DNA from: a virus | Lineage: Duplodnaviria > Heunggongvirae > Uroviricota > Caudoviricetes | Virus record (IMG/VR): IMGVR_UViG_2778260992_000008 | Coordinates: 1-56,203 of that record | DNA: 56,203 bases | Direction: 5' to 3' (one strand) | Shown: positions 1-56,203 of the stretch, piece after piece | Layout of the letters: the number at the start of each line of letters is the position of its first letter | Numbering within the stretch: position 1 is the stretch's first letter | Notes under the pieces: model-generated | What the model was told of the DNA's origin: nothing | Seen by the model: the letters and a program-made list of their open reading frames with translations, nothing else | Databases searched by the model: none | Program-made: the position numbers and the translations under genes

Positions 1-234
1 TTACGTTTTATCAGTATCAGAAAGCAAGCCTACTGACTTAAAGAACTGCATTACATCTTGATAACGATATACAGGGCGCGACGTAGTTGATAATTCGTGA
101 AGCGGTTCAGGAAATGGGGTACCTGCCGCTTCCCATTTCATTTTCCATACTCTAAAGGTTGTCCTACTTATTCCGCCAAGCATTTCCCTGATCCGTGCCG
201 TAGTTAATAATAATGTCGCGGTTTTATCCATCAC
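1..234 (-). CDS. AlpA/Xis-family small DNA-binding protein (candidate excisionase or regulator)
   Basis: 77-aa ORF; HTH-like segment LLLTTARIREMLGGISRTTFRVW; last gene of the minus-strand arm. Confidence 0.45.
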   Translation of the reverse strand: MMDKTATLLLTTARIREMLGGISRTTFRVWKMKWEAAGTPFPEPLHELSTTSRPVYRYQDVMQFFKSVGLLSDTDKT

Positions 235-884
235 TCATCCCCGGTATATTTAGTTAGCGGGATATCCCCATTAATAATAAATTTTGCCATACCGCGATAA
301 TCACGCGAGTAGTCATTGTCGTGACCGAAATCAATTTCACTTGCCGCATCGAATCCGATAACGACGTTTGCCAGCGCGAACGCAATTTGTGCCAACGCTT
401 TTTCGCGCGGGTCAACGTGAATCCGGTAAGTGTATTGCGTCCATGCAATCGGTGTTTCTGCCTTACGCTCAAGTTTGCTTTGAGCAATGGCCCACTTGTC
501 ACCGATGAAACGGAACATAACCGTGTCGATTACGCAGCCGCTGGCTAAACCGTGACAATCAAGCCACACGCCGCACGGTGGTTTCTCCCCTACAATCCAT
601 TCCGTTTTCTCCGGTTTCGGATCACAGTCGTGGCGTTCGTCTTCGATCAGTTCATCAATAATTTCGCTTTCTTTATTCATGCCGTCATCATCCGTTTCAG
701 AGTAACGCACAAAGCGCCACGTATTAGCCATCAGCGTATAAGATTCACCGCCTACCTTAGATCCGGCGTAATACTCCGTCCCGAAATCGTAATAACTTAA
801 AAACGTAGTTACTTCAAAAGACGGAATATCGCCACGGAAGCGGTGAACCATTTTACCTATTGCAAAAGGGGTTTTCTTTGTCAT
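231..884 (-). CDS. hypothetical phage protein (217 aa)
   Basis: Long ORF whose stop overlaps the downstream gene start by 4 nt; no motif recognised. Confidence 0.45.
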   Translation of the reverse strand: MTKKTPFAIGKMVHRFRGDIPSFEVTTFLSYYDFGTEYYAGSKVGGESYTLMANTWRFVRYSETDDDGMNKESEIIDELIEDERHDCDPKPEKTEWIVGEKPPCGVWLDCHGLASGCVIDTVMFRFIGDKWAIAQSKLERKAETPIAWTQYTYRIHVDPREKALAQIAFALANVVIGFDAASEIDFGHDNDYSRDYRGMAKFIINGDIPLTKYTGDE

Positions 885-885
885 A

Positions 886-1074
886 TTACGCCACCGTTAC
901 ATTGTCAACCTGAATAAAATATTCAGGGTGGTTTTCTATTTCGTGCTGAAAGTGCGCGTGACACAATCGCCACTCCCGCGCCTGGTTGTGAAAGTAATAA
1001 ACGCATTCGCCATCAACCTTATACAAAATTCCGGTAGGTCTAGCCATATAATAACGCGCCATTATTGCCCCCAA
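886..1074 (-). CDS. hypothetical small Cys/His-containing protein
   Basis: 62-aa ORF packed between neighbouring minus-strand genes. Confidence 0.3.
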   Translation of the reverse strand: MGAIMARYYMARPTGILYKVDGECVYYFHNQAREWRLCHAHFQHEIENHPEYFIQVDNVTVA

Positions 1075-1493
1075 CGTTTTATGAATTCCTCGTTTAATTT
1101 CGTATCACCAGACCATTGAACATCATGTTCAGCACCGAACGAGTAAATCAATTCGATTAGTTCGCTGAATTCTGATTTACTCATCCGGCTTGTAGACGTT
1201 CCCAATACAACGAAGCCGGATTTATCCAGGTTAGGGACGACGCCATATTTCTTAAGCCCGGCAGTGAATACCGCTTTCCAGTCTTCCGGCGACAGCTTCT
1301 TACCGTACCAATTAACCTGATCGCTAATGTCGGTTAACAGCGCCCAAAGCAACGCATTTTGGCTTAGCGAGCGGGTTTTCTCCTGGATGGTAATTATCAG
1401 CGGGCTTTTGCTATCAGGCTGGATCTCTCTTATCTGCCTGATAGCATTTTCTTTCACTGCGTCGTTGACTATCTCAAATCTAATTTGCCTCAT
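1062..1493 (-). CDS. ninB: NinB-family recombination protein
   Basis: 143 aa; close match in order and motifs to lambda NinB (SQNALLWALLTDIS..., VVPNLDKSGFVVLGTSTSRMSKSEF...). Confidence 0.8.
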   Translation of the reverse strand: MRQIRFEIVNDAVKENAIRQIREIQPDSKSPLIITIQEKTRSLSQNALLWALLTDISDQVNWYGKKLSPEDWKAVFTAGLKKYGVVPNLDKSGFVVLGTSTSRMSKSEFSELIELIYSFGAEHDVQWSGDTKLNEEFIKRWGQ

Positions 1494-1687
1494 AATACAC
1501 CGTTGCTATTTTTCCATTGCGCCCGTGCGTACATAATCGCCTGCAAAGAAATTAGCCGCGAGCTTGTCATGAATGCGCCTTTTAAATATTTCATATCAAC
1601 CGTAACGGGCTTATCAGGATCATCGCCGCGCATGTACTCCGCGATAGTGCTTAAGTCTTCCACTGTTAAATCCAATTCCTTGTCCAT
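1490..1687 (-). CDS. hypothetical protein
   Basis: 65-aa ORF, 4-nt overlap with ninB start. Confidence 0.35.
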   Translation of the reverse strand: MDKELDLTVEDLSTIAEYMRGDDPDKPVTVDMKYLKGAFMTSSRLISLQAIMYARAQWKNSNGVL

Positions 1688-1696
1688 AATTCCCCC

Positions 1697-1903
1697 TTAC
1701 ACAATCCGCATTGTGTTTCGTAATTCCCCGCGCAGCGCCCGCAATGCATCGCGCATTGGCACAAAAACCCGGTTAAATTTTACGTGTTTATATTTACGCA
1801 TCAGTGGCGGTGTATACACCATTGCGTCGTATACTTCCCACGGATAATAAACGCGCGTATCGTCAACAAACGTTTCAACTGAATAAAAGATTACACGTCT
1901 CAT
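1697..1903 (-). CDS. hypothetical protein
   Basis: 68-aa ORF in operon context. Confidence 0.35.
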   Translation of the reverse strand: MRRVIFYSVETFVDDTRVYYPWEVYDAMVYTPPLMRKYKHVKFNRVFVPMRDALRALRGELRNTMRIV

Positions 1904-2457
1904 AATTCTAACCCCGTTTCCCCGTTAAGTTTTTCGATCTCAAATACTGGTTTATCCGGTAGTAGGCCGTTATTTTTCCGGTATTCGTTCAGGCGGCTGT
2001 CAAAGTCAAACGCGAGATCATTCGCGTGACCGAAGCGACCAGGTTTAAACAGTGAGTAAAAATTAAGGCCGTGTTTATTGGTATCTATGCAAAGCGTTTC
2101 ATCCAGCACCATTAAACGCAGCGTGCGCGAAAGGTAATTCCACGGAATGCCAGTTTCCGCGCTAATATCTCTCATTCGCTTTCTAACGTTGTAGTCAGTA
2201 AATAACGCGGCTACACGCTCGCGTCGTTGTTCGTATAAATATTTAATTCGATAGCCCAGCAAGCGGCGGCGCGGGCCAAAATATGTATACACCCGCTCAA
2301 CCAGATTAGTGTCGATCAGGTGTTTAACTGTTTCCGGCAAGCATCCGGCTTCGTCGTATTCCGCTGATAATCCTGTTTTCTGGCGTAGCTGGTGCATTGT
2401 TGCGATGCCATCAAGTTCAAGGATATTGATAATTTTTGCTTCAAGTTCAATGCTCAT
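1900..2457 (-). CDS. hypothetical protein downstream of helicase gene
   Basis: ORF 1900-2493; ATG at 2457 preceded by GAGG chosen over the upstream non-ATG start. Confidence 0.4.
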   Translation of the reverse strand: MSIELEAKIINILELDGIATMHQLRQKTGLSAEYDEAGCLPETVKHLIDTNLVERVYTYFGPRRRLLGYRIKYLYEQRRERVAALFTDYNVRKRMRDISAETGIPWNYLSRTLRLMVLDETLCIDTNKHGLNFYSLFKPGRFGHANDLAFDFDSRLNEYRKNNGLLPDKPVFEIEKLNGETGLEL

Positions 2458-2536
2458 TGTTTTTCGCCTCGTTTTAAGCGCGAAAACAGCCACCAGAAAG
2501 CGGTCAACTTTCCGGTAAGCCGTTTGCTCAAGTTAA

Positions 2537-3958
2537 TTAAAAAGATGCGTTGTTCTGGCTGTTTCGTGTGGAGAATCGACTTGCCGCCGGACGTTGTTGC
2601 ATTGACTGAATGCAAGCGGACGCCGCGCGGGCCTGGTCGCATGGGATGATGTTGCCGTTATCGTCAAACCGCTGGTAAACAGTCCCCGTTTTCCCGTGAC
2701 GGTTTTTTGAAACGATGATCTCCATATATTCGCGGGCAACCGATTGTTCGTTGTAGTAGCCGTCGCGGTAGACCATGATGATCCGGTCTGCGTCCTGTTC
2801 AAGATTACCGGAATCACGCAGATCAGAATTGTTCGGGCGCTTGTTCGGTCGTTCCTCAACGCGGCGGGATAATTGCGCCAGCGCCGCCACTGGCACGCGC
2901 AACTCTTTCGCCATCATTTTCAATGACCACGACAATTGCCCTACGGCGAGATCATGACGTTCGGCCTTAGCCAGCTTCATTAACCCGATGTAGTCAATCA
3001 TTACCATCCCCAGGTTAGGATGGTCCTGTTTCATCCGTTCGACGGTGGCGCGTATTTCCTCGACCGTTAACTGCGATGCGTCAACAATCCACACATCGAG
3101 ATCGGCAAGGGCACTCATTCCCTGGGCGACGTGCGCCCAACCTTCGTCATCCAGTTTTACCGGATTACGTAGGCAATCCGTTGATAAGTTCCCAGCGCCA
3201 GCGATAGCACGTTCAGTCATCTGATCGAGCGACATTTCAAGCGTGAACAGCAAAACGCCGACCCGTTGACCTTCGCCGCCAGGGTATGGACGTTCAGCCG
3301 CCGCGCGGGCAATTGCCAACGCTAACGCCGATTTACCAGACCCTGGGCGTCCGGCGATAAGCACCAGATCAGTAGCGTTAATGCCGCCTAACATTTCGTC
3401 GAGTGGTTCGATCCCTGTTTTGATGTTGTCAGAATTAACACCACATTCCATACGTTTGCTTAAGACTTCCGTATATTCCTGTACCGCGTCGCGCAACAGC
3501 ACCGGAATAATCTTGTCTTTCGTTGTCTTTAATTTTGAATAGCGGGAATCAAAATATTTCATCGTCTCCCTGACGGCTTCGAGCGTCCCGGTCTCCAGGT
3601 TGTAGCGGATATCGTCTATCAGTTCCAACATTTGCCGCCGCTGATATTCCTCCTGCAATAGAGCTGCGTACCCCTTAAGGTTGGCAGCAGATGGACACGA
3701 TCGCGCCGTTTGCATTAGCGGGACAAAATTTTCGTTACCGATTTCATCACCGACCATCAGCGCGTCAATAAGGTTTCTGTTTCTGGCTTGCGCCCGGATT
3801 ATCTCAAACGCTCGTTTATATAGTGGAATGGTGAAGACTTCAGGATCGAGCGTAGCAAGAACATCTTGCGCGTTAGGAGTAAGACCGCCCAACAGGAGGC
3901 CACCTATCACAGCCGCCTCCCGTTCCTGGCGTAATGAGTTTATTTGCTCAGTCACCAT
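2537..3958 (-). CDS. replicative DNA helicase, DnaB family
   Basis: 473 aa; Walker A GRPGSGKSALALAIA, DnaB-like N-terminal domain and RecA-like core motifs. Confidence 0.9.
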   Translation of the reverse strand: MVTEQINSLRQEREAAVIGGLLLGGLTPNAQDVLATLDPEVFTIPLYKRAFEIIRAQARNRNLIDALMVGDEIGNENFVPLMQTARSCPSAANLKGYAALLQEEYQRRQMLELIDDIRYNLETGTLEAVRETMKYFDSRYSKLKTTKDKIIPVLLRDAVQEYTEVLSKRMECGVNSDNIKTGIEPLDEMLGGINATDLVLIAGRPGSGKSALALAIARAAAERPYPGGEGQRVGVLLFTLEMSLDQMTERAIAGAGNLSTDCLRNPVKLDDEGWAHVAQGMSALADLDVWIVDASQLTVEEIRATVERMKQDHPNLGMVMIDYIGLMKLAKAERHDLAVGQLSWSLKMMAKELRVPVAALAQLSRRVEERPNKRPNNSDLRDSGNLEQDADRIIMVYRDGYYNEQSVAREYMEIIVSKNRHGKTGTVYQRFDDNGNIIPCDQARAASACIQSMQQRPAASRFSTRNSQNNASF

Positions 3959-3976
3959 TATGGTATTGCCTCCGGT

Positions 3977-5095
3977 TTACAAAATGGAATATTCAGGGTA
4001 ATAAACAAAGCGCCCAATTTCCCCATAATCCGGGCTGTAAATTATTACCGCTGCCAGCCGCCGCGACCGCCAGCCGCCATTTGTTGAATAAGCGTCTTTG
4101 CCCGCTAACGTGCCGTGATGTTCAACGATCCCTAACGATGTTTCTACGACAGATTGATGATGTAGGTGGCCCGTGTGAGCGTAAACCGCCGCCGACTTAC
4201 CGAAATCCTCCCGCCAGTCAGAAACGCAGGCAGCCAACAAATTTTCGGGTTTTTTGATAGTGTGCCCGTGGTGGTAAGCAAGGAATGTTTTTCCGTACTG
4301 TGTGTGGTGAACGATAGCAGGGGATACATCAACCGTCACGCGCGGTTCATCTTCATAAAAAGCCGCCAGCGCCGCACGTAGCCAAATCATCCCCGATTGG
4401 TCGTGGTTGCCGGATAATACCTGGATCTCGACATCCTTATGATTTAGTAACATCTTCCCGACCGCACGCCTGACCGACCGGATCGCCACATAAACAAGTT
4501 TTGCGTAGCGACTATCTTGATCAAGAATATGTCCGCTTGTCGGTGTAACCGGGATCATCCCATCAGAATGGAGTAGATCTCCGCCTAACAGCAAAACAGC
4601 CTTTTCAGACATTGGAGCAGCGCCTACAGCGTAGTCGAAGAAGTCATTTAGCACGCGTTCAGCGATCCCGGTGTCGTAGCTTTCGCCGCATTCCGCCCTA
4701 TGCGCAAGCGCCCCGATATGAAGATCGAATACCGGATAAAGGGCCAGGCTTTTTTGGAAATCAATCTCAGGAACTGGCACAGCCTCCGCGCGGGGTATCT
4801 CTTCCGTGAAAGCATCGCAAGCCGCTTGCATTAGCCTTTCCATTTCGTCTCGATCACGGGCCGTTTTAATCCAGCGCATAATCACATTGCCATCCTTATC
4901 AACGAGCAATGATTCACCGTTAACACCGAAGCCAGGAGCGCGACGCGTGGATATTAAACCGCGCTTCGCCAGCCGTGCGCCCAGGCGTTCGACGTTGCGT
5001 TTTGCCATTCCATATTCTTCGGCTATTTGCTTGTAAGTTTTCCCCTTATTGTATTCAGCGATCAGTTGTTCGTCGCTGATCTTTCTTTGTGACAT
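3977..5095 (-). CDS. HTH-domain protein fused to calcineurin-like metallophosphoesterase
   Basis: N-terminal HTH (KTYKQIAEEYGMAKRNVERL); phosphoesterase motifs FDLHIG, GGDLLHSDG, SGNHDQ, YHHGH, HTGHLHH; sits between replication organiser and helicase. Confidence 0.6.
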   Translation of the reverse strand: MSQRKISDEQLIAEYNKGKTYKQIAEEYGMAKRNVERLGARLAKRGLISTRRAPGFGVNGESLLVDKDGNVIMRWIKTARDRDEMERLMQAACDAFTEEIPRAEAVPVPEIDFQKSLALYPVFDLHIGALAHRAECGESYDTGIAERVLNDFFDYAVGAAPMSEKAVLLLGGDLLHSDGMIPVTPTSGHILDQDSRYAKLVYVAIRSVRRAVGKMLLNHKDVEIQVLSGNHDQSGMIWLRAALAAFYEDEPRVTVDVSPAIVHHTQYGKTFLAYHHGHTIKKPENLLAACVSDWREDFGKSAAVYAHTGHLHHQSVVETSLGIVEHHGTLAGKDAYSTNGGWRSRRLAAVIIYSPDYGEIGRFVYYPEYSIL

Positions 5096-5272
5096 AACGT
5101 TATTCCCTCCGGTTCACGGAATGAGTATTTATTCATAAATAACTATTTTTATTAACATGGATTTTCCGGTGACAAAAAAAGTCATCGGTGATAAATCAAT
5201 AACTTACGCAAATTAAAAATAACTACTTAATAAATAACTAATCGTATACATTATAGTTTACATTTTGTATAT

Positions 5273-6184
5273 TCATTGACAGCAAACAATCTCTTTATAT
5301 GTTTCTTCTACCATGTCGAAAACTTCAGGCCTGTAATAAAAAAATTCTTCGCTACCGCTAAATTTTACAGGAAAGTTAATTTTATAATTGCTAAAAGCCT
5401 TATGCATCGTTCTTTCTAATTCATATATATTTTCGGTTGGTCCATATAGCGTTTTCACGATATGCAAATCAGGAATTATAACGCCTGCTTTATGTGCGCT
5501 TCTTAATACCTGATTTCTTCGCTCGTTCTCCTTAACACTTACACCTATTTTCATTTGTGTAGGTACTTCCAGATCATCAACCATGATGTAAAGTTTTCCG
5601 TGATCGTGGGATAAAAAACCGCGTTTACCGCATTTCGGGCAACCGTGCCCGCATTTAAGGTGACTAGGCTTTGCTAACCACTTGTGATTACAAACTTTAC
5701 AGCGACACAATACCTTCTTCGCATCTCCGGTAATTTTCCCTAAAACTTCAACATCATGATTAGCCTTAACAATATTTGCAACTTGTTCTTTGTGTGTTAA
5801 TGTTGCTTTTAATCTCGCGCATTTCGGGCAACCGTGCCCGCATTTAAGGGCATTAGGTATAGACGACCATTCATGTCTACAAACCTTGCATCGACATAAC
5901 ACTTTCGTTTTGTCTCCTGTTATTTCTCCTGTAACTTCAACATCAGGATTAACCTTAGCAATGGCTACAACCTGTTCTTCGTGTGTTAACTTCGCATTTC
6001 CAGCGCATTTTGGACAACCCTGACCTCGCTTGAGGTTGCAAGGTGTAGGCGACCATTCATGTCTACAAACCTTGCATCTACATGTGACTTTTGTTTTATT
6101 GCCAGTAATTTCCCCGATCACTTCAACATCAGGATTGACGTCAGCAATAACTGCAACCTGTTCTTCGTGTGTTAACTTTCTCAT
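5273..6184 (-). CDS. triple zinc-ribbon repeat protein with C-terminal T5orf172/GIY-YIG-like domain
   Basis: Three ~47-aa repeats (LTHEEQV..NPDVEV.GEITG.KTKV.CRCKVCRHEWS...GCPKC); C-terminal KLYIMVDD...ENIYELERTMH...SGSEEFF; AT-rich; start 6184 chosen (ORF extends to 6226). Confidence 0.55.
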   Translation of the reverse strand: MRKLTHEEQVAVIADVNPDVEVIGEITGNKTKVTCRCKVCRHEWSPTPCNLKRGQGCPKCAGNAKLTHEEQVVAIAKVNPDVEVTGEITGDKTKVLCRCKVCRHEWSSIPNALKCGHGCPKCARLKATLTHKEQVANIVKANHDVEVLGKITGDAKKVLCRCKVCNHKWLAKPSHLKCGHGCPKCGKRGFLSHDHGKLYIMVDDLEVPTQMKIGVSVKENERRNQVLRSAHKAGVIIPDLHIVKTLYGPTENIYELERTMHKAFSNYKINFPVKFSGSEEFFYYRPEVFDMVEETYKEIVCCQ

Positions 6185-6324
6185 CGATCCAACTCCACAA
6201 AACGCACCAGACGCTATACAACGCAAAATTCCACCGCGTAACCCACTTGTAAGGGTGCAGTGTCTTTTTCGCGCCAGAGACGCTATCAGGTGGCTAATTT
6301 TCGATTTTTAAGGTGACAGGGTAG

Positions 6325-6426
6325 TTATGGATTAACTAGCAGATACAAACCGCCGAACAAAGCGACATTAACAGCGATAGCCATCGCGATCGCGAAAGCC
6401 AGGGCGAACATGCGTTTACCGTTCAT
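6325..6426 (-). CDS. small hydrophobic peptide (33 aa)
   Basis: MNGKRMFALAFAIAMAIAVNVALFGGLYLLVNP; RBS AGAGAGGA 8 nt upstream; not in track (<60 aa). Confidence 0.3.
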   Translation of the reverse strand: MNGKRMFALAFAIAMAIAVNVALFGGLYLLVNP

Positions 6427-6558
6427 AGCTAAATCCTCTCTCAATCGCTCTCTAACGAGCTAATCGCAAAAAGGTAAGAAGTGTAGCACCCCATGCGATT
6501 TAGCCCGCTGGTGAGCTTGTTTTGTGGGTAATTTTGGTTCTTTAGTGATGATGGATAG

Positions 6559-7668
6559 TCAAAGAGCGCCAGCGCGTGTATCACGTAGCGTTTTTGGTTT
6601 AAGCAGGAAATCAAGTGTCGCAGTAAAGCCATTGCCGAAGTAAAAATCTGAAGCCGTGTTTTTGAACGCCTCAAAGTAAGCAATAAAGCCAGTGATGCTT
6701 TTGTCTTTCAGGTAGTCAGTGAACGCATAGATCTTGCGTTCCAAATCCCGATCCAGTTCGGCAGGTGGTAACAGGCCGTCGAATGTCTGGTTAAATGCTG
6801 ATACCACGACAGCAGCGTTAACAGTAGCTGTAACTCTTCGCCATTGTTCAGCATCAGCCAGATACCCATCAAACTTAGTTACCCGGCAAATGTTGATAGG
6901 CTTAGGTACTCCACTCCGGCTACGCCATTGCGTTAAAGCCCATTCAATTACTAATGTGATCTCATCCTCCGTATATGCCTTACGTGTTTTTGTTTCTGTC
7001 AGTAGTTCGATGAATGGCTTCGTATCACGACATTTGCATCCTGCTTTTTCGTTGTAGAAAGCTAAGCAACGGTAAGCCGCCTCGCTTATCTGAAAGTCAC
7101 CGTCCTGATTGACCGTTTTTTGTCCATTTTCGCTAATACACGAAGTGTATATATCTTTTTCTATTTCTTCTTCTACTTCTTCTTCTACTTCTAATCCATG
7201 GCTATGACATGGTTGTGCCATGGCTGCATCATGGTTGTGCCATGGTTTTTCTTTTTCTGTATCTTGTGAATTATTTACTTCCACTAAAGGATTATCTAAC
7301 TTTTTATTTTTTTTGACGTTTAGCCTTTTAATTGCTTCCCTAAATTCGCTTTTTGATGAAGCCATTGATTGATCAAGTCTTTTTGCTAACGACAAGCATC
7401 TTACAACGCCATGCGAGCAATCGAACAAGCCAACTTCGATGAAGTATCTCATCATTTCTTCTACACGTTTCGGACTTGATCCGACATTACGGGCAATAAT
7501 TCTTGCGTCGTGTTTTAGTTCGAATGTCAGATTATGTTGATCTACTTCGTAGGCTATTAACTCGATGCAGTACCAATAAAGGCCGTATCCTTCCAGACCA
7601 TAATCAAGCAAAACGTTTTGAAGTTTTTCATCGCGGTTCGCATCGCTATCATGCTTAAACCACTTCAT
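6559..7668 (-). CDS. replication initiation / replisome organiser protein
   Basis: N-terminus MKWFKHDSDANRDEKLQNVLLDYGLEGYGLYWYCIELIA resembles phage replisome-organiser N-terminal domains; strong RBS AGGAGAAAAGCAA-ATG; first gene of minus-strand arm. Confidence 0.7.
   Translation of the reverse strand: MKWFKHDSDANRDEKLQNVLLDYGLEGYGLYWYCIELIAYEVDQHNLTFELKHDARIIARNVGSSPKRVEEMMRYFIEVGLFDCSHGVVRCLSLAKRLDQSMASSKSEFREAIKRLNVKKNKKLDNPLVEVNNSQDTEKEKPWHNHDAAMAQPCHSHGLEVEEEVEEEIEKDIYTSCISENGQKTVNQDGDFQISEAAYRCLAFYNEKAGCKCRDTKPFIELLTETKTRKAYTEDEITLVIEWALTQWRSRSGVPKPINICRVTKFDGYLADAEQWRRVTATVNAAVVVSAFNQTFDGLLPPAELDRDLERKIYAFTDYLKDKSITGFIAYFEAFKNTASDFYFGNGFTATLDFLLKPKTLRDTRAGAL
7160..7330. repeat. iteron-like direct repeats plus AT-rich tract inside the replication gene (candidate origin)
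   Basis: CATGGTTGTGCCATGG at 7208-7223 and 7230-7245; CTTCTTCTACTT x2 upstream; AT-rich run 7246-7330. Confidence 0.45.
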
Positions 7669-7975
7669 TTGCTTTTCTCCTATGGTTAAAATGAACGCGC
7701 GGGCGGGTATCCCATTAGCATTAGATAGCAGTGATTGACCGCTTAACAGATCCCGCCGTTGCGTGATATTTGTTTTTCGCTTCGCAGCGACACCGGGTTT
7801 TTAAAGAGCTTTAAGGTATGCGCCTTTTTGTGCTATTCCCTTATCTTTTTTCTTGCATCCTTGCAAGTCTGGCTTTACCTTGTCTGCAAGTTTACAGAAT
7901 GGCATTTACAGGTCAAGACTTGAAAAATACATTTTGTGACTTGCATCAAACTTTTTGGGGCGATAGGGTAGCGAC

Positions 7976-8623
7976 ATGAAAACAAAATGGTATGACTTAG
8001 CAAAACAACTCATGCGGGCGCAAGGTATGAGCCAGGATTCATTGGCGGACCTGATGGGGATCACGAAAGGCGGCTTATCGCACTGGCTGAACGGTCGCCG
8101 TGAGCCAAATCTTAATGATATTGCGCGGATCATGCGGGCGCTTGGTCGTCGGCAGTTTACGGTCACACATGATGGGATGGTTATTGATGATTCACTTTCT
8201 AATACACTGCCGGGAGCGCCACCGCTCGACGTAGGGCGTTATCCGGTGATTGACTGGAAAGACGCAGGAAACTACATGGAAGAAGCAAAACGCGCATCAT
8301 TACCGCACGTTAACACTAGCGTGATTTGTTCGGATGATAGTTATTGGCTGGTTGCAAAAGGTGAATCGATGAACGCGCCGCAAGGATTGAGCATCCCGGC
8401 GGGAACGATGATACTTGTTGATCCACACGCGCCAGCTATTGACGGCAAACTGGTTATAGCCCAATTGGAGGAAGGGCAAACGCCGACGTTTAAACAGTTG
8501 ATTATTGATGGAGGTCAAAGGCTTTTACGCTCGCTTAATCCGTTGTATCCACCAATCCCGCTAAATCCTGAATCAAAAATTATTGGCGTGGTGGTGGACG
8601 CGAAGATCGTAAACCTGCCATAA
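7976..8623 (+). CDS. cI-like repressor, HTH plus S24 LexA-type peptidase domain
   Basis: N-terminal HTH (SQDSLADLMGITKGGLSHWLNGRR); C-terminal GESM Ser and FKQL Lys dyad; divergent from replication genes. Confidence 0.85.
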   Translation: MKTKWYDLAKQLMRAQGMSQDSLADLMGITKGGLSHWLNGRREPNLNDIARIMRALGRRQFTVTHDGMVIDDSLSNTLPGAPPLDVGRYPVIDWKDAGNYMEEAKRASLPHVNTSVICSDDSYWLVAKGESMNAPQGLSIPAGTMILVDPHAPAIDGKLVIAQLEEGQTPTFKQLIIDGGQRLLRSLNPLYPPIPLNPESKIIGVVVDAKIVNLP

Positions 8624-8628
8624 ACATT

Positions 8629-8653
8629 AGCCGCCGGATGGCGGCTTTTCTTT
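8629..8653 (+). terminator. rho-independent terminator after repressor gene
   Basis: AGCCGCC-GGAT-GGCGGCT hairpin followed by TTTCTTT. Confidence 0.55.
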
Positions 8654-8732
8654 GCCCGGAAAACACCAAAACGTAAACCGAAAACGGGTTTTATCATTTG
8701 AATATCAATGAGATAGAAAATATTTTAAAAAA

Positions 8733-8775
8733 GTATACAAAATGGATTGACTCGACATATCACAGGGCGTATATT
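8733..8775 (+). promoter_or_regulatory. sigma70-like early promoter with upstream ACAAAATGG element
   Basis: TTGACT (8747-8752), 17-nt spacer, TATATT (8770-8775); GTATACAAAATGGA immediately upstream. Confidence 0.55.
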
Positions 8776-9098
8776 GCGAATCAAAGGAAGGAAGCAGGAA
8801 ACAAAAAGCACCTTCCAGGCACTTTAAAAATCAGGCTTAACACCTTGTCAACCGTGGAGTAACTCCCCGATGTGGGACCGAAAGCGGCACTGATAACAAG
8901 GCGCATGGGGTGTTTAAAGCGTTACATCCCCCACGAAACCGCACGCAAGGCGACGAGTCAGATCACTTGGATTGAGTGGTGTCACACCGGAAACGGCGAT
9001 GATTGCGGGATTAGTTGAACGATGTTAAGCCATTCTCTTTAACAATCTGGTCGCTACTGAAATGTAGCAAACATGATTTTAACTAAGGAGAAAAGATT

Positions 9099-9389
9099 AT
9101 GAATGCGAAGATCATTTACGGTAACTGTGAGAGCAAATTAAATGCACGGAAGCGCCGCCGGATGAAGCGGGCAGCCGAACAAGACGAAGGCCCGCACATA
9201 CAGAAGATTGATAAAGTGGAAAAAGCTATTCGCTTTGCAAATGAGGAAAGATGCAAATCAAATAGCGTTAAAGAACGTCGCAAGGGCGCGACAAAATGGT
9301 ATCAGGAAAATGAAAGCGGCAACTACTTCCACGCAACGCAGCCGCGCCAGCTTGGGGAGATCCCGTTAGATAAAGTTCGATACCATTAA
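9099..9389 (+). CDS. hypothetical basic protein (96 aa)
   Basis: Strong RBS AAGGAGAAAAGATT-ATG; first ORF after a ~320-nt leader. Confidence 0.5.
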   Translation: MNAKIIYGNCESKLNARKRRRMKRAAEQDEGPHIQKIDKVEKAIRFANEERCKSNSVKERRKGATKWYQENESGNYFHATQPRQLGEIPLDKVRYH

Positions 9390-9419
9390 TACAAAATGTA
9401 TACAATCGGAGGTGACATT

Positions 9420-9539
9420 ATGGTTATTCAGGCGCTTCAATTCAAACTGGCAGTAGCGGAAATGCTTCACGATGCCGAAATGTGGAGCGCCGCGAATAAA
9501 GCCTTATACGTAGTGTTAACAGCGAAGGAGATTAAATAG
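9420..9539 (+). CDS. small hypothetical protein (39 aa)
   Basis: RBS GGAGGTGA; stop overlaps the GTG start of erf. Confidence 0.3.
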   Translation: MVIQALQFKLAVAEMLHDAEMWSAANKALYVVLTAKEIK

Positions 9540-10174
9540 TGAAAACAGAGTTACACAAAAAGCTGTGGACGATTCAGCAAACGCTGAACGCGCCGAAAAA
9601 TCAGCGTAATAATTTTGGCGGGTATAATTACAGGTCGGCGGAGGATATTCTAGAGGCGGTTAAACCACTGCTTCAAAATATCACGCTGACTGTAAGTGAT
9701 GAAATTGTCCTGATCGGCAATCGCTATTATGTGAAAGCAACTGCAACATTAAGCGACGGTGAAGACGTAATAGCGGTAACTGCTTACGCCAGGGAGGAAG
9801 AAAGCAAGAAGGGTATGGATGCAAGCCAGCTAACAGGAGCGACATCAAGTTACGCGCGAAAATATGCTTTGAACGGCTTATTCTGCATTGATGACGCAAA
9901 AGATCCTGATACTGATGCTTACGCGAAACAGACAAATCAACAGCCGCGACAGCAGAAAAACCCGCCAAAACAACAGCAGCAGAAATCGCCGCCAAATCCT
10001 GATGAAGTATTAGCACGTTTCTGTGATGCAGCAGCAAAAGCGCCGGACGCTAACAAGCTGCGTGAAATATTTGGCAAATGTTGGAAATTACTACCGGAAG
10101 GATCGGAACATCGAATCAAGGCAAAAGATGTTTATGACATCCGGGTCGCAGAACTTAACGGGGAGATGGGTTAA
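9539..10174 (+). CDS. erf: Erf-family ssDNA annealing recombinase
   Basis: LNAPKNQ.N.FG.Y.YRS.EDILE..KPLL and IVLIGNRYYVKATAT...GATSSYARKYALNGLF match P22 Erf; GTG start. Confidence 0.8.
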   Translation: MKTELHKKLWTIQQTLNAPKNQRNNFGGYNYRSAEDILEAVKPLLQNITLTVSDEIVLIGNRYYVKATATLSDGEDVIAVTAYAREEESKKGMDASQLTGATSSYARKYALNGLFCIDDAKDPDTDAYAKQTNQQPRQQKNPPKQQQQKSPPNPDEVLARFCDAAAKAPDANKLREIFGKCWKLLPEGSEHRIKAKDVYDIRVAELNGEMG

Positions 10175-10590
10175 TGAGTTTAAATTCAATTACGCTGGGC
10201 GGGAATATCGGAAATGACATGGAAGTCCGCTACACGCAAAGCGGCAAAGCGATCGGTAGCTTCCCGTTAGCTGTAACGAATGGCTACGGCGATAATAAGC
10301 GGACAATGTGGATCACTTGTCTGGTATTTGGTGAGCGTGCGGAAAAATTAGCGCCGCATATCCGCAAGGGTGGAAAAATAGTGGTAAGCGGTCGCCTGGA
10401 TGTTCGGCAGTTTGACCGGAACGATGGCACGAAGGGGACGGCGGTCGAAGTGGCGGTTAATGAGTTCGAATTCATGAACGTTAACCAACAAGGCCAGCAG
10501 CAAGGCCAGCAGCAGAAAGCGCCGCCGCAGCAGCAGAATAATAACGGGAATAATCCGCCGATGGACTTCGACGACGATATTCCTTTTTAG
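10174..10590 (+). CDS. ssb: single-stranded DNA-binding protein
   Basis: OB-fold N-terminus, Gln/Gly-rich linker, canonical acidic tail PPMDFDDDIPF. Confidence 0.85.
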   Translation: MSLNSITLGGNIGNDMEVRYTQSGKAIGSFPLAVTNGYGDNKRTMWITCLVFGERAEKLAPHIRKGGKIVVSGRLDVRQFDRNDGTKGTAVEVAVNEFEFMNVNQQGQQQGQQQKAPPQQQNNNGNNPPMDFDDDIPF

Positions 10591-10597
10591 AATCAAT

Positions 10598-10885
10598 GTG
10601 TTAGCGATGAGTGATTATCTAAAACCGCCACCGCCACCACGAACAAAAGAGCAAGTATTAAAAGAAGCCCGTGATCAAATCGATCATGGGCTTTTTTTAT
10701 GCGGCACGGCAGCGGATCGGATGGCGAAAAGATTTAGTGACCTGTACGCAAAGCAAATATGGTTCGACAACTGGCAGGCAAGTTTTTACCCACTGCAAAG
10801 AAAACCGGATATGCATTGGCCTGAATATGTCGATCCACGTATGCGCAAATATCGCGGTCGTATGGGCCAGGTTATTAATGATTAA
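10598..10885 (+). CDS. hypothetical protein (Pro-rich N-terminus)
   Basis: ORF in track; non-ATG track start, in-frame ATG at 10607. Confidence 0.3.
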   Translation: MLAMSDYLKPPPPPRTKEQVLKEARDQIDHGLFLCGTAADRMAKRFSDLYAKQIWFDNWQASFYPLQRKPDMHWPEYVDPRMRKYRGRMGQVIND

Positions 10886-10898
10886 TGAGGTGTTAATC

Positions 10899-11150
10899 AT
10901 GACAGCTACAACATTAAGCGAAAATAACGGCAGAGGTTTTCAGAGGACTGCGGAAAGTCTTGATGATAGTGACGTATTTGTTGATTTCGGCGGCGGTAGC
11001 TATGAATTCGAAACATCGGCTGGATGGGTAGATAAATGGCCTTTCCCAACGCGCCAGGAATTAAGCGAACGTAAATCATTTGGCGAAGATGCCGAACGCC
11101 TGGCGAATAATAAATGGCTTGATAAATTCATTACGGAGGGTGGCAAATGA
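10899..11150 (+). CDS. hypothetical protein (83 aa)
   Basis: ATG 10899 with RBS GAGGTG; in frame inside track ORF 10671-11150. Confidence 0.4.
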   Translation: MTATTLSENNGRGFQRTAESLDDSDVFVDFGGGSYEFETSAGWVDKWPFPTRQELSERKSFGEDAERLANNKWLDKFITEGGK

Positions 11151-11260
11151 ATCTCGCAAAAATTGCCGCATTGCTTGCGGCTGTAGCGGTGGCGGTGCTG
11201 TATCTCAGCGTATCGCTTTATATTACGGTGGCGATCATCAAACTGATTACTAATATGTGA
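11147..11260 (+). CDS. small hydrophobic peptide (37 aa)
   Basis: MNLAKIAALLAAVAVAVLYLSVSLYITVAIIKLITNM; ATGA overlap with upstream stop. Confidence 0.3.
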   Translation: MNLAKIAALLAAVAVAVLYLSVSLYITVAIIKLITNM

Positions 11261-11268
11261 GGCTAATT

Positions 11269-11388
11269 ATGAAAGTCGGTAAGGATATTGTAACGGTTGC
11301 GCTTTGCGTTATTTGTTTCCTGTTTACGGTTGTGTTTTGCGGAGCACTGGCGGCGGTGATTGGCTTTATTGGTAAAGGGTGGATGTGA
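11269..11388 (+). CDS. small hydrophobic peptide (39 aa)
   Basis: MKVGKDIVTVALCVICFLFTVVFCGALAAVIGFIGKGWM; RBS GTGAGG. Confidence 0.3.
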   Translation: MKVGKDIVTVALCVICFLFTVVFCGALAAVIGFIGKGWM

Positions 11389-11675
11389 TGATGTTATGGG
11401 ATGCAAAGGCGGGTGATCTCGTTGTCTTGCCCGCATATCGTAGTGACCCTGGCCTGGTCGTGCTAAGTAAACCGGAAGATCAGAACGGGATTGTTGAACG
11501 TCCGGTGCTCGTAAAATACCTCGACGGGACACTAATCAAGCCGCGTTATTTTGATGCGGTCCAGCTTAAAGCGCGTAACGTGAAGTTTAAGCCGTTCCGC
11601 GATTACGCCAACAGATACTGGCGGCACTTGTTTGCCGGACTGAACGGAATGTTCGGGGTATTCTATGAATATTAA
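11388..11675 (+). CDS. hypothetical protein
   Basis: ORF in track; ATG 11388 overlaps upstream stop. Confidence 0.4.
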   Translation: MMLWDAKAGDLVVLPAYRSDPGLVVLSKPEDQNGIVERPVLVKYLDGTLIKPRYFDAVQLKARNVKFKPFRDYANRYWRHLFAGLNGMFGVFYEY

Positions 11676-11850
11676 GAAAGTGAAACACTTGAAAGGCGGT
11701 GAGCGAATAAGGGCGTGGTACGGCTACGAATTCACCGTGACGGCCTTCGATCTGCTGGCTGGCGGTGAGGTGGCTATTTACGATGAAGAATATCAGGAGG
11801 TGGGCCGCTGGCACCTGGAACAATATGTCGAGGTGTTAAATGAAAATTAA
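11665..11850 (+). CDS. hypothetical protein
   Basis: 61-aa ORF, overlapping tandem arrangement. Confidence 0.35.
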   Translation: MNIKKVKHLKGGERIRAWYGYEFTVTAFDLLAGGEVAIYDEEYQEVGRWHLEQYVEVLNEN

Positions 11851-12172
11851 ATTCCATAAAGCATATGATAGCGCGACAAATAAGCTATCACTATTTATCG
11901 AATTCGAACGCCGGATCGTGGTTGTACCTTATTCGCGGCGCTTCAATGACGCTGGCGGGCGGCGACAATTCGCGATCGATATGCTGTTACGCGGCTGCGG
12001 CCTTATGCGCCCGCTATCTGATTTGAAACGAATGATGCCTGGATCGTTCGGTCAGATTGATGAAATAGAAATAAGCCCGGAAGAACTGAAACGGGAGCGT
12101 GATTTATTCCTTTCAAGCGAAGGTATCCCGTTTAATTCAGAAACTGAAATGCGCTGGCATCACCCGTTATAA
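11840..12172 (+). CDS. hypothetical protein
   Basis: 110-aa ORF, overlapping tandem arrangement. Confidence 0.4.
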   Translation: MKIKFHKAYDSATNKLSLFIEFERRIVVVPYSRRFNDAGGRRQFAIDMLLRGCGLMRPLSDLKRMMPGSFGQIDEIEISPEELKRERDLFLSSEGIPFNSETEMRWHHPL

Positions 12173-12183
12173 GGATAAATATC

Positions 12184-12804
12184 ATGAACGACATCAAAAC
12201 AGCTTATTCACTTGGCAGCGAAGGCATGTTAATTACTCGCTACACAGAGGACGCAAGTTTTCACGAAGTGGAAACGAAGGACTATCACGAAGTCATTAAA
12301 GATATGGATGCAGGCGCGTATGACGGCGATTTAAACCTGGCCCTGCAAATTGCTGATCTTGTAATGGATGCGTCGATCCGCGATTACGTGTCTTTAAGCG
12401 CGGAAGAGAAAACATCGGTAGCGCGTTACGTATTCTGCCTCACTTTCGTAAAACGCATGGAAGAGGATTTCGGACGCGTGCCAGTACCGGAAGAACTGGA
12501 CCCGCTCGCATATGGTAGCGCGGTGATTGTCCCACTGGGGGACGGGGTGATGGGTAGCGCTTCGTTGCATACAGTCCGCGAACTGATGCGCACTATCCTT
12601 GAGGCTGGCGTGCTTCAGAAAGCGGTTGAAGATGGACACATCGAGAAAAACGCAAAAGAATTTATGCCGCTTATTTATGGCGAGATGGTCGGTAATGACA
12701 TGCGGGCTAATGATTTTGGCGTCCAGGCGGTGGCCTCAGTGCTGAATGAAGCGCGGAAACGTGCACAGCCAATGCCTCACCCGGAAAAACGTGTACTTCA
12801 TTAA
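12184..12804 (+). CDS. hypothetical protein (206 aa)
   Basis: ORF in track with upstream purine-rich RBS; no motif recognised. Confidence 0.5.
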   Translation: MNDIKTAYSLGSEGMLITRYTEDASFHEVETKDYHEVIKDMDAGAYDGDLNLALQIADLVMDASIRDYVSLSAEEKTSVARYVFCLTFVKRMEEDFGRVPVPEELDPLAYGSAVIVPLGDGVMGSASLHTVRELMRTILEAGVLQKAVEDGHIEKNAKEFMPLIYGEMVGNDMRANDFGVQAVASVLNEARKRAQPMPHPEKRVLH

Positions 12805-12807
12805 TCG

Positions 12808-12823
12808 TGTGACATCGTTCACA
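12808..12823. promoter_or_regulatory. perfect CRP-type palindrome TGTGA-N6-TCACA
   Basis: TGTGACATCGTTCACA; lies ~18 nt upstream of a candidate -35 (TTGTCC 12841-12846). Confidence 0.4.
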
Positions 12824-12903
12824 TAAATATACATTTTGTATTGTCCCGCTGTATCCGTTTTGTAAACTGAAGTTAGAAGGTATACAGAACGGAGGGCGGG
12901 AAG

Positions 12904-13086
12904 ATGACAAACTTTGAACGTAACCACAAAAGCAAAGTAAACCCGCATTTCATCATTGAGCGCACGTTAGGCGGACTATTCGCGATCCTGGTCCCGGCGG
13001 CGGCTGTAATGCTCGTTTACATGGTCATCGACCTGATCATTAAAGCCTTTAATAACGGGATCTGTATGTACGCGGTTTGCTATTAA
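12904..13086 (+). CDS. small membrane protein (60 aa)
   Basis: RBS GGAGGG; hydrophobic core LGGLFAILVPAAAVMLVYMVIDLII. Confidence 0.4.
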   Translation: MTNFERNHKSKVNPHFIIERTLGGLFAILVPAAAVMLVYMVIDLIIKAFNNGICMYAVCY

Positions 13087-13097
13087 CGGGGTGCGAT

Positions 13098-13316
13098 ATG
13101 GAACGGGAAATCATGCTGTATTGTGTCGAAGGTGGCGTAGGTCCGGGCGCTTACGTCGCCGGGCGGAAATATCCAGCAAACGAAGTGCTAAGCCATGAAC
13201 AATGGCGGGAGGACGCTTATCACGTAACTGTATGGGGCGCGGACGTCCAGGGCGTCGAGATGATCGGCATCGAGATGTATTTAGGGCGCTTCGATTACGC
13301 GGTTATGGAGGCTTAA
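13098..13316 (+). CDS. hypothetical protein
   Basis: ATG 13098 with RBS GGGGTG; inside track ORF 13077-13316. Confidence 0.4.
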   Translation: MEREIMLYCVEGGVGPGAYVAGRKYPANEVLSHEQWREDAYHVTVWGADVQGVEMIGIEMYLGRFDYAVMEA

Positions 13317-13318
13317 TC

Positions 13319-13417
13319 ATGTGGCTGATTGATTTAATCCTGGCTTGCTGGTTGATTGTTCTGGTTGGTTTTGTCGGGTATTTCGCTTGGGAAGAGGGAA
13401 AACACAATGGACGCTGA
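13319..13417 (+). CDS. small hydrophobic peptide (32 aa)
   Basis: MWLIDLILACWLIVLVGFVGYFAWEEGKHNGR. Confidence 0.3.
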   Translation: MWLIDLILACWLIVLVGFVGYFAWEEGKHNGR

Positions 13418-13496
13418 AATGATCTTTATGGCTTGTTGCTGTGGGATCGTCGCGGTTGGTCTGTTTCTCCGCTGGGTGATTGAAAAATATTTATGA
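13407..13496 (+). CDS. small Cys-containing hydrophobic peptide (29 aa)
   Basis: MDAEMIFMACCCGIVAVGLFLRWVIEKYL; RBS AGAGGG; overlaps the previous mini-ORF. Confidence 0.25.
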   Translation: MDAEMIFMACCCGIVAVGLFLRWVIEKYL

Positions 13497-13504
13497 GGCT
13501 GAAT

Positions 13505-13699
13505 ATGAAAAAGGTTGGCATCTATACATTGCCGGATAACGCTGAATTGGCCGGGATTGGTTTTCTCGGCTGTTATTACTACAACAGTGTAGGCGATATT
13601 TATCGTGTGCGTTTTGTTAATGGTGTGCAGTATTTTTGCAGATTACCAGACGTTACATTGATCGACCTTATCCGGGAGGTATCGTTACATGCGGTTTAA
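13505..13699 (+). CDS. hypothetical protein
   Basis: ATG 13505 preceded by GAGG; inside track ORF 13493-13699. Confidence 0.4.
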   Translation: MKKVGIYTLPDNAELAGIGFLGCYYYNSVGDIYRVRFVNGVQYFCRLPDVTLIDLIREVSLHAV

Positions 13700-13892
13700 A
13701 CATTACAGAGAATGGAAAATTCCAGAAGCAGCAACAAAGGCCGCACCTGGTAATTTTTCGGGCGTTTATTTTTATATGGATGGCAAATGGTATTTCGGCA
13801 GCAGGCCGGATCACTATTATCAAGAAATGTGTAAGCCTCACGTATGGGATATTAAAGAACGCGTGAAAGGCGGGGTAATTGAGGACGTTTAA
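13689..13892 (+). CDS. hypothetical protein
   Basis: 67-aa ORF, overlapping tandem arrangement. Confidence 0.4.
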   Translation: MRFKHYREWKIPEAATKAAPGNFSGVYFYMDGKWYFGSRPDHYYQEMCKPHVWDIKERVKGGVIEDV

Positions 13893-14114
13893 ATGTTAAG
13901 AGAAGTGTTTCACTTTTTTGGGGCGTGGCTTTTAGCCGCGCTTTTATTTTTCCTGGCGTGCGCCGTTGTTATTGCCGTCCTGATCGTCGGCGCAATGTTT
14001 ATCACATGGTCGCTTCCTGATGTTCAGTCGTGGGCGGAATTGCTTTTGGGTATACGCGTGCTATTCGCTTTTAGTGTTTTCGTGGGTTTTTTCTGGGTGG
14101 CCTCGACTTATTGA
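13893..14114 (+). CDS. small integral membrane protein
   Basis: 73 aa with two long hydrophobic segments. Confidence 0.45.
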   Translation: MLREVFHFFGAWLLAALLFFLACAVVIAVLIVGAMFITWSLPDVQSWAELLLGIRVLFAFSVFVGFFWVASTY

Positions 14115-14133
14115 GATGATCCGTGGTGATTAT

Positions 14134-14367
14134 ATGGCTTTATTCAACCTGTCAGAGCCGCAATTCAACGCCGTAAAAACTGCCGCACGCGCGGCGCTTT
14201 CTGCCTGCAAAGCAGAGGTAGAAAGAAACGGATATAGCGATAAAGCCACGCGGCTGATATTAGATAAGCATTATCGCAAGGTCGCCCCGCTAATCAGTAT
14301 TGAGCGTTTTGTGTGGTTGGTGGGATATCTGAATAACCGCTGGGGAGCAGATCAGGATTATTTCTAA
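14134..14367 (+). CDS. hypothetical protein
   Basis: ATG 14134 with RBS GGTGA (alternative ATG 14116); inside track ORF 14020-14367. Confidence 0.4.
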   Translation: MALFNLSEPQFNAVKTAARAALSACKAEVERNGYSDKATRLILDKHYRKVAPLISIERFVWLVGYLNNRWGADQDYF

Positions 14368-14376
14368 GGGGGCGTA

Positions 14377-14915
14377 ATGAAAAATGATTACGGCGGAAGC
14401 CATACGCCAAAAGAAATAAAGGACTTATGGCAAACGCCAAAACCCGTTTTTAGAGGAATGGATCGTGAATTCGAATTCGTCGCGGATGTGGCGGCAAACA
14501 AGGCAAACGCATTAGTTCCGCGATATATAACCGAAGAGATGGACACACTCCATTATCCGTGGGGAGCGGTAGCAATGCCTGGTGAGTATGTCTGGCTTAA
14601 TCCGCCATATTCGAATCCGGGCCATTCGTAGATAAGGCAGCGATGGAACATCACCGAAATCATATTGGCTGTGTAATGTTGTTGCCCGCTGATATCTCTG
14701 TTAACTGGTTTATGAACGGCCTGGAGACGGCAAGCGAATGTCGCTTAATCACGCGCGGGCGGCTGGCGTTTATTAATGCTGCGACGGGTAAGTCAGCAAG
14801 CGGAAACAATAAAGGGAGCTTGTTCTTGATCTGGCATCCACGGTGCAAACATGAATGTATTTTCACGCAGATAACACGTAAAGAGCTATACGCAAGAGGT
14901 GCAAATAATGACTAA
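14377..14915 (+). pseudogene. phage Dam-type DNA N6-adenine methyltransferase, reading frame disrupted
   Basis: ORF 14377-14631 has WQTP...WLNPPYS then stops; downstream frame 14643-14915 carries the VMLLPADIS...WF segment; a 1-nt frame change near 14610-14630 would join them. Confidence 0.55.
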
Positions 14916-15408
14916 GGCAACAGATTTATTGAGACTTGCGGCGGAAACCATAGAGCAAAGAGGTAAGCAAAACGGATACGACAAAAAAGAGGAAAAATCA
15001 GCGCCAAAAATAGCCGCTATTTACAACGCTAAGAAGGGGGCAAATTTAACCCCGCTTGATGTATGGGATCTACTAATTTGTCTCAAGGAGGCGCGATTAG
15101 AAGCTATTTTGAGCAATAATAGCAATCCGACAGACACGCTAATTGATTTGATTAGCTACAACGCGCTAAAAGCAGAACAAATATTAACGGAGCGGGAGGA
15201 AGAACAAAGAAAGAAACAGGCTGTTTTTGAAATGCCGCTGAATAGTGGATTTATAAAAGATGAAGCTATAACCAGTTGTAAGGGATTGCCGCCTTCTATG
15301 CTTAACCCTCAATGTGGTTGCATTTCAACTCGACTTGATTTGAAGTTTGATAGAGCTGAAGCTATTCGTGATAAGAGGTACGATCCAAATGAAAAGGGTG
15401 GTAATTGA
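14908..15408 (+). CDS. hypothetical protein (166 aa)
   Basis: ATG 14908 with RBS AAGAGGTG; no motif recognised. Confidence 0.45.
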   Translation: MTKATDLLRLAAETIEQRGKQNGYDKKEEKSAPKIAAIYNAKKGANLTPLDVWDLLICLKEARLEAILSNNSNPTDTLIDLISYNALKAEQILTEREEEQRKKQAVFEMPLNSGFIKDEAITSCKGLPPSMLNPQCGCISTRLDLKFDRAEAIRDKRYDPNEKGGN

Positions 15409-15892
15409 CAGGTTATTAGCCTGCGTTTATGTCGCCGTTTTCGTGATCATCAATCTTATTGTTAACCATTGCGGCCCGTGGGTAATTCCGATCACCACGG
15501 TAGCCGCCGTGTGTGTCAATATGATGATCCGTGACTTCCTGTTATATGACGGCGGCCTGAAATGGTCGGCTACCACATGCGCCATAGCTGGCGCGATCAC
15601 GGTGCTGATAAATTACGATGCCGGAATGGTGGCGATTGCGTCATTCGTCGCGGTTGTTTCCGGTGCGCTTATTTCTGGCGGTGTTTACCGGGTATTACCT
15701 GGTGACTTTGATTCTAAACGCTGGCCTGCAAATATAGCGTCCGCCATTGGTGATGCGTTAATTTTCCCCACGCTATCGTTTATGGCGTTTATGCCTGAAA
15801 TATCAGCTATGCAATTCATCTCAAAAATGGCGGCGGTAACGGTGATAACTATCATCATGCGCCGCTATTTCACGTTTGAGGGTAGGGAATGA
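15389..15892 (+). CDS. polytopic membrane protein, YhhQ/VUT-like (possible queuosine-precursor transporter)
   Basis: Several hydrophobic helices; resemblance to YhhQ-family segments judged by eye only. Confidence 0.4.
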   Translation: MKRVVIDRLLACVYVAVFVIINLIVNHCGPWVIPITTVAAVCVNMMIRDFLLYDGGLKWSATTCAIAGAITVLINYDAGMVAIASFVAVVSGALISGGVYRVLPGDFDSKRWPANIASAIGDALIFPTLSFMAFMPEISAMQFISKMAAVTVITIIMRRYFTFEGRE

Positions 15893-16677
15893 GCAGGGCT
15901 AAACATTGGTTAAATAAACAGCTTAGAAATTGGGTGGTGTGGTCGCTGTACGACGGCAGCGGGTACGCTGTTAAAGATTGGGCGGACGCTGGTTATAAAT
16001 GTTATTGCTTTAACTATGACGGCGCTAATCACGGCGATTATGACGGGGTAAAAATAATTCATCCAAATATTGAATATGTCAACGTCTGGATTGATAGCCA
16101 TTTCCTGGTAATGTTCTCCCCTGAATTGTCTGTATATCCAGATCCTGACATTATCCTGGGCTTTCCTCCGTGTGATGATCTTGCTGTGTCCGGCGCTCGT
16201 TGGTTCGCTGATAAGCGGAAGAAAGATCCTTACTTTCAGCAGAAAGCAGCGTACAACGCAAAACTGGTAGAAACGCTGGCGAGTATGTATAACGTCCCGT
16301 GGATGGTGGAAAATCCTGTGGGCGCACTGTCAACGTTATGGCGTAAACCTGATTTTATTTTCAATCCGTGCGCTTACGGTGGCTACCTGCCGGAAGATGA
16401 CAAGCATCCTGCTTTCCCGGAATACATCGCTGCCCGTGACGCCTACACGAAGAAAACTTGTATTTGGTGTGGAAATGGATTTAAGCAGCCGCTATTCCGG
16501 CCTGTATCGATGCCGGATGAATGGGAAGACAGTAAACAGCACGCTAAGTTAGGAGGAAAATCGAAACGCACTAAGATGATCCGCTCACTAACGCCGCGCG
16601 GCTTTGCCCGTGCTGTATTCCTGGCTAACGACCGGGCTATCACGCGGACGACGCTTAACCGTGTTTTACCGGATTGA
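15889..16677 (+). CDS. DNA C5-cytosine methyltransferase-like protein with atypical motif IV
   Basis: Motif I-like LYDGSGY; motif IV-like GFPPCDD (canonical PCQ); motif VI-like MVENPVG; only 262 aa. Confidence 0.45.
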   Translation: MSRAKHWLNKQLRNWVVWSLYDGSGYAVKDWADAGYKCYCFNYDGANHGDYDGVKIIHPNIEYVNVWIDSHFLVMFSPELSVYPDPDIILGFPPCDDLAVSGARWFADKRKKDPYFQQKAAYNAKLVETLASMYNVPWMVENPVGALSTLWRKPDFIFNPCAYGGYLPEDDKHPAFPEYIAARDAYTKKTCIWCGNGFKQPLFRPVSMPDEWEDSKQHAKLGGKSKRTKMIRSLTPRGFARAVFLANDRAITRTTLNRVLPD

Positions 16678-16699
16678 TGTTTACAAAATGGCGTCATTG

Positions 16700-16715
16700 T
16701 GTGATGAAGGTCACA
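16700..16715. promoter_or_regulatory. perfect CRP-type palindrome TGTGA-N6-TCACA
   Basis: TGTGATGAAGGTCACA, ~18 nt upstream of candidate -35 TTGTTC (16733-16738) and -10 TATACT (16755-16760). Confidence 0.4.
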
Positions 16716-16840
16716 TAATGGCGCTTTTTACTTTGTTCGGGTGTATCCATTTTGTATACTGCAATCAAACGAAATGCTCTTTAAAAATCCGGCCCCGCTG
16801 AAATGCGGAAACACATCACCTAACAGAATGAGATCAAATT

Positions 16841-17017
16841 ATGAACGATGACAGGTATGCGTGGCATGACGACTACGAGCGCGAATGCGTAATGCGGGCA
16901 ATGTGCAATTTGTGTAACCCCGACAAAGGAGACTGTAACGAGTGCAACAAATGCGTAGATCATTGGCTAAGGGCCGGAGCCGCCGCAAAGCCGAACGAAA
17001 TAGAAAATCGAAAATAA
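16841..17017 (+). CDS. small Cys-rich protein, NinF-like by position
   Basis: 58 aa with eight Cys (CNLCNPDKGDCNECNKC); immediately upstream of ninG; weak RBS. Confidence 0.35.
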   Translation: MNDDRYAWHDDYERECVMRAMCNLCNPDKGDCNECNKCVDHWLRAGAAAKPNEIENRK

Positions 17018-17031
17018 TTGGGGTGATCTTT

Positions 17032-17646
17032 ATGCAAAATCCCAAAAAACCCATAAGACGCCGTTGCAAGTGCTGCGGCGTTTTTTTTGAGCCTAAATAT
17101 CATAATCAAACGTGGTGCAGCGATGAATGTCTGGAAGAACTGAAGTTTGACCAGCTATGCCGCGACCGTGAAAAGGCTATGAAGGCGATGGAACGGAAGA
17201 AACGCCGCGATAGCCAGCGTGATGAACGCAACAGGAAGCGGAAACAGTTAAATCCGCGCAGTTATTGGTTAAAGCAGGCGCAAAACGTGTTTAACGCATA
17301 TATTCGCGAACGTGACGCAGGACAGCCGTGTATATCTTGCGGGACTTATTATTACGAACAATGCGGAATCGATGCGGGACACTGGCGCACAGTAGCGGCA
17401 GCCGGACACCTTCGCTTTAACGAGGATAACGTAAACCTACAATGCCGACATTGCAATCAGGTATTAGACGGCAATGTTGAGTTATACAGAATAAATTTAA
17501 TAAAAAAAATAGGATTAGAAAGGGTTGAGGCATTAGAAAATAATAACGAGACTCACAAATGGACGATCGAAGAATGCAAAGAAATAATAAATATATATCA
17601 GCGTAAATTAGACACATTAAGGAAGGAGAGAGCGCAATGCGCATGA
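17032..17646 (+). CDS. ninG: NinG/Rap-family recombination protein
   Basis: WLKQAQNVFNAYIRERD...CISCG...GH...LRFNEDNVNLQCRHCN...GN match lambda NinG; start 17032 with RBS GGGGTGA. Confidence 0.75.
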   Translation: MQNPKKPIRRRCKCCGVFFEPKYHNQTWCSDECLEELKFDQLCRDREKAMKAMERKKRRDSQRDERNRKRKQLNPRSYWLKQAQNVFNAYIRERDAGQPCISCGTYYYEQCGIDAGHWRTVAAAGHLRFNEDNVNLQCRHCNQVLDGNVELYRINLIKKIGLERVEALENNNETHKWTIEECKEIINIYQRKLDTLRKERAQCA

Positions 17647-17661
17647 TTGGGAGTGTATTGC

Positions 17662-18138
17662 ATGATGAATTGGCACGAATGGTTTTGTTACGATGGTATT
17701 AACCTGATATGGAAAAAGTCACGCGGTAGAATGAAAGCAGGGAGTATTGCTGGGTGTCCAAATGATACTGGTCGCATACGCGTTAGGCTTTTTGGTAGAT
17801 GGTATAAAGCGCACCGTATTATATGGGAAATGCACAACGGCCCTATCCCGGAAGGATACGAGATAGACCATTTAGATCATGACCCTAGCAATAACAGGCT
17901 TAATAATTTTAGATTGGTATTAGGTAAGGAGAACGCGAAGAATAGACCAAAAAATAAAAATAATACCAGCGGGTATACTGGTATCTCATGGGACAAAGGA
18001 AGGGGTAAATGGTCGGTAACGATAATGGTTAATTATAAAACCATTCATCTAGGTAGATTTGATAATTTAGAGGACGCAATAAAGGCAAGACAAGAAGCTG
18101 AAATTAAATACGGTTTTCATCCAAATCACGGTAAGTAA
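17662..18138 (+). CDS. HNH endonuclease with AP2 DNA-binding domain
   Basis: HRIIWEMHNGPIPEGYEIDHLDHDPSNNRLNN then GYTGISWDKGRGKWSV...HLGRFDNLEDAIKARQEAE; AT-rich insertion between ninG and rusA. Confidence 0.75.
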   Translation: MMNWHEWFCYDGINLIWKKSRGRMKAGSIAGCPNDTGRIRVRLFGRWYKAHRIIWEMHNGPIPEGYEIDHLDHDPSNNRLNNFRLVLGKENAKNRPKNKNNTSGYTGISWDKGRGKWSVTIMVNYKTIHLGRFDNLEDAIKARQEAEIKYGFHPNHGK

Positions 18139-18151
18139 GGAGAAAGGTAGC

Positions 18152-18571
18152 ATGAATGAATATTCTTTTAGTCTGCCTTACCCGCCGTCGAATAACCGAT
18201 ATTACCGACATTCACGCGGTTTTCACTATATCAGCAAGGTTGGAAAAGAATACAGGGAACAGGTAAGAGACATCATCGAGCTATTAAATTTAAATATTAA
18301 CCTACCTTGCCGACTGGCAATTGCCATTTACGCCGCGCCGCCGGATAACCGGATCAGAGATCTGGACAATATCCCTAAATGCCTTTTTGACAGCCTTACT
18401 TATGCCGGATTCTGGAAGGATGACGGGCAAATCGACTCAATAAAAATTGTTCGCTGCCGGAAGGTAAAAGGCGGACGCTTGTTTATTAAGATACGCGAGC
18501 GCGGCGACCTGCTACCGGATATTGACGAATACGCGACGAATATGTGGGGTGACAATGAAAAACGAAATTAA
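18152..18571 (+). CDS. rusA: RusA-family Holliday junction resolvase
   Basis: PPSNNRYY...RDLDNIPKCLFDSLTYAGFWKDDGQI typical of RusA. Confidence 0.75.
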   Translation: MNEYSFSLPYPPSNNRYYRHSRGFHYISKVGKEYREQVRDIIELLNLNINLPCRLAIAIYAAPPDNRIRDLDNIPKCLFDSLTYAGFWKDDGQIDSIKIVRCRKVKGGRLFIKIRERGDLLPDIDEYATNMWGDNEKRN

Positions 18572-18737
18572 AGATCTGCAAATTGATATTCAGCGTGATG
18601 AGCATGATTTAGAAACTGTCAGACAAATCCAGGCTTTTCACATGCGCGAATTGCTCGCATTAAAAGAGCTTGAGAGAAAGTTAGTCCAGGCTATTTCTGA
18701 TCGTAAACAACTGGCGGCGCGTTACGGGGGTAAATAA
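18555..18737 (+). CDS. hypothetical coiled-coil protein (60 aa)
   Basis: ATG 18555 with RBS GGGGTGA; inside track ORF 18522-18737. Confidence 0.4.
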   Translation: MKNEIKDLQIDIQRDEHDLETVRQIQAFHMRELLALKELERKLVQAISDRKQLAARYGGK

Positions 18738-19459
18738 TGAATTTAGAATCCATTCTAAAATTCCACTTCCCCAAATCGCCGCGATTATCAGACGAAAGCC
18801 GGGGCACGTCACCGGATGCGCTTAATACAACGGATGCGCTAACCGCTGCTGGTATGGCGCAATCGCGCGTAGAGCTTGGATATAGCGCTTTTTTAGGAAA
18901 GATGGAACTATCGCAAGCCGAAAAACACAGGGCCGTAGTTTTGCTTACAGAGCGTTTAAGAGCTATGGCAAAAGATTACGAATACGTGATGGAATTAAAT
19001 GAAGAACAACGCAATGATCTTATTATTCTTGTTGCCGTTTTCGCGTTTCGGGATTATTGCCAAAGCGCCGCGACGGAAAAAACTTGTATGGAGTGCGGCG
19101 GATATAAATTTACGTTTGACGACTACGGAGAAAAACACCTTTGCAAAAAATGCAAGGGGCATGGGAAAGTTCGCAATCATTGTAAACAATGCAAGGGGCG
19201 TGGCGAAGTACCGGATAAAGCAGCCAGCGAAGCGGCGGAAATGCCAGTTTTCAAAACGTGCCAGCACTGCGGCGGGCGCGGGTACTCGCGTTTCCCGGTA
19301 GATCTTGTCCGCCAGGCGGTTAATCAGCTTGTTTTCCCGGTAAGCCGATCAACCTGGTGGAAAAAATACCGGGTTTTCTATGAAGACGCCATAGCGGAGC
19401 TATTCAAAGAAGAGGCCCGCGCGGAAAGTGAAATCAAACGAGTGACACGGGGTGATTAA
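18737..19459 (+). CDS. DnaJ-type zinc-finger protein (CxxCxGxG x4), possible late regulator
   Basis: CMECGGYK, CKKCKGHG, CKQCKGRG, CQHCGGRG; downstream of nin/rusA where lambdoid phages often place Q. Confidence 0.4.
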   Translation: MNLESILKFHFPKSPRLSDESRGTSPDALNTTDALTAAGMAQSRVELGYSAFLGKMELSQAEKHRAVVLLTERLRAMAKDYEYVMELNEEQRNDLIILVAVFAFRDYCQSAATEKTCMECGGYKFTFDDYGEKHLCKKCKGHGKVRNHCKQCKGRGEVPDKAASEAAEMPVFKTCQHCGGRGYSRFPVDLVRQAVNQLVFPVSRSTWWKKYRVFYEDAIAELFKEEARAESEIKRVTRGD

Positions 19460-19659
19460 TGGATAAGCTGGAAATAAACGATCAGTTTGTCGTTCTCTTG
19501 TTTGAAGATAAAACAGGCGGCGCATGGTGTAAGAAAGTCACTGGTGCGGAAGCGCGTTTAATATTGGGTATGGCAAGCGCGTTAAATGAAGGCGAATTGC
19601 CTGCCATCCCTATTAAGCCTGTCAAAATTTACAAGCGGGGTGACGATGATGAAGCCTAA
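19459..19659 (+). CDS. hypothetical protein
   Basis: 66-aa ORF, ATGA-type junction with upstream gene. Confidence 0.35.
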   Translation: MDKLEINDQFVVLLFEDKTGGAWCKKVTGAEARLILGMASALNEGELPAIPIKPVKIYKRGDDDEA

Positions 19660-19918
19660 ATTAAAAGAACATCTATTTGCAAAGCTGGTTAATGACCTGA
19701 CATTATCCGCGCGGTTGTGCCGTGATACACAACAATTAAGGGCGTGGATAGCAAGGGATTTAAAAAAATATATTGAGCCTGGCGGGCCAGGTGGCGAAAT
19801 CACGATGGACGAAGCCATCAAGCGCCGGACGGCTGAATGGTCAGTGAGTAACACCGGATTAACCGGATACATTGAAGGATATAACGACTGTTTACAGGAT
19901 CATAATGATGACAAATAA
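19646..19918 (+). CDS. hypothetical protein
   Basis: ATG 19646 with RBS GGGGTGA; inside track ORF 19586-19918. Confidence 0.4.
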   Translation: MMKPKLKEHLFAKLVNDLTLSARLCRDTQQLRAWIARDLKKYIEPGGPGGEITMDEAIKRRTAEWSVSNTGLTGYIEGYNDCLQDHNDDK

Positions 19919-20207
19919 ACACTTACATTTAAATTTAAAAGGGGAATACTTTCACGCTATCCGGGCGGGAAAGAAAGTGGAGGAATACAGGCTTTATAAT
20001 GACTACTGGCGGAAACGCCTGGAAGGGCGGGAATACACAAGATTAATCATCAAATGGGGATACCCGGCTAACGACGAGAAGGAACGAATACTTATTCTTC
20101 CTTATATGGGATACACAATCAAGACAATTCAGCATCCTTTATTTGGCGACGATCCTGTTAAAGTTTTTGCTATCAAATGCGATATTTATTGGCAATATAG
20201 GTTTTAG
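19905..20207 (+). CDS. hypothetical protein
   Basis: ATG 19905 with RBS AGGA; inside track ORF 19872-20207. Confidence 0.35.
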   Translation: MMTNKHLHLNLKGEYFHAIRAGKKVEEYRLYNDYWRKRLEGREYTRLIIKWGYPANDEKERILILPYMGYTIKTIQHPLFGDDPVKVFAIKCDIYWQYRF

Positions 20208-20210
20208 AAT

Positions 20211-20423
20211 ATGAAAAGTAACCGCAAGCGCCTTGTAAGGGCATACGACAAAGCATTAAAGGCTTTTGATGATCTGCGACACAATAAACGCCAGCGCCGT
20301 AAATGGGCGCGAATGCTTGTTAGTGAGTGGCATGATGAGGATTTTTTCCTTGAGGCCAGACACATGACGCAGGATGACGCCGACTTATTAGCTGATGATA
20401 ACGTTTACTATATGATGTGGTGA
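20211..20423 (+). CDS. hypothetical protein
   Basis: 70-aa ORF in tandem array. Confidence 0.35.
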   Translation: MKSNRKRLVRAYDKALKAFDDLRHNKRQRRKWARMLVSEWHDEDFFLEARHMTQDDADLLADDNVYYMMW

Positions 20424-20427
20424 TAAT

Positions 20428-20793
20428 ATGCAAATAATCATTGATTATCTTTGCCATGCTGCAAATACGCTTTTCGGTTTCTATCAACAGCCGTTTCTCA
20501 GAGAATGGGATAACATGTTGAACGATATCCTCGACAAAGGATTAATAATGGAAGTCGGGGAACTAACAATCAAATTTAATTACGAAGGCGAAGAATATGA
20601 TATATGGGTAGGTAACAGATGGTATGCATACGCTCATATTTATTCAATTGGCGGTAAATACATTAAACGAAGTCAAGAATTCAGACCACGCTTCCGCACA
20701 ATGCGCCGCCTGCATGATCTGCATATGAAGTTATTCGAAGATCAGGAAGCACGGGAATTATTCAAAATTTACGGGGATAAATCATGGAGCTAA
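20428..20793 (+). CDS. hypothetical protein
   Basis: 121-aa ORF in tandem array. Confidence 0.4.
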   Translation: MQIIIDYLCHAANTLFGFYQQPFLREWDNMLNDILDKGLIMEVGELTIKFNYEGEEYDIWVGNRWYAYAHIYSIGGKYIKRSQEFRPRFRTMRRLHDLHMKLFEDQEARELFKIYGDKSWS

Positions 20794-21014
20794 AAATCTG
20801 GCAGGCTATCGACGTAGTTGATAACGAATTATCTATGTTCGCCACTGACGGAAAGCGCGTGGTGATCGCTACATGGACGCGTAACCATGATGATATCGCT
20901 TTTCGTCGCAAGGCTGCGGAGTGGCTTTTCTCTGATGGCGGCTACACGATGAACATCGCACAGCTTGCCAGAATGAAGGATGAAAAGCTGGTAGACAGCT
21001 ACACAACTGCATAG
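20784..21014 (+). CDS. hypothetical protein
   Basis: 76-aa ORF overlapping upstream gene end. Confidence 0.35.
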   Translation: MELKIWQAIDVVDNELSMFATDGKRVVIATWTRNHDDIAFRRKAAEWLFSDGGYTMNIAQLARMKDEKLVDSYTTA

Positions 21015-21024
21015 CGGGGGAAAT

Positions 21025-21258
21025 ATGCGTATCTATGAGCACAAGCGGGATAAAACCCGCTTTTTTGTTCGTGCTGGCGTGGCGTACCAGTATCACGACT
21101 GCGGATATATTGAGGCGCTTGCTTACGATCTGGACTTCGAACAAGAAAAAGAATGGTTCGATTTCAAAATTTACCGGAAGCGGAAACCAACGCGCGACGA
21201 GCGCCACGCTATCCGCGATTTTCTAATCAGCATTGACCGCTGGGAGGCAGAGGAATGA
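21025..21258 (+). CDS. hypothetical protein
   Basis: 77-aa ORF in tandem array. Confidence 0.35.
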   Translation: MRIYEHKRDKTRFFVRAGVAYQYHDCGYIEALAYDLDFEQEKEWFDFKIYRKRKPTRDERHAIRDFLISIDRWEAEE

Positions 21259-21548
21259 AAGCAAAGAAAGCAGCAGATCAGAAAGCGTTAGTTATCGCAA
21301 CAACGGATGTATCGTTATTCACGAAGGGAGAAGAAATAGATCTTAAATTGCTTTTTGGCATGTTTGAGCCACACGAAAGGCCGTGGTTTGTTCATGAAGA
21401 TAAACAAGGCAATATGCGCGTTGTAGTGCCGGACAGAAACAGCGACATATTTTTTGCTATTCCAGACCCGTTACATGACGAGGAAATGCTGGCGGTATTG
21501 TTGATCGCTGATGCTGTTACTTACAAGGGAAAGAAATATGAAAGTTAA
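21255..21548 (+). CDS. hypothetical protein
   Basis: 97-aa ORF, 4-nt overlap with upstream gene. Confidence 0.35.
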   Translation: MKAKKAADQKALVIATTDVSLFTKGEEIDLKLLFGMFEPHERPWFVHEDKQGNMRVVVPDRNSDIFFAIPDPLHDEEMLAVLLIADAVTYKGKKYES

Positions 21549-21765
21549 ATTCTTGCACGATCACGGCTACCCGTCATTAAAACGCGTAGTAGGGGAAGTG
21601 GTAGACGTTGTTCACTCTGATGATGTGACCTGCGTCATTTTGGGTAAAGACCTTATTGCTCACGGTGCTGATCAGAATTATATCAATCCGGCGTGGTCGT
21701 ACACGTTCAGTCTTGGGGACTTTGTAGGCGATAAGGGGCGCGGGCTGCAAGTAGTCGAGGGTTAA
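21538..21765 (+). CDS. hypothetical protein
   Basis: ATG 21538 with RBS AGGGA; begins MKVKF like two other array members. Confidence 0.35.
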   Translation: MKVKFLHDHGYPSLKRVVGEVVDVVHSDDVTCVILGKDLIAHGADQNYINPAWSYTFSLGDFVGDKGRGLQVVEG

Positions 21766-21769
21766 TATC

Positions 21770-21985
21770 ATGGATGTTTACGAAGATTTATACCTTCAAA
21801 CAAATACCCGCACTTTTTATTTTTTGAAAAACGGCGTCGTATATCGCAGCGATGATGGGGTAATAATGAAGGAGTGGTTATTTAAACGCAAAGACCTGAT
21901 TGATGACCTGGTTTTTGCCGGGATATTCCGTAAACGTCCGGCTAACCTGGAAGAAGAAATGTTGATCGATGAGGTATTAAAATGA
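21770..21985 (+). CDS. hypothetical protein
   Basis: 71-aa ORF in tandem array. Confidence 0.35.
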   Translation: MDVYEDLYLQTNTRTFYFLKNGVVYRSDDGVIMKEWLFKRKDLIDDLVFAGIFRKRPANLEEEMLIDEVLK

Positions 21986-22233
21986 AAGTGAAAGTGAATT
22001 ATTTCAGGGCAAAAGACAAGGCAACAGGGAAGCGTGTAGCCGTCCTGGTTAATGAGGCCAATTACATGTTTATCCTTCAGCCGTGGTGCATAGCTGATTA
22101 TAACGATGATTATCGACGTCATGCTGCGCGGCGGGCGGTTGGCATGAAAGGCTGGCAACCGCGCGACATGCTTAATTATTGCGATTGGAACCTGATAGCA
22201 AAATATACGGTCGATTATAAAGGGGTTTTCTGA
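21982..22233 (+). CDS. hypothetical protein
   Basis: 83-aa ORF, 4-nt overlap; begins MKVKV. Confidence 0.35.
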   Translation: MKVKVNYFRAKDKATGKRVAVLVNEANYMFILQPWCIADYNDDYRRHAARRAVGMKGWQPRDMLNYCDWNLIAKYTVDYKGVF

Positions 22234-22517
22234 TGGAAAGCTATTTTGATCGGATGTTTTGCCGCACAACTTGTAACGAATACAAATTCACTACGGGCCA
22301 GGCTTACAAAATTCACAGGCTGCGCAATGCGACCACTGATCCGATGGTGTTTATCATGGACGACAACGAAGGCGCGTTTTACCAGGTATTCTACTGCGGT
22401 GATCTTGATTATGCACTGGTGAAAAATATCACCGGACAATGGCTTGCGCAGTTTTCCAGATACCCGGCTGATGTTGACACGAAAAATTATTTAAAGGTGG
22501 CTGATAATGCAAGTTAA
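22233..22517 (+). CDS. hypothetical protein
   Basis: 94-aa ORF, 1-nt overlap with upstream gene. Confidence 0.35.
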   Translation: MESYFDRMFCRTTCNEYKFTTGQAYKIHRLRNATTDPMVFIMDDNEGAFYQVFYCGDLDYALVKNITGQWLAQFSRYPADVDTKNYLKVADNAS

Positions 22518-22719
22518 GTGTTCATATTCAAGCAATGACAGTGTTTTCACTCTTGGGCGTGTTTATGACGTTCATATCGTTTATGGCAATGAAGCACACA
22601 GAGTGAGTGATTGCCTTGCCTTGATTGATAATCATGATGAAATTTGGATATTCAGGCCAACTTATCGGGGTGGCGAAATATCCGGTATTGATTTTTCCGC
22701 CAGCTTCGAGCGTTATTAA
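22507..22719 (+). CDS. hypothetical protein
   Basis: 70-aa ORF; begins MQVKC. Confidence 0.35.
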   Translation: MQVKCSYSSNDSVFTLGRVYDVHIVYGNEAHRVSDCLALIDNHDEIWIFRPTYRGGEISGIDFSASFERY

Positions 22720-22728
22720 GGGGGCGAC

Positions 22729-22944
22729 ATGATTTTAACGTGTCACGGATCTGATCTTGATTGTTTCGAAGACGGTTGCCAGTACGAAGCGGAAAAGCCA
22801 GGTGGATTACCAAAAAACCCGTTTTTAGTCGTTACGGACACTTACGGGCACTTATGGTATGCAGCGCCCAGCAAGGCGCGCGGCTGGTGGTTGATTCAGA
22901 ATGAAGATCGCGCGGTTGTGGTGGCCTTTAGGCAGGATGAATAA
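22729..22944 (+). CDS. hypothetical protein
   Basis: RBS AAGGGGG; 71-aa ORF. Confidence 0.4.
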   Translation: MILTCHGSDLDCFEDGCQYEAEKPGGLPKNPFLVVTDTYGHLWYAAPSKARGWWLIQNEDRAVVVAFRQDE

Positions 22945-22968
22945 AACGTGATCTACCCCGCAAAGTTT

Positions 22969-23008
22969 ACAAAATGGCATTGTTCAGGCAGTGCCATTTT
23001 GTTATAAA
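22969..23008 (+). promoter_or_regulatory. inverted repeat ACAAAATGGCA/TGCCATTTTGT overlapping a sigma70-like promoter
   Basis: 11-nt arms at 22969-22979 and 22992-23002; TTGTTC (22980-22985), 17-nt spacer, TATAAA (23003-23008). Confidence 0.5.
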
Positions 23009-23043
23009 GAAGCTGAAGAGAGAATGATGCGGAGGGTAGAAAA

Positions 23044-23316
23044 ATGAAACGCTGGATTAACGAAGAAACAGAGTCCCGCTTCAATGCAATTTGGGATCTG
23101 ATTGAAAAAGAGGACGGCGTTTCTAGTCCCTACCTGAACAATCTTGAGTTCCACTATGTAGAAGCGATGAACGCAGAGCATGACCACGAAGGCGGTGCTG
23201 ATGAATTCGCTAAAAAATACGGCTTCGATGATGCAAACCATATGATTAACAACGTGGTGATGCAGGCAGAGGAAGACTACGAATGCAAATCACTTGAATT
23301 CGCACGCATGGCATAA
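23044..23316 (+). CDS. hypothetical acidic protein
   Basis: RBS GGAGGG; 90-aa ORF. Confidence 0.4.
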   Translation: MKRWINEETESRFNAIWDLIEKEDGVSSPYLNNLEFHYVEAMNAEHDHEGGADEFAKKYGFDDANHMINNVVMQAEEDYECKSLEFARMA

Positions 23317-23326
23317 GGGGGAAAAC

Positions 23327-23467
23327 ATGAACGCTAACGATAAATATCCGGCCTGGGTCTTTGAACTATACGCCCGCTATTTTGAAGAACTGGCACCAGG
23401 GGAAGAAGCATTGAGCATTGACGAATACGCGGAGTGTTTAGGATTTAAAGGGGGCAAAGAAGAATAA
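23327..23467 (+). CDS. small hypothetical protein (46 aa)
   Basis: RBS AAGGGGGAAAAC-ATG; not in track (<60 aa). Confidence 0.35.
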   Translation: MNANDKYPAWVFELYARYFEELAPGEEALSIDEYAECLGFKGGKEE

Positions 23468-23479
23468 ACACGGGGCCGG

Positions 23480-23761
23480 ATGGCCCCCATAAGGAGTGAA
23501 GCAGTGGTTGTTATCAGACTATGGCGCGGTAATAGCAAGTTAGACGGCGAATACAGCCGCGTTGTTGAAGTCGTCAATCTTAAACGGTTTTACGAACTGG
23601 CATACAGCGAAAAACGGGAGAGTGTTTATTTGGACGAATCAATCCCAACGTGGCGCAAGGTAGCAGGTTTGCAGTCGCTGGTTAAACATGGGTTTTGGAC
23701 TGACCATAACACCCTGGAAGATGCAGAACTGGTAAAAACATTCTATGTGGAAGGAGAATAA
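23480..23761 (+). CDS. hypothetical protein
   Basis: 93-aa ORF in tandem array. Confidence 0.35.
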   Translation: MAPIRSEAVVVIRLWRGNSKLDGEYSRVVEVVNLKRFYELAYSEKRESVYLDESIPTWRKVAGLQSLVKHGFWTDHNTLEDAELVKTFYVEGE

Positions 23762-23764
23762 ACA

Positions 23765-24085
23765 ATGGCTAAATTCATCATCATTAAAGTTATGCGCGGC
23801 ACTTTCCCGAACGACGAAAAAGCGTATGGCCCGTTCGCAGGCAAGCCGGGCGCTATCTTCCATGTTGAAACTGAGGAAGGGAAAGCGACATACATTCCGG
23901 TAAGCGAGCCGCCATTCGAAGTGGCACATCTGGAAGAACCGAACAGGATTAAAGCGTTTGTTTGCCTGTCACTGATGATGGGTAACGTGCTCGATAATCC
24001 GGTTGATCTTGAAAACGGGGAACAAGTAGCAGAGTTCCGCATGACTCCAAACGAAGATGGAAACGCAGAAATTGAACGTTTATAA
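23765..24085 (+). CDS. hypothetical protein
   Basis: 106-aa ORF; RBS GGAAGGAG upstream. Confidence 0.4.
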   Translation: MAKFIIIKVMRGTFPNDEKAYGPFAGKPGAIFHVETEEGKATYIPVSEPPFEVAHLEEPNRIKAFVCLSLMMGNVLDNPVDLENGEQVAEFRMTPNEDGNAEIERL

Positions 24086-24308
24086 AATCCGCTGCAAAGG
24101 CAGTTATGACGGATTCACCACGGGGAGCGAATACTTGGGCCATATTGGGTATGGCCCTTTCGGCAACCTGGGGATGAATACGATCGACGATGACGGCGAC
24201 GAGCGAACGTTGGATCTTGATTCTGATGACTTCGAATACATTCCGCCAGTTACCCACTACGCCGTTGATTGTTTCCTGGACGAACAAGAAGACGAGGACG
24301 ACGACTAA
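24057..24308 (+). CDS. hypothetical acidic protein
   Basis: 83-aa ORF with strongly acidic C-terminus. Confidence 0.35.
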   Translation: METQKLNVYKIRCKGSYDGFTTGSEYLGHIGYGPFGNLGMNTIDDDGDERTLDLDSDDFEYIPPVTHYAVDCFLDEQEDEDDD

Positions 24309-24439
24309 TGGACGAATGGTATCAAAATTTACTTATTCTATTCCTTGCTGAAAATTGGGCCTTATTCGAACGCTTTTGTGAACAGCACGGCGAAGACCCT
24401 GAGGATATTTATCACGATCTTGGGGGTGAGGATGATTGA
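24308..24439 (+). CDS. small hypothetical protein (43 aa)
   Basis: ATG overlaps upstream stop (TAATG). Confidence 0.25.
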   Translation: MDEWYQNLLILFLAENWALFERFCEQHGEDPEDIYHDLGGEDD

Positions 24440-24632
24440 GTGTCTTATAGCTGTGATTGTTCTCATTTATATCGCTGGCGCTGGCCTGATGGCTTGTTTT
24501 ATCAAATATAACGATCTCGACCCTAGAAGTTTTGAGATTATTTTCTGGCCTGTAGTGGTGTTTATCGCTTACGTCGAGGCCACGCACGCACAGATCAAAA
24601 GAGCTATTAAGGAGCGTAAAAATGGGAAATAG
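24432..24632 (+). CDS. small membrane protein
   Basis: ATG 24432 with RBS GGGGGTGAGG; two hydrophobic helices. Confidence 0.4.
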   Translation: MIECLIAVIVLIYIAGAGLMACFIKYNDLDPRSFEIIFWPVVVFIAYVEATHAQIKRAIKERKNGK

Positions 24633-24819
24633 CGACCATGAATATGATGGCGTTTATCAGTCATTGGCTACGCGAGCTTATTACCGCCTCGAAGGTGAAC
24701 ACGTTTTGATGCGACTTGGTAGTCTTGATCGGTGGCATGAGCCATTTTTACCTATGACAGCGAAAGAAGTTATCACGATGGTTAATCACAGATACTGGCG
24801 CAAGGTTGGTGATTTGTAA
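24622..24819 (+). CDS. hypothetical protein
   Basis: 65-aa ORF, last gene before terminator. Confidence 0.35.
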   Translation: MGNSDHEYDGVYQSLATRAYYRLEGEHVLMRLGSLDRWHEPFLPMTAKEVITMVNHRYWRKVGDL

Positions 24820-24882
24820 CCATAATCGCGCATAAAAAACAAATAGATTAAAATATTTCCTAACAATGCGAAATTGTATTCA

Positions 24883-24905
24883 CCCGGCATCGCGCCGGGT
24901 TTTTT
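24883..24905 (+). terminator. rho-independent terminator upstream of lysis cassette
   Basis: CCCGGC-ATCGC-GCCGGG hairpin followed by TTTTTT. Confidence 0.6.
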
Positions 24906-24925
24906 GCTTTGTTGGAGGTAAATCT

Positions 24926-25126
24926 ATGTTCGACAAAATACGGGAGGCGTGCGCGTATGTGACCGGGGCCGTAACTGCTTTTTTCGGCGCGATAACCATC
25001 AATGACGTTGCCGTCTTTGTGGGTATCTTATCAACCATAGGCACATTTGCCGTTAATTATTACTTCAAATCACAGGAGAACAAGCGAGCGCAAGAGGAAC
25101 ACGACGCGCGAATGGGGAATAAGTAA
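24926..25126 (+). CDS. holin (66 aa)
   Basis: RBS GGAGG; two hydrophobic helices and charged C-terminus; directly precedes endolysin. Confidence 0.5.
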
Positions 25127-25127
25127 C

Positions 25128-25619
25128 ATGATTAGCCAATCGCTGAAGAATAAAATTATTGCTGCGGCGGCTGGTGGGGCGATCGCTATTGCGGCGGTGA
25201 TGGTTAAACCATTAGAGGGCGTGGAGTACGATCCCTATCGTGATGTTATCGGTGTATGGACCGTTTGTTATGGTCACACCGGAAAAGACATCATGCTGGG
25301 TAAGACTTACACGCAATCAGAATGCGATGCTTTGTTAAACAAAGATCTCCACAAAACCGCAAAAGCGATTGACCCATATATTAAAGTCGAAATATCAGAT
25401 TTTACCCGCGCGGCGCTTTATTCATTCGCCTATAACGTAGGCGCTACCAACTTCAAAACATCAACCTTATTAAAACTACTCAACGATGGCAAGAAATCCG
25501 AAGCGTGCGCCCAGCTTAAACGCTGGATATATGCTGGTGGTCAAAAATGGCAAGGTTTAATCAACCGCCGTGATGTTGAATATGCCGTTTGTGAATGGGG
25601 GGAAACGTGGACAAGATAA
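25128..25619 (+). CDS. SAR endolysin, T4-type lysozyme family
   Basis: N-terminal signal-arrest-release helix [17 protein letters not shown] followed by [23 protein letters not shown] catalytic region. Confidence 0.75.
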
Positions 25620-26077
25620 AGGCGTTAATCATCGCCGTGATTGTTTGCATTGTTGCCGGACTCACCGCCGCGCTTTGTTACTACCAGTCAACCATAAACA
25701 CGCTACAGACTGAACTAACGACAACTCAAGGCGCATTAAAAACGGCAAGTAACACTATCCAGCAAATGAAGGATCGAAACGCCGAACTGTCAAAACTTGA
25801 TAAGAGGTATCACGATGAAATTAAAGCTATCAGGTCCGATATTGCCGATCTGCGCAGCGGTATTGATAGCGGCGCTATCAGGTTGCACGTCAACGCAATA
25901 CCCGTGCGAGTGCCCGACACCACCGGAACCGCCAGCAGCATTGATGGAGCCGCCTGTAGACTCACTTCCGACGCTGAATCGGCTTATCTATCCCTCAGAG
26001 AACAACTAAAAGAGAAAGACGCGAAGATTACCGGATTACAGAGCTACATCAAAACGCAGTGCTTACGCAAAGAATAA
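25595..26077 (+). CDS. i-spanin (Rz-like)
   Basis: N-terminal TM helix then coiled-coil periplasmic region; overlaps endolysin end (GTG at 25607 is an alternative start). Confidence 0.6.
25815..26009 (+). CDS. o-spanin (Rz1-like lipoprotein) nested in +1 frame of i-spanin
   Basis: Lipobox LSGC after signal [20 protein letters not shown]; Pro-rich mature part. Confidence 0.6.
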   Translation: MKLKLSGPILPICAAVLIAALSGCTSTQYPCECPTPPEPPAALMEPPVDSLPTLNRLIYPSENN

Positions 26078-26345
26078 CAGCGCGTGGACGTGTCGCCGTT
26101 TCCGCCAGCCAGCCATAACCGGGTCAATCCTTCCCGCGAGCGACGGCGGAATAGTCAAAAACACGTAATGCCGGATCATCCATCCCATTAACAGGTCGGC
26201 GCTACCTGGGCAGAAGAAAGTGCCATTCACCAATTTTATAAAATTCTGGAAACGGTACTGATGAAGCGCCGTTTTCAGTGTTTTATGTCATTCCTGCCGC
26301 TGTATAAACAGGAAGTAAAAGTAAACCAGACAGGAGATTATTCTG

Positions 26346-26888
26346 ATGGCTAAGGGTAAAGGCTTGAAATTGCCTCATTTCAAAGTACCGCTCTTTGAGC
26401 ATACAACAGTCTTCTTTTGCCCGACCCGCGAAATCTTCTATGAATTTTGCGAGCGTGCACATATTCCAATCGAACCTGATTTCGAACTGGCTGGCGGCCT
26501 GACTTTAACCTGTACAGGTGAGAACGGCGGCAATTTCTATGTTGTAGCTGTATTCGATCATGAGATGGGTACGCTAGTTCATGAATGCGCCCATAGTACA
26601 TTCCATGTATTAAGTGACGTGGGCGTACTGGCGACCACTGACGCAACTCATCCGGCGAATGAAACCTACGCCTACATGATTGGGCGCATGTTTGACACTT
26701 TCTTCCCGATCCTGGCTGAATCAAACGAAGCGGAAGTGGCAGCACAACAGGCGGCGGAAGTGGTAGAGCAAGCGTTAGAACAGGCAGAACAGCCGAAGGA
26801 AGAAGAAAAACCCGCGAAGAAAGGGAAACGTAAGCCGAAGGCAAAAGAAGCGCTTGTACCGCGCGTAATGAGCTTTAGACGGGGGTGA
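26346..26888 (+). CDS. hypothetical protein with HExxH motif and Lys/Glu-rich tail
   Basis: RBS CAGGAG; LVHECAHSTFH; C-terminus EEKPAKKGKRKPKAKE. Confidence 0.45.
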   Translation: MAKGKGLKLPHFKVPLFEHTTVFFCPTREIFYEFCERAHIPIEPDFELAGGLTLTCTGENGGNFYVVAVFDHEMGTLVHECAHSTFHVLSDVGVLATTDATHPANETYAYMIGRMFDTFFPILAESNEAEVAAQQAAEVVEQALEQAEQPKEEEKPAKKGKRKPKAKEALVPRVMSFRRG

Positions 26889-26890
26889 TC

Positions 26891-26962
26891 ATGGGCGACT
26901 TTCTGTTACTAATAGTTTTGTTATTTACTGGCCTTGCATTGCTCGATGTTATAACGAGGTAA
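26891..26962 (+). CDS. mini-ORF 1 of 7, single-helix hydrophobic peptide (23 aa)
   Basis: MGDFLLLIVLLFTGLALLDVITR; RBS GGGGGTGA. Confidence 0.35.
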   Translation: MGDFLLLIVLLFTGLALLDVITR

Positions 26963-26965
26963 CAT

Positions 26966-27061
26966 ATGGATGAGTGCATCATTGCCGGATTAATCGGAAT
27001 ATCTGTATTTCTGGTGGGCTTTGTTATTGCCGTGCTGATAACAGTAAAGAGTAAATTATGA
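26966..27061 (+). CDS. mini-ORF 2 of 7, hydrophobic peptide (31 aa)
   Basis: MDECIIAGLIGISVFLVGFVIAVLITVKSKL; RBS GAGGTAA. Confidence 0.35.
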   Translation: MDECIIAGLIGISVFLVGFVIAVLITVKSKL

Positions 27062-27132
27062 ACGCTTACGATCTCATCTGGTTGTTGGTGCTCATCGTAG
27101 GTATTGGCGTGAATATCTATAGATTATGGTGA
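27058..27132 (+). CDS. mini-ORF 3 of 7, hydrophobic peptide (24 aa)
   Basis: MNAYDLIWLLVLIVGIGVNIYRLW; ATGA overlap with mini-ORF 2. Confidence 0.35.
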   Translation: MNAYDLIWLLVLIVGIGVNIYRLW

Positions 27133-27136
27133 CGCA

Positions 27137-27211
27137 ATGGAGTTTTACGAAATTATAGCATGTGTAGCCTTTGCCTTTGTCCTGTATTTCTGGTGGAAGA
27201 ATGTTGTATAG
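27137..27211 (+). CDS. mini-ORF 4 of 7, hydrophobic peptide (24 aa)
   Basis: MEFYEIIACVAFAFVLYFWWKNVV; RBS GGTGA. Confidence 0.35.
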   Translation: MEFYEIIACVAFAFVLYFWWKNVV

Positions 27212-27219
27212 GTGAAAGC

Positions 27220-27300
27220 ATGAACGCATACGAAATGCTATTGCTGGTGGCTGTTATTGCAGTTATTGCCGTTGATTTTTATCGAGGGTTAAAAAGATGA
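27220..27300 (+). CDS. mini-ORF 5 of 7, hydrophobic peptide (26 aa)
   Basis: MNAYEMLLLVAVIAVIAVDFYRGLKR; RBS AGGTGA; paralog of mini-ORF 3. Confidence 0.35.
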   Translation: MNAYEMLLLVAVIAVIAVDFYRGLKR

Positions 27301-27365
27301 GAGAGTCAGATTTTATCTATATGGTTTTAGCTATTGTCTTTATCGCCCTGGCTTTCGCAATTTAG
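27297..27365 (+). CDS. mini-ORF 6 of 7, hydrophobic peptide (22 aa)
   Basis: MRESDFIYMVLAIVFIALAFAI; ATGA overlap with mini-ORF 5. Confidence 0.3.
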   Translation: MRESDFIYMVLAIVFIALAFAI

Positions 27366-27377
27366 CAGGAATAAGCA

Positions 27378-27461
27378 ATGAAAGAGCTATTCGACTGGTT
27401 GGAAGTATTAACATACTGCGCAAGTTTTGTAGCTTGCGTATATATCATCAATAGATATTGA
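27378..27461 (+). CDS. mini-ORF 7 of 7, hydrophobic peptide (27 aa)
   Basis: MKELFDWLEVLTYCASFVACVYIINRY; RBS AGGA. Confidence 0.35.
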   Translation: MKELFDWLEVLTYCASFVACVYIINRY

Positions 27462-27472
27462 GAGGTGACATT

Positions 27473-27958
27473 ATGGCCCGCACTAAAAAGGCAAAGGCTG
27501 ACGATAAAAAGCCAGCCGCTAAAAAGGTGGGCCGTCCGCATGGATATACCGAAGAGAAAGCATTAGAGATCTGCGAACTGGTAGCGGATGGTCAGAGTAT
27601 TAACAAAATATCGAAAATGCCTGGGATGCCGAACCGTTCAACGATTCTCAAATGGTTTCGGGACGTGCCGGAGTTTTCCACCATGTACGCGCGAGCAAAG
27701 GAAATAGGCTTTGAAGTATTGGCAGATGAAATCATCGATCTGGCTGATGCCGAAGTAAACACGGATAAAGACCAGTTGCGCCGCCATCAACTGATGATTG
27801 ATACCCGTAAATGGCTACTGGCAAAACTGCAACCGCGCAAATATGGTGAGCGCGTCACACAGGAGATCGTTGGTAACAAGGAGGAAGCGCCCGTCCAGAT
27901 TGAAGTCACGAAAGAAGAGATCGCCCGCATCGTCCAGGAAGTAGAAGATGAGGTGTGA
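27473..27958 (+). CDS. terminase small subunit
   Basis: RBS GAGAGGTGA; basic N-terminus with HTH (GQSINKISKMPGMPNRSTILKWF); directly upstream of large terminase. Confidence 0.6.
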   Translation: MARTKKAKADDKKPAAKKVGRPHGYTEEKALEICELVADGQSINKISKMPGMPNRSTILKWFRDVPEFSTMYARAKEIGFEVLADEIIDLADAEVNTDKDQLRRHQLMIDTRKWLLAKLQPRKYGERVTQEIVGNKEEAPVQIEVTKEEIARIVQEVEDEV

Positions 27959-27960
27959 TT

Positions 27961-29433
27961 ATGTTGACCATCAAAGAAAAGGTTATTCAGTCAAAATGCG
28001 AAAAAGATGGCCTGTTCTTCAACCGTTATTTCTACAAGCAGGCAAACGGTACGAAGATGTTAATATCAGGCCATCAAGTAGCCATCCATGATGCGCTACA
28101 ACGTGTTATTAATGGTGAAATTACCCGCCTCATCATTAACATCCCCCCAGGGTATGGTAAAACCGCGATCGCAACAATCAATATGATGGCGCGGTCCCTC
28201 GCAATAAGTCCCCGCACACGATTTCTTCACGTTTCCTATTCCGACAACCTTGCGTTACTCAATTCCTCGACAGTCAGAAACATGATTTGCTCGCAGGAGT
28301 ACCAGAAATTATGGCCCATGAAGATCCGTAATGACGCCAATTCTAAATCAATGTGGTGGACAGAACATGGCGGCGGGGTATATGCCGCATCATCACACGG
28401 TCAGATTACGGGTTTTCGTGCTGGTTACATGGAGCCAGGCTTTAACGGCGCGATGATTATCGACGACCCATTAAAGCCCGCTGACGCTTACTCTGATGTG
28501 ATGCGGGATAAAGTTAACACCAACTACAACGATACGCTTGCTTCACGTCTGGCTGTGCAAACAACGCCAGTCATCGTCATTATGCAGCGCATCCACTACG
28601 ATGATTTGTCCGGCTACCTGTTACGTGGCGGTAGTGGTGAGAAATGGCATCACCTTTGCCTGCCAGTGAAGATCGACAACAGTCTTGACTATTGGGATCT
28701 GTACCCGGAAAACGAATTCGCTATTCCTGTTCCTCACAACCTGCCGGACGGCTGGCTATGGTTGCATAAGCATAGTGATAAAGATGAATCAACTCTTAAA
28801 TCACATCGCCGAACATTCGAAGCTCAATATATGCAGCGTCCGCGCAAGTTCGATCAAGAGGGCGCATTGTGGTCGGAAGCAATGATAACCGCCGCGCACA
28901 GAATGCAGATAACGCAGGACAGGATCCGCACGGTGATAGCAATCGACCCGGCAACAACATCATCGGAAGCGTCGGACGAAACCGGGATCGTGGCGTGTTC
29001 CGCTTATGGTGGCGGCAAGTGCGCTCAGTATTCTGTAGACGGTGACTACTCAGGCCGCATGTCTCCTAACGAATGGGCGCAAGCCTCAATGAACGCTTAC
29101 AACATCCATGAAGCTGACGCGATAGTTATCGAAACCAACCAGGGCGGCGAAATGGCAGAGGCCACGCTACGTAACGCCGGATTCAAAGGCCGCATTGTTA
29201 AGGTGCACGCAAGCAAGGGTAAATTCGCCCGCGCCGAGCCAATATCAGCACTGTATGCACAAGGAAGGGTGGCCCACACAGGCAGCCTGTACATGCTGGA
29301 AAATCAAATGATGGAATACGTGCCAGCTACCGCCAAAAAATCCCCGGACCGACTCGACGCTATGGTGTGGGGCATCACTGAATTGAGTCAGCCTCAAGCT
29401 ATGGGCCTTATGTTACCGAAGCGCCTACGCTGA
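27961..29433 (+). CDS. terminase large subunit
   Basis: Walker A-like PPGYGKT, ATPase core and C-terminal nuclease-like region (IVIETNQGGEM); start ATG 27961 after GAGGTG. Confidence 0.85.
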   Translation: MLTIKEKVIQSKCEKDGLFFNRYFYKQANGTKMLISGHQVAIHDALQRVINGEITRLIINIPPGYGKTAIATINMMARSLAISPRTRFLHVSYSDNLALLNSSTVRNMICSQEYQKLWPMKIRNDANSKSMWWTEHGGGVYAASSHGQITGFRAGYMEPGFNGAMIIDDPLKPADAYSDVMRDKVNTNYNDTLASRLAVQTTPVIVIMQRIHYDDLSGYLLRGGSGEKWHHLCLPVKIDNSLDYWDLYPENEFAIPVPHNLPDGWLWLHKHSDKDESTLKSHRRTFEAQYMQRPRKFDQEGALWSEAMITAAHRMQITQDRIRTVIAIDPATTSSEASDETGIVACSAYGGGKCAQYSVDGDYSGRMSPNEWAQASMNAYNIHEADAIVIETNQGGEMAEATLRNAGFKGRIVKVHASKGKFARAEPISALYAQGRVAHTGSLYMLENQMMEYVPATAKKSPDRLDAMVWGITELSQPQAMGLMLPKRLR

Positions 29434-29517
29434 TTTTGAAATCTGCCTCACAATCCCTCACGAATTTTTCTATTTTTCGCGTAGCGACGCGTAAACGTGT
29501 ATTCAGGAGTAAACATT

Positions 29518-30891
29518 ATGCCTTCAAACCTTGAACTGGCGGTCAATGCTGCATTATCACAACGTCATGCGGCAATGGTCCGCTATGCTGCCGCTAACCC
29601 ATTCTCAATGGGTATTGATGCGAAACGTAACGCAGCATGGAGTGAATACGGATTCAAAGAAGAAATCACCTACACCGATTTATATAAGCTGTATCGTCGC
29701 GGTGGTATCGCTCACGGGGCCATCGAAAAGATAATTACCACTTGCTGGCGCACATCCCCGGTTATCATCGAGGGGACGGAAGATGAACGCGCCGAAAAGG
29801 AAACGCCCTGGGAAAAGGCGATTAAAAAGCAATTTGATAATCGTTTTTGGCGCACTATCTCAGAATGCGACCGTCGCCGCCTCATCGGTCGTTATGCCGG
29901 ACTATTAATCCACGTCAAAGATAACCAACCGTGGGATAAGCCCGTAACTAAGGGAACAGCGATCGAGAAGTTTACGCCTGTGTGGGCTGGCGCACTGACG
30001 CCGAAAGACTTCGAAGAGGATCCAGATAAACCGAACTATGGTCTGCCGACCTGGTGGGAGTACAAAGAACGCATCAACGGGAAGACCGTAGACCGGAAGA
30101 TCCACGCGGACCGGGTTTTCATCTTCGGTGACTATTCTGAAGACGCCATAGCCTTTCTTGAGCCGTCCTATAACGCCTTCGTTTCACTGGAGAAGGTGGA
30201 AGGGGGTAGCGGTGAGTCATTCCTTAAAAACGCAGCGCGTCAACTGGCTATCTCATTCGATAAGGAAATTGATTTTCGGTCCCTGGCTGCGACCTACGAT
30301 TGCGACGTTACGGAACTGCGCGAGAAGTTCAACGAGGCCACCGCTGAAATTAACAAGGGCAATGACGTGATGATGGCGTTACAAGGCGCTACCGTAAGCC
30401 CATTGGTCACAGCAGTAGCCGATCCCTCGGCAACCTATGACGTCAACCTGCAAACCGCCGCCGCTGGTATTGATATTCCTACTCGCATCCTCGTTGGGAA
30501 CCAGCAAGGTGAGCGCGCATCAACCGAAGATCTCCGCTACTTCAATAATCGCTGTATGACTCGACGCGAGGAAATCGGCGGTGAACTGGAAGACCTTTTC
30601 CGCAAACTGGCAGATCTTCGTCTGATTGCAATGCCTGCCGATATATCAGTGATATGGGACGACCTTAACGCCATGACTAAGGCCGAAATGCTGGAAGCGG
30701 CCCATAAGATGGCGCAAATCAATCAGGCGTGTTTAGCCACCGGGGAGCAAATATTCGACGGTGAAGAAATCCGCGAAGCTGCCGGATATGAAGGCCCGAC
30801 GCAGGAAGTGGAGCTGGAAGAAGAGGAAGACGAGGATGAAGATAAAGAAAATAATCAAAAAGATACCGCCGTCCGCAATAATGCCAAATAA
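29518..30891 (+). CDS. portal protein
   Basis: ~460-aa protein directly after terminase with acidic C-terminus; start ATG 29518 after AGGAG. Confidence 0.6.
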   Translation: MPSNLELAVNAALSQRHAAMVRYAAANPFSMGIDAKRNAAWSEYGFKEEITYTDLYKLYRRGGIAHGAIEKIITTCWRTSPVIIEGTEDERAEKETPWEKAIKKQFDNRFWRTISECDRRRLIGRYAGLLIHVKDNQPWDKPVTKGTAIEKFTPVWAGALTPKDFEEDPDKPNYGLPTWWEYKERINGKTVDRKIHADRVFIFGDYSEDAIAFLEPSYNAFVSLEKVEGGSGESFLKNAARQLAISFDKEIDFRSLAATYDCDVTELREKFNEATAEINKGNDVMMALQGATVSPLVTAVADPSATYDVNLQTAAAGIDIPTRILVGNQQGERASTEDLRYFNNRCMTRREEIGGELEDLFRKLADLRLIAMPADISVIWDDLNAMTKAEMLEAAHKMAQINQACLATGEQIFDGEEIREAAGYEGPTQEVELEEEEDEDEDKENNQKDTAVRNNAK

Positions 30892-31777
30892 CACCGAAGA
30901 CCCGACCATGACAGGTAAGTTACGGTCGGGGGCTGATAAGCGGTTTAAAGCGTGCTTAAAGAAAGTGGCGCAACCTTATATCGACATCCTGGACAAGATA
31001 CCCGCGCAAAAGTCACTGAATAAGAAATACACCTTTCAGATATACATGGATGAACTGCAAACATTGCTTGATGATGCTGGTCGAATGATTGATGAGATAT
31101 TCGAGCTATCTGATCCTGATTCATTCTGGTTTTGGCAAAACTATGTGAAGGCCGCTTATCAGCGCGGGACATCTCAAGAACACGCTAACCTGGCTAACCA
31201 GTCGGTCACATATGCCAGGGCTTATCCTGAAGTAGCGGACGTGTTAGCCAGTACACCTTATCGCACCAGGCTTGCACTGGTCCGCACCCGTGTCTTTGAA
31301 GAAATGCGCGGCCTCACTGCGCAGATCAAAAAGGATATGGCCCGCCGATTAACCGAAGGAATGGCCCGTGGTTTAAATCCGCTTGAAATAGCCCGCACGC
31401 TGGAGCAGGAAACAAAATTGCCGCTATACAGGTGCAAACGTATTGCCCGAACGGAAATATGCACAGCGTTGCGCACGGCGCGTATGGATGAGGCCGAAGC
31501 GGCGATAGAAGAATTCAATCTGCGCACTAAGCAATTGCATATTTCGGCATTATCACCAACAACCAGGCTATCACACGCGCGGCGGCACGGGAACACCTAC
31601 ACCATAGACGAGCAAAGGAAGTGGTGGAGTGAATCGCCCAACTCGATTAACTGCAAATGCACCACGATTACCGTATTGGTGGATGAAAACGGTAAGATAT
31701 TAAACAAACGAATCGAACAACGGGCGCAAGAAAATTACAAGGTGGCGCACGCTAAATATGGTAATGATTGGGAGTAA
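30881..31777 (+). CDS. head morphogenesis protein, Mu F / SPP1 gp7-like
   Basis: KRIARTEICTALRTARMDEA motif; ATG 30881 overlaps portal stop. Confidence 0.6.
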   Translation: MPNNTEDPTMTGKLRSGADKRFKACLKKVAQPYIDILDKIPAQKSLNKKYTFQIYMDELQTLLDDAGRMIDEIFELSDPDSFWFWQNYVKAAYQRGTSQEHANLANQSVTYARAYPEVADVLASTPYRTRLALVRTRVFEEMRGLTAQIKKDMARRLTEGMARGLNPLEIARTLEQETKLPLYRCKRIARTEICTALRTARMDEAEAAIEEFNLRTKQLHISALSPTTRLSHARRHGNTYTIDEQRKWWSESPNSINCKCTTITVLVDENGKILNKRIEQRAQENYKVAHAKYGNDWE

Positions 31778-33051
31778 AGACCGTGAATAAAGAATTAATT
31801 CAGGTTAATACCAAATTAACCGCTAATACCATCCGCCGGGAAACATACAACGGGCGGGAACATATTGTCGTCCCGTCCTACACATTACCCTTTAACATCG
31901 TTATGAATCGGGAATATTACCCGGAAGCTGAAATTATCGCTAATTACCAGTCACTGGAGGGCACACTCGCCCCGCTTGGTCATCCTACCGTAGACGGTAA
32001 ATTTGTTTCCGCATTTAGCCCGGAGGGATTAAACACGGGTTTTTGTGGAGCATGGAATAGAAACGTGGAATTACGCGGCAATCGTGTTTATGTGGAAAAA
32101 TGGGTGGACGTGGAAACCGCCAGCCATTCAGAGCAGGGCCGGGAATTATTAACCCGACTGGAAGCGCTGGAGAAAGGCGAAAGCAAGGATCCGATCTGGT
32201 CTTCCGTCGCTGTATATCGTCAACGTATGCCAGCTACTGAAGAGATGAAAGCCCAGGGTGCGGATCACGTAGTGAAAATTATGTCAATTGACCATGACGC
32301 TATTTTACTGCATGAACCGCCCGCCGCATCACCAGAGCAGGGCGTTGGCCTGATGGTTAACACCGACCAGGCGAAACCGTTAATGACGGTGGCGATGAAA
32401 GAAAATAGCTATCGCACCCTTGAAAAACAATTAACCGACGCGGCGCGGGAATTGTTCCCTGATGCCGATTATGTGTATGTGGTGGACTTCACTGATAAAG
32501 AAGTGACGATCGCTACTAATACTGAAAGTGCTCAAGTTTGCGCATATGAAAAACAGGCTGATAAAATTATTCTCAATAATGGCGAACTGCAAACTAACGA
32601 GGATTCCAAATCCTGGTTCGCTCAATTCGCTGAACATCTATCTGATTTATTCATCCTGAAAGAAAAAATCCAGGCCAATAAGAAAGAGGAAACCGACATG
32701 CCTTTGACCAAAGAAGAACGCGCCGATCTGGTAAAAGAAATTAACGAAGGTTTAGCCGCTAATATCGCTAATGCAGTAGCTGAAGCATTAAAACCAGTAC
32801 AGGCAAGCGTAGAAGAATTGCAGACCAACCAGAAAGCAATTAAAGAAGAAATTGCAGCAAACGCAGATAAAGAAGTCGAAGCAAAACGCGCCGCAGTAGC
32901 AAAAGTCCACGGCGAAATTGTTGCTAATGATTTGGGTCGTGAAGCATTAGAAGAAATGTTTAAAAACCTGGGCAAAGCCGCGCCGCTGGCAACCAATGCC
33001 GCCGAAGAAGGCAAAAAAGGCGAAGTGCCAGACTTTAACACTTATTTCTAA
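31768..33051 (+). CDS. capsid scaffolding protein (possibly with N-terminal protease-like domain)
   Basis: 427 aa; C-terminal half Ala/Glu/Lys-rich; positioned between MuF-like and capsid genes. Confidence 0.45.
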   Translation: MGVKTVNKELIQVNTKLTANTIRRETYNGREHIVVPSYTLPFNIVMNREYYPEAEIIANYQSLEGTLAPLGHPTVDGKFVSAFSPEGLNTGFCGAWNRNVELRGNRVYVEKWVDVETASHSEQGRELLTRLEALEKGESKDPIWSSVAVYRQRMPATEEMKAQGADHVVKIMSIDHDAILLHEPPAASPEQGVGLMVNTDQAKPLMTVAMKENSYRTLEKQLTDAARELFPDADYVYVVDFTDKEVTIATNTESAQVCAYEKQADKIILNNGELQTNEDSKSWFAQFAEHLSDLFILKEKIQANKKEETDMPLTKEERADLVKEINEGLAANIANAVAEALKPVQASVEELQTNQKAIKEEIAANADKEVEAKRAAVAKVHGEIVANDLGREALEEMFKNLGKAAPLATNAAEEGKKGEVPDFNTYF

Positions 33052-33067
33052 TTAAGAGGGGATCACA

Positions 33068-33439
33068 ATGTTTCGTTTTCGTCGTGTAAATATTGACGGT
33101 AAATCTATTACCGAAACCTACGCAGCAGGCGAGGAAGTTTTGCCGGGTAAACTGGTTTCCCTGGTTGATGGCGTGTTTATGAACGCTACCGACGCAACAG
33201 GTCGCCTGTATATCGTTAACCCTGCATATCATGAAGGTAAGGGTATTGGCGATGCTATCGCAGCAGGTGAAACCGTTGTAGCTGACTACGTGGAAGAAGG
33301 GCGTGAATTCGCCATGCGTCTTGATGCTGGTAAATACGTGAAAGACCAGGCTATCAAGCTGGGCGATGTAACCGTCGCATTCTGCCAGGAAAACGTCACC
33401 TTAGAAGACGTTGATTTTGTCCGCGTCCGCGTCGCTTAA
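33068..33439 (+). CDS. head structural/decoration-like protein
   Basis: 123-aa ORF with RBS AGAGGGG immediately upstream of major capsid gene. Confidence 0.35.
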   Translation: MFRFRRVNIDGKSITETYAAGEEVLPGKLVSLVDGVFMNATDATGRLYIVNPAYHEGKGIGDAIAAGETVVADYVEEGREFAMRLDAGKYVKDQAIKLGDVTVAFCQENVTLEDVDFVRVRVA

Positions 33440-33457
33440 TTTTAGAAGGGGAAAAAC

Positions 33458-34507
33458 ATGTACTTTACCAAAGAAAATTTAGCCGCTAATAGCCGCCTTC
33501 AGGCACATTGGGCTGAACTGTGGGCGCAACGTAACATTTACAACAACCAGCACAACGCCATGATTGCAGCCAATAAGGCAAACATGACCACTGAAATGCT
33601 GGCATGTAACGCCGTTGGCGGCTTCGAGAAGGAATTCTGGAAAGAAATTGATAACCAGATCATCGAACTGAACACCGAAGAGATCGGTATCGAGATCGTA
33701 AACGACTTGATGGCTGTACAAACCGTGCTACCTATCGGTAAAACTCTGAAAATGTATAGCGTCGCTGGCGATATCAACGATGAAGTGGTCATGTCTATGG
33801 ACGGTCAAGTTCCGCATGGCTTCGACCACACTGAATACGGTAGCGATGGCGACCCGATCCCGATGTTCGCAGCGGGTTACGGTGTTAACTGGCGTCACGC
33901 CGCTGGCCTGAATACCGTAGGTATCGACCTTGCACTGGACAGCCAGCGCCTGAAACTGAAAAAATTCAACAAAGCACGCGTAGATTTCTACCTGAACGGG
34001 AATGAACGCATGGTTGTTGACGGTCATAAAGCAATGGGTCTGAAAAACCACAAAAACACCCAACAACTAACCCTGACCATTGACCTGACTACCGCAGGCT
34101 TTGAAGAAATTATCGATTTCTTCACCGTTGGCGAGTTCGGCGTACTGGCACGCAATAACTTTGTTGCTAAGTATGATCGTCTGTGGGTATCCCCTGAAAT
34201 TATGGCTAACCTGGCCCGTCCGCACATCGTTAACGGCGCGATCGTTGGTAGTGTCCTGGATATCATCAAACCGTTTGCTCCGGTTGGTGAAATTACCCAA
34301 ACCTTCGCCCTGAAAGGCAACGAAATCCTGGGTTATCAACGTCGCAAAGATGTAGTCACCCCACTGATTGGTATGACTACTGGTGTTGTGCCGCTGCCGC
34401 GCATGATGCCGACCGACAACTACAACTTCCGCATTATGTCGGCTGAAGGTTTACAAATCACTTCCGACATGCTGGGCCGTTCCGGTGTCGTTTACGGTCA
34501 CGATTAA
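33458..34507 (+). CDS. major capsid protein
   Basis: 349 aa; RBS AGAAGGGGAAAAAC-ATG; followed by a strong terminator. Confidence 0.6.
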   Translation: MYFTKENLAANSRLQAHWAELWAQRNIYNNQHNAMIAANKANMTTEMLACNAVGGFEKEFWKEIDNQIIELNTEEIGIEIVNDLMAVQTVLPIGKTLKMYSVAGDINDEVVMSMDGQVPHGFDHTEYGSDGDPIPMFAAGYGVNWRHAAGLNTVGIDLALDSQRLKLKKFNKARVDFYLNGNERMVVDGHKAMGLKNHKNTQQLTLTIDLTTAGFEEIIDFFTVGEFGVLARNNFVAKYDRLWVSPEIMANLARPHIVNGAIVGSVLDIIKPFAPVGEITQTFALKGNEILGYQRRKDVVTPLIGMTTGVVPLPRMMPTDNYNFRIMSAEGLQITSDMLGRSGVVYGHD

Positions 34508-34527
34508 TCTAAATGTTTCCTGTAACT

Positions 34528-34555
34528 CCCCGGCGCGATGCCGGGGATTTTTTTT
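34528..34555 (+). terminator. rho-independent terminator after major capsid gene
   Basis: CCCCGGC-GCGAT-GCCGGGG hairpin followed by T8. Confidence 0.7.
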
Positions 34556-34573
34556 GTATGTGGAGCAAGCAAA

Positions 34574-34960
34574 ATGGTTACTACTGAACAGGCGCGGGAC
34601 TATCTCGACAGCCAGGGGATAGAGTTACCCGACATCATTCTGGATTTGATGGTGGAGCAAGCAAATAGCGTTAATGAATGTCTTGATGCTAACTATCCGG
34701 CCTCCACTGCAACGCTAATACAACTTTATCTGATCGGCCTGTTAGGACTCACGCAGGCGAATAAATATATTTCCTCACAGACAGGTCCGAACGGTGCAAA
34801 CCAGTCCTACCGCTATGTCGATTTCAACAAGAAACTGAAAGCGGCGCGGACGTTGCTTTATTCCGTTGATAAGCACCATTGCACGGCTGAACTGATTCCG
34901 GCAGATCCTGAAGCCACCGCGCACGCCGGGATCTGGATTGGTAAAAGCGGGAGGTTGTAA
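34574..34960 (+). CDS. head-tail connector/adaptor protein
   Basis: Position after capsid gene; ATG 34574 with RBS TGGAG. Confidence 0.4.
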   Translation: MVTTEQARDYLDSQGIELPDIILDLMVEQANSVNECLDANYPASTATLIQLYLIGLLGLTQANKYISSQTGPNGANQSYRYVDFNKKLKAARTLLYSVDKHHCTAELIPADPEATAHAGIWIGKSGRL

Positions 34961-34962
34961 CC

Positions 34963-35148
34963 ATGTGGAACGACCTAACGTTACCGGATCCGGTATTACC
35001 GAAGCCATTTACCCGTGTGTGGGTGAAGACTGACACCGGGCGACAGGTTGCCGCCTATCTCAATGATACTGGTCAATGGGTAATTCTTTGCCCGCGCGTG
35101 GCGAAAACCCATCCAAAAATCATCAAGTGGAGTTACGGTTATGAGTAA
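34963..35148 (+). CDS. hypothetical small protein
   Basis: 61-aa ORF in head-tail joining block. Confidence 0.35.
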   Translation: MWNDLTLPDPVLPKPFTRVWVKTDTGRQVAAYLNDTGQWVILCPRVAKTHPKIIKWSYGYE

Positions 35149-35527
35149 GATTGCCCGATTCAGTTACAAGGCATTAGCCACTATTTACCCCGTAACGTAT
35201 GACGACTGGAACAATTCGAAGGTATACGGGCAACCTTACCTGATTGATTGCGCCTGGACGGCGACGGAAGGTAAAGACGAAGACGAGCGCGGGAGTGAAA
35301 CCGATGTTAGTTACGTCATATTTACCGAACTGCTTTACAACCTGCAACCAGTGGAGCGCCCCCGGAAAGGGTGGATGATTGCCCCAGGTGATACCACGGC
35401 TTTTTCTGATCCGCTTGAGGCTGGCGCGAATGAGATCTCCGGTGTGGTTGAATGGGACATGAGCATGTTTAACGACACGCCGGATTATAAAATCATTACA
35501 GGTAATAGCGTGCAAAGTAAATATTAA
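35141..35527 (+). CDS. head-tail joining / head closure protein
   Basis: 128-aa ORF by position; overlapping starts. Confidence 0.35.
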   Translation: MSKIARFSYKALATIYPVTYDDWNNSKVYGQPYLIDCAWTATEGKDEDERGSETDVSYVIFTELLYNLQPVERPRKGWMIAPGDTTAFSDPLEAGANEISGVVEWDMSMFNDTPDYKIITGNSVQSKY

Positions 35528-35538
35528 AGGGGTTTTCT

Positions 35539-35973
35539 ATGCCTATTAAGGGTGTTAAGCGTGTACGCGAGCGTATAAAGCAAGAATTAAAAGAGATAGC
35601 CGATAAGAAGACCGCCAGTGTTTTATGGCGTGTTGGCATGATTGGCGGCGGATATGCGGCATTATTAACGCCAGTGGACACCAGTTTTCTAATTAATAGC
35701 CAATATCAGGAAATTGATAACACGCCAACCGGAATGCAATTGCGCCTGGGATATACGGCACGCTATGCGGAATGGGTGCATGATATGCCGGGTAAATTAA
35801 AAGGCCAACCGCGCGAAAACTTCGGGCGCACTAGTGACGGGGTGGAGTTCGGCGGCGGCACGGGGAATGGTGAATATTGGGATCCAAACGCGGAGCCGGA
35901 ATTCTTGCGCAAAGGTATTGACGAAAACTTAGGAGAAATTACGCGAGAGATTGAGCGAGGTTATCAAATATGA
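35539..35973 (+). CDS. HK97 gp10-like tail component
   Basis: GYAALLTPVDTSFL...YAEWVHDMPG...GEYWDPNAEPEFLRKG resembles HK97 gp10 family. Confidence 0.5.
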   Translation: MPIKGVKRVRERIKQELKEIADKKTASVLWRVGMIGGGYAALLTPVDTSFLINSQYQEIDNTPTGMQLRLGYTARYAEWVHDMPGKLKGQPRENFGRTSDGVEFGGGTGNGEYWDPNAEPEFLRKGIDENLGEITREIERGYQI

Positions 35974-36356
35974 AACGCAGCGAAGTCTACGACAATATAA
36001 GAGATTGGATTCAATCCCACGGCTATGATGAAGGTTATATCTTACAGGCCCGTTTCTGGAATGAGCGACCGGATACAAACAATGATCGTTATATCGTGAT
36101 CCAGCAAAACGGCGGCGCGGCGGGGGAAGAAGCTATCACCCGCGATTATTTCCGCATCCTGGTTATTTCCTCTCGCAATGATAAAAATATCAGTGAAGTG
36201 GAAGATCTTGCCGATGCTATCCGGCAAAGTATGTTAACTGAATTTAAAACTGATAAAATTGTTCACATGAAACCAACTGGCGCTATTCCGGCGATCATGA
36301 CGAAGGAAGGGCGCTATATATTCACAGTAGCTTTCCAAGCCATAATATCTAGATAA
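35970..36356 (+). CDS. tail completion / terminator-like protein
   Basis: 128-aa ORF immediately upstream of major tail gene. Confidence 0.35.
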   Translation: MKRSEVYDNIRDWIQSHGYDEGYILQARFWNERPDTNNDRYIVIQQNGGAAGEEAITRDYFRILVISSRNDKNISEVEDLADAIRQSMLTEFKTDKIVHMKPTGAIPAIMTKEGRYIFTVAFQAIISR

Positions 36357-36369
36357 GAGGTAAAAGAAT

Positions 36370-36876
36370 ATGTCTACAACTTGCCAGAAAGGCGCATTCA
36401 CAGGGCGCGACGTCGCGGTGTTTTACGCTATTGCTTGCCCTAACGCGAAGCCAGCGGATGAAGATTATTTAGAGCTTGGCATGATGCGTGCTAAAACGCT
36501 TTCCGTCGAATGGGAAACCGCAGACGCCACCGCTGACAAATCCGCTGATTACACCAAAGAATCACTGGTAACTTACAAATCTGTTTCTTTCTCCGGTGAT
36601 GGCGTATCCCGTACCGAAGAAATCTATAATCAGAAGGCATTGAAACGCCATACCATCAATCCAGGTGAAGCCACTGGCGGACAGCCTTATGTATGGTTGA
36701 AAATTGTTTCCCCGATGGACGTAACAGAGGGACCATTCCTTTGCACCAACTTTGAAGAAGACGATCCACACGATGACGTTTGCACCTGGTCGATCGAATG
36801 TTCCAGCGCCGGACAAGTCACCTCCGATGACCTCCCGGCGGAAGAAGTCGCCGAAGACGGAGTTCCTACTGAATAA
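36370..36876 (+). CDS. major tail protein
   Basis: 168 aa; RBS AGAGGTAAAAGAAT-ATG; followed by terminator and chaperone/tape-measure genes. Confidence 0.55.
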   Translation: MSTTCQKGAFTGRDVAVFYAIACPNAKPADEDYLELGMMRAKTLSVEWETADATADKSADYTKESLVTYKSVSFSGDGVSRTEEIYNQKALKRHTINPGEATGGQPYVWLKIVSPMDVTEGPFLCTNFEEDDPHDDVCTWSIECSSAGQVTSDDLPAEEVAEDGVPTE

Positions 36877-36884
36877 CATTTAAT

Positions 36885-36909
36885 GGGGCCATCCGGCCCC
36901 TTTTCTTTT
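36885..36909 (+). terminator. rho-independent terminator/attenuator after major tail gene
   Basis: GGGGCC-ATCC-GGCCCC hairpin followed by TTTTCTTTT. Confidence 0.6.
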
Positions 36910-36915
36910 AGGGTG

Positions 36916-37602
36916 ATGATTATGATTCATGTTCGTACCGGACAATTTGAAATTAAGGTTGATGGTCACGCATATATATTTAATCCATCCTTTGCAGCTA
37001 TGGCGCGAATCGGTGATGATTCCGAACTGGTGCGCTACTTTGCCATTGTTCATGGTGGAAGGTATCCGAAAATCTTCCCTATCGATCCAGACCTTCGCAA
37101 ACGGGTTTTAGCGCGGTGTTATGGTGAACTGGTGCAGACGGCTATTCACATTCTGAAATCATGCGCAGAAAGCGAAATAGGGCCGCTGGTGGGCGAGTGT
37201 AGATTTACTCCGGCGGGCAAATTACGGTTGCGCCCTGGCTTGCTGCCAACTCAGGACGTCATCACGCTGGCGCAACATTGCATGTACCACGGTTTAATCG
37301 GTGACATCCCCGGTAACAAACAACAAACTGATAAGCAGGAAGGGGAATATAAATCAACGTTCGATGTTCTTGATTACGTTTATTCCGCCGTTGCTCATCT
37401 TGGACTATCTGAATCAGAGGCGTGGGCCATGACCATGACCGGATATAGGGCCGCTGTACGCGCTAAAACGCCGCCAGAAGCGAAAAACGAGAAAAGACGA
37501 CCAGATGCCGCCATAGATAAAAAGGCTTATGACGATGGGATGCAGGCCGCAAGAAAGGCACTGGAAAGAATGAAAAAATTAAAACAGAAAAAAGCCCGGT
37601 AG
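36916..37602 (+). CDS. tail assembly chaperone (putative)
   Basis: Position between major tail and tape-measure genes; ATG 36916 (track ORF begins 36883 inside the hairpin). Confidence 0.4.
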   Translation: MIMIHVRTGQFEIKVDGHAYIFNPSFAAMARIGDDSELVRYFAIVHGGRYPKIFPIDPDLRKRVLARCYGELVQTAIHILKSCAESEIGPLVGECRFTPAGKLRLRPGLLPTQDVITLAQHCMYHGLIGDIPGNKQQTDKQEGEYKSTFDVLDYVYSAVAHLGLSESEAWAMTMTGYRAAVRAKTPPEAKNEKRRPDAAIDKKAYDDGMQAARKALERMKKLKQKKAR

Positions 37603-37614
37603 TTCCGGGCTTTT
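37593..37614. terminator. bidirectional hairpin terminator
   Basis: AGCCCGG-TAGTT-CCGGGCT with T-runs on both strands; sits between convergent genes. Confidence 0.55.
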
Positions 37615-37616
37615 GT

Positions 37617-38228
37617 TTAGTTCCAGTGGCAAGCATTTTTCACTTTGTTGATATGTTTTTCTAAGCCTTCGATGTTGAATGTTGCTTTTTCGATATAGCC
37701 CGCTTCCGGCAATGTTTCGATAATGAATTGTTTCTCGTTAAGCATTTTTTTAATCATCGGGATGGCTTTTTTGCCGTTCCATAATCCCAGGGCTTTATAG
37801 TTAGTTGCCCGTTGCCATTCTGCTTTCACCGCTTTATGTTCCCCGATCCGGTAGGTAACTTGGGTGGTATCGCCAGCATCCGCAATCATGTTATGCCAGG
37901 CTACAAACATTTTTGTTGTATTGGCTTTGCATTCGATAACTAATACCGGTTTATTTTTCTCTTTTGCTTTCAGTGCCGGGAAATCATCAAGCTGACCGTT
38001 AAATTTTACCGCTTTGACATGTAGCTGTACATTGGGTGTATCGTGCATATCGTCCTTACCTTCCCACACGGCCCACTGTTTCCCAATGTTATCCCGTTCC
38101 ATTTCTTGATGTTTTTCAGCTATTTCTTTTTCAAATTGTTTAATATTTTCAAGGCTTTTTGCTTGTTGTTCGCAACCAACCAGCCCAACCAGCGCCGCCA
38201 TTATTGCCACTTTCGCTAACCGTTTCAT
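37617..38228 (-). CDS. lipoprotein (accessory gene, opposite strand, inside tail module)
   Basis: Signal peptide plus lipobox MKRLAKVAIMAALVGLVGC; ATG 38228 with GGGG RBS; own promoter and terminator. Confidence 0.6.
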   Translation of the reverse strand: MKRLAKVAIMAALVGLVGCEQQAKSLENIKQFEKEIAEKHQEMERDNIGKQWAVWEGKDDMHDTPNVQLHVKAVKFNGQLDDFPALKAKEKNKPVLVIECKANTTKMFVAWHNMIADAGDTTQVTYRIGEHKAVKAEWQRATNYKALGLWNGKKAIPMIKKMLNEKQFIIETLPEAGYIEKATFNIEGLEKHINKVKNACHWN

Positions 38229-38276
38229 AAAACACCCCGTTTGCCTTGAATTACTAACCACTTCCTATAGCTTCTT

Positions 38277-38316
38277 TATACAAAATGGAGTCGTTAAAGC
38301 AAATCCATTTTGTATA
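38277..38316. promoter_or_regulatory. perfect inverted repeat TATACAAAATGGA-N14-TCCATTTTGTATA with divergent promoter elements
   Basis: 13-nt arms at 38277-38289 and 38304-38316; TATAAA-like hexamers at both ends, one per strand. Confidence 0.55.
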
Positions 38317-38354
38317 AAATAGTTACACAGATCACAAAAACGGAGATCAACGCT

Positions 38355-41237
38355 ATGGCTAAAAATGTAGGCGCGATTGAATACACGGTCGACGCCAAAA
38401 CCGGGTCGCTACTGGTTGCACAGAAAGAAGTAGACAAAGCAACCGGAGCGATGGAAAAAGACCTGCAACGGGTAGACACCGCCGCTGATAAGGTGAGTAA
38501 ATCCCTGGCTGGCTTATCCACGGTCGCCCGTGCGGTTGGCGCGGCACTGGTGACAAGAAAGATCATTGACTACGCCAACGCCTGGCAAGAAGTAAACAAT
38601 AAGCTGGTTAACTCCGTCCGGTCAAATGAATCACTGGAAGAAGTTACAAACCGGGTTTTTAAAGCCGCACAGAAATCAATGTCACCACTGGACGCCACCG
38701 CCGCGCTTTACTCCAAATTGGAACGCGCAACGCGTGACAGTGGACTAAGCGGGCGTGACCTGGCAAGCATCGTGGAAACGATTAACAAATCCTTTCAGGT
38801 GTCCGGTGCATCCGCAAGCGAAATGGAAGGCGGGATCAGACAATTGGCCCAGGCTTTGGGGTCTGGTGAATTGCGCGGCGATGAATTTAATAGCGTAATG
38901 GAGAACGCGCCACGCCTGGCGGAAGGTATCGCAAAATCAATGGGCGTATCCAGTACCGCATTACGTGAAATGGCGAAGGATGGCAAGATCACGAAAGATA
39001 TAATTATCGCAGCGGTCCGGGCGATGAAGTCCGAAGTCGATAAAGAATTCAGCAATATGGCGATCACCATGTCGGACGCCTTCACCGTCGCCACCAACAA
39101 CGCGACTAAGTATTTCGGTGAAAACTCCGTGATCCGTAGCGGGATTAACGCGTTTAACAGCACGCTGATTACCCTATCTGAAAACCTGGACGTTGTAACC
39201 GCCTCAGCCATCGCGCTTGGTGCTGTAATGGGTGGTCGGGCGTTGGGTGGCATTATCCAGGCAACGGCGGAAAACATCCGGCTGGCAGCCGCCAACCAGA
39301 AAGCAGCACAGGCCGCCGCGCAGCAGGCAGCAGCAGAAGCCAACCTGGCACGCCAGCAGCTACACACAGCCGCCGCCGGACTTAAAGCAGCATTGCAGGC
39401 AGAAGGGGAGGCCCGCGCCCACTACCAGGCCGCGCAGGGTACAAACGCCCACACCGCCGCGCTTGCTCGTCTCCGTGTAGCGCAAGCGCAAACCGCCGCC
39501 GCTTACACGGCTATGCGCACCGCTGCCACCACGGCTAACGCGGCAATCGTTGCTTCCGGTACAGCAGCAAAAGCCGCCAGTATCGGGATGCGGATCTTTA
39601 ATGGCGCGTTAGGGTTACTTGGTGGCCCCGCTGGCGCAATCATGACCGCCGCTATTTGCTTGGGTACGCTTATCCTTAACATGGAAAGCACCGAAGAGAA
39701 AGCCGCCAACGCAAAAGCCAAAATCGACGAATTGGCTATGTCGTTCGACGATATGAGCAAAAATGAACTGGAAGCGGCCTTAATTGAGATAAACAAACAA
39801 CTCAAAGACATTGAGGAAAACGCCCGGAAGGCAAAAGCCGAACTGGATCGTATGGTGAAAAACCGCGCTATCCTGGAAAAATTAGCACAGAGTGAGGATC
39901 CAGAAATTGCCGGGCCTGCAAAGGCGGCGTTAGGCATTGCCGATGACAATATGAAAACCTTAGAGGGTAAGGTTGACACAGCTAATAAAAACCTTGAAAA
40001 AGCCAACGAGAAAGCCGACGAAGCAAAAGCCCGCATTAATGGTACATACGTTCCGCCGAAACCTACCGGAACAGGAAGCGGCAGCGGTGGCAGCGGTGGC
40101 AAGGACGGGAAGGGCAAGAAACCGAAAAAATCTGATTGGGATAAGTTAGGCGATGAAGGCTTAAATATTTCCGACCAGTACAACAAAGACGCCGCCGCAA
40201 TGCGTAAACTTGGCGAAGAACAAAAAGCCCTGGATGCAGCGTACAAGCAAGGGAAGATCACTTATCTGGAATATACAGCCGCGAAGGAGGGCGCAAGCAA
40301 GGCACTGGCTGACACGCTGAAACAGTTACGCGAGGAAGAACAGCAAGCCAAATGGGACAGCCTTGTCTCTGATGAAGACAAGAAAAAAGGCCAGGTAGAC
40401 CCTATTCAGCAGTTGCAAAATGAATGGACTATCAGAAAGCAAATGCTCACTGATTTAGGCGCTACACAGGCCCAATTAAAAATGGAAGAGTTAGCCTATG
40501 AACAACAGCTAACCGCGCTCAAATGGGAACAATGGCAGGCACAAAGCGACACTAACGCGCTTATTGGTGATTGCGTCAACGGTTTAACAAGCGGCATGGG
40601 TAACGCCATTACCGGATTAGTCAATGGCACGCAATCCCTTAGCGAGATGTTTGCTAACCTGGGTAGTAACATCCTCGGCACGGTAGGTAACCGCTTATCT
40701 CAGATTGCAGCAAACTGGATAGCCGATCAGATCATGATGGAAAGCCAGAGCAAGGCAGCGCAAGCCAGTACCACGGCGGGCGCGGTAGCGGCGCAAGGTC
40801 AGATCGCAGCGGCAGCGGCCCCGGCAGCGGCGGCAACGGCGGCTTCAACTGGCGGTAGCTGGGCGGCGGCTGGTGCGGCGGCATTATCTGCGATCATGAC
40901 GCTGGCGACATCCATTTTTGGCGGCGGGCGTTATCATGGGGGTAGCGTAACTGGTGGCAACCTATACCGCGTGGGTGAGCATAACAAGCCAGAATTATTT
41001 CAGGCCACTAACGGGCGGCAATACATGATCCCCGGCGAAAACGGTCGCGTGGTAAGCAATAGCGCGATGGGTGGCGGCGGCATCAATATGCCTGTTAACA
41101 TCACAGTAAACACGACAAATGGTTTTGGCGAAGAAGACAGCAAGCGCCTACAACAGACAATCGAGAATACGGCAATGGGGATTATCAGGCGCGAAAGCCA
41201 ACGCCCTGGAGGCATGATCCAACCGCGCAAAAAATAA
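38355..41237 (+). CDS. tail tape measure protein
   Basis: ~960 aa, Ala-rich coiled-coil with Gly-rich C-terminal segment; ATG 38355 with RBS GGAG. Confidence 0.85.
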   Translation: MAKNVGAIEYTVDAKTGSLLVAQKEVDKATGAMEKDLQRVDTAADKVSKSLAGLSTVARAVGAALVTRKIIDYANAWQEVNNKLVNSVRSNESLEEVTNRVFKAAQKSMSPLDATAALYSKLERATRDSGLSGRDLASIVETINKSFQVSGASASEMEGGIRQLAQALGSGELRGDEFNSVMENAPRLAEGIAKSMGVSSTALREMAKDGKITKDIIIAAVRAMKSEVDKEFSNMAITMSDAFTVATNNATKYFGENSVIRSGINAFNSTLITLSENLDVVTASAIALGAVMGGRALGGIIQATAENIRLAAANQKAAQAAAQQAAAEANLARQQLHTAAAGLKAALQAEGEARAHYQAAQGTNAHTAALARLRVAQAQTAAAYTAMRTAATTANAAIVASGTAAKAASIGMRIFNGALGLLGGPAGAIMTAAICLGTLILNMESTEEKAANAKAKIDELAMSFDDMSKNELEAALIEINKQLKDIEENARKAKAELDRMVKNRAILEKLAQSEDPEIAGPAKAALGIADDNMKTLEGKVDTANKNLEKANEKADEAKARINGTYVPPKPTGTGSGSGGSGGKDGKGKKPKKSDWDKLGDEGLNISDQYNKDAAAMRKLGEEQKALDAAYKQGKITYLEYTAAKEGASKALADTLKQLREEEQQAKWDSLVSDEDKKKGQVDPIQQLQNEWTIRKQMLTDLGATQAQLKMEELAYEQQLTALKWEQWQAQSDTNALIGDCVNGLTSGMGNAITGLVNGTQSLSEMFANLGSNILGTVGNRLSQIAANWIADQIMMESQSKAAQASTTAGAVAAQGQIAAAAAPAAAATAASTGGSWAAAGAAALSAIMTLATSIFGGGRYHGGSVTGGNLYRVGEHNKPELFQATNGRQYMIPGENGRVVSNSAMGGGGINMPVNITVNTTNGFGEEDSKRLQQTIENTAMGIIRRESQRPGGMIQPRKK

Positions 41238-41242
41238 AATAA

Positions 41243-41270
41243 CCCCCGGCGAAAGCTGGGGGTTTTCTTT
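41243..41270. terminator. bidirectional hairpin terminator after tape measure gene
   Basis: CCCCCGGC-GAAA-GCTGGGGG followed by TTTTCTTT; T-rich on the opposite strand too. Confidence 0.6.
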
Positions 41271-41448
41271 ATTCAACTTCGTCATTTTTAAATTCGTTGT
41301 TTACATAAAGCTGTAATGCGCTTATCAGTTCGGCGGCTTGCTTTTTGTCTATGACGATTAATTCGCAGTCACTTTCAAGCCATAATCTTTCGTCATATTC
41401 AATGCTAAGATTAATCCGCCGACAACCTTCCGTTTCATGAATAATCAT
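41269..41448 (-). CDS. small acidic protein (59 aa)
   Basis: MIIHETEGCRRINLSIEYDERLWLESDCELIVIDKKQAAELISALQLYVNNEFKNDEVE; RBS GGGGGAAATA; ends at the bidirectional terminator. Confidence 0.35.
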   Translation of the reverse strand: MIIHETEGCRRINLSIEYDERLWLESDCELIVIDKKQAAELISALQLYVNNEFKNDEVE

Positions 41449-41539
41449 TATTTCCCCCTATAATCGACCATTCCGCGCAATATATCCCCTTCCGAAAATT
41501 ACCAACCAAATATTCCAGATCTCCCGCCATGTAAATTTA

Positions 41540-41689
41540 TCATCTTCCATATCTCACCCCATCGCGCTTATAAGGCTTGTTATCAGCAAACGGGATTAAC
41601 GCATCGTTTGCCACCTGGCGATTAAACCAATCTTTCAGGACAACCAGGGAAAACCGGATGCCGTAGCTATGTAATTCGTGCCATTTCAT
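41540..41689 (-). CDS. small hypothetical protein (49 aa)
   Basis: ATG overlaps stop of upstream 84-aa gene (ATGA). Confidence 0.25.
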   Translation of the reverse strand: MKWHELHSYGIRFSLVVLKDWFNRQVANDALIPFADNKPYKRDGVRYGR

Positions 41690-41940
41690 TTATGACACCC
41701 CCGCACGCCGCATAATTCATTGTATTTATGATGCTCAACAATCAACCAAACTTTTAGATCCTGGCTGTAAAGCCGCCAATCAGGGTTGATATCGAATTTA
41801 AAACCATAACCATCTCGTAACTTTTTGGGGTGGGCTTCTTTATTTAGGAAAGCATTTAATAAAGCCTTACCCTTTTTGATGATCCGGTCCTGCGCGTTTT
41901 TTTGTGCTTTCAAATTTTTATCAATCGCTACCAGTTTCAT
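41686..41940 (-). CDS. hypothetical basic protein (84 aa)
   Basis: ORF in track; second gene of a tightly packed minus-strand cassette. Confidence 0.45.
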   Translation of the reverse strand: MKLVAIDKNLKAQKNAQDRIIKKGKALLNAFLNKEAHPKKLRDGYGFKFDINPDWRLYSQDLKVWLIVEHHKYNELCGVRGCHK

Positions 41941-41958
41941 AGCCCACCCCCATCATCC

Positions 41959-42126
41959 TTAGTTGACCGCTTTCAGGTAAAAATCCCGGTATTCGTTTTC
42001 CTTCACGTTCATGTAGAATTGGCCCATTTTAAATGCATCGTCGAAGCCTTTAACGATCGCCACTTCCACTTGTTCGAATGCGTCGTTAAGCATCACGACC
42101 GCGTAGTGTTTATCGTTGCGTTTCAT
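41959..42126 (-). CDS. small hypothetical protein (55 aa)
   Basis: ATG 42126 preceded by AAGGAGG; track ORF 41959-42201 begins further upstream. Confidence 0.4.
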   Translation of the reverse strand: MKRNDKHYAVVMLNDAFEQVEVAIVKGFDDAFKMGQFYMNVKENEYRDFYLKAVN

Positions 42127-42295
42127 CTTGGGCCTCCTTTGTTGGTACTGCTTTTCTTCTTGCTTTCTGTATACATCTTGTTGCGTCCTGTGTGAAGCCA
42201 TTTTGTAAACTGGTTATAATTCTTGTGATGAAGTTCTCATTTTTCGCGTAGAAGCGCGTAAAGATGTACACAAAATGTAACTTATAGGGGGAATT

Positions 42296-42649
42296 ATGCC
42301 GGAAGTGTTTACCTGGACGCCGCAGCGTAGCTACAGCGTAACCAGGGAGCCGAACGTTTCAGTTATTAAGCTGGGTGATGGTTATGAACAAAGGCAGACA
42401 AAAGGGATTAACCCTTTGCTTGATAGCTATAGCCTTGTCTTTAAGGGTACAAGCGCCGGATGCGGTGACGCTGGCAATCCAGCGATCCAGGCGGAGGCGT
42501 TTTTACGGGCGCGCGGCGCGGTCGAGGCGTTTTACTGGACGCCATCAATGGATGGGGAGCAAAGGCTTTTTGTCTGCCGAAAATGGAACATGACAAAGGA
42601 TGGCCCTGTGTTCACGCTAACCGCGACGTTTGAGCAAGTGATGAATTAA
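42296..42649 (+). CDS. minor tail protein M (lambda gpM-like)
   Basis: GDGYEQRQ...YSLVFKG...EAFLRARGAVEAFYWTP...FTLTATFEQVMN parallels lambda M. Confidence 0.8.
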   Translation: MPEVFTWTPQRSYSVTREPNVSVIKLGDGYEQRQTKGINPLLDSYSLVFKGTSAGCGDAGNPAIQAEAFLRARGAVEAFYWTPSMDGEQRLFVCRKWNMTKDGPVFTLTATFEQVMN

Positions 42650-42659
42650 AGGGGGCAAT

Positions 42660-42845
42660 ATGTACGGGATGTGCGTTAAGACTGGCGATGAATCATTTAC
42701 GCTATTCGAAGACTATCAGATCGATAATCTCACGGTGATGAGTGATAAAGGGGATATCTGGTATTTGCATGACTACGGCGACGGGTATGTGGGATGCAGA
42801 TCTTACGAAGGGAAGGAATATTTATTCTTGATTGAGGGCGTTTAA
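42660..42845 (+). CDS. hypothetical small protein
   Basis: 61-aa ORF with RBS AAGGGGG. Confidence 0.4.
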   Translation: MYGMCVKTGDESFTLFEDYQIDNLTVMSDKGDIWYLHDYGDGYVGCRSYEGKEYLFLIEGV

Positions 42846-42846
42846 T

Positions 42847-42933
42847 ATGCTGGTTGATGGCTTAGTAATGGTATTTATTATCGCGGTAAGTATGGCTATT
42901 TTTTACGAAATCGATAGTCGGAACGACAAATAA
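42847..42933 (+). CDS. small hydrophobic peptide (28 aa)
   Basis: MLVDGLVMVFIIAVSMAIFYEIDSRNDK; ends just before terminator. Confidence 0.3.
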   Translation: MLVDGLVMVFIIAVSMAIFYEIDSRNDK

Positions 42934-42940
42934 AATAACA

Positions 42941-42961
42941 CCCCGCCGAAGCGGGGTTTTT
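42941..42961. terminator. bidirectional hairpin terminator
   Basis: CCCCGC-CGAA-GCGGGG followed by TTTTTCG; between convergent plus and minus genes. Confidence 0.6.
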
Positions 42962-42965
42962 CGTG

Positions 42966-43103
42966 TTAGAAGTTCATGTGCATCAAGCCCATTGGGTGAG
43001 CGTGCGCCATGTTCTCAGCTATTGCGCACCAATCCCAATCCGCAGCGTGCACGCCAAATACTATCAAGCCCATTGCGATTAGCGCTAAAACTTCGATTTT
43101 CAT
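42966..43103 (-). CDS. small secreted His/Met-rich peptide (45 aa)
   Basis: MKIEVLALIAMGLIVFGVHA signal-like N-terminus then ADWDWCAIAENMAHAHPMGLMHMNF; RBS GGGGTGAACC. Confidence 0.35.
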   Translation of the reverse strand: MKIEVLALIAMGLIVFGVHAADWDWCAIAENMAHAHPMGLMHMNF

Positions 43104-43114
43104 GGTTCACCCCA

Positions 43115-43186
43115 TTAATTCAGAAAGGCATAAACGATGGCAATCGCGCCAGCCACTACCAAAACATTTTCGATTACTTCATCCAT
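43115..43186 (-). CDS. small hydrophobic peptide (23 aa)
   Basis: MDEVIENVLVVAGAIAIVYAFLN; RBS GGCGGTGA. Confidence 0.3.
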   Translation of the reverse strand: MDEVIENVLVVAGAIAIVYAFLN

Positions 43187-43195
43187 AATCACCGC

Positions 43196-43444
43196 CTATA
43201 AGTTATCACGCAGATAATTAACGCCCTTGTCAGTGACGAATGAATGATTAACCTGGTTTTCATCCGTCATAATAATGAATAACTTTTCCTGTAAGTATTT
43301 TGCTTTTGGGTACAGCGTTAAACAGACCTGATACAGTATCCCGCGCTCAATCAGCAAATCAATAAATTCGTGCTCATGATAACCGATGAGACGGGCGGCC
43401 TGTTTCAACGTGTACACATAATCACCGTGATTGCGCCGCCCCAT
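43196..43444 (-). CDS. hypothetical protein (82 aa), possibly DNA-binding
   Basis: ORF in track; YTLKQAARLIGYHEHEFIDLLIERGIL has HTH-like character. Confidence 0.4.
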   Translation of the reverse strand: MGRRNHGDYVYTLKQAARLIGYHEHEFIDLLIERGILYQVCLTLYPKAKYLQEKLFIIMTDENQVNHSFVTDKGVNYLRDNL

Positions 43445-43452
43445 GTTGCCGC

Positions 43453-43806
43453 CTATTTATCAAAGCAACTTAAATTATCGATACAGAAGTCTTTAGCAGC
43501 ATTTTCGTATTCGCGTTTTGCTTCAGGATCGTCAGCCGGGAAGCCTTTTGCGTGGATTTCACCAGGGCAAGACTGATCCATAGAGTCTGCAAATTCAACA
43601 TTGACGTTAAAGTTAATATCTTTCGGGTTCATATCTTCCACCTTCTCGGCTATTTGTACCGGAGTTATTTTGAATTCCCTGGCGCGCCCGAAGAAGCGAA
43701 CAAGTTTTTCTCCTTCCTCGACTGCCATTTCGTAACTGTCATGTAAGCCGTAACCTTCCCAATCCTTACTGCCTGCCATCCATACATCGAGACGGTATTT
43801 TTGCAT
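43453..43806 (-). CDS. hypothetical acidic protein (117 aa)
   Basis: ATG 43806 four nt after upstream stop; track ORF extends to 43860. Confidence 0.4.
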   Translation of the reverse strand: MQKYRLDVWMAGSKDWEGYGLHDSYEMAVEEGEKLVRFFGRAREFKITPVQIAEKVEDMNPKDINFNVNVEFADSMDQSCPGEIHAKGFPADDPEAKREYENAAKDFCIDNLSCFDK

Positions 43807-43807
43807 T

Positions 43808-43975
43808 TTACTGATCCCCGCTTTTAATCGGTTTAATCCGGTAGCCCAGGACGCGATCATCTTTTTCCGATAGGTCGAGGGCCGTTTCTAGGGCGTCGCC
43901 AGGGTTATCGAATTCAGCCTCGATATCACGCCCGTTACTCATGAATAAGGTCAGTCGCCATAGTTTATCGTTCAT
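43808..43975 (-). CDS. small hypothetical acidic protein (55 aa)
   Basis: MNDKLWRLTLFMSNGRDIEAEFDNPGDALETALDLSEKDDRVLGYRIKPIKSGDQ; RBS AAGGGCGCGGG; first gene downstream of minus-strand promoter. Confidence 0.35.
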   Translation of the reverse strand: MNDKLWRLTLFMSNGRDIEAEFDNPGDALETALDLSEKDDRVLGYRIKPIKSGDQ

Positions 43976-44023
43976 CCCGCGCCCTTTTGTGCCATTTTGT
44001 TAACTGTGCTTCCGTTTGAGTAA

Positions 44024-44061
44024 AATATACATATTGTACAAACCGCGATCAATCCATTTTG
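44024..44061 (-). promoter_or_regulatory. sigma70-like promoter for minus-strand cassette, with upstream CAAAATGGA element
   Basis: On minus strand: CCAAAATGGA-TTGATC-N17-TATATT; same layout as the promoter at 8733-8775. Confidence 0.5.
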
Positions 44062-44106
44062 GTATGATTTGGCGTGACGCAGATCACAAAATCAGAAGGT
44101 GAGAAA

Positions 44107-44811
44107 ATGCGCAATATACCGACAGAGATGATTATTGATTCCGTGGACGCTGGCGTGGGCGCGGTGATTGACTTGTTCGAATTGGACTTGTCGCCCCTGG
44201 GTGGGGAAGTTATCCGCTTCCATTCTGGCACGAATGGTTATTACGGTGATGTAATTTGGAAAGGGATTGCATACAACAGCTACCCGATCGAGGTTAGCGG
44301 CTTTGAGATGAAAAACGAGGGCGTTTATTCGCGGCCCCAAATGGCGGTCGCCAATATGGGCGGCCTTGTTACCGGAATGAACAACGATTACAACGACCTG
44401 GTAGGAATGAAGGTAACGCGCCGCCAGGTGGCGGTAAAGTACCTGGACGCTGTTAACTTCCCTAACGGCAATCCCGATGCAGATCCATCTATCGAGGCCG
44501 TATCGGTTTACGTTGTCGAGGCAATGAGCGAAGAAACCGCCGACCAGGTGCAATATGAACTGGCAACGCCGATTGATGCAGATAAGGCCATCATCCCAGG
44601 GCGCACCATCCTTGCGGACGTTTGCCAATGGCAATACAAAGGCGATGGATGCGGCTACGCTGGCGGGCCAGTTGCCACCGACAAAGACACACCGACCAAT
44701 GACCCGACGCTGGACAAATGCAGCCACCGCCTAAGCGGTTGTCGCTTGCGTTTCCCGCGCCCAAATCCGCTACCGATTTCGTGCTTTCCTGGTTCGGGTA
44801 AGGTGAGCTAA
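44107..44811 (+). CDS. minor tail protein L (lambda gpL-like)
   Basis: GFE.NG....RP...V.N..G.VTGM and CQWQYKGDGCGYAG match lambda L; ATG 44107 with RBS AAGGTGAG. Confidence 0.85.
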   Translation: MRNIPTEMIIDSVDAGVGAVIDLFELDLSPLGGEVIRFHSGTNGYYGDVIWKGIAYNSYPIEVSGFEMKNEGVYSRPQMAVANMGGLVTGMNNDYNDLVGMKVTRRQVAVKYLDAVNFPNGNPDADPSIEAVSVYVVEAMSEETADQVQYELATPIDADKAIIPGRTILADVCQWQYKGDGCGYAGGPVATDKDTPTNDPTLDKCSHRLSGCRLRFPRPNPLPISCFPGSGKVS

Positions 44812-44813
44812 TT

Positions 44814-45545
44814 ATGGCGCTTGAAGATGAAATGTTTTGCTATGCCGCCGCTCGACCGTTTGAGGAAGTTTGCGGACTGGTGATAAATAACGAGCGTTTT
44901 TATCCGTGCAAGAACGTGTCTGAAACGCCGTGTAACAGTTTCAAGATTTCGCCGGACGATTACATCAAAGCGGACGGAATGGGCGCTATAACCGCCGTTT
45001 TCCACTCTCACGTTGATGATATTCCGGTATTGTCGGCACTGGATCGACAACAGCAGGTTATTTCCGGGCTACCGTGGTTTTTATATTCCGATGGCAAGAT
45101 CAGAAAATTCCGTCCGGTGGCGCACCTGTTAGGCCGAAAGTTCATACACGGAACGACTGACTGTTACACGCTTTTCCGGGACGCTTATCACCTTTGCGGT
45201 GTGGATCTGCCGGACTTCGAGCGCCTTGATGGGTGGTGGCTACGTGGTGAAAACCTGTATTTAAAAAACTTGCCTTTAAACGGGTTTTTCCAGGTTGACG
45301 CGCAAAACATCCAGCCGGGCGACGTGATCATCAGGCAACCATTTAAAGGCGCGGATCCGTGTCATGCGATGGTTTACCTGGGGAATAACACGGTTTTGCA
45401 TCATGACCATGCCGGACTATTGAGCCGCCGCGAGCAAATGCGGCCCGCGTATGTTCGACAAACGCATTCAATATGGAGATCTGACAAATGCTCAAATTTA
45501 GATTTACGGGCAATCTTCGAAGATATTACAGCAAAGTGTGTTTAA
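44814..45545 (+). CDS. tail tip assembly protein K (JAMM/MPN plus NlpC/P60-like domains)
   Basis: FHSHVDD metal-binding motif; C-terminal Cys/His region (TTDCYTLFRDAYH...); lambda K position. Confidence 0.8.
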   Translation: MALEDEMFCYAAARPFEEVCGLVINNERFYPCKNVSETPCNSFKISPDDYIKADGMGAITAVFHSHVDDIPVLSALDRQQQVISGLPWFLYSDGKIRKFRPVAHLLGRKFIHGTTDCYTLFRDAYHLCGVDLPDFERLDGWWLRGENLYLKNLPLNGFFQVDAQNIQPGDVIIRQPFKGADPCHAMVYLGNNTVLHHDHAGLLSRREQMRPAYVRQTHSIWRSDKCSNLDLRAIFEDITAKCV

Positions 45546-46018
45546 ACGTTGATACGCCCGCGCAAGGGCTTCGCTTATTGACCGCACAGAATAAGGAATT
45601 TAAGCGAGCGTTTTTAAGTACACCATTGCGCTTACGAATTGCCGGGAGGGATTACAACGAAGAAACCGCACCCGCCGCCGTTAATAACAAATATCCAGAC
45701 GGAACAACCATCATTATTGCCCCGGTGGTTGAAGGTGGTTTAACCGGGATCGGGTTAGCTGGTTGGATCTTAATTGGGATTTCAGTAGTTAGCGTGGCGT
45801 TTTCTATTTTCATGTCACTGAACATGAAAACGAAAACATCAGCCGAAAGCGCACAGGATAACAGCATAACGAATAACACTTACACCAGTGTAGAAAACAG
45901 AGTAGGCCAGGGCCGACCTGTTCCGATCTTATTGGGTGAAATGAAAATAGGTTCGAATGTTGGTTCTTTGGGTATTGACACAACCAATAATAAAGACGCC
46001 TTAGACGTTGTAAGTTAA
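45488..46018 (+). CDS. tail assembly protein I (lambda gpI-like)
   Basis: Overlaps K end as in lambda; hydrophobic middle segment; PILLGEMKIGSNV like lambda YGEMRVGS. Confidence 0.7.
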   Translation: MLKFRFTGNLRRYYSKVCLNVDTPAQGLRLLTAQNKEFKRAFLSTPLRLRIAGRDYNEETAPAAVNNKYPDGTTIIIAPVVEGGLTGIGLAGWILIGISVVSVAFSIFMSLNMKTKTSAESAQDNSITNNTYTSVENRVGQGRPVPILLGEMKIGSNVGSLGIDTTNNKDALDVVS

Positions 46019-46030
46019 TAGGGGGTTACT

Positions 46031-49000
46031 ATGGGCGGCGGTGGTGGTAAAACAAAAACACCTGAATTATTGAATGATAACTTATATCATAAACAGTTTT
46101 ATCGCGTGCTGGATATATTAAGCGAAGGACCGATTTATGGTCCCGTTAATACGACCGCGCCGTTAAACTGCGTGATGTTGAATGATACACCTATAACCGA
46201 TGAAGTGGGAAATACCAGTATTCCGGGCGTTAGTGTCGCCTGGCGGCCTGGTACGCTCGACCAATCCCCGATTAATGGTTTTAATGCCATCGAATCGACG
46301 GTAATGGTTAACGCAAAAGTAACGCATGACACCCCACTGGTTAGGACGGTATCAGACCCGAACGTGACGCGCGTCCGGTTAAATATTGGCGTGGACTCAC
46401 TAGTGGAAAGCGACAGTGAATCTAATCAGCACAATACAACGGTTATAATGGCGATCGACGTTAAGCCTTCGTCATCGTCTACCTGGTCGGCGGTTAAAGC
46501 CGTTTCTATCACTGGTAAAATTAGCGGCGAATATCTGGAATCACACATCATTGACGCGCCAAGTGAAAGCCCGTTTGATATTCGCGTCCGGCGCGTCACC
46601 GCTGACAGTGTAAGCGACTTATTGCAGAATGATACCCGCTGGAATAGCTACAGTGAGATCATCGACGATAACCTGGCTTACCCTTACACAGCCGTAGCAG
46701 GTGCGGTAATTGACCATGACCAGTACGCTGACACACCCACCCGCACTTATCATCTGCGCGGCCTGATTGTTGATGTACCGGATAACTACGACCCGGAAAC
46801 GCGTACTTATTCCGGTTTATGGCTGGGTGGCTTTAAAAAGGCGTACACCAATAACCCCGCGTGGTTGTTCCGCTACCTGATCAAAAACGACCGTTTCGGC
46901 CTTGCTCGACAGGCTGGTTATATTGATGTTGACGATGGCGCTTTATACACGCTTTCACAATATTGCGATCAGTTGGTTGATGATGGCTACGGCGGAAAAG
47001 AGCCACGCCTTACCCTTAACGCCTATATCACCGAACAAAAAAGCGCCCGTGATTTACTGGATAACATCGCCGGAATGTTCCGTGGCATCGCATTATGGGA
47101 CGGGCAGCGCCTTACCGTGATGATTGATGCGCCGCAAGACCCGATTGCAACCATCACAAACGCAAACGTCGTTGATGGCGCTTTCACCCGTTCAAGCATC
47201 GCCCGTGCCGAACGTTACAACGCGGTTGTTGTGTCCTGGACCGACCCGGAAAACGGCTGGGAGCAAACAAAAGAGTATGTATCAGATGATGAACTGATCG
47301 CCCGTGACGGTTACAACGAAACCACGCTGGAGGCGTTCGGATGCACATCACGCGGGCAAGCATACCGCGCGGGCAAATGGCTGATAGAAACAGCAAAACG
47401 CGAGCCGTCAAAATTCACGTTTAAAATGGCCCGTGACGCGATTCACTTTACGCCAGGGGATATCATCGAGATCCTCGACAATAACCGCGCGGGCGCTCGT
47501 TTAGGCGGTCGTATCGTGGCGAACAATGGCAAGGTGATAACGGTCGATAAGGTTGATTCAGAATACATTACCGCAGGTGACACCATCAGCTTACTCGATA
47601 GCGATGGCAAATTTAAAAAGCACCAGATTACCGGGGTGAATGGAAATGAGATCACCTTAGCGGCGGCCCCGGCATGGATACGCAACGGGACCGTTTTCGC
47701 TGTATCCACTGAAGCAGCAAAACCCGTTTTGTGTCGGATCACCAGTGTAGCCGAAACTGAAAATAACAGCGTGTACACCATCGAGGCCGCGCAGCACGAC
47801 CCAAATAAACAGGCGGTAGTCGATGAAGGCACAATCTTCGAAATCAGCAGCGACACGCTAAATCACTTCCGCGTGCCGAACATCGAAAATTTGAAAGTGG
47901 TAAACGTTGGATCAGAGACAGTTCAATGCCGCGCCACCTGGGAGACACAGACAACAACGCGTAGCCTGACTTTTGAGATCCGCATATACAACGCAGACGG
48001 GCGCGTGGTGGCAAGCTACGAAACGCAGAATTACCGATATGAATTTTTCGGCCTTGAATGCGGGAATTACTCGTTGGGCGTGCGCGGGCGTAATGATGCT
48101 GGCATGAAGGGTGCGGAAACGCTGGTAGATCTCATCGTTGGAGCGCCAGCCGCGCCGACTGGTGTTAATTGGGTGCCAGGTGTTTTCCAGGCAACCGTCT
48201 ACCCGATCAACAGCACCACACTAACGACCGATACCACTTACGAATTTTATTATGCCGGGGAAAACCAGATCACTGACTTCAGCCAGGTAACAACATCAGC
48301 GCAATTCACCGGGCGCGGGTATCAATGGACCTTCGGCGGGATGGCAACGGGGCACACGTATTACGTTTACGTGCGCACAAAAAACGCTTTCGGTGTATCT
48401 GACTTTATCGAAGCCAGCGGTAAACCTTCCGAAAACTTCGAAGAAATCACGGATGCCGTGCTGAATGAAGTTATGGAAGGCGAACAATTCCAGAACATGA
48501 TCAAGGACTCCATAGACGAAGTAACAGGCGGTTTAATGGGTGACGTGGAAGAACTGAAACAAACCACGGTAGACATTGACCAGGCTGTTACCGATCTGAA
48601 GGAATCAACCGCCGATCTGGAAGAACGTGTAAAAAACAATGAGGACGGAATTGGGGAGCACGAAAGCCAGATTAACGAAATCAGCGTAGAATTGACGGAG
48701 CAGGAAAACGAGCTAATGCAGACCCGCGCCAGCCTGCAAAACGCAGCCATTGCGCTTATGAATAACTCATTAGCCAACACCAGCACCCGCACCACGTTAA
48801 CGGCGCAATATAAGAGCCAGAAAGCGGAAACGAAAGCAGAAATTGAGCGCATTGATTCAGTTATTGCTACAGAGAAGGAGGCGACCGCGCAGGCGCTTAC
48901 CACGCTTGAAAGCAAGGTGAATGACGAAATCAGCGCCAACTTAACCGAAATGCAGCAGACGATCGCAACGCTGGAGGAATCGACAAGCCAATCAATCGAA

Positions 49001-50005
49001 AAACTGGAAAGCCAGGTAAACGAGGATATCCAGGCCAGCTTAACGGAGATTAACCAGACAATCACCAATCTGGAATCATCCACGGCTGAATCCATTAATA
49101 ACCTTGAAGCGAAAGTAGACGGCGATATCTCATCAGCGATCAGCAGTATGGATCAGGCATTAGCTACGCATGAACAAGCCAACGCTACACAGTTTGCCAG
49201 CCTGCAATCTCAGATTGATGAGAATGAAGCGGCAATCACTGAAACTAATCAGACGATTGCAACCAATGAGCAAGCGACCGCGCAGAAGCTGGAGCAATTG
49301 CAAGCCCAAATCGATGATGATGTGTCGGCAGCCATTACCGAAATGCAAACGGCACTTGCTACCCACGAAAAGGCCAACGCTACACAGTTTGCGGAGATTA
49401 GCGCATCACTGGAAGCAAACGAAGCAACGATCACGGAGTGGGGCGAAGCGTTTACATCTTACAAGGAATCAACCGCCACGCAGATCGAAAGCATCACGGC
49501 CTCAATCGACGGGCAATCGGTATCAATCGAAGAAAACAAAACCGCAATTGCCGGTATTGAAACAGATATGTCGGCAACGTGGAGCATTAAGATCGCTACT
49601 GACAATAACGGCATGAAGTATGCGTCCGGGATTTCGTTAGGTATGACCGGATCAGGAAGTAGCACACAATCACAATGCATTTTCCTTGTTGACCGCTTTG
49701 TGCTAATGACGGCGGCAAACGGCACATATACGACACCTTTCTATGTTACAAACGGTGCAATGTATGTGCGCGAAGCGTTTATTAAAGACGCATCAATCAC
49801 TAACGCGAAAATTGGATCTTACATCCAGTCCAATAACTATGTTTCCGGTAGCACTGGCTGGAAGCTGGATAAATCCGGTACATTCGAAAACTATGGCGCG
49901 GTGAGTGGTGAAGGCGCAATGAAATTAACAAATACCACTATTTCAGTAAAAGACGGTAACGGCGTTTTACGCGTCCAAATTGGGCGGATTACCGGATCAT
50001 GGTAG
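46031..50005 (+). CDS. host specificity / central tail fibre protein J
   Basis: 1324 aa; conserved gpJ N-terminal region; quasi-repetitive coiled-coil region ~48500-49500. Confidence 0.85.
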   Translation: MGGGGGKTKTPELLNDNLYHKQFYRVLDILSEGPIYGPVNTTAPLNCVMLNDTPITDEVGNTSIPGVSVAWRPGTLDQSPINGFNAIESTVMVNAKVTHDTPLVRTVSDPNVTRVRLNIGVDSLVESDSESNQHNTTVIMAIDVKPSSSSTWSAVKAVSITGKISGEYLESHIIDAPSESPFDIRVRRVTADSVSDLLQNDTRWNSYSEIIDDNLAYPYTAVAGAVIDHDQYADTPTRTYHLRGLIVDVPDNYDPETRTYSGLWLGGFKKAYTNNPAWLFRYLIKNDRFGLARQAGYIDVDDGALYTLSQYCDQLVDDGYGGKEPRLTLNAYITEQKSARDLLDNIAGMFRGIALWDGQRLTVMIDAPQDPIATITNANVVDGAFTRSSIARAERYNAVVVSWTDPENGWEQTKEYVSDDELIARDGYNETTLEAFGCTSRGQAYRAGKWLIETAKREPSKFTFKMARDAIHFTPGDIIEILDNNRAGARLGGRIVANNGKVITVDKVDSEYITAGDTISLLDSDGKFKKHQITGVNGNEITLAAAPAWIRNGTVFAVSTEAAKPVLCRITSVAETENNSVYTIEAAQHDPNKQAVVDEGTIFEISSDTLNHFRVPNIENLKVVNVGSETVQCRATWETQTTTRSLTFEIRIYNADGRVVASYETQNYRYEFFGLECGNYSLGVRGRNDAGMKGAETLVDLIVGAPAAPTGVNWVPGVFQATVYPINSTTLTTDTTYEFYYAGENQITDFSQVTTSAQFTGRGYQWTFGGMATGHTYYVYVRTKNAFGVSDFIEASGKPSENFEEITDAVLNEVMEGEQFQNMIKDSIDEVTGGLMGDVEELKQTTVDIDQAVTDLKESTADLEERVKNNEDGIGEHESQINEISVELTEQENELMQTRASLQNAAIALMNNSLANTSTRTTLTAQYKSQKAETKAEIERIDSVIATEKEATAQALTTLESKVNDEISANLTEMQQTIATLEESTSQSIEKLESQVNEDIQASLTEINQTITNLESSTAESINNLEAKVDGDISSAISSMDQALATHEQANATQFASLQSQIDENEAAITETNQTIATNEQATAQKLEQLQAQIDDDVSAAITEMQTALATHEKANATQFAEISASLEANEATITEWGEAFTSYKESTATQIESITASIDGQSVSIEENKTAIAGIETDMSATWSIKIATDNNGMKYASGISLGMTGSGSSTQSQCIFLVDRFVLMTAANGTYTTPFYVTNGAMYVREAFIKDASITNAKIGSYIQSNNYVSGSTGWKLDKSGTFENYGAVSGEGAMKLTNTTISVKDGNGVLRVQIGRITGSW

Positions 50006-50011
50006 AATTAA

Positions 50012-50040
50012 GGGGCCGACTTGTTCGGCCTCAGTTTTAT
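50012..50040 (+). terminator. weak hairpin terminator after J
   Basis: GGCCGA-CTTGT-TCGGCC followed by TCAGTTTTA. Confidence 0.35.
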
Positions 50041-50055
50041 TAAGGAGGTGCAATT

Positions 50056-50367
50056 ATGGCTACTTTCGGCGTAGCAACCTGGGACGCCAGCGGCAAAGCT
50101 AACAACTACGGGATCAAACCTTCAGTCGTGGTTGGTTATATTTCCCTATCCTCCGGGCAAGTATCCGGCACGTATACTTTTACAGTGCCGACCGGATGTA
50201 AATTATCCTACGGTATGACACTTGATTATGGCACAACGTCAACGACGCGCAGAAAGATCACTATTTCGGGTGGTACTGTTTCCATTTCCTCAGCAGGAAA
50301 CACGGTAGGCGCTAATATATGGCCCGCGTCACAGTGTGAAATTGTTATATTTGCGGAGGTGGCTTAA
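50056..50367 (+). CDS. hypothetical tail-associated protein (MATFG paralog 1)
   Basis: 103 aa; RBS AAGGAGGTG; begins MATFGVATWDASG. Confidence 0.45.
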   Translation: MATFGVATWDASGKANNYGIKPSVVVGYISLSSGQVSGTYTFTVPTGCKLSYGMTLDYGTTSTTRRKITISGGTVSISSAGNTVGANIWPASQCEIVIFAEVA

Positions 50368-50960
50368 TGGCAACCTTCGGAGCTTATTTGAGATTAAGTA
50401 ACGGGAATATTTTCGTTACACCGGAAGCGACGCCGCTTTGCTTATATAAACGGGTGGCATTAACATCATCGAATCAAACCGTCGCCGTGCCACCCGGAAA
50501 ACCCGTGATGGTATTTGTGAAAAGCACTACCGCCGCCGCTGTATTAGCTTATAGAAATAGTTCATCGACTTTACTGATCGGTGCTGGTTCGGGGTATGCG
50601 TATATTTTCAGTATTTTCCCGCCATCGCTGCCGAAATGGGGAATGGCTATCTGGAACGCTTCCGGGGAACTGGTGCTAACTAATGAATCAAGAATATTAA
50701 CAGACCTTGTAACCGTGGGGACAGCAGGATCAAGTGGCGGGATTTATATAGACCAGACGTTATCCGGTTCTTATGCTATTTGCCCCCAATTGTTAGGGGC
50801 GCTCGTTGGACAGGGTAGTGCCTCCATTTATGCGGCGGCTTATTACAACGGAAGCACGACCAGAATTTACGGTATCCAGGCGGGTAGCGTATATGCACCA
50901 ACTGGCTATATCAACCACGGGAACGCTATCACCGCCATTAAAACCGACGCCTATGATTAA
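50367..50960 (+). CDS. hypothetical tail-associated protein (MATFG paralog 2)
   Basis: 197 aa; ATGA overlap; begins MATFGAYL and shares WNASGE with paralog 1. Confidence 0.45.
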   Translation: MATFGAYLRLSNGNIFVTPEATPLCLYKRVALTSSNQTVAVPPGKPVMVFVKSTTAAAVLAYRNSSSTLLIGAGSGYAYIFSIFPPSLPKWGMAIWNASGELVLTNESRILTDLVTVGTAGSSGGIYIDQTLSGSYAICPQLLGALVGQGSASIYAAAYYNGSTTRIYGIQAGSVYAPTGYINHGNAITAIKTDAYD

Positions 50961-51196
50961 TTCAGTTCCGGGCAATCCGTTTTCTTGAAGTGGTCAACGC
51001 TTACCCATTGAAAATTAAACGGATACCCGGCCTTAACCATTTTATGACCGCCAACATCCGCGACACCGAAGACTGCAACCGCATATTCATTACCGCCAGT
51101 TTGATAAATTGCCGTGCATTCACGTTTAGGCATGTCAGCGCAACCAACCAGACCAGCAACCATTGCAACGATAGCGATATTTTTTAAGCCTTTCAT
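50957..51196 (-). CDS. Cor-like lipoprotein (candidate superinfection exclusion)
   Basis: Signal plus lipobox MKGLKNIAIVAMVAGLVGC; ATG 51196 with RBS GGAGGG; between J and side tail fibre, where cor sits in lambdoid phages. Confidence 0.45.
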   Translation of the reverse strand: MKGLKNIAIVAMVAGLVGCADMPKRECTAIYQTGGNEYAVAVFGVADVGGHKMVKAGYPFNFQWVSVDHFKKTDCPELN

Positions 51197-51355
51197 TGTC
51201 TTACCCTCCGTTGTTTCGTTGGTTGTAGTATCCACAAACTGTATTTTCTCAACATTGATATAAATCAACAAATACATTTTGTATAAACCAAAAATGTAAC
51301 ATAGATCACAAAATGGTAGAATTATTCCGTTAATTAACATAATGGAGTCATTGCA

Positions 51356-54300
51356 ATGATCTACACCATTGGAAATATTGCCGTATCCGGTAACACGCTG
51401 ACCGGGACGGGCACAAATTTTAAAGCACCCTTATCTATGATCCGCGTAGGGTGCACCGTTATTGTAAAAAGCGACCCTATCCAGATCTTTTCCATCACTG
51501 AAATTGTCAGTGAAACGGAATTATCTGTGACCCCGGCAGCATCACCGGATATTCCGGCGGGTACTGCTTACAGTATTTTATTGTGTGATTCGATCTCAGT
51601 TGATGGGCTGGCGCAAGACGTAGCGGAAGCATTACGGTATTTTACCGGGCAAGAGTCAGAGATCTATGCTGCCGTTGAATACTGGAAAAATTATGGTGAT
51701 GCCGCGCAGGTGGAAGCATTGTTAACCGCTATCCAGGCGGAAACAGCGCAATCAACCGCCAACGCCGCAGCCACCGCCGCAGACGTTGAAACAACCGCCG
51801 CAGCACTGAATGAAGCTGTAGCAGCAAAAGACGCAGCGGAAGCAGCAGCCGCCAACGCAGAGCAGCAGGCCGCCACCGCCACCACGCAGGCGACTACCGC
51901 TACCGAACAAGCTACCGCCGCAGCGGAAGCAGCAGCAGAAGCAAAAGATCATCGTGGCACGGCTTACATCTGGATGAATGAGGCTATCAGCCAGGCGACA
52001 ACGGCTACCGAGCAAGCGACCATCGCTACCGAAAAAGCAACGGCAGCGACCGATGCCGCCACCGCCGCACAGGAAGCACTGACGCTTACCCAGGAAGCCC
52101 GCGACACTGCCACCCAACAGGCAACCATCGCTACCGAACAGGCCACTATCGCTACTGACGCCGCCAACGCCGCCGAAACAAGCGCCGCCAACGTCGCAGC
52201 AGACGAACAAGAAATTGCAGCCAATGCAGCCGCAGCAGCAGAAGCAGCCACCGCCGCCGCATTATCAGAAGCTAATGCGAAAACTTACGCGGAGCAAGCA
52301 AAAGCACTATCAGAAGACTCATTATCCCTTATCGGCTTGGGCGCTGATCGCCGTGATTGGCCCGATTGCACGACTGATCCATCAGCCTATATTGGCTTTG
52401 TTCGTCTGGAAGAAGCCACCGCGACGGGTTTCCCGTCTATCGCTTCCGGTGAAGTCTACCTGGTAGGCTGGCTGGCACGCGGTGACGGCCTGTTCATCAA
52501 TGGTTGTTTCGTAGGTACGAATACTCGCTCGCTCTACACCTACATGTATAACAATGCCGATGGGACTTACGGCTGGACCCGTCACGCCCGGAAGGACGAA
52601 GTAAGTCGCTTTGTTCAGCGCGGCGGTGAATCGGAGGTGTACAGTGGCGATGGTCGTAAATATTTTTTCATAAACAACATGGACGGGACTTATCATTGGG
52701 GGGCTTACGATACAAGTACGGGGCAAACCGTTCCGTTACAAGTATCTTGCGGCGGTACAGGTGGGCGTAATGCCGGACAAGCCCGCACCAGCTTACAGGT
52801 GATGTACGAACAAAAAACTGACCTCGGAGATACGGATCTAAACACCCTGACTGGTGAGTATTCCGGTTTCTATCGCCAGAAAACCAACGCAAAAGCCACC
52901 ACTGAACATAATTACCCGTGCAACTATGCGGGCGCGCTTGTCGTGCTGGGGAATAGTGCTAATAGTGATTCGGGATGTACGCAAATTTATTACCCCTATA
53001 ACTATAGTGATTTGTATTATACCCGTTGGTGTAATGGTTCTGATCTTAATTGGTCCGACTGGTGCGAGCATCGCGGCTACTGGACAATCCTTAATAACAT
53101 TGGCTTAGGTGCATCACCTCGCCATTGTAATGATCTCACGGGTGATCCATTCTCTTATATTGGCTTCTTACGCCTGACTCCGGCGGGGACCACTGGCTAT
53201 CCTGACGTCGCAACAGAAGCGGGCGAGGGCGCTTTGAGTGGTTACATCTGCCGTAACGATGGTGAACCTTCATACTCCGGCTTATTTGTCGGTGCTACGA
53301 CTGGCGCGGCCTACACCTACCGCTATAGCTTAGGTGGTGGCGTTCAATGGCAAAGAATTCCGCGAGCTAATGACTTAAGCCGTTTTGTGCAAAACGACTC
53401 AACAACGCGCATGTATGGCCCGACAGGCGATCGCTTCTTTGAGATCCACACCAACGGTAATTGGGGTGTTTACAGTACCGCTGATTCCGCGTGGATACCG
53501 TTAGGTATTGCACAGGGCGGCACAGGTGCAACAGACGCAGCCACGGCCCGCACTAATTTAGGGTTAGGCACTACAAACGATGTGCAGCATCAGAATCTGA
53601 CGCTGACCCGTACAAGCGACGGGACAGATGGTTGGGTAGCTGGTGGTATGACCAAATCTAAACTTTTAGGTACTGACGGCACTGTACGCGCCGAGGGCTG
53701 GATGTATGCAGAATGCAACGCAAGTAGCCCAACGCAAATGACCTTTGCCATCCATTCAGCGACCGAAGGCTACAAATATTTGTCTTTCAATACGAAAGGC
53801 CAGATCCTGGCTGAAACGGCTATTTTCCGTTCAACCTACGTTAACCCGTTGGTTATTGAAAGCACTACCCCGACAGTCAGCTTTAACGAAACCGACCGCC
53901 CGGATGGCGCACCTTATTACAACTTTATTGCCGATGGCGGCAACTGGCGTATTCAGAAAAACGGCGACGGGTATGATGGTGAATATGTAATAAGTTATGA
54001 CTATAAACTCAACGAGATTCAAGTACCTAACTTGCTTGCTACGGCTATCCAGAAACCTTTAAACCTCGATCAGACCAAAACAAATCTGCAAATCCCTTAC
54101 ACCGGGGTGAGCCATTGGACCGACTACAACGCCCCGGAAGGCGCGGAAGCAACCAAATACTATCCGGTTATTATTTCTCAACCGTCATACTTCAACGGTG
54201 ATTTCTTTGTCGAAGTCGCTATGCGCACACGCTCAATACAGGGCGCTGAAGAACCTAACTGTAACGCCATTCACCTATGGATGCGTGATGGTGGCTGGTC

Positions 54301-56203
54301 TGATATGGGTCAAGGTTGTTTCGGTCATTATTGCGCTTACGCTTCCAACGAAGTAGCTATCCTTTGTGTGCGCGGTACTGACAAAGGCCAATATCCACAC
54401 AATGCAATCTATGTTCGCGGTGACGCTTTCCCTATTCGTCTTGCCGCCACGGTTGGCTGCACTGTAACAATACCTACAGCAGACTGGAAACCTTCAACCG
54501 CAAGCGATAGCCCGACTTATAAATGGGGTATCACTGATTCCGCCGATGGCCTTGATCTCGATACCTATGGTATCGCGGGTAACTTGCTTGATTTCACGCA
54601 TGGTAAAAGCGGTTTTTATTCTGACAAGCAATTCCGTCATGCTAATGGCGATGGCTATCTTTATAACCACATGACGGTTGGCGCTCTCAATATAACATCC
54701 ACGGAAGCGTTTAACTTCCGTGGCACGTCTAACTTTTACGGGACCGTTAATTGTGGTTATGGCTATTATTCTGTAAGCGATGATGTAACGAAATGCGCAT
54801 ACTATTCACGCCTGATTGACTCATCAGGGAACATTCTCGGACAAGGTGAATTCCGCGTAGGAGAATACGCCGCGCAAATTGTTGTACGCGATCTCACAGA
54901 TACCGCCGCGCATAAATTCTTTAACTTCAACAAAGACGGCACATTCCATGCGCCTAACGGTTGCGTTACCCACACTGGCGCGGACTGGAGCGGGCACACA
55001 TCCGATAACATAAACAAATTTAAGCCTATTGCTGGCAGCACTAACGGGCCATCAGATCCGACCGTTTTTGGTGGTTTCCATGTTAGTTTCAGCGGTAACT
55101 ATGCTACCCAATTTGCTGGGCGTTTATCCCAATTTTGGGCCAGAAGCATTGAAGCGGGAGTAGATCAAGGCTGGAAACGCTTATTGACTACAGATGACTT
55201 AAGCGCATCCACTGATTTAACAGTCAACAGCCTGACCACTACAACAGCCGTTAGATCTGGTGGTGGCGATCTGCATATTCTCGGTGATACCGCATACCGT
55301 GAAGCGATGAATTGCGGCCTTACTGGTTATGACTCCACCGGACAGAATATGAGCTGGTATCTCGGCACATATAAGAGCCAGGAATATAAAGTTTACTTCG
55401 AAGACTATTTAGGTTCCGAAGGTATCGAGCTTAACGGTGATAATGGTTCCGTTAAATTGTACACTGGCGGCCTGGCGACAGGAACACCAGCAGAGCTTAC
55501 GCTTTATGATAACCAGTGTTTATCAACTGTAAACTATACCATCAAACCCGCTTCGTCCTCATGGGATAGATATTTCACAATGGAAAATAGCGGCACAGCT
55601 TACCATAACGGCACTTATCAATTTTGGGGTAATGCTGTTTATGATGGTAGTAACATTACAGGTGATCGCTATAGTGTCTTTGAATGGAAGTTAGACACTG
55701 GTTATTTAGCCTATTTGGAACGTTCAGCCGATGGTTCTCAGAAGCTACAGGTTAACGGCGGCATACATTGCACAGCAGTTACTCAGTCCTCCGACCGTGA
55801 TTTGAAGGACAATATCGAGGTTATACCGGACGCCACCGCCGCGATCCGCAAGATGAACGGCTATACCTACACTCTGAAAGAAAACGGCCTACCTTACGCC
55901 GGGATTATCGCACAGGAAGCAATGGAGGCCATCCCGGAAGCGGTAGGATCTTTCATGTGGGAAGGTGAAGAACTGGAAGGCCCGACACAGGACGGTCGCG
56001 AACTACGCGAAACGGCACGTTACCTCAATGTTGACTATGCCGCCGTGACTGGTTTACTTGTTCAGGTGGCACGCGAAACAGATGATCGCGTTACCGCGCT
56101 GGAAGAAGAAAACGCCAGCTTACGCGCGAACATTGCTGTTATGGATGAACGCATCACAAAACTTGAAGCACTGGTCCAGCAGTTGACCGGAAGCGAAGAA
56201 TAA
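51356..56203 (+). CDS. side tail fibre protein with C-terminal intramolecular chaperone (S74-like) domain
   Basis: 1615 aa; Ala/Thr-rich repeats ~51700-52300; duplicated ~150-aa domain; C-terminal SSDRDLKDNIEVIPDATAAIRKMNGYTYTL; stop at window end. Confidence 0.75.
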   Translation: MIYTIGNIAVSGNTLTGTGTNFKAPLSMIRVGCTVIVKSDPIQIFSITEIVSETELSVTPAASPDIPAGTAYSILLCDSISVDGLAQDVAEALRYFTGQESEIYAAVEYWKNYGDAAQVEALLTAIQAETAQSTANAAATAADVETTAAALNEAVAAKDAAEAAAANAEQQAATATTQATTATEQATAAAEAAAEAKDHRGTAYIWMNEAISQATTATEQATIATEKATAATDAATAAQEALTLTQEARDTATQQATIATEQATIATDAANAAETSAANVAADEQEIAANAAAAAEAATAAALSEANAKTYAEQAKALSEDSLSLIGLGADRRDWPDCTTDPSAYIGFVRLEEATATGFPSIASGEVYLVGWLARGDGLFINGCFVGTNTRSLYTYMYNNADGTYGWTRHARKDEVSRFVQRGGESEVYSGDGRKYFFINNMDGTYHWGAYDTSTGQTVPLQVSCGGTGGRNAGQARTSLQVMYEQKTDLGDTDLNTLTGEYSGFYRQKTNAKATTEHNYPCNYAGALVVLGNSANSDSGCTQIYYPYNYSDLYYTRWCNGSDLNWSDWCEHRGYWTILNNIGLGASPRHCNDLTGDPFSYIGFLRLTPAGTTGYPDVATEAGEGALSGYICRNDGEPSYSGLFVGATTGAAYTYRYSLGGGVQWQRIPRANDLSRFVQNDSTTRMYGPTGDRFFEIHTNGNWGVYSTADSAWIPLGIAQGGTGATDAATARTNLGLGTTNDVQHQNLTLTRTSDGTDGWVAGGMTKSKLLGTDGTVRAEGWMYAECNASSPTQMTFAIHSATEGYKYLSFNTKGQILAETAIFRSTYVNPLVIESTTPTVSFNETDRPDGAPYYNFIADGGNWRIQKNGDGYDGEYVISYDYKLNEIQVPNLLATAIQKPLNLDQTKTNLQIPYTGVSHWTDYNAPEGAEATKYYPVIISQPSYFNGDFFVEVAMRTRSIQGAEEPNCNAIHLWMRDGGWSDMGQGCFGHYCAYASNEVAILCVRGTDKGQYPHNAIYVRGDAFPIRLAATVGCTVTIPTADWKPSTASDSPTYKWGITDSADGLDLDTYGIAGNLLDFTHGKSGFYSDKQFRHANGDGYLYNHMTVGALNITSTEAFNFRGTSNFYGTVNCGYGYYSVSDDVTKCAYYSRLIDSSGNILGQGEFRVGEYAAQIVVRDLTDTAAHKFFNFNKDGTFHAPNGCVTHTGADWSGHTSDNINKFKPIAGSTNGPSDPTVFGGFHVSFSGNYATQFAGRLSQFWARSIEAGVDQGWKRLLTTDDLSASTDLTVNSLTTTTAVRSGGGDLHILGDTAYREAMNCGLTGYDSTGQNMSWYLGTYKSQEYKVYFEDYLGSEGIELNGDNGSVKLYTGGLATGTPAELTLYDNQCLSTVNYTIKPASSSWDRYFTMENSGTAYHNGTYQFWGNAVYDGSNITGDRYSVFEWKLDTGYLAYLERSADGSQKLQVNGGIHCTAVTQSSDRDLKDNIEVIPDATAAIRKMNGYTYTLKENGLPYAGIIAQEAMEAIPEAVGSFMWEGEELEGPTQDGRELRETARYLNVDYAAVTGLLVQVARETDDRVTALEEENASLRANIAVMDERITKLEALVQQLTGSEE

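What the first reader, a model, noticed from the sequence alone, without database searches (positions are those of the whole stretch)
12808..12823. Perfect CRP-type palindromes (TGTGA-N6-TCACA) upstream of two early promoters, with near-copies at late promoters
TGTGACATCGTTCACA (12808-12823) and TGTGATGAAGGTCACA (16700-16715) are perfect matches to the CRP core palindrome. Each lies about 18 nt upstream of a plausible -35, near the classic class I position. Near-copies sit just downstream of -10-like hexamers before gene M (TGTGATGAAGTTCTCA, 42225-42240), gene L (CGTGACGCAGATCACA, 44073-44088), the tail fibre (TGTAACATAGATCACA, 51294-51309) and cI (7935-7950). This suggests cAMP-CRP input or a phage regulator with a similar site.
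Basis: partly seen in the sequence, partly recalled or inferred. Interest (0 to 1): 0.55.

Follow-up and report, generated by a model that had tools for sequence, protein, structure and literature searches.

The report
CRP-type sites at phage promoters
A temperate E. coli phage of the mEp021 (mEpimmI) family carries conserved matches to the binding site of the host sugar-starvation regulator CRP at a fixed activator-type distance from several of its promoters, which suggests untested nutritional control of phage genes; one of the two perfect sites is also the tip of a transcription terminator.

Summary
Two perfect TGTGA-N6-TCACA cores occur (0.03 expected). Cores with at most 1 mismatch number 6 against 1.45 expected, and all six are intergenic.

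The window is an mEp021-like (mEpimmI) coliphage. Across about 1.2 Mb of family DNA, such cores pile up at only six homologous loci.

At P1 (12.8 kb), P2 (16.7 kb, just upstream of nutR2) and P3 (22.9 kb), the core centre lies 25.5 bp from a weak -35 and 47.5 bp from the -10. The -35 distance equals that of lac P1, a class I geometry. PL and a leftward moron promoter have it at 48.5 bp.

Four loci show conserved arms and a variable spacer. No CRP-like phage protein was found. The only regulator-like candidate exists as two alleles of 36% identity, yet the sites are the same in phages carrying either allele.

Best explanation (about 0.6): host cAMP-CRP binds these sites, activating P1, P2 and P3.

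- Site 2 is also the apex of a strong terminator hairpin (t4, -24.5 kcal/mol).
- Site 1 is perfect only in a minority of relatives.
- The cI "copy" is a promoter/operator sequence.
- The late-region copies adjoin minus-strand moron promoters.

Nothing was tested experimentally. This is a new member of a known kind and of moderate interest.

The parts
12808..12823 (.). Site 1: perfect CRP-type core TGTGACATCGTTCACA, upstream of promoter P1
   Evidence: Conserved in the family as (C/A/T)GTGA-N6-TCACA-TAA. No significant hairpin (-6.1 kcal/mol, z +0.4).
12841..12868 (+). Promoter P1: -35 TTGTCC (12841-46), 16-bp spacer containing the block TCCGTTTTG, -10 TAAACT (12863-68)
   Evidence: Sequence. 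The block is conserved. The core centre is 25.5 bp from the -35 and 47.5 bp from the -10.
13920..13954 (+). t3-like intrinsic terminator closing the short P1 unit of small membrane ORFs (12904-13866)
   Evidence: Terminator scan. Corresponds to TERM_3 of mEp021.
16690..16735 (+). t4 terminator: 16-bp-stem hairpin GGCGTCATTGTGTGA-TGAAGG-TCACATAATGGCGCT followed by TTTTACTTTG. Its apex is site 2.
   Evidence: RNA fold -24.5 kcal/mol, z -6.4. Terminator scan. mEp021 TERM_4 annotation. Stem nearly invariant with a hypervariable 4-nt loop.
16700..16715 (.). Site 2: perfect CRP-type core TGTGATGAAGGTCACA
   Evidence: In the family it is (T/C)GTGAT-N4-(A/G)TCACA, always 42 bp upstream of the P2 block.
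16733..16760 (+). Promoter P2: -35 TTGTTC (16733-38), 16-bp spacer with TCCATTTTG, -10 TATACT (16755-60)
16775..16808 (+). nutR2: boxA TGCTCTTTAAAAA (16775-87) and boxB CCGCTGAAATGCGG (16795-808), 15 nt downstream of the P2 -10
   Evidence: Sequence. nutR2 is described downstream of the cytosine methyltransferase gene in PMC11893012.
22947..22962 (.). Site 3: degenerate here (CGTGATCTACCCCGCA, 3 mismatches); in 13 related loci it is the perfect core TGTGATCTGTATCACA (18 of 22 consensus positions in the loci scored)
   Evidence: No hairpin.
22980..23007 (+). Promoter P3: -35 TTGTTC, 16-bp spacer with GCCATTTTG, -10 TTATAA, ahead of ORF 23044-23316
   Evidence: Site 3 centre is 25.5 bp from the -35 and 47.5 bp from the -10.
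7935..7950 (.). 1-mismatch core TGTGACTTGCATCAAA. It overlaps the cI-proximal -10-like block and a CI operator half-site (CTTGCA). On the minus strand it lies 48.5 bp upstream of the PL -10.
   Evidence: Invariant including the spacer, so its status as a CRP site is doubtful.
7889..7916 (-). PL: TTGACC (7916-7911), N16, TAAACT (7894-7889), followed by operator-like TGCAAG repeats and nutL boxA (7809-7798)
   Evidence: Sequence; conserved.
38321..38336 (.). r38: AGTTACACAGATCACA. Only the GATCACA half is conserved. It lies 48.5 bp upstream of the leftward -10 TATAAA (38280-38275) of a VasI-like lipoprotein moron, and 2 nt downstream of the rightward TATAAA (38313-18).
42224..42239 (.). r42: TGTGATGAAGTTCTCA, with conserved arms and a variable spacer. 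Its centre is 35.5 bp from the -35 of the leftward promoter TTCACA (42196-91)-N17-TATACA (42173-68), which precedes the minus-strand gene starting near 42126 upstream of the ParE-like toxin gene. It also lies 3 nt downstream of the rightward TATAAT (42215-20).
44073..44088 (.). r44: CGTGACGCAGATCACA, with invariant arms and a variable spacer, 4 nt downstream of TATGAT (44063-68) and ahead of gene L
   Evidence: No hairpin.
51295..51310 (.). r51: TGTAACATAGATCACA (16 of 22 consensus positions), between the minus-strand Lpp-type lipoprotein gene (50957-51196) and the tail-fibre gene, 7 nt downstream of TATAAA (51282-87)

Best explanation
The palindromes are DNA sites for the host cAMP receptor protein (CRP).

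At three rightward promoters they sit where a class I CRP site sits: P1 (12.8 kb), P2 (16.7 kb) and P3 (22.9 kb, strong in relatives but decayed in this window). The same position is possibly used at PL and at two leftward moron promoters. Each of P1, P2 and P3 has a weak -35 (TTGTYC), a 16-bp spacer and a good -10. cAMP-CRP bound there would recruit RNA polymerase through the alpha C-terminal domain and raise transcription when cAMP is high.

What each promoter feeds:
- P1 drives a short unit of small membrane proteins that ends at a terminator.
- P2 restarts transcription immediately after terminator t4 and immediately before nutR2. Its transcripts can therefore be modified by the N-like Gp17 and reach NinG, RusA and Q.

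The site 2 sequence is dual-use. As RNA it is the top of the t4 hairpin; as DNA it is the CRP core.

The late-region sites (r38, r42, r44, r51) lie between minus-strand morons and tail genes. There the same protein would activate the leftward moron promoters (r38 and r42 are in phase) and/or occlude the rightward -10s that they abut.

Shown: the sequences, their conservation, the geometry, the hairpin and the absence of a CRP-like phage protein. Inferred: CRP binding, the sign of regulation and the activity of the promoters.
For: - Two perfect cores against 0.03 expected. Six cores with at most 1 mismatch against 1.45 expected, all intergenic.
- Family census over 1.19 Mb: such cores cluster at six homologous loci only.
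- Site 3 in relatives matches 18 of 22 positions of the CRP consensus AAATGTGATCTAGATCACATTT, against 15 of 22 for lac P1 (consensus from PMC2859248).
- Fixed geometry: 83 family instances lie 47.5 bp from the -10 and 29 lie at 48.5 bp. Centre to -35 is 25.5 bp, identical to lac P1.
- In the window 5 of 15 block-type promoters have a core with at most 3 mismatches at that offset. The other ten have 5-10 mismatches there.
- Arms are conserved and spacers variable at site 2, r42, r44 and r51.
- Sites 1, 3, r42, r44 and r51 have no significant hairpin.
- No CRP/FNR or cNMP-binding domain was found in about 70 phage ORFs.
- The MarR-like candidate exists as two alleles of 36% identity, while the cores are the same in phages carrying either allele.
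- The CI operators are a different palindrome, CTTGCA-N4-TGCAAG.
Against: - There are no binding or expression data.
- Site 2's conservation pattern is fully explained by the t4 terminator hairpin (-24.5 kcal/mol, z -6.4).
- At site 1 most relatives have C or A at core position 1, one clade has AGTAA, and there is no variable-spacer signature.
- P1, P2 and P3 look like paralogous cassettes (72% identity between P1 and P2), so part of the shared geometry could be inherited rather than independently selected.
- Measured from a standard transcription start, the centre is at about -59.5 rather than -61.5, because the spacer is 16 bp.
- The late-region geometry is heterogeneous (r44 is off-phase, r51 is unclear).
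- The promoters themselves are predicted, not mapped.
Confidence: 0.6

Rival explanations
1. A phage-encoded dimeric regulator, not host CRP, recognises (T/C)GTGA-N6-TCACA and controls these promoters. It would activate from about -60 and repress near +1.
For: The sites form a phage-wide set tied to the phage's own promoter block. Many early ORFs have no known function. A weakly MarR-like protein (1900-2493, minus strand) and a small HTH protein (1-234, minus strand) exist. Phage-encoded activators with dyad sites at about -55 are known (P2 Ogr / P4 Delta; own knowledge).
Against: No CRP/FNR-type DNA-binding or cNMP domain was found. The MarR-like candidate occurs as two alleles of 36% identity with a divergent central region, yet the cores are identical in both groups. 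The shared part of all the sites is exactly the CRP core. Site 3 also matches the CRP-specific extension TGTGATCT, which would be an unlikely coincidence for an unrelated protein.
Confidence: 0.12
2. There is no regulator site. Site 2 is simply the apex of terminator t4. Site 1 is a decayed paralogue of the same terminator-promoter cassette. The other copies are conserved for unrelated reasons (promoter, 5'-UTR or operator sequence).
For: There is a strong hairpin followed by a T-run at site 2, annotated as TERM_4 in mEp021. Variation at the loop edges keeps U.G / U-A pairing. The P1 and P2 regions are 72% identical. Site 1 lacks the spacer signature. The cI copy is operator/promoter sequence. 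Copies with 2 mismatches occur at chance level.
Against: This does not explain why non-hairpin palindromes at P1, P3, PL and P38-left sit at the same 47.5-48.5 bp offset. It does not explain why r42, r44 and r51 have conserved arms and variable spacers without any hairpin. It does not explain why site 3 is a near-consensus CRP site amid poorly conserved flanks. It does not explain why the apex of t4 should match the core at 9-10 of 10 positions.
Confidence: 0.15
3. The conserved GATC inside many of the sites (GATCACA) is the functional element. Dam methylation state (the phage encodes its own Dam), or SeqA binding, would modulate these promoters.
For: GATCACA is invariant at r38, r44 and r51 and common at sites 1-3. 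A Dam gene lies downstream of P1, but beyond the t3-like terminator that closes the short P1 unit (Pfam PF05869; terminator).
Against: Both perfect sites in this window, and many site 2 variants, lack GATC (GTTCACA, GGTCACA, TGTCACA). The left arm is also conserved. GATC is itself part of the full CRP consensus.
Confidence: 0.05

Closest known systems
Class I CRP-dependent promoters of E. coli (lac P1 type)
   Same: The TGTGA-N6-TCACA core is the same. The core centre is 25.5 bp upstream of the first base of a weak -35, which equals lac P1. A T-tract lies 18-19 bp from the site centre, where the alpha C-terminal domain docks. All sites use an N6 spacer.
   Different: The -35/-10 spacer is 16 bp, so the centre is about -59.5 from a standard start rather than -61.5. 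The promoters are phage promoters sharing an unusual conserved spacer block (TCCRTTTTG). Site 2 overlaps a terminator hairpin. Neither binding nor activation has been shown.
cAMP-CRP control of phage T1 promoters (pir; dam and recE also inhibited) (PMC6737242)
   Same: The host CRP acts on phage promoters and links phage development to carbon status. In both cases a Dam methylase gene is in the neighbourhood.
   Different: In T1, CRP represses and glucose induces lysis. Here the geometry at P1, P2 and P3 predicts activation. The phage family is different (mEpimmI siphoviruses with CI, N-like and Q-like regulators).
Lambda-type promoter-nut arrangement (PL-nutL, PR-nutR) and the mEp021 Gp17 system with nutL, nutR1 and nutR2 (PMC11893012)
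   Same: boxA/boxB lie directly downstream of a promoter. The window's nutR2 sits after the cytosine methyltransferase gene, as described for mEp021.
   Different: The published description does not mention a promoter or a CRP-type site between t4 and nutR2. Here nutR2 is preceded by its own promoter-like element, which would explain why a third nut site is needed.
P2 Ogr / P4 Delta-dependent late promoters (TGT-N12-ACA dyad at about -55; own knowledge)
   Same: A dyad-symmetric site lies upstream of a weak -35 at several phage promoters, and activation works through the RNA polymerase alpha subunit.
   Different: The dyad is different (TGTGA-N6-TCACA is TGT-N10-ACA). No Ogr/Delta-type zinc-finger activator was identified here.

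Membership tests
CRP (CAP) DNA binding site | Match to the 22-bp consensus AAATGTGATCTAGATCACATTT, above all the TGTGA-N6-TCACA core | tested here: met
   Sites 1 and 2 match 10 of 10 core positions. r42, r44, r51 and the cI site match 9 of 10. Site 3 in relatives matches 18 of 22 positions, and r51 matches 16 of 22, against 15 of 22 for lac P1. The consensus is quoted in PMC2859248.
CRP (CAP) DNA binding site | Purifying selection on the two arms but not on the central spacer | tested here: inconclusive
   Met at r42, r44 and r51. Met at site 2, but there a hairpin explains it equally well. Not met at site 1, r38 or the cI site.
CRP (CAP) DNA binding site | Binding of cAMP-CRP in vitro or in vivo | not testable with these tools
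   Needs a gel shift, footprint or ChIP.
Class I CRP-activated promoter | Site centred at -61.5 (or about one helical turn further upstream), upstream of the -35 (PMC2859248) | tested here: met
   Centre to -35 is 25.5 bp at P1, P2 and P3, identical to lac P1. It is 26.5 bp at PL and 25.5-26.5 bp at P38-left. It is 35.5 bp at the leftward r42 promoter, one turn further (the lac sequence is from own knowledge). From a standard start the centre is about -59.5, because the spacer is 16 bp.
Class I CRP-activated promoter | Promoter activity depends on crp/cya and on AR1-alphaCTD contact; mapped transcript start | not testable with these tools
   No expression or 5'-end data exist for this family in the held literature. 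The family paper never mentions CRP.
Rho-independent terminator (site 2 only) | Stable G+C-containing hairpin immediately followed by a U-run at the end of a gene | tested here: met
   A 16-bp stem, -24.5 kcal/mol, z -6.4, followed by TTTTACTTTG, starting 13 nt after the methyltransferase stop codon. It equals TERM_4 of mEp021 and is listed as the predicted terminator t4 in PMC11893012. Sites 1, 3, r42, r44 and r51 do not meet this feature.
CI (Rep021) operator | Shares the repeated palindrome of the immunity region | tested here: not met
   The immunity region carries CTTGCATCCTTGCAAG (7852-67) and CTTGCA/TGCAAG half-sites. None occurs near sites 1-3.

The most novel reading that the evidence does not exclude
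The mEpimmI phages may embed a family-wide cAMP-CRP regulon. One sequence would be used twice: as RNA it terminates the upstream early operon (t4), and as DNA it recruits CRP to restart transcription at a nut-equipped internal promoter (P2) that feeds the Q antiterminator gene. Host carbon status would then gate late-gene expression independently of PR. The same factor would also tune PL against cI and the prophage's exclusion and toxin morons.
Probability: 0.25. Interest if true: 0.7.

Novelty: new member of a known kind. Interest (0 to 1): 0.45.

Why it matters
cAMP and CRP have long been known to influence lysis-lysogeny outcomes in enteric phages, yet direct CRP targets on phage genomes are few; T1 is one. 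The mEpimmI phages are reported to be as prevalent as lambdoid phages in a collection of human faecal isolates, and their transcriptional wiring beyond CI, Gp17 and Q is unknown.

A conserved set of CRP-type sites at fixed activator distance gives concrete, cheap experiments: reporter fusions in crp and cya hosts. It would also explain why this family needs a third nut site, because nutR2 would serve an internal CRP-dependent promoter. Finally, it would connect gut carbon availability to expression of Q, methyltransferases, superinfection-exclusion lipoproteins and a toxin-antitoxin module.

Tried and rejected
- Hairpin or terminator as a general explanation: true only for site 2. Sites 1, 3, r42, r44 and r51 fold no better than shuffled sequence.
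- CI operator: rejected, because the immunity region uses a different palindrome.
- Phage CRP-like protein: none found by Pfam in about 70 ORFs.
- PHROGs gave one weak MarR-like hit. Its two alleles of 36% identity do not co-vary with the sites.
- Rfam: no family matches anywhere in the window.
- 'Near-copies are just chance': first suggested by the 2-mismatch count, then overturned by the 1-mismatch count and the family census.
- Uniform class I geometry for the leftward promoters of r44 and r51: not found (28.5 bp and unclear).
- The Gp17/nut paper (Arch Virol 2023; PMID 36795170) is not in the library, so the published t4 and nutR2 constructs could not be checked.
- A quantitative CRP weight matrix was not used, because no curated matrix was available. 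Only consensus matches were counted.

Full report
**What the window is.** Megablast of 12000-17500 finds 83-87% identity to Escherichia phages MagusPhagus, mEp010, mEp013, mEp021, mEp044, mEp515 and mEp554. These are the 'mEpimmI' group of Nus-dependent, non-lambdoid temperate coliphages described in PMC11893012. Thirty-five complete E. coli genomes carry related prophages. That paper describes a CI-like repressor, an N-like antiterminator (Gp17) acting at nutL, nutR1 and nutR2, a Q-like protein and terminators t1-t5. It never mentions CRP.

**The observation.** TGTGACATCGTTCACA (12808-12823) and TGTGATGAAGGTCACA (16700-16715) are the only perfect TGTGA-N6-TCACA cores in the window; 0.03 are expected. 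With up to 2 mismatches the count is at chance (23 against 20.6). With up to 1 mismatch there are 6 against 1.45 expected, and 0 of 100 shuffles reach 6. All six are intergenic: 7935, 12808, 16700, 42224, 44073 and 51295.

**The two perfect sites belong to a repeated module.** Each perfect site lies exactly 42 bp upstream of a conserved block, TGTATCCnTTTTGTAnACTG (12850-69 and 16742-61). The block reads as spacer plus -10 of a promoter:
- P1 is TTGTCC-N16-TAAACT.
- P2 is TTGTTC-N16-TATACT.

The shorter motif TCCRTTTTGTAWA is enriched in the window (22 against 7.7 expected). It marks gene starts on both strands.

At PL the block coincides with the spacer and -10 of a canonical promoter, TTGACC-N16-TAAACT (7916-7889, minus strand). 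Operator-like repeats and nutL follow it. This supports reading the blocks as promoter cores.

P2 is followed 15 nt later by boxA (TGCTCTTTAAAAA, 16775-87) and boxB (16795-808). This is nutR2, which the literature places after the cytosine methyltransferase gene. P1 leads into small membrane-protein ORFs and a t3-like terminator at 13920-13944.

**Family comparison.** I fetched 54 loci anchored on the methyltransferase gene, 31 family loci anchored on gene M, and further loci anchored on ORF 23044, on cI and on a MarR-like gene.
- Site 2 is present in essentially all family members as (T/C)GTGAT-N4-(A/G)TCACA-TAA.
- Site 1 is present as (C/A/T)GTGA-N6-TCACA-TAA.
- Both are always at the same offset from the block.

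A census of 1.19 Mb of family DNA finds 163 cores with at most 1 mismatch. Of these, 143 fall at six homologous loci:

| Locus (window position) | Family loci with a core |
|---|---|
| 12.8 kb (site 1) | 26 |
| 16.7 kb (site 2) | 42 |
| 22.9 kb (site 3) | 20 |
| 42.2 kb (r42) | 14 |
| 44.1 kb (r44) | 30 |
| 51.3 kb (r51) | 11 |

All other hits are singletons or small scattered groups (at most 4 loci each, plus 10 unmapped hits). The 22.9-kb locus (site 3) is perfect in 13 loci. As TGTGATCTGTATCACA it matches 18 of 22 positions of the CRP consensus, against 15 of 22 for lac P1. In this window site 3 has decayed to CGTGATCTACCCCGCA.

**Geometry.** Across the family the core centre lies 47.5 bp upstream of the first base of the -10 in 83 instances (P1, P2, P3). 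It lies at 48.5 bp in 29 instances. The 48.5-bp group includes the 7935 site read on the minus strand relative to PL, and the r38 site relative to the leftward promoter of a lipoprotein moron.

Centre to the first base of the -35 is 25.5 bp at P1, P2 and P3. Counting the lac P1 sequence from memory reproduces its textbook -61.5 position and gives the same 25.5 bp. The class I definition is quoted in PMC2859248.

In the window, 5 of 15 block-type promoters carry a core with at most 3 mismatches at this offset. The other ten show 5-10 mismatches, which is the random expectation.

At r42 a good leftward promoter, TTCACA-N17-TATACA (42196-42168), has the core centre 35.5 bp from its -35, one helical turn further. 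At r44 the best leftward candidate is off-phase (28.5 bp), and at r51 I could not assign one.

All four late-region sites also abut rightward -10-like hexamers. Their centres fall at about +2 to +9, a repressor-type position.

**Selection pattern.** Mean column entropy (bits per column) over unique family sequences:

| Locus | Left arm | Spacer | Right arm | Flanks |
|---|---|---|---|---|
| site 2 | 0.20 | 0.87 | 0.00 | 0.31 |
| r42 | 0.20 | 0.81 | 0.24 | 0.22 |
| r44 | 0.00 | 0.66 | 0.00 | 0.26 |
| r51 | 0.34 | 0.63 | 0.18 | 0.35 |

These four loci show the conserved-arms, variable-spacer signature. Site 1 does not (0.50 / 0.41 / 0.24 / 0.34): everything from GTGA through the promoter is conserved, and only 3 of 22 unique variants have T at core position 1. 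The cI site is invariant including its spacer, which is a CI operator half-site.

**The complication at site 2.** The palindrome extends to GGCGTCATTGTGTGA-TGAAGG-TCACATAATGGCGCT followed by TTTTACTTTG. As RNA this is a 16-bp-stem hairpin of -24.5 kcal/mol (z -6.4). The terminator scan flags it, and it coincides with TERM_4 / t4 of mEp021.

The stem is nearly invariant and the 4-nt loop is hypervariable. The loop-closing position varies only between U.G and U-A. So site 2's conservation pattern has a sufficient RNA-level explanation.

That explanation does not extend to the other sites, whose folds are no better than shuffled sequence. It also does not explain why the apex of t4 should be a 9-10 of 10 CRP core at exactly the offset used by the non-hairpin sites at P1 and P3. 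I therefore read site 2 as dual-use.

**Who binds?**
- The immunity region uses a different palindrome, CTTGCATCCTTGCAAG at 7852-67.
- Pfam scans of about 70 ORFs (all early genes and the tail-region morons) find no CRP/FNR HTH or cNMP-binding domain. The clear DNA or RNA regulators found are CI, the N-like protein and Q.
- PHROGs weakly labels ORF 1900-2493 (minus strand) as MarR-like. The family carries two alleles of it that are 36% identical and conserved only at their termini. Phages with either allele have the same cores.
- The shared part of all the sites is exactly the CRP core, and site 3 also carries the consensus extension TGTGATCT.

The host CRP is therefore the most economical binder. 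cAMP-CRP acting directly on phage promoters has a precedent in T1 (PMC6737242).

**Proposed mechanism (inferred).** When cAMP is high, CRP bound at about -60 recruits RNA polymerase to P1, P2 and P3.
- P1 is a self-contained promoter-gene-terminator unit.
- P2 restarts transcription between t4 and nutR2. This gives Gp17-modifiable transcripts that reach Q, and it would explain why the family needs a third nut site.
- In the tail region the same protein would favour the leftward moron promoters over the rightward -10s it overlaps. The morons are a VasI-like lipoprotein, a ParE-like toxin and an Lpp-type exclusion lipoprotein.
- At 7935 a CRP-like core sits at class I distance from PL while overlapping the cI-proximal promoter and operator. 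Because that sequence is invariant for other reasons, I do not count it as evidence.

**Rivals.**
- A phage-encoded regulator with a CRP-like site: 0.12.
- No regulator at all, meaning a terminator apex plus a decayed paralogue plus coincidences: 0.15.
- GATC / Dam-centred control: 0.05.

These are set out with their tests in the structured fields. None of them explains the combination of consensus match, fixed offset at non-hairpin sites and spacer-specific variability as well as CRP does. None is excluded without experiments.

**Verdict.** The CRP interpretation is partly supported and is the best available. It is qualified by the terminator overlap at site 2, by the weaker site 1 in most relatives, and by the total absence of functional data. 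This is a new member of a known kind (CRP-type class I promoters, here in a recently described phage family), and its interest is moderate.

Noticed in passing
window-wide, e.g. 3976-3988(-), 8734-8746(-), 12854-66(+), 16680-92(-), 16746-58(+), 22966-78(-), 38277-89(-), 38304-16(+), 42197-209(+), 51273-85(+): The 13-bp motif TCCRTTTTGTAWA is enriched (22 against 7.7 expected). It forms the spacer and -10 of most predicted promoters. It often occurs as inverted pairs with variable spacing (12, 14 or about 54 nt), for example TATACAAAATGGA-N14-TCCATTTTGTATA at 38277-38316. Why the spacer part is conserved is unexplained; shared ancestry or a factor binding the spacer are both possible.
   Followed up: partly
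7852-7867 and neighbouring half-sites at 7885-7890 and 7940-7945: The perfect palindrome CTTGCATCCTTGCAAG and CTTGCA/TGCAAG half-sites lie between nutL and cI. These are probably the operators of the CI-like repressor (Rep021), which the literature has not defined.
   Followed up: partly
8748-8776 (+) and 9035-9068 (+): A canonical promoter TTGACT-N17-TATATT, probably PR, is followed by nutR1 (boxA CTCTTTAACAA 9035-45; boxB GCTACTGAAATGTAGC 9053-68). An inverted promoter block abuts the PR -35 and points leftward into the 3' end of cI, so it may drive an antisense transcript.
   Followed up: no
37617-38261(-), 41686-41940(-), 43196-43860(-), 50957-51196(-): Minus-strand morons are inserted in the tail gene cluster: a VasI-like lipoprotein, a ParE-like toxin, a KilAC/ANT-like protein plus an unknown ORF, and an Lpp-type lipoprotein that is probably the superinfection-exclusion protein. 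Each is flanked by a conserved intergenic region with promoter blocks on both strands.
   Followed up: partly
42240-42258: A conserved T5 run followed by the small hairpin CGCG-TAGAAG-CGCG lies directly after the r42 palindrome. Its function is unknown. Its loop resembles a boxB loop only loosely.
   Followed up: no
1900-2493(-); loci L201-L242: The weakly MarR-like core gene exists in the family as two alleles that are only 36% identical. They share nearly identical N- and C-terminal ends and differ in the centre, a mosaic or cassette-like replacement.
   Followed up: partly
L021 and L029, site 1 (about position 3214 and 3208 in each locus): Two relatives have TGTGG-N6-TCGCA at site 1, and the same TTGCGATCGC string recurs at the P1 -35 region. 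This looks like a concerted change of two nearby repeats, or gene conversion.
   Followed up: no
17647-18138(+): An HNH endonuclease with an AP2-like domain is inserted between the NinG and RusA genes. It is probably a homing-endonuclease-type insertion.
   Followed up: no
22.7-23.4 kb; L001: The P3 / site 3 region and its downstream ORF (23044-23316) are absent from mEp021 itself. They lie in a flexible segment between Q and the lysis genes.
   Followed up: partly

What the first reader, a model, noticed from the sequence alone, without database searches (positions are those of the whole stretch)
14377..16677. DNA-modification cluster: frame-disrupted Dam-type methyltransferase, YhhQ-like membrane protein and atypical C5-methyltransferase-like protein
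The Dam-type gene is split. Frame 1 ends ...WLNPPYSNPGHS-stop at 14629-14631, and the expected continuation (VMLLPADIS...WF) is in another frame from 14643. No X-XXY-YYZ slippery heptamer is present, so a mutation or sequencing indel is more likely than programmed frameshifting. Downstream are a polytopic membrane protein resembling YhhQ-family transporters and a short 262-aa protein with C5-methyltransferase-like motifs but PCD in place of PCQ. Together they point to an unusual, possibly partly decayed, DNA-modification module.
Basis: partly seen in the sequence, partly recalled or inferred. Interest (0 to 1): 0.7.

Follow-up and report, generated by a model that had tools for sequence, protein, structure and literature searches.

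The report
Phage methylase cluster with broken Dam
This is the standard four-gene DNA-methylation block of a known group of temperate E. coli phages, in which the adenine methylase gene has been knocked out by loss of a single G. The only mild curiosity is a queuosine-precursor-type membrane transporter that lacks the DNA-modifying partner enzyme it normally travels with.

Summary
The window is an mEp021-like (mEpimmI) prophage, and part of it is identical to E. coli assembly GCA_002515915.1.

**Dam.** The gene (Pfam PF05869) is split by a 1-nt deletion in a G4 run (CCGGGGCC to CCGGGCC, 14617-14623). All 34 complete E. coli genomes carrying the gene have a single ORF, as do 49 of 51 related loci. 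The nearest allele differs at only one other base. The split recurs in independent assemblies, so it is a recent real mutation, not programmed frameshifting.

**The 262-aa protein.** It is not an oddity. It belongs to a very large phage "Dcm-like" C5-methyltransferase family found in 1518 phage records. It is 61% identical to the phage KarlJaspers enzyme. A close homologue of that enzyme was shown to make 5mC at CCWGG and to trigger retron Ec86. All four assigned catalytic or substrate-binding residues are conserved. PCD is a lineage variant of the family's PCT.

**The membrane protein.** It is a short VUT/YhhQ-family protein.

**New here.** Relatives of this short VUT sit next to a DpdA-like transglycosylase in 29 of 34 loci. 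In this phage group it instead sits between DUF6378 and the Dcm-like gene, and no DpdA is found in the window. It is nevertheless the most conserved gene of the block.

Overall the finding is ordinary and of low to moderate interest.

The parts
14377..14631 (+). Dam N-terminal fragment (84 aa, ends ...NPPYSNPGHS, then TAG). It carries the catalytic NPPY motif.
   Evidence: Pfam PF05869 positions 1-72 of 169, E 5e-23. phrog_111 DNA methyltransferase, E 1.3e-31. ORF coordinates.
14617..14623 (+). The lesion: CCGGGCC where relatives have CCGGGGCC. One G is missing from a G4 run, which shifts the frame by -1.
   Evidence: Alignments. The nearest allele (E. coli E21845/O/A, L004) differs only by this gap and one substitution in 539 nt. 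The run is GGGG in all 29 related loci where the surrounding pattern could be matched.
14622..14915 (+). Rest of Dam, now out of frame (PFVDKAAMEHHRNHIGCVMLLPADIS...ARGANND, then stop). This frame is open from 14601, and an internal ATG at 14643 gives a 90-aa ORF.
   Evidence: Pfam PF05869 positions 87-167 of 169, E 2.9e-20. Translation is colinear with intact relatives. It has Ser where 48 of 48 relatives have Pro after NAATGK.
14908..15408 (+). DUF6378 gene (166 aa from ATG 14908; the ORF listing gives GTG 14899). It overlaps the Dam stop by 8 nt. Function unknown.
   Evidence: Pfam PF19905 DUF6378, E 1.8e-7. phrog_9871. RefSeq relatives are annotated as DUF6378 domain-containing protein with the same 8-nt overlap. 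dN/dS 0.14-0.37, and the C-terminal half is variable.
15389..15892 (+). Short VUT/YhhQ-family polytopic membrane protein (167 aa), with AAGAGG 11 nt upstream of the ATG.
   Evidence: phrog_4899, E 1e-45. It is 32-36% identical to phage proteins annotated as VUT family. hhalign against 16 Pfam Vut_1-positive proteins gives 99.2%, E 1.2e-19 over 152 columns. The AF2 model is all-helical, pLDDT 88.4. Best BFVD match is 'Putative vitamin uptake transporter'. dN/dS 0.02-0.11.
15889..16677 (+). Dcm-like C5-cytosine DNA methyltransferase (262 aa). Its start overlaps the VUT stop (ATGA). Motifs: YDGSG (I), FPPC95DD (IV), E141-N-P (VI), K188-K189.
   Evidence: phrog_757 DNA methyltransferase, E 4.8e-88. 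More than 7700 homologous clusters. AF2 pLDDT 85.8. Foldseek best matches are DNMT3A/3B. It is 61% identical to KarlJaspers Bas06 gp55, E 5e-102. dN/dS 0.05-0.09.
16690..16735 (+). Terminator-like hairpin (16 pairs) followed by a T-rich tail. It closes the block.
   Evidence: Top-ranked terminator-like site. It is in the same position as TERM_4 of mEp021, directly after its cytosine methyltransferase gene. The mEpimmI paper places nutR2 and t4 downstream of that gene.

Best explanation
The region is the conserved delayed-early accessory block of an mEp021-like (mEpimmI) temperate coliphage. It has four translationally coupled genes, closed by a terminator: dam, DUF6378, a short VUT/YhhQ-type permease, and a Dcm-like C5-methyltransferase.

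In this copy dam has been inactivated. One G was lost from a GGGG run just after the NPPY catalytic motif, most likely by replication slippage. The loss is recent and heritable, and it is not a recoding signal.

The Dcm-like enzyme is intact. By homology it methylates phage DNA, and incidentally host and retron DNA, at C5 of cytosine, most likely in CCWGG. This would protect against EcoRII-type restriction. Because this window also lacks the N4/N6 methylase found in mEp021, the Dcm-like enzyme is its only intact DNA methyltransferase.

The VUT protein is inferred to import a 7-deazaguanine or queuosine precursor (preQ0, preQ1 or a related base). In other phages this short VUT is the neighbour of DpdA, which inserts such bases into DNA. 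Here there is no DpdA, so the permease must serve a DpdA-independent purpose. The published suggestion for such cases is raising queuosine in host tRNA.

What is shown:
- the lesion and its rarity
- family membership of all four genes
- purifying selection on them
- the synteny patterns

What is inferred:
- the CCWGG specificity
- the substrate of the permease
- the reason dam was lost
For: **Source.**
- The cluster is 84-91% identical to mEp021, mEp010/013/044/515/554 and MagusPhagus, and to 35 E. coli prophages.
- Window 11377-17631 is 100% identical to NJRU01000011.1.

**Dam.**
- The lesion is a single-G deletion.
- All 34 complete genomes with the gene span 539 or 540 bp against the window's 538 or 539, one base more in each case, and are annotated as one gene.
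- Among 51 related loci, Dam is a single ORF in 49. The exceptions are a T5-to-T4 frameshift in L020 and a deletion in L056.
- The split genes are also called on two Logan contigs, and the 84-aa fragment is found on 4 contigs from 3 samples.
- Dam dN/dS across the group is 0.05-0.10, so the gene is normally maintained.

**Dcm-like.**
- Phage K42 is 95.4% identical genome-wide to KarlJaspers. Its 711-bp dcm gave 5mC on retron Ec86 msDNA by LC-MS.
- That activity depended on the CCWGG site, and C82, E128, K175 and K176 were assigned as the catalytic and binding residues (bioRxiv 10.1101/2023.08.16.553469).
- These residues align to C95, E141, K188 and K189 here.

**VUT.**
- It is adjacent to a DpdA-like gene (phrog_887) in Phleasolo, LHE71, PEAT2 and 29 of 34 IMG/VR loci.
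- It is followed by Dcm-like, never by DpdA, in 46 mEp-type loci.
- The same gene order is seen in a more divergent contig.
- No DpdA or TGT was found in the window, by tblastn or by Pfam and PHROGs scans of the non-structural ORFs of 150 aa or more.
- VUT is intact in 50 of 51 loci, including those where Dcm-like or Dam is broken.
- The published idea that phages with queuosine-pathway genes but no DpdA may boost tRNA queuosine is in PMC6884629.
Against: - No methylation or transport data exist for this phage. CCWGG specificity is extrapolated across 61% identity.
- The window's VUT does not itself reach any Pfam threshold. Membership rests on transitive and profile-profile homology.
- The three samples carrying the frameshift could be one strain sequenced repeatedly.
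- The 90-aa C-terminal ORF has its own ATG and an AAGG upstream, so fragment complementation is not formally excluded.
- Very divergent DpdA types among small ORFs (under 150 aa) or structural genes were not exhaustively excluded.
Confidence: 0.8

Rival explanations
1. The Dam split is a sequencing or assembly error in a homopolymer, and the real phage has an intact dam.
For: The lesion is a 1-nt change in a homopolymer, the classic error type. The rest of the gene is almost identical to an intact allele. The other Dam frameshift found, in L020, is also in a homopolymer.
Against: The 84-aa and 90-aa products are called on an NCBI assembly and on two separately assembled Logan contigs of different lengths, four contigs and three samples in all. 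A G4 run is short for systematic error. The out-of-frame part also carries a unique Pro-to-Ser change at a residue invariant in 48 of 48 relatives, which fits relaxed constraint, although this is a single event.
Confidence: 0.1
2. Dam is still made, either by programmed or stochastic -1 ribosomal slippage at CCG GGC, or by assembly of the separately translated 84-aa and 90-aa pieces.
For: The C-terminal frame has an ATG (14643) preceded by AAGG. Split methyltransferases exist in nature (own knowledge, for example M.AquI). G-rich runs can support low-level slippage.
Against: There is no slippery heptamer and no conserved downstream structure was sought or seen. Every relative, 83 of 85 at this site, encodes a single ORF, so no recoding device has been selected. 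The break lies directly after the catalytic NPPY loop.
Confidence: 0.04
3. Loss of dam is adaptive. Phage methyltransferases trigger retron-type abortive-infection systems, so the frameshift is an escape mutation fixed in a host lineage that carries such a sensor.
For: Phage Dcm triggers retron Ec86, and escapers carry 1-bp indels or deletions in dcm. The phage Bas51 N6-adenine methyltransferase triggers retrons Asa1 and Squ1, with escape by methyltransferase mutations (PMC12548924). In relatives the Dcm-like gene is broken or deleted in about 10 of 51 loci, and Dam is broken independently in L020.
Against: There is no evidence that the host of this prophage has such a system. Host Dam makes phage Dam redundant in E. 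coli, so neutral decay explains the data equally well. Dam disruption is rare (3 of about 86 copies).
Confidence: 0.15
4. VUT and the Dcm-like enzyme, with or without DUF6378, form one functional unit that installs a non-methyl or 7-deazapurine-related modification. The Dcm-like protein would have replaced DpdA at the same position.
For: The junction architecture (ATGA overlap) is the same as VUT-DpdA in Phleasolo and LHE71. The order Dam-DUF6378-VUT-Dcm is kept at 52-64% protein identity. VUT is under strong constraint without DpdA.
Against: VUT stays intact in all loci where Dcm-like is frameshifted, deleted or displaced by an HNH gene. The Dcm-like family occurs in 1518 phage records, but the short VUT occurs in only 21. 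This protein keeps all the catalytic residues of a demonstrated 5mC methylase.
Confidence: 0.05

Closest known systems
Phage N6-adenine methyltransferase, Dam family (Pfam PF05869, TIGR01712 phage_N6A_met)
   Same: Both halves match the family profile end to end, with only about 14 profile positions unmatched at the junction. The NPPY motif is present.
   Different: A 1-nt deletion after codon 82 truncates it to 84 aa. Neither fragment reaches the TIGR01712 cut-off on its own (72.9 and 51 bits against 97.05).
Dcm-like C5-cytosine methyltransferase of Drexlerviridae phages (KarlJaspers Bas06 gp55, phage K42 Dcm), the trigger of retron Ec86
   Same: 61% identity over 232 aa. C82, E128, K175 and K176 are all conserved. 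The fold is compact and DNMT3-like, with almost no target-recognition domain.
   Different: It has a 13-15-residue N-terminal extension and a short C-terminal tail (262 aa against 236). The motif is PCD instead of PCT. It sits in a temperate phage, directly after a VUT gene, rather than next to helicase genes. Its activity and site are untested.
YhhQ / VUT (COG1738, Pfam PF02592) preQ0/preQ1 transporters, and the short phage VUT plus DpdA pair
   Same: Full-length homology to 154-159-aa phage and prophage VUT proteins that pass the Pfam Vut_1 threshold. It is an all-helical polytopic protein, and its stop overlaps the start of a roughly 260-aa DNA-modifying enzyme gene.
   Different: The downstream partner is a C5-methyltransferase, not DpdA, and no DpdA or queuosine-pathway gene was found in the window. 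The protein itself falls below Pfam detection. At 167 aa it is shorter than the approximately 221 aa I recall for E. coli YhhQ (own knowledge, not checked here).
mEpimmI phage group (mEp021, mEp010, mEp013, mEp044, mEp515, mEp554), PMC11893012
   Same: Same gene order from ipe through dam, DUF6378, membrane protein, cytosine methyltransferase, terminator, NinG, RusA and Q, at 84-91% DNA identity.
   Different: In this copy dam is frameshifted, the mEp021_05 N4/N6 methylase is absent, and an HNH-AP2 endonuclease gene lies between ninG and rusA.

Membership tests
Phage Dam (PF05869 / TIGR01712) | Match to the family profile over its full length | tested here: met
   Profile positions 1-72 and 87-167 of 169 are matched by the two fragments. 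Restoring one G gives a colinear 179-aa protein.
Phage Dam (PF05869 / TIGR01712) | Catalytic (D/N)PPY motif | tested here: met
   NPPY at residues 75-78 of the N-terminal fragment.
Phage Dam (PF05869 / TIGR01712) | Single uninterrupted reading frame encoding an active enzyme | tested here: not met
   The frame is broken at 14619-14623 with a stop at 14629-14631. This copy is a pseudogene.
Phage Dam (PF05869 / TIGR01712) | GATC N6-adenine methylation activity | not testable with these tools
   Needs methylome sequencing of phage DNA from a dam- host.
C5-cytosine DNA methyltransferase (phage Dcm-like subfamily, phrog_757) | Rossmann-type C5-methyltransferase fold | tested here: met
   AF2 model with pLDDT 85.8 and pTM 0.85. 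The top 50 Foldseek PDB matches are all DNMT3A/3B/3C or DNMT1 catalytic domains, best E 4.5e-7, probability 1.00, TM 0.4-0.5.
C5-cytosine DNA methyltransferase (phage Dcm-like subfamily, phrog_757) | Motif IV Pro-Cys nucleophile | tested here: met
   FPPC95. The Cys is invariant in 30 of 30 aligned members and aligns to C82 of the K42/Bas06 enzyme. The next residue is D here and T in 111 of 117 family members.
C5-cytosine DNA methyltransferase (phage Dcm-like subfamily, phrog_757) | Motif VI Glu-Asn-Val type glutamate | tested here: met
   E141-N142-P143 is invariant and aligns to E128.
C5-cytosine DNA methyltransferase (phage Dcm-like subfamily, phrog_757) | Motif I F-x-G-x-G SAM-binding loop | tested here: met
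   Y-D-G-S-G at residues 21-25. G23 and S24 are invariant, and it aligns with the DNMT3B FDGIATG loop in the profile search.
C5-cytosine DNA methyltransferase (phage Dcm-like subfamily, phrog_757) | Match to the curated Pfam model PF00145 | tested here: not met
   No Pfam hit at E up to 0.1. Only 3 of the 120 listed homologues carry a precomputed PF00145 hit. The subfamily is too divergent for that model.
C5-cytosine DNA methyltransferase (phage Dcm-like subfamily, phrog_757) | Demonstrated 5mC formation and target site | not testable with these tools
   Shown for phage K42 Dcm, a homologue of the 61%-identical Bas06 protein. Not shown for this protein.
VUT / YhhQ (Pfam PF02592, COG1738) | Direct match to Pfam Vut_1 above the gathering score | tested here: not met
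   No Pfam family at E up to 0.1 for the window protein.
VUT / YhhQ (Pfam PF02592, COG1738) | Homology to bona fide members | tested here: met
   hhalign gives 99.2%, E 1.2e-19 over 152 columns against 16 proteins, all of which match Vut_1 at E up to 0.001 (best E 7.5e-11). The one whose bit score was printed is above the gathering score, 36.1 against 27.2 bits. tblastn to PEAT2 gp18 gives E 2e-12; that protein scores 38.1 bits against the 27.2-bit Vut_1 cut-off.
VUT / YhhQ (Pfam PF02592, COG1738) | Polytopic helical membrane protein | tested here: met
   The AF2 model has five long helices covering residues 2-160, pLDDT 88.4. The mEp021 orthologue is annotated with 6 transmembrane segments.
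VUT / YhhQ (Pfam PF02592, COG1738) | Transport of preQ0/preQ1 | not testable with these tools
   Needs uptake or complementation assays.
Phage 7-deazaguanine DNA modification system (DpdA-based) | Presence of a DpdA/TGT-family transglycosylase, the signature protein according to PMC10516641 | tested here: not met
   tblastn with three DpdA-like proteins found nothing; the best hit, E 0.003, lies in a tail protein L gene. No TGT or phrog_887 hit was found among the ORFs of 150 aa or more that were scanned. None is annotated in the first 50 kb of the 54.7-kb mEp021 genome.

The most novel reading that the evidence does not exclude
The short VUT permease, which in other phages is almost always wired to DpdA, has been kept under strong selection in the mEpimmI lineage for a DpdA-independent job. 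One possibility is importing a queuosine precursor to re-tune host tRNA decoding during lytic growth. Another is supplying a base to an unrecognised modifying activity encoded next to it (DUF6378 or the Dcm-like enzyme). Either would be a new use of 7-deazapurine salvage by a temperate phage.
Probability: 0.12. Interest if true: 0.6.

Novelty: new member of a known kind. Interest (0 to 1): 0.27.

Why it matters
There are three practical consequences.

- **Annotation.** The "putative membrane protein" or "hypothetical protein" of mEp021-like phages and prophages can be named a VUT/YhhQ-family protein. The "atypical" 262-aa protein can be named a Dcm-like C5-methyltransferase with an experimentally characterised close relative.
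- **Methylation and defence.** This prophage should methylate cytosine but not adenine on its own. That affects how it fares against restriction systems and against methylation-sensing retrons.
- **An experimental handle.** The DpdA-less VUT, the most conserved gene of the block, offers a small, clean way to ask what queuosine-precursor import does for a phage when DNA modification is not the purpose.

None of this overturns current understanding.

Tried and rejected
**Considered and rejected**
- Programmed -1 frameshifting. There is no slippery heptamer, and all relatives encode a single ORF.
- Phase variation. A G4 run is too short, and all relatives checked have GGGG.
- A hidden DpdA in the window. 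tblastn with three DpdA-like proteins gave only a spurious E 0.003 hit inside a tail protein L gene. Pfam and PHROGs scans of the early-region and other unassigned ORFs found helicase, exonuclease, replication, repressor and ERF genes, but no TGT.
- Homology between the 262-aa protein and the DpdA-like partners of VUT. None was found.
- Avoidance of CCWGG or GATC sites. The opposite holds: both are over-represented.

**Searches that led nowhere**
- A PDB sequence search for the DUF6378 protein gave no meaningful hit.
- A PDB profile search for the DpdA-like proteins gave nothing. Their identity rests on phrog_887.
- The exact frameshift junction has no match in IMG/VR. The intact junction has one, in a contig that carries a different Dam frameshift.

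**Tools unavailable or weak**
- The afdb50 fold library was unavailable.
- The BFVD search gave only weak support, best E 0.043, for the vitamin uptake transporter match.
- The look-up of encoding contigs failed five times before working.
Full report
**Where the window comes from.** The 2.4-kb region is 84-91% identical at the DNA level to the same region of phages mEp021, mEp010, mEp013, mEp044, mEp515, mEp554 and MagusPhagus. It is similarly close to prophages in 35 of 5426 complete E. coli genomes. These are the Nus-dependent, non-lambdoid mEpimmI temperate coliphages described in PMC11893012. Window 11377-17631 is 100% identical to E. coli WGS contig NJRU01000011.1 of GCA_002515915.1. In mEp021 the block is annotated ipe, putative Dam, hypothetical protein, putative membrane protein, putative DNA cytosine methyltransferase and a terminator, followed by ninF, ninG, a Holliday-junction resolvase and Q. 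The window has the same order, with NinG, RusA and Q confirmed by Pfam.

**The observation.**
- ATG 14377 opens a frame that ends ...WLNPPYSNPGHS at TAG 14629-14631.
- A second frame, open from 14601 with an ATG at 14643, reads ...GCVMLLPADISVNWF... to 14915.
- The two products match Pfam Dam (PF05869) at profile positions 1-72 and 87-167 of 169. They also match TIGR01712.

**The Dam lesion.** Alignment with five intact relatives places the difference in a G run. The window has CCGGGCC (14617-14623) where the others have CCGGGGCC. The closest allele, from E. coli E21845/O/A, differs from the window only by this gap and one substitution in 539 nt.
- All 34 complete genomes carrying the gene align over one base more than the matched query stretch (539 or 540 bp against 538 or 539) and are annotated as one gene.
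- Of 51 related loci (5 annotated records and 46 IMG/VR contigs), 49 encode Dam as a single ORF.
- The two exceptions are a deletion (L056) and an independent frameshift in L020, where a T5 run has become T4 at codons 25-26.
- Across the group Dam evolves with dN/dS 0.05-0.10, so it is normally a maintained gene.

There is no X XXY YYZ heptamer, and no relative needs recoding, so programmed frameshifting is rejected.

A pure assembly artefact is unlikely. The 84-aa and 90-aa products are called on the NCBI assembly and on two Logan contigs of different length, 75,199 and 75,206 bp. These amount to four contigs from three samples. The one other difference from the nearest allele changes a Pro that is invariant in 48 of 48 relatives to Ser, downstream of the frameshift. 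That fits relaxed constraint, although it is a single event.

I conclude that this is a recent, real loss-of-function mutation of the slippage type. Whether it is neutral or selected cannot be decided here. It could be neutral because host Dam is redundant with phage Dam. It could be selected because phage adenine and cytosine methyltransferases are documented triggers of retron defence, with escape by methyltransferase mutations.

**The 262-aa protein.** It has no Pfam or NCBIfam hit, which explains why it looked atypical. However, it matches phrog_757 "DNA methyltransferase" at E 4.8e-88. It has more than 7700 homologous 90%-identity clusters and tblastn matches in 1518 of 50,697 phage records, mostly Escherichia, Klebsiella and Salmonella phages. 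Many of those records are annotated as Dcm-like C5 cytosine methyltransferase.

An AlphaFold model built on 30 sequences is confident (pLDDT 85.8, pTM 0.85). Its best PDB matches are all DNMT3A/3B/DNMT1 catalytic domains (E from 4.5e-7, probability 1.00, TM 0.4-0.5). A profile search of PDB sequences aligns motifs I-IV with DNMT3B and M.HaeIII.

The protein is 61% identical (E 5e-102) to gp55 of phage KarlJaspers (Bas06). Phage K42 is 95.4% identical to KarlJaspers genome-wide. Its 711-bp dcm was shown by LC-MS to put 5mC on retron Ec86 msDNA and to trigger that retron, and both effects depended on the CCWGG site. C82, E128, K175 and K176 were assigned as the catalytic and substrate-binding residues (bioRxiv 10.1101/2023.08.16.553469). 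These align exactly to C95, E141, K188 and K189 of the window protein, and all are invariant or nearly so in the family.

The residue after Pro-Cys is Thr in 111 of 117 family members and Asp in all 42 mEp-type loci where the motif was found. DNMT3 enzymes have Asn there. So PCD in place of PCQ is lineage variation at a non-catalytic position. The gene is under purifying selection (dN/dS 0.05-0.09). This is therefore an intact, ordinary member of a known family. Its CCWGG specificity is an inference.

**The membrane protein.** The likely start is ATG 15389, with AAGAGG 11 nt upstream, giving 167 aa. It matches phrog_4899 (unknown function) and no Pfam family. Close homologues are confined to this phage group. 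At 29-38% identity, however, it matches phage proteins annotated as VUT family or vitamin uptake transporter.

A profile search retrieved 741 proteins, and most of those listed carry a precomputed PF02592 (Vut_1) hit and names such as VUT family or YhhQ. Profile-profile comparison of the mEp-type proteins with 16 such proteins gives 99.2% probability, E 1.2e-19 over 152 columns. All 16 match Vut_1. The AlphaFold model is an all-helical polytopic protein (pLDDT 88.4). Its best match among viral models is "Putative vitamin uptake transporter", but only weakly (E 0.043). The YhhQ-like reading is therefore supported by homology, although the protein fails the direct Pfam test.

**What is unusual: the company the VUT keeps.**
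- In Drexlerviridae phages Phleasolo and LHE71 and in Pectobacterium phage PEAT2, the short VUT gene is followed, with overlapping stop and start, by a 262-276-aa protein. That protein belongs to phrog_887 "queuine tRNA-ribosyltransferase", the DpdA type (E 1e-71 to 1e-86).
- Of 34 distant VUT loci from IMG/VR, 29 have such a DpdA-like gene immediately next to the VUT. Two of the five without one have the VUT within about 300 nt of a contig end.
- In all 46 mEp-type IMG/VR loci, the gene after VUT is the Dcm-like methyltransferase, or an HNH endonuclease followed by Dcm or its remnant. It is never DpdA.
- A more divergent Logan contig (VUT 52%, Dcm-like 64% identical) keeps the order 182 aa, 99 aa, VUT, 234-aa Dcm-like.
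- The DpdA-like proteins are unrelated to the 262-aa protein.
- No DpdA or TGT could be found anywhere in the window. None is annotated in the first 50 kb of the 54.7-kb mEp021 genome.

DpdA is regarded as the signature of 7-deazaguanine DNA modification (PMC10516641), so that modification is not predicted here.

Even so, VUT is the most constrained gene of the block (dN/dS 0.02-0.11, 95-98% protein identity). It is intact in 50 of 51 loci. The Dcm-like gene, by contrast, is frameshifted, internally deleted, displaced or absent in about 10 of 51. That asymmetry argues that VUT works independently of both methyltransferases. The literature already notes that YhhQ homologues occur in phages without a clear pattern, and that phages with queuosine-pathway genes but no DpdA might raise queuosine in tRNA (PMC6884629). 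This is the most economical reading, and it is untested.

**Mechanistic summary.** The block is transcribed with the delayed-early genes and ends at a strong hairpin terminator at 16690-16735. This terminator is at the position of mEp021 TERM_4. The mEpimmI paper places nutR2 and t4 downstream of the cytosine methyltransferase gene.

In a wild-type phage, Dam and the Dcm-like enzyme would methylate the many GATC sites (285) and CCWGG sites (152) of the genome. Both are over-represented rather than avoided. In this copy only cytosine methylation can be phage-encoded, because dam is broken and the N4/N6 methylase of mEp021 is absent.

**Verdict.** The finding resolves into known parts:
- a recently pseudogenised phage dam
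- a regular Dcm-like methyltransferase
- a divergent VUT/YhhQ protein
- an unremarked DUF6378 gene

Together these form the standard accessory block of a described phage group. The only item beyond routine annotation is the DpdA-less, strongly conserved VUT. It is a modest lead, not a new system.

Noticed in passing
window 17647-18138: An HNH_3 plus AP2-domain endonuclease ORF (163 aa) sits between ninG and rusA. It is absent at that site in mEp021, the E. coli PAR prophage and MagusPhagus, so it looks like a mobile homing endonuclease.
   Followed up: partly
L004 5018-5545, L005 5018-5545, L014 3501-4025, L017 3501-4025: In some relatives a different HNH endonuclease gene is inserted between the VUT gene and the Dcm-like gene. 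In L014 and L017 only the last 27 codons of Dcm-like remain after it.
   Followed up: partly
related loci L004, L012, L037 (frameshifts); L050-L052 (internal deletion); L036 (absent): The Dcm-like gene is broken or lost in about 10 of 51 related prophages and phages, while the neighbouring VUT gene is intact in 50 of 51. This could reflect escape from methylation-sensing retrons or simple redundancy with host Dcm.
   Followed up: partly
L020 1977-2512 (IMGVR_UViG_2700989400_000004): There is an independent Dam frameshift in another prophage of the same allele group. A T5 run has become T4 at codons 25-26, and the G4 run is intact.
   Followed up: yes
L006 4001-5304, L008 4016-5319, L007 4004-5229, and 29 of L058-L091: A short (about 155-aa) VUT gene and a DpdA-like gene (phrog_887) form a tight two-gene unit in T1-like Drexlerviridae, Peatvirus and many uncultured phages. 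This suggests 7-deazaguanine DNA modification fed by precursor import in these phages.
   Followed up: partly
window, whole length: CCWGG (152 found, 66.7 expected) and GATC (285 found, 191 expected) are both strongly over-represented relative to dinucleotide-preserving shuffles. Neither site is avoided.
   Followed up: no
window 884-1900, compared with mEp021 2836-3573: The N4/N6 DNA methyltransferase of mEp021 (mEp021_05) has no counterpart anywhere in the window.
   Followed up: yes
window 14908-15408 and relatives: Only the N-terminal 100 or so residues of the DUF6378 protein are conserved. The C-terminal part varies in length and sequence between relatives, or is frameshifted (62-93% identity, 22 of 51 partial matches). 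PHROGs labels related families 'phosphofructokinase', which looks like a mis-annotation.
   Followed up: no
window 14020-14367 and 13689-13892: Just upstream of dam lie the orthologue of mEp021 ipe ('inducer of pleiotropic effects', phrog_303) and a DUF7274 ORF. RefSeq labels the small adjacent ORF between them 'cell division protein FtsK', which seems doubtful for a 73-78-aa protein.
   Followed up: no

What the first reader, a model, noticed from the sequence alone, without database searches (positions are those of the whole stretch)
17662..18138. HNH-AP2 endonuclease inserted between ninG and rusA
A free-standing HNH endonuclease with an AP2 DNA-binding domain sits in an AT-rich island that splits the otherwise contiguous nin/rusA recombination block. 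This is a typical homing-endonuclease insertion.
Basis: partly seen in the sequence, partly recalled or inferred. Interest (0 to 1): 0.35.

Follow-up and report, generated by a model that had tools for sequence, protein, structure and literature searches.

The report
Homing endonuclease gene splitting ninG and rusA
A small selfish nuclease gene of a well-known phage family (HNH nuclease plus AP2 DNA-binding domain) has been inserted exactly where two recombination genes of an E. coli prophage normally overlap, which is an ordinary but unusually clean example of its kind.

Summary
ORF 17662-18138 (+) encodes a 158-aa protein with an HNH_3 nuclease domain and a C-terminal AP2 domain. The AP2 Pfam score is below the curated cut-off, but a pLDDT-88 model matches I-HmuI and then plant AP2 domains.

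The window is a mEp021-like (mEpimmI group) E. coli prophage.
- In all 7 related phage records and 30 of 35 matching complete E. coli genomes, ninG and rusA overlap by ATGA with no gene between them.
- The window carries a 518-bp insertion bounded by a TAAGGA repeat, 21 nt before the ancestral ninG stop. It gives NinG a new tail and keeps the old tail as the rusA ribosome-binding site.
- The identical RusA protein occurs both with and without the insertion.
- An 836-912-bp mismatch-free tract (ninG 3' end plus HNH) is shared by six prophages that are otherwise 88-92% identical.
- One allele differs by 15 synonymous and 0 non-synonymous codons. The catalytic D69/H70/N91 are intact.
- At least four HNH-AP2 lineages (47-52% identical) occupy this same junction.

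The homing-endonuclease reading is supported. Cleavage and homing themselves are untested. It is a new member of a known kind and of low to moderate interest.

The parts
17032..17646 (+). ninG (rap) gene. The ATG at 17032 gives the 204-aa form annotated in relatives; the longest ORF starts at GTG 16942.
   Evidence: PF05766 NinG 5.9e-64 and phrog_171 1.9e-88. RefSeq annotates the 615-bp form in STEC308.
17260..18110 (+). Low-GC (40%) tract that travels as a unit: the ninG 3' 'allele A' plus the HNH gene. It is mismatch-free between the window and six other HNH-bearing prophages.
   Evidence: Tract lengths are 836-912 bp. It is the longest identical tract in 6 of 7 8.4-kb comparisons that are 88-92% identical overall. 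Against the HNH-less L104, 17262-17617 is only about 70% identical, while rusA onward has 4 mismatches in ~550 bp.
17618..18135 (+). 518-bp insertion relative to HNH-less alleles. The placement can slide by the 6-nt TAAGGA repeat, so 17624-18141 is equivalent.
   Evidence: The same gap, 17618-18135, appears in alignments to mEp021, mEp044, mEp554, L102, L104, L105 and L107. Homology of all HNH-less E. coli genomes stops at 17623.
17617..17646 (+). Left junction: TTAAGGA followed by the insert-borne new ninG tail (NinG ends ...LRKERAQCA* instead of ...LRRKAA*).
   Evidence: Sequence comparison. This tail is found only in HNH-bearing genomes: STEC306-308, and 0 hits in IMG/VR.
17649..17653 (+). 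GGGAG ribosome-binding site for the HNH gene, 8 nt upstream of ATG 17662.
   Evidence: Read directly from the sequence.
17662..18138 (+). HNH-AP2 endonuclease ORF, 158 aa.
   Evidence: The exact protein is found on at least 20 contigs; in all 8 places examined it lies between NinG and RusA.
17803..17937 (+). HNH_3 (beta-beta-alpha-metal) nuclease core, residues 48-92, with D69, H70, N78, N82, N91 and N94.
   Evidence: Pfam. D69/H70/N91 align with I-HmuI D74/H75/N96. D69, H70 and N94 are invariant, and N78, N82 and N91 are at least 90% conserved, in 57 homologues.
17968..18111 (+). AP2-type DNA-binding domain, residues 103-150: three strands plus a helix.
   Evidence: Pfam AP2 26.8 bits, below the cut-off. 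The model has strands at 108-111, 116-123 and 126-133 and a helix at 136-150. Foldseek matches TEM1, WRI1 and AtERF1 AP2 domains.
18136..18155 (+). Right junction: the retained ancestral ninG tail TAAGGAGAAAGGTAGCATGA. It now supplies the HNH stop codon (TAA), the rusA Shine-Dalgarno sequence (AAGGAG) and the rusA start codon.
   Evidence: Alignment to empty sites.
18152..18571 (+). rusA Holliday-junction resolvase gene.
   Evidence: PF05866 4e-15 and phrog_34 3.9e-43. The identical protein occurs with and without the upstream HNH.

Best explanation
The ORF is a free-standing homing endonuclease gene of the HNH_3 + AP2 family (I-HmuI-like His-Me finger nuclease). It has invaded the ninG/rusA junction of a mEp021-like (mEpimmI group) temperate coliphage.

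Shown here:
- A 518-bp block is inserted 21 nt before the ancestral ninG stop, bounded by a TAAGGA repeat.
- The block brings a replacement NinG C-terminus, its own ribosome-binding site and the nuclease ORF.
- It leaves the old ninG tail downstream, where it still provides the rusA ribosome-binding site and start codon. All three genes therefore stay intact in the same early-right transcript.

Inferred mechanism:
- When an HNH-bearing and an HNH-less phage or prophage meet in one cell, the AP2 domain and the N-terminal beta-sheet bind a site in or near the uninterrupted ninG 3' end/rusA 5' end.
- The HNH active site (D69/H70 with N91) nicks or cuts that site.
- Recombinational repair copies the nuclease gene and adjacent donor sequence into the broken genome.

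The ~0.85-kb identical tract shared by otherwise diverged prophages is what such co-conversion would leave. The target site, the type of cut and the homing event itself are not demonstrated.
For: Domain and fold: HNH_3 3.8e-20, AP2 26.8 bits, phrog_99 5e-67. The pLDDT-88 model matches I-HmuI and then AP2 domains.

Active site: D69/H70/N91 align with I-HmuI D74/H75/N96. D69 and H70 are invariant, and N91 is at least 90% conserved, in 57 homologues.

Presence/absence: the gene is absent from 7 of 7 related phage records and 30 of 35 matching E. coli genomes. The indel is a clean 518 bp. The new ninG tail occurs only in HNH-bearing genomes.

Same flank with both states: the identical RusA protein occurs with HNH (L103, L106) and without it (L102, L104, L105, L107, L108).

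Transfer as a unit: an 836-912-bp mismatch-free tract is the longest in 6 of 7 8.4-kb comparisons at 88-92% identity.

Selection: L098 differs by 15 synonymous and 0 non-synonymous codons.

Site fidelity and recurrence:
- The exact protein is always between NinG and RusA in the 8 places read.
- Four HNH-AP2 lineages, 47-52% identical, sit at the same junction while NinG is 85-97% identical.
- The family is found at 5916 places in 3805 phage records, often annotated as a homing endonuclease.

Literature: HNH+AP2 is a recognised HEG architecture (PMC10448857, citing Magnani 2004; PMC5714182 group 2).
Against: - No biochemical or genetic test of cleavage or homing is available, and the target site is unknown.
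- These phages are mosaic anyway, so an identical tract around the gene could arise from ordinary homologous recombination with the HNH gene as a passenger.
- HNH-less mEp021 already carries the same low-GC ninG 3' allele (90-100% identical over 17250-17550), so that allele is not strictly linked to the nuclease.
- The AP2 Pfam score is below the curated cut-off, and Foldseek E-values are weak (0.015-0.16) despite probability 1.00.
- Frameshifted or truncated copies exist in other genomes (P0007, P0008), so some copies are decaying.
Confidence: 0.75

Rival explanations
1. The HNH gene is a passive passenger: a relic or cargo gene that no longer homes. It is spread and lost only through the ordinary homologous recombination that shuffles modules in these temperate phages.
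For: Mosaic identity patches occur throughout the 8.4-kb comparisons. The low-GC ninG 3' allele exists without the HNH in mEp021. Frameshifted or truncated alleles exist. The allele is rare, found in 3 clonal genomes out of 5426 complete E. coli genomes.
Against: - 15 synonymous and 0 non-synonymous codon differences, with intact catalytic residues, argue that the protein is maintained by selection.
- The HNH tract is the single longest identical tract in 6 of 7 comparisons.
- Four divergent lineages at one junction are hard to explain without site preference.
Confidence: 0.15
2. The nuclease serves the phage rather than itself. Possible roles are degrading or excluding competing related phages or host DNA, or acting as the HNH partner of the terminase in DNA packaging.
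For: HNH proteins can be packaging cofactors in some phages (background knowledge; HK97 gp74-type). Cutting HNH-less competitors would also benefit the carrier, which overlaps with homing.
Against: - The gene is dispensable: isolated, plaque-forming relatives (mEp021, mEp013, mEp010, mEp044, mEp554, mEp515, MagusPhagus) lack it at this site.
- It is not next to packaging genes; it lies in the nin region upstream of Q.
- PADLOC gives only weak matches to 'homing endonuclease' models and none to a defence system.
- There is no paralogue elsewhere in the window.
Confidence: 0.07
3. It is an AP2-type DNA-binding regulator with a vestigial HNH domain, acting on transcription in the nin/Q region.
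For: AP2 domains are transcription-factor modules in plants and apicomplexans (one search matches). The gene sits just upstream of the late-gene regulator Q.
Against: The HNH catalytic D-H...N...N residues are intact and conserved across 57 homologues. The HNH half shows 8 synonymous and 0 non-synonymous changes against the STEC308 allele. Relatives regulate normally without the gene.
Confidence: 0.03

Closest known systems
HNH-AP2 homing endonucleases (Magnani et al. 2004 family in phages RB49 and Felix O1, cyanobacteria and ciliates; 'IPA-HNH' HEGs of vibriophage ICP1, Barth et al. 2023, PMC10448857)
   Same: Same architecture: an N-terminal HNH_3 nuclease with a C-terminal AP2 domain, as a free-standing gene in a phage genome. 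It sits at a boundary of genetic exchange, and close alleles differ in the DNA-binding domain (PMC10448857).
   Different: This one is in a temperate mEp021-like coliphage, at the ninG/rusA junction. It matches canonical Pfam HNH_3 strongly, whereas the ICP1 proteins are reported as too divergent for that profile. No family member at this site has been characterised.
I-HmuI (PDB 1u3e), intron-encoded HNH nicking endonuclease of Bacillus phage SPO1
   Same: It is the best structural and sequence match for residues ~40-97. The D-H and N catalytic positions align. Both fall in the same His-Me finger group 2 (PMC5714182).
   Different: I-HmuI is encoded inside a group I intron and uses a C-terminal helix-turn-helix region. 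Here no intron or other RNA family is detected, and the C-terminal module is AP2. Sequence identity is only ~24% over 86 columns.
Free-standing T4 homing endonucleases (Seg and Mob proteins)
   Same: The mode of life I infer is the same: an intergenic or gene-junction gene that cuts the HEG-less allele of a related phage and is copied in together with flanking markers. This is background knowledge and is compatible.
   Different: Seg proteins are GIY-YIG enzymes, and Mob proteins belong to a different HNH group (PMC5714182 table). Those are lytic phages with demonstrated activity; nothing has been demonstrated here.

Membership tests
HNH-AP2 free-standing homing endonucleases (His-Me finger group 2; Pfam HNH_3 + AP2; PHROG 99) | HNH_3 beta-beta-alpha-metal nuclease domain with the catalytic Asp-His and metal-binding Asn | tested here: met
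   HNH_3 E=3.8e-20. D69/H70/N91 align with I-HmuI D74/H75/N96. D69 and H70 are invariant and N91 is at least 90% conserved in 57 homologues. I-HmuI is the top fold match. The catalytic roles of the I-HmuI residues are taken from background knowledge (Shen et al. 2004).
HNH-AP2 free-standing homing endonucleases (His-Me finger group 2; Pfam HNH_3 + AP2; PHROG 99) | C-terminal AP2 DNA-binding domain | tested here: met
   Pfam AP2 scores 26.8 bits, below the 33.3 cut-off. The predicted three-strand-plus-helix fold at residues 108-150 matches TEM1, WRI1 and AtERF1 AP2 domains at probability 0.99-1.00. Close homologues carry precomputed PF00847 hits.
HNH-AP2 free-standing homing endonucleases (His-Me finger group 2; Pfam HNH_3 + AP2; PHROG 99) | Free-standing gene with presence/absence polymorphism at a precise site among close relatives | tested here: met
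   518-bp indel at 17618-18135. It is absent from 7 phage records and 30 of 35 matching E. coli genomes. The identical RusA occurs with and without it.
HNH-AP2 free-standing homing endonucleases (His-Me finger group 2; Pfam HNH_3 + AP2; PHROG 99) | Copying into HEG-less alleles with co-conversion of flanking sequence (homing) | tested here: inconclusive
   The 836-912-bp mismatch-free tract in 88-92% identical backgrounds is the expected footprint. It is also obtainable by ordinary mosaic recombination.
HNH-AP2 free-standing homing endonucleases (His-Me finger group 2; Pfam HNH_3 + AP2; PHROG 99) | Site-specific cleavage or nicking of the uninterrupted target allele | not testable with these tools
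   This needs purified protein and substrate DNA.
Intron-encoded HNH endonucleases (I-HmuI type) | ORF embedded in a self-splicing group I intron inside a host gene | tested here: not met
   No Rfam family matches at E<=1 in 16000-19600. The ORF has its own ribosome-binding site, and the flanking genes are complete.
Terminase-associated HNH packaging factors (HK97 gp74 type) | Located next to the terminase or portal genes and required for the phage | tested here: not met
   The gene lies between ninG and rusA, upstream of Q. Viable isolated relatives lack it at this site.
Anti-phage defence nucleases (PADLOC systems) | Match to a defence-system component model, with partner genes nearby | tested here: not met
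   Only weak hits to 'HEase homing endonuclease' models (4.6e-6 and 8.3e-5). The neighbours are NinG and RusA.

The most novel reading that the evidence does not exclude
In mEpimmI-type prophages, the ninG stop/rusA start overlap may be a dedicated landing pad where HNH-AP2 endonuclease genes turn over.

Evidence that fits this reading:
- At least four lineages (47-52% identical) occupy it. Three of them share a near-identical 5' end (ATGAATAATTGGCATGATATATTTGAATA...).
- Close alleles differ mainly in the AP2 DNA-binding domain.
- The nuclease marks the breakpoint at which ninG 3' alleles (window type) or whole rusA alleles (L015 type) are exchanged.

If the nucleases are active, they would be the drivers of allele exchange in the phage recombination-gene block rather than passengers. 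In one lineage the nuclease ORF is in frame with RusA, which could give a site-specific nuclease-resolvase fusion.
Probability: 0.25. Interest if true: 0.45.

Novelty: new member of a known kind. Interest (0 to 1): 0.22.

Why it matters
On its own it matters little. The protein family, its architecture and its selfish lifestyle are well described, and RefSeq already labels the close homologue as an HNH endonuclease.

Its value is as a tidy natural experiment. It offers filled and empty sites with an identical neighbouring gene, a defined 518-bp insert with mapped junctions, a sharply bounded identical tract, and several unrelated alleles at the same junction. All of this is in cultivable, K-12-infecting temperate phages (the mEp collection). 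That makes it a convenient system for testing whether homing endonucleases set recombination breakpoints in temperate-phage mosaicism, an idea so far argued mainly for lytic phages (PMC10448857).

Tried and rejected
- **Intron-encoded endonuclease:** rejected. There is no Rfam match in 16000-19600 at E<=1.
- **Defence-system nuclease:** rejected. PADLOC gives only weak 'homing endonuclease' models.
- **NCBIfam name for the protein:** none found.
- **Second copy in the window** (relatives mEp515 and mEp013 carry family members elsewhere): tblastn finds only the one copy.
- **Closer relatives or a donor context:** IMG/VR gives at most 53% identity in 80 loci. GTDB species representatives give at most 50% in 7 loci. 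The insert-borne ninG tail GGAGAGAGCGCAATGCGCATGA has 0 exact hits in IMG/VR. The origin of the insert therefore stays unknown.
- **GCC-box idea:** the GGCGGC motif in the empty junction of mEp021 and L104 could be an AP2 (GCC-box-like) target that is destroyed in filled sites. I dropped this because other empty sites have GGCAGC, and the mismatch positions suggest some filled sites keep GGCGGC.
- **Single ancient insertion with vertical divergence:** disfavoured. The HNH alleles are 47-52% identical while the flanking NinG is 85-97% identical, and the junction alleles are no closer to each other than to copies at other phage loci. The NJ tree on so short a protein is weakly resolved.
- **Promoter and terminator scan:** no better than shuffled expectation inside the insert.
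- **Literature:** the mEpimmI paper has no mention of HNH, ninG or rusA. A search for ninG + HNH + rusA found no description of this insertion. Magnani 2004 (PMC520932) is not held, so it is cited only through PMC10448857 and PMC5714182.

Full report
**What is there**

On the + strand, ORF 17662-18138 encodes 158 aa. A GGGAG sits 8 nt upstream of the ATG.
- Pfam gives HNH_3 (E=3.8e-20, residues 48-92).
- Pfam also gives a sub-threshold AP2 match (26.8 bits against a 33.3 cut-off, residues 103-142).
- PHROGs gives phrog_99 'HNH endonuclease' at 5e-67.

The neighbours are NinG/Rap (PF05766, 5.9e-64), RusA (PF05866, 4e-15) and antiterminator Q. A ninF-like ORF and a DNA methyltransferase lie upstream.

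The window is collinear with the mEp021/mEp013/mEp010 'mEpimmI' group of temperate coliphages, at about 81-86% identity (group described in PMC11893012). It is 100% identical over the compared 8.4 kb to a contig assembled from SRR3586862. The observation and its coordinates are therefore correct.

**Protein**

An AlphaFold2 model built on 57 homologues has mean pLDDT 88.
- For residues ~103-150 the best matches are the AP2 domains of Arabidopsis TEM1 and WRI1 and of AtERF1.
- Foldseek E-values are weak (0.015-0.16), but probabilities are 0.99-1.00 and the two hits tile the protein.

In the phmmer alignment to I-HmuI, D69/H70 and N91 fall on I-HmuI D74/H75 and N96. From background knowledge of the I-HmuI structure paper, these are the metal ligands and the general base. 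D69, H70 and N94 are invariant, and N78, N82 and N91 are at least 90% conserved, in the 57-sequence alignment. The nuclease site looks intact.

No group I intron or any other Rfam family is detectable around the gene, so it is free-standing.

**Composition**

The gene has 39.0% GC against 47.4% for the window, in the 2.3rd percentile of 477-bp windows. The low-GC zone begins about 17260-17300, inside ninG (36-40% GC). The 'island' is therefore the ninG 3' end plus the HNH gene, not the HNH gene alone.

**Empty sites and junctions**

In mEp021, mEp515, mEp013, mEp010, mEp044, mEp554 and MagusPhagus, ninG and rusA overlap by ATGA with nothing between them. The same holds in 30 of the 35 complete E. 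coli genomes that match this region.

Alignments to seven independent empty alleles all place the same 518-bp gap at 17618-18135. Homology of every HNH-less E. coli genome to the window stops at 17623, the end of TTAAGGA.

The sequences compare as follows:
- Empty allele: ...GACGCC-TTAAGGA-GAAAGGCGGC-ATGA-ATGAATATTC...
- Window: ...GACACA-TTAAGGA-[AGGAGAGAGCGCAATGCGCATGA ttgggagtgtattgc ATGATG...HNH...CACGGTAAG]-TAAGGA-GAAAGGTAGC-ATGA-ATGAATATTC

What the insertion does:
- It lies 21 nt before the ancestral ninG stop and is bounded by a 6-nt TAAGGA repeat.
- It gives NinG a new C-terminus (LRKERAQCA* instead of LRRKAA*).
- It carries its own ribosome-binding site.
- It re-uses the displaced ninG tail as the HNH stop codon and as the rusA Shine-Dalgarno sequence and start codon.

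All three ORFs remain intact. The new ninG tail occurs only in HNH-bearing genomes and has no exact match in IMG/VR. I read it as part of the insert. It ends in GCATGA like native ninG tails, which hints that it came from another ninG context.

**Evidence of movement**

1. The identical 139-aa RusA protein is found downstream of the HNH (L103, L106) and directly overlapping ninG with no HNH (L102, L104, L105, L107, L108).
   - Against the HNH-less L104, the right flank is almost identical (4 mismatches from 18136 to 18700).
   - The left flank from 17262 to 17617 is only about 70% identical, with GC 0.40 in the window against 0.51 in L104.
2. The exact HNH protein is on at least 20 contigs. 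In all 8 places examined it lies between NinG and RusA, but with different upstream and downstream gene sets.
3. In six of those loci, a mismatch-free tract of 836-912 bp (17260/17275 to 18110/18171) is embedded in alignments that are 88-92% identical overall. In 6 of 7 comparisons it is the longest identical tract, and the next longest are 161-610 bp.
4. The seventh locus, L098, differs from the window in 15 codons of the HNH gene, all synonymous. This indicates purifying selection on the protein.

Together these fit a ~0.85-kb unit (ninG 3' allele plus HNH) that has recently been copied into different prophage backgrounds.

The caveat is that these phages are mosaic throughout. HNH-less mEp021 carries the same ninG 3' allele (90-100% identical over 17250-17550). 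Ordinary recombination with a hitch-hiking HNH gene is therefore not excluded.

**Recurrence at the site**

Other prophages have different HNH-AP2 genes at the same junction:
- E. coli E21845 and IMG/VR locus L060 (99% identical to each other)
- E. coli N921
- IMG/VR loci L015 and L016

These are 47-52% identical to the window protein and to each other, while the flanking NinG is 85-97% identical. They are no closer to each other than to family members at unrelated loci of other phages. The NJ tree is poorly resolved for so short a protein.

Their junctions also differ. In N921 and L015 the HNH ORF starts at the very ATGA that ends ninG, taking over the rusA start position. In E21845 it starts at a GTG 8 nt before the ninG stop. 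A distant lambdoid contig (L083; NinG 40% identical) also has an HNH_3 gene overlapping the ninG stop, followed by a different Q and no rusA.

The 3' end of ninG is thus a repeatedly used site. Whether this reflects independent invasions or replacement of one HNH gene by another cannot be decided. The 5' ends of three lineages are nearly identical at the DNA level.

**How common**

The family is very large: 5916 places in 3805 phage records, many annotated as homing endonuclease or AP2 domain protein. This particular allele is rare.
- No phage record is above 60% identity.
- It occurs in three clonal STEC genomes among 5426 complete E. coli genomes.
- A few 84-92% identical clusters exist in draft assemblies.
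- Frameshifted or truncated versions exist (P0007, P0008). This is expected for a selfish gene that decays after fixation, though sequencing error in the A-rich linker cannot be excluded.

**Mechanism proposed**

*Shown:* the architecture, the intact active site, a precise insertion that preserves its neighbours, presence/absence polymorphism, purifying selection, and a shared identical tract.

*Inferred:*
- The gene is transcribed with the nin region from the early-right promoter. A terminator-like hairpin at 16690-16725 precedes ninF/ninG, as annotated in mEp021.
- The protein binds a site in HNH-less ninG-3'/rusA-5' DNA through its AP2 domain and N-terminal sheet, and nicks or cuts it.
- Repair from the HNH-bearing genome copies in the gene and adjacent markers.

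The filled allele would be immune because the site is split or altered. None of these steps has been tested.

**Comparison with the known, and verdict**

HNH+AP2 endonucleases are an established HEG class (Magnani 2004, as cited in PMC10448857; His-Me finger group 2 in PMC5714182). Barth et al. 2023 showed that such genes sit at boundaries of genetic exchange and shuffle DNA-binding domains. What I see here matches that picture: the tract boundary lies at the HNH 3' end, and the AP2-specific divergence in the STEC308 allele is 17 synonymous and 13 non-synonymous codon changes against 8 and 0 in the HNH half.

I found no paper describing an HNH gene at the ninG/rusA junction.

It is a new member of a known kind, and its interest is low to moderate.

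Noticed in passing
window 14377-14915: The Dam-like DNA adenine methyltransferase gene is split into two ORFs (84 aa and 90 aa). Related prophages (L094 245-784) have one intact 179-aa ORF. The window copy appears frameshifted after ...PPYSNPG, so it is probably a pseudogene.
   Followed up: partly
window 15889-16677; L094, L096, L097, L099, L100 and L101 about 1770-2980; L004 252-779: The slot just upstream of ninF/ninG holds a 262-aa methyltransferase (phrog_757) in the window. In several close relatives, a second and different HNH_3 endonuclease gene (175-192 aa, ~42% identical to the one studied) sits next to a shortened methyltransferase or replaces it. The nin region thus has at least two endonuclease slots.
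   Followed up: partly
L015 3001-3897 (also L016): In this IMG/VR prophage the HNH-AP2 gene at the ninG/rusA junction has no stop codon. It runs in frame into a divergent RusA (47% identical to the window's), giving a 298-aa HNH_3+RusA ORF. An internal AAGGAG plus ATG at about 3480-3494 could still start RusA separately.
   Followed up: partly
window 17955-18070 versus L004 (E. coli STEC308) 2094-2209: The 92%-identical STEC308 allele differs from the window almost only in the AP2 domain: 17 synonymous and 13 non-synonymous codons, against 8 and 0 in the HNH half. P0006 carries a third AP2 variant. This looks like DNA-binding-domain swapping between alleles and possibly retargeting.
   Followed up: partly
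window 17962-17985: The near-perfect palindrome AATACCAGCGGGTATACTGGTATC lies in the linker between the HNH and AP2 coding parts. The scan scored it as a minus-strand terminator-like hairpin followed by a T-run. It is probably chance and no function was tested.
   Followed up: no
L083 2237-4253: A distant lambdoid contig has NinG (40% identical), then an overlapping HNH_3 gene, then a PF06530-type antiterminator Q, with no rusA. The position directly after ninG is therefore used by this endonuclease family outside the mEp021 group as well.
   Followed up: partly
P0007, P0008 (E. coli assemblies): Truncated relatives of the window protein exist. P0008 is identical up to residue ~97, then frameshifted in the A-rich linker and loses AP2. 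P0007 lacks the N-terminus. These may be decaying copies or homopolymer sequencing errors.
   Followed up: no
PP180003.1 (mEp515) 41331-41825; PP180002.1 (mEp013) 25241-25723; NZ_CP076272.1 (E21845) 1520744-1521090: Related phages that lack the gene at ninG/rusA carry ~52%-identical family members at quite different genome positions. E21845 has four matching places. This group of phages hosts several HNH-AP2 genes with different homes.
   Followed up: no
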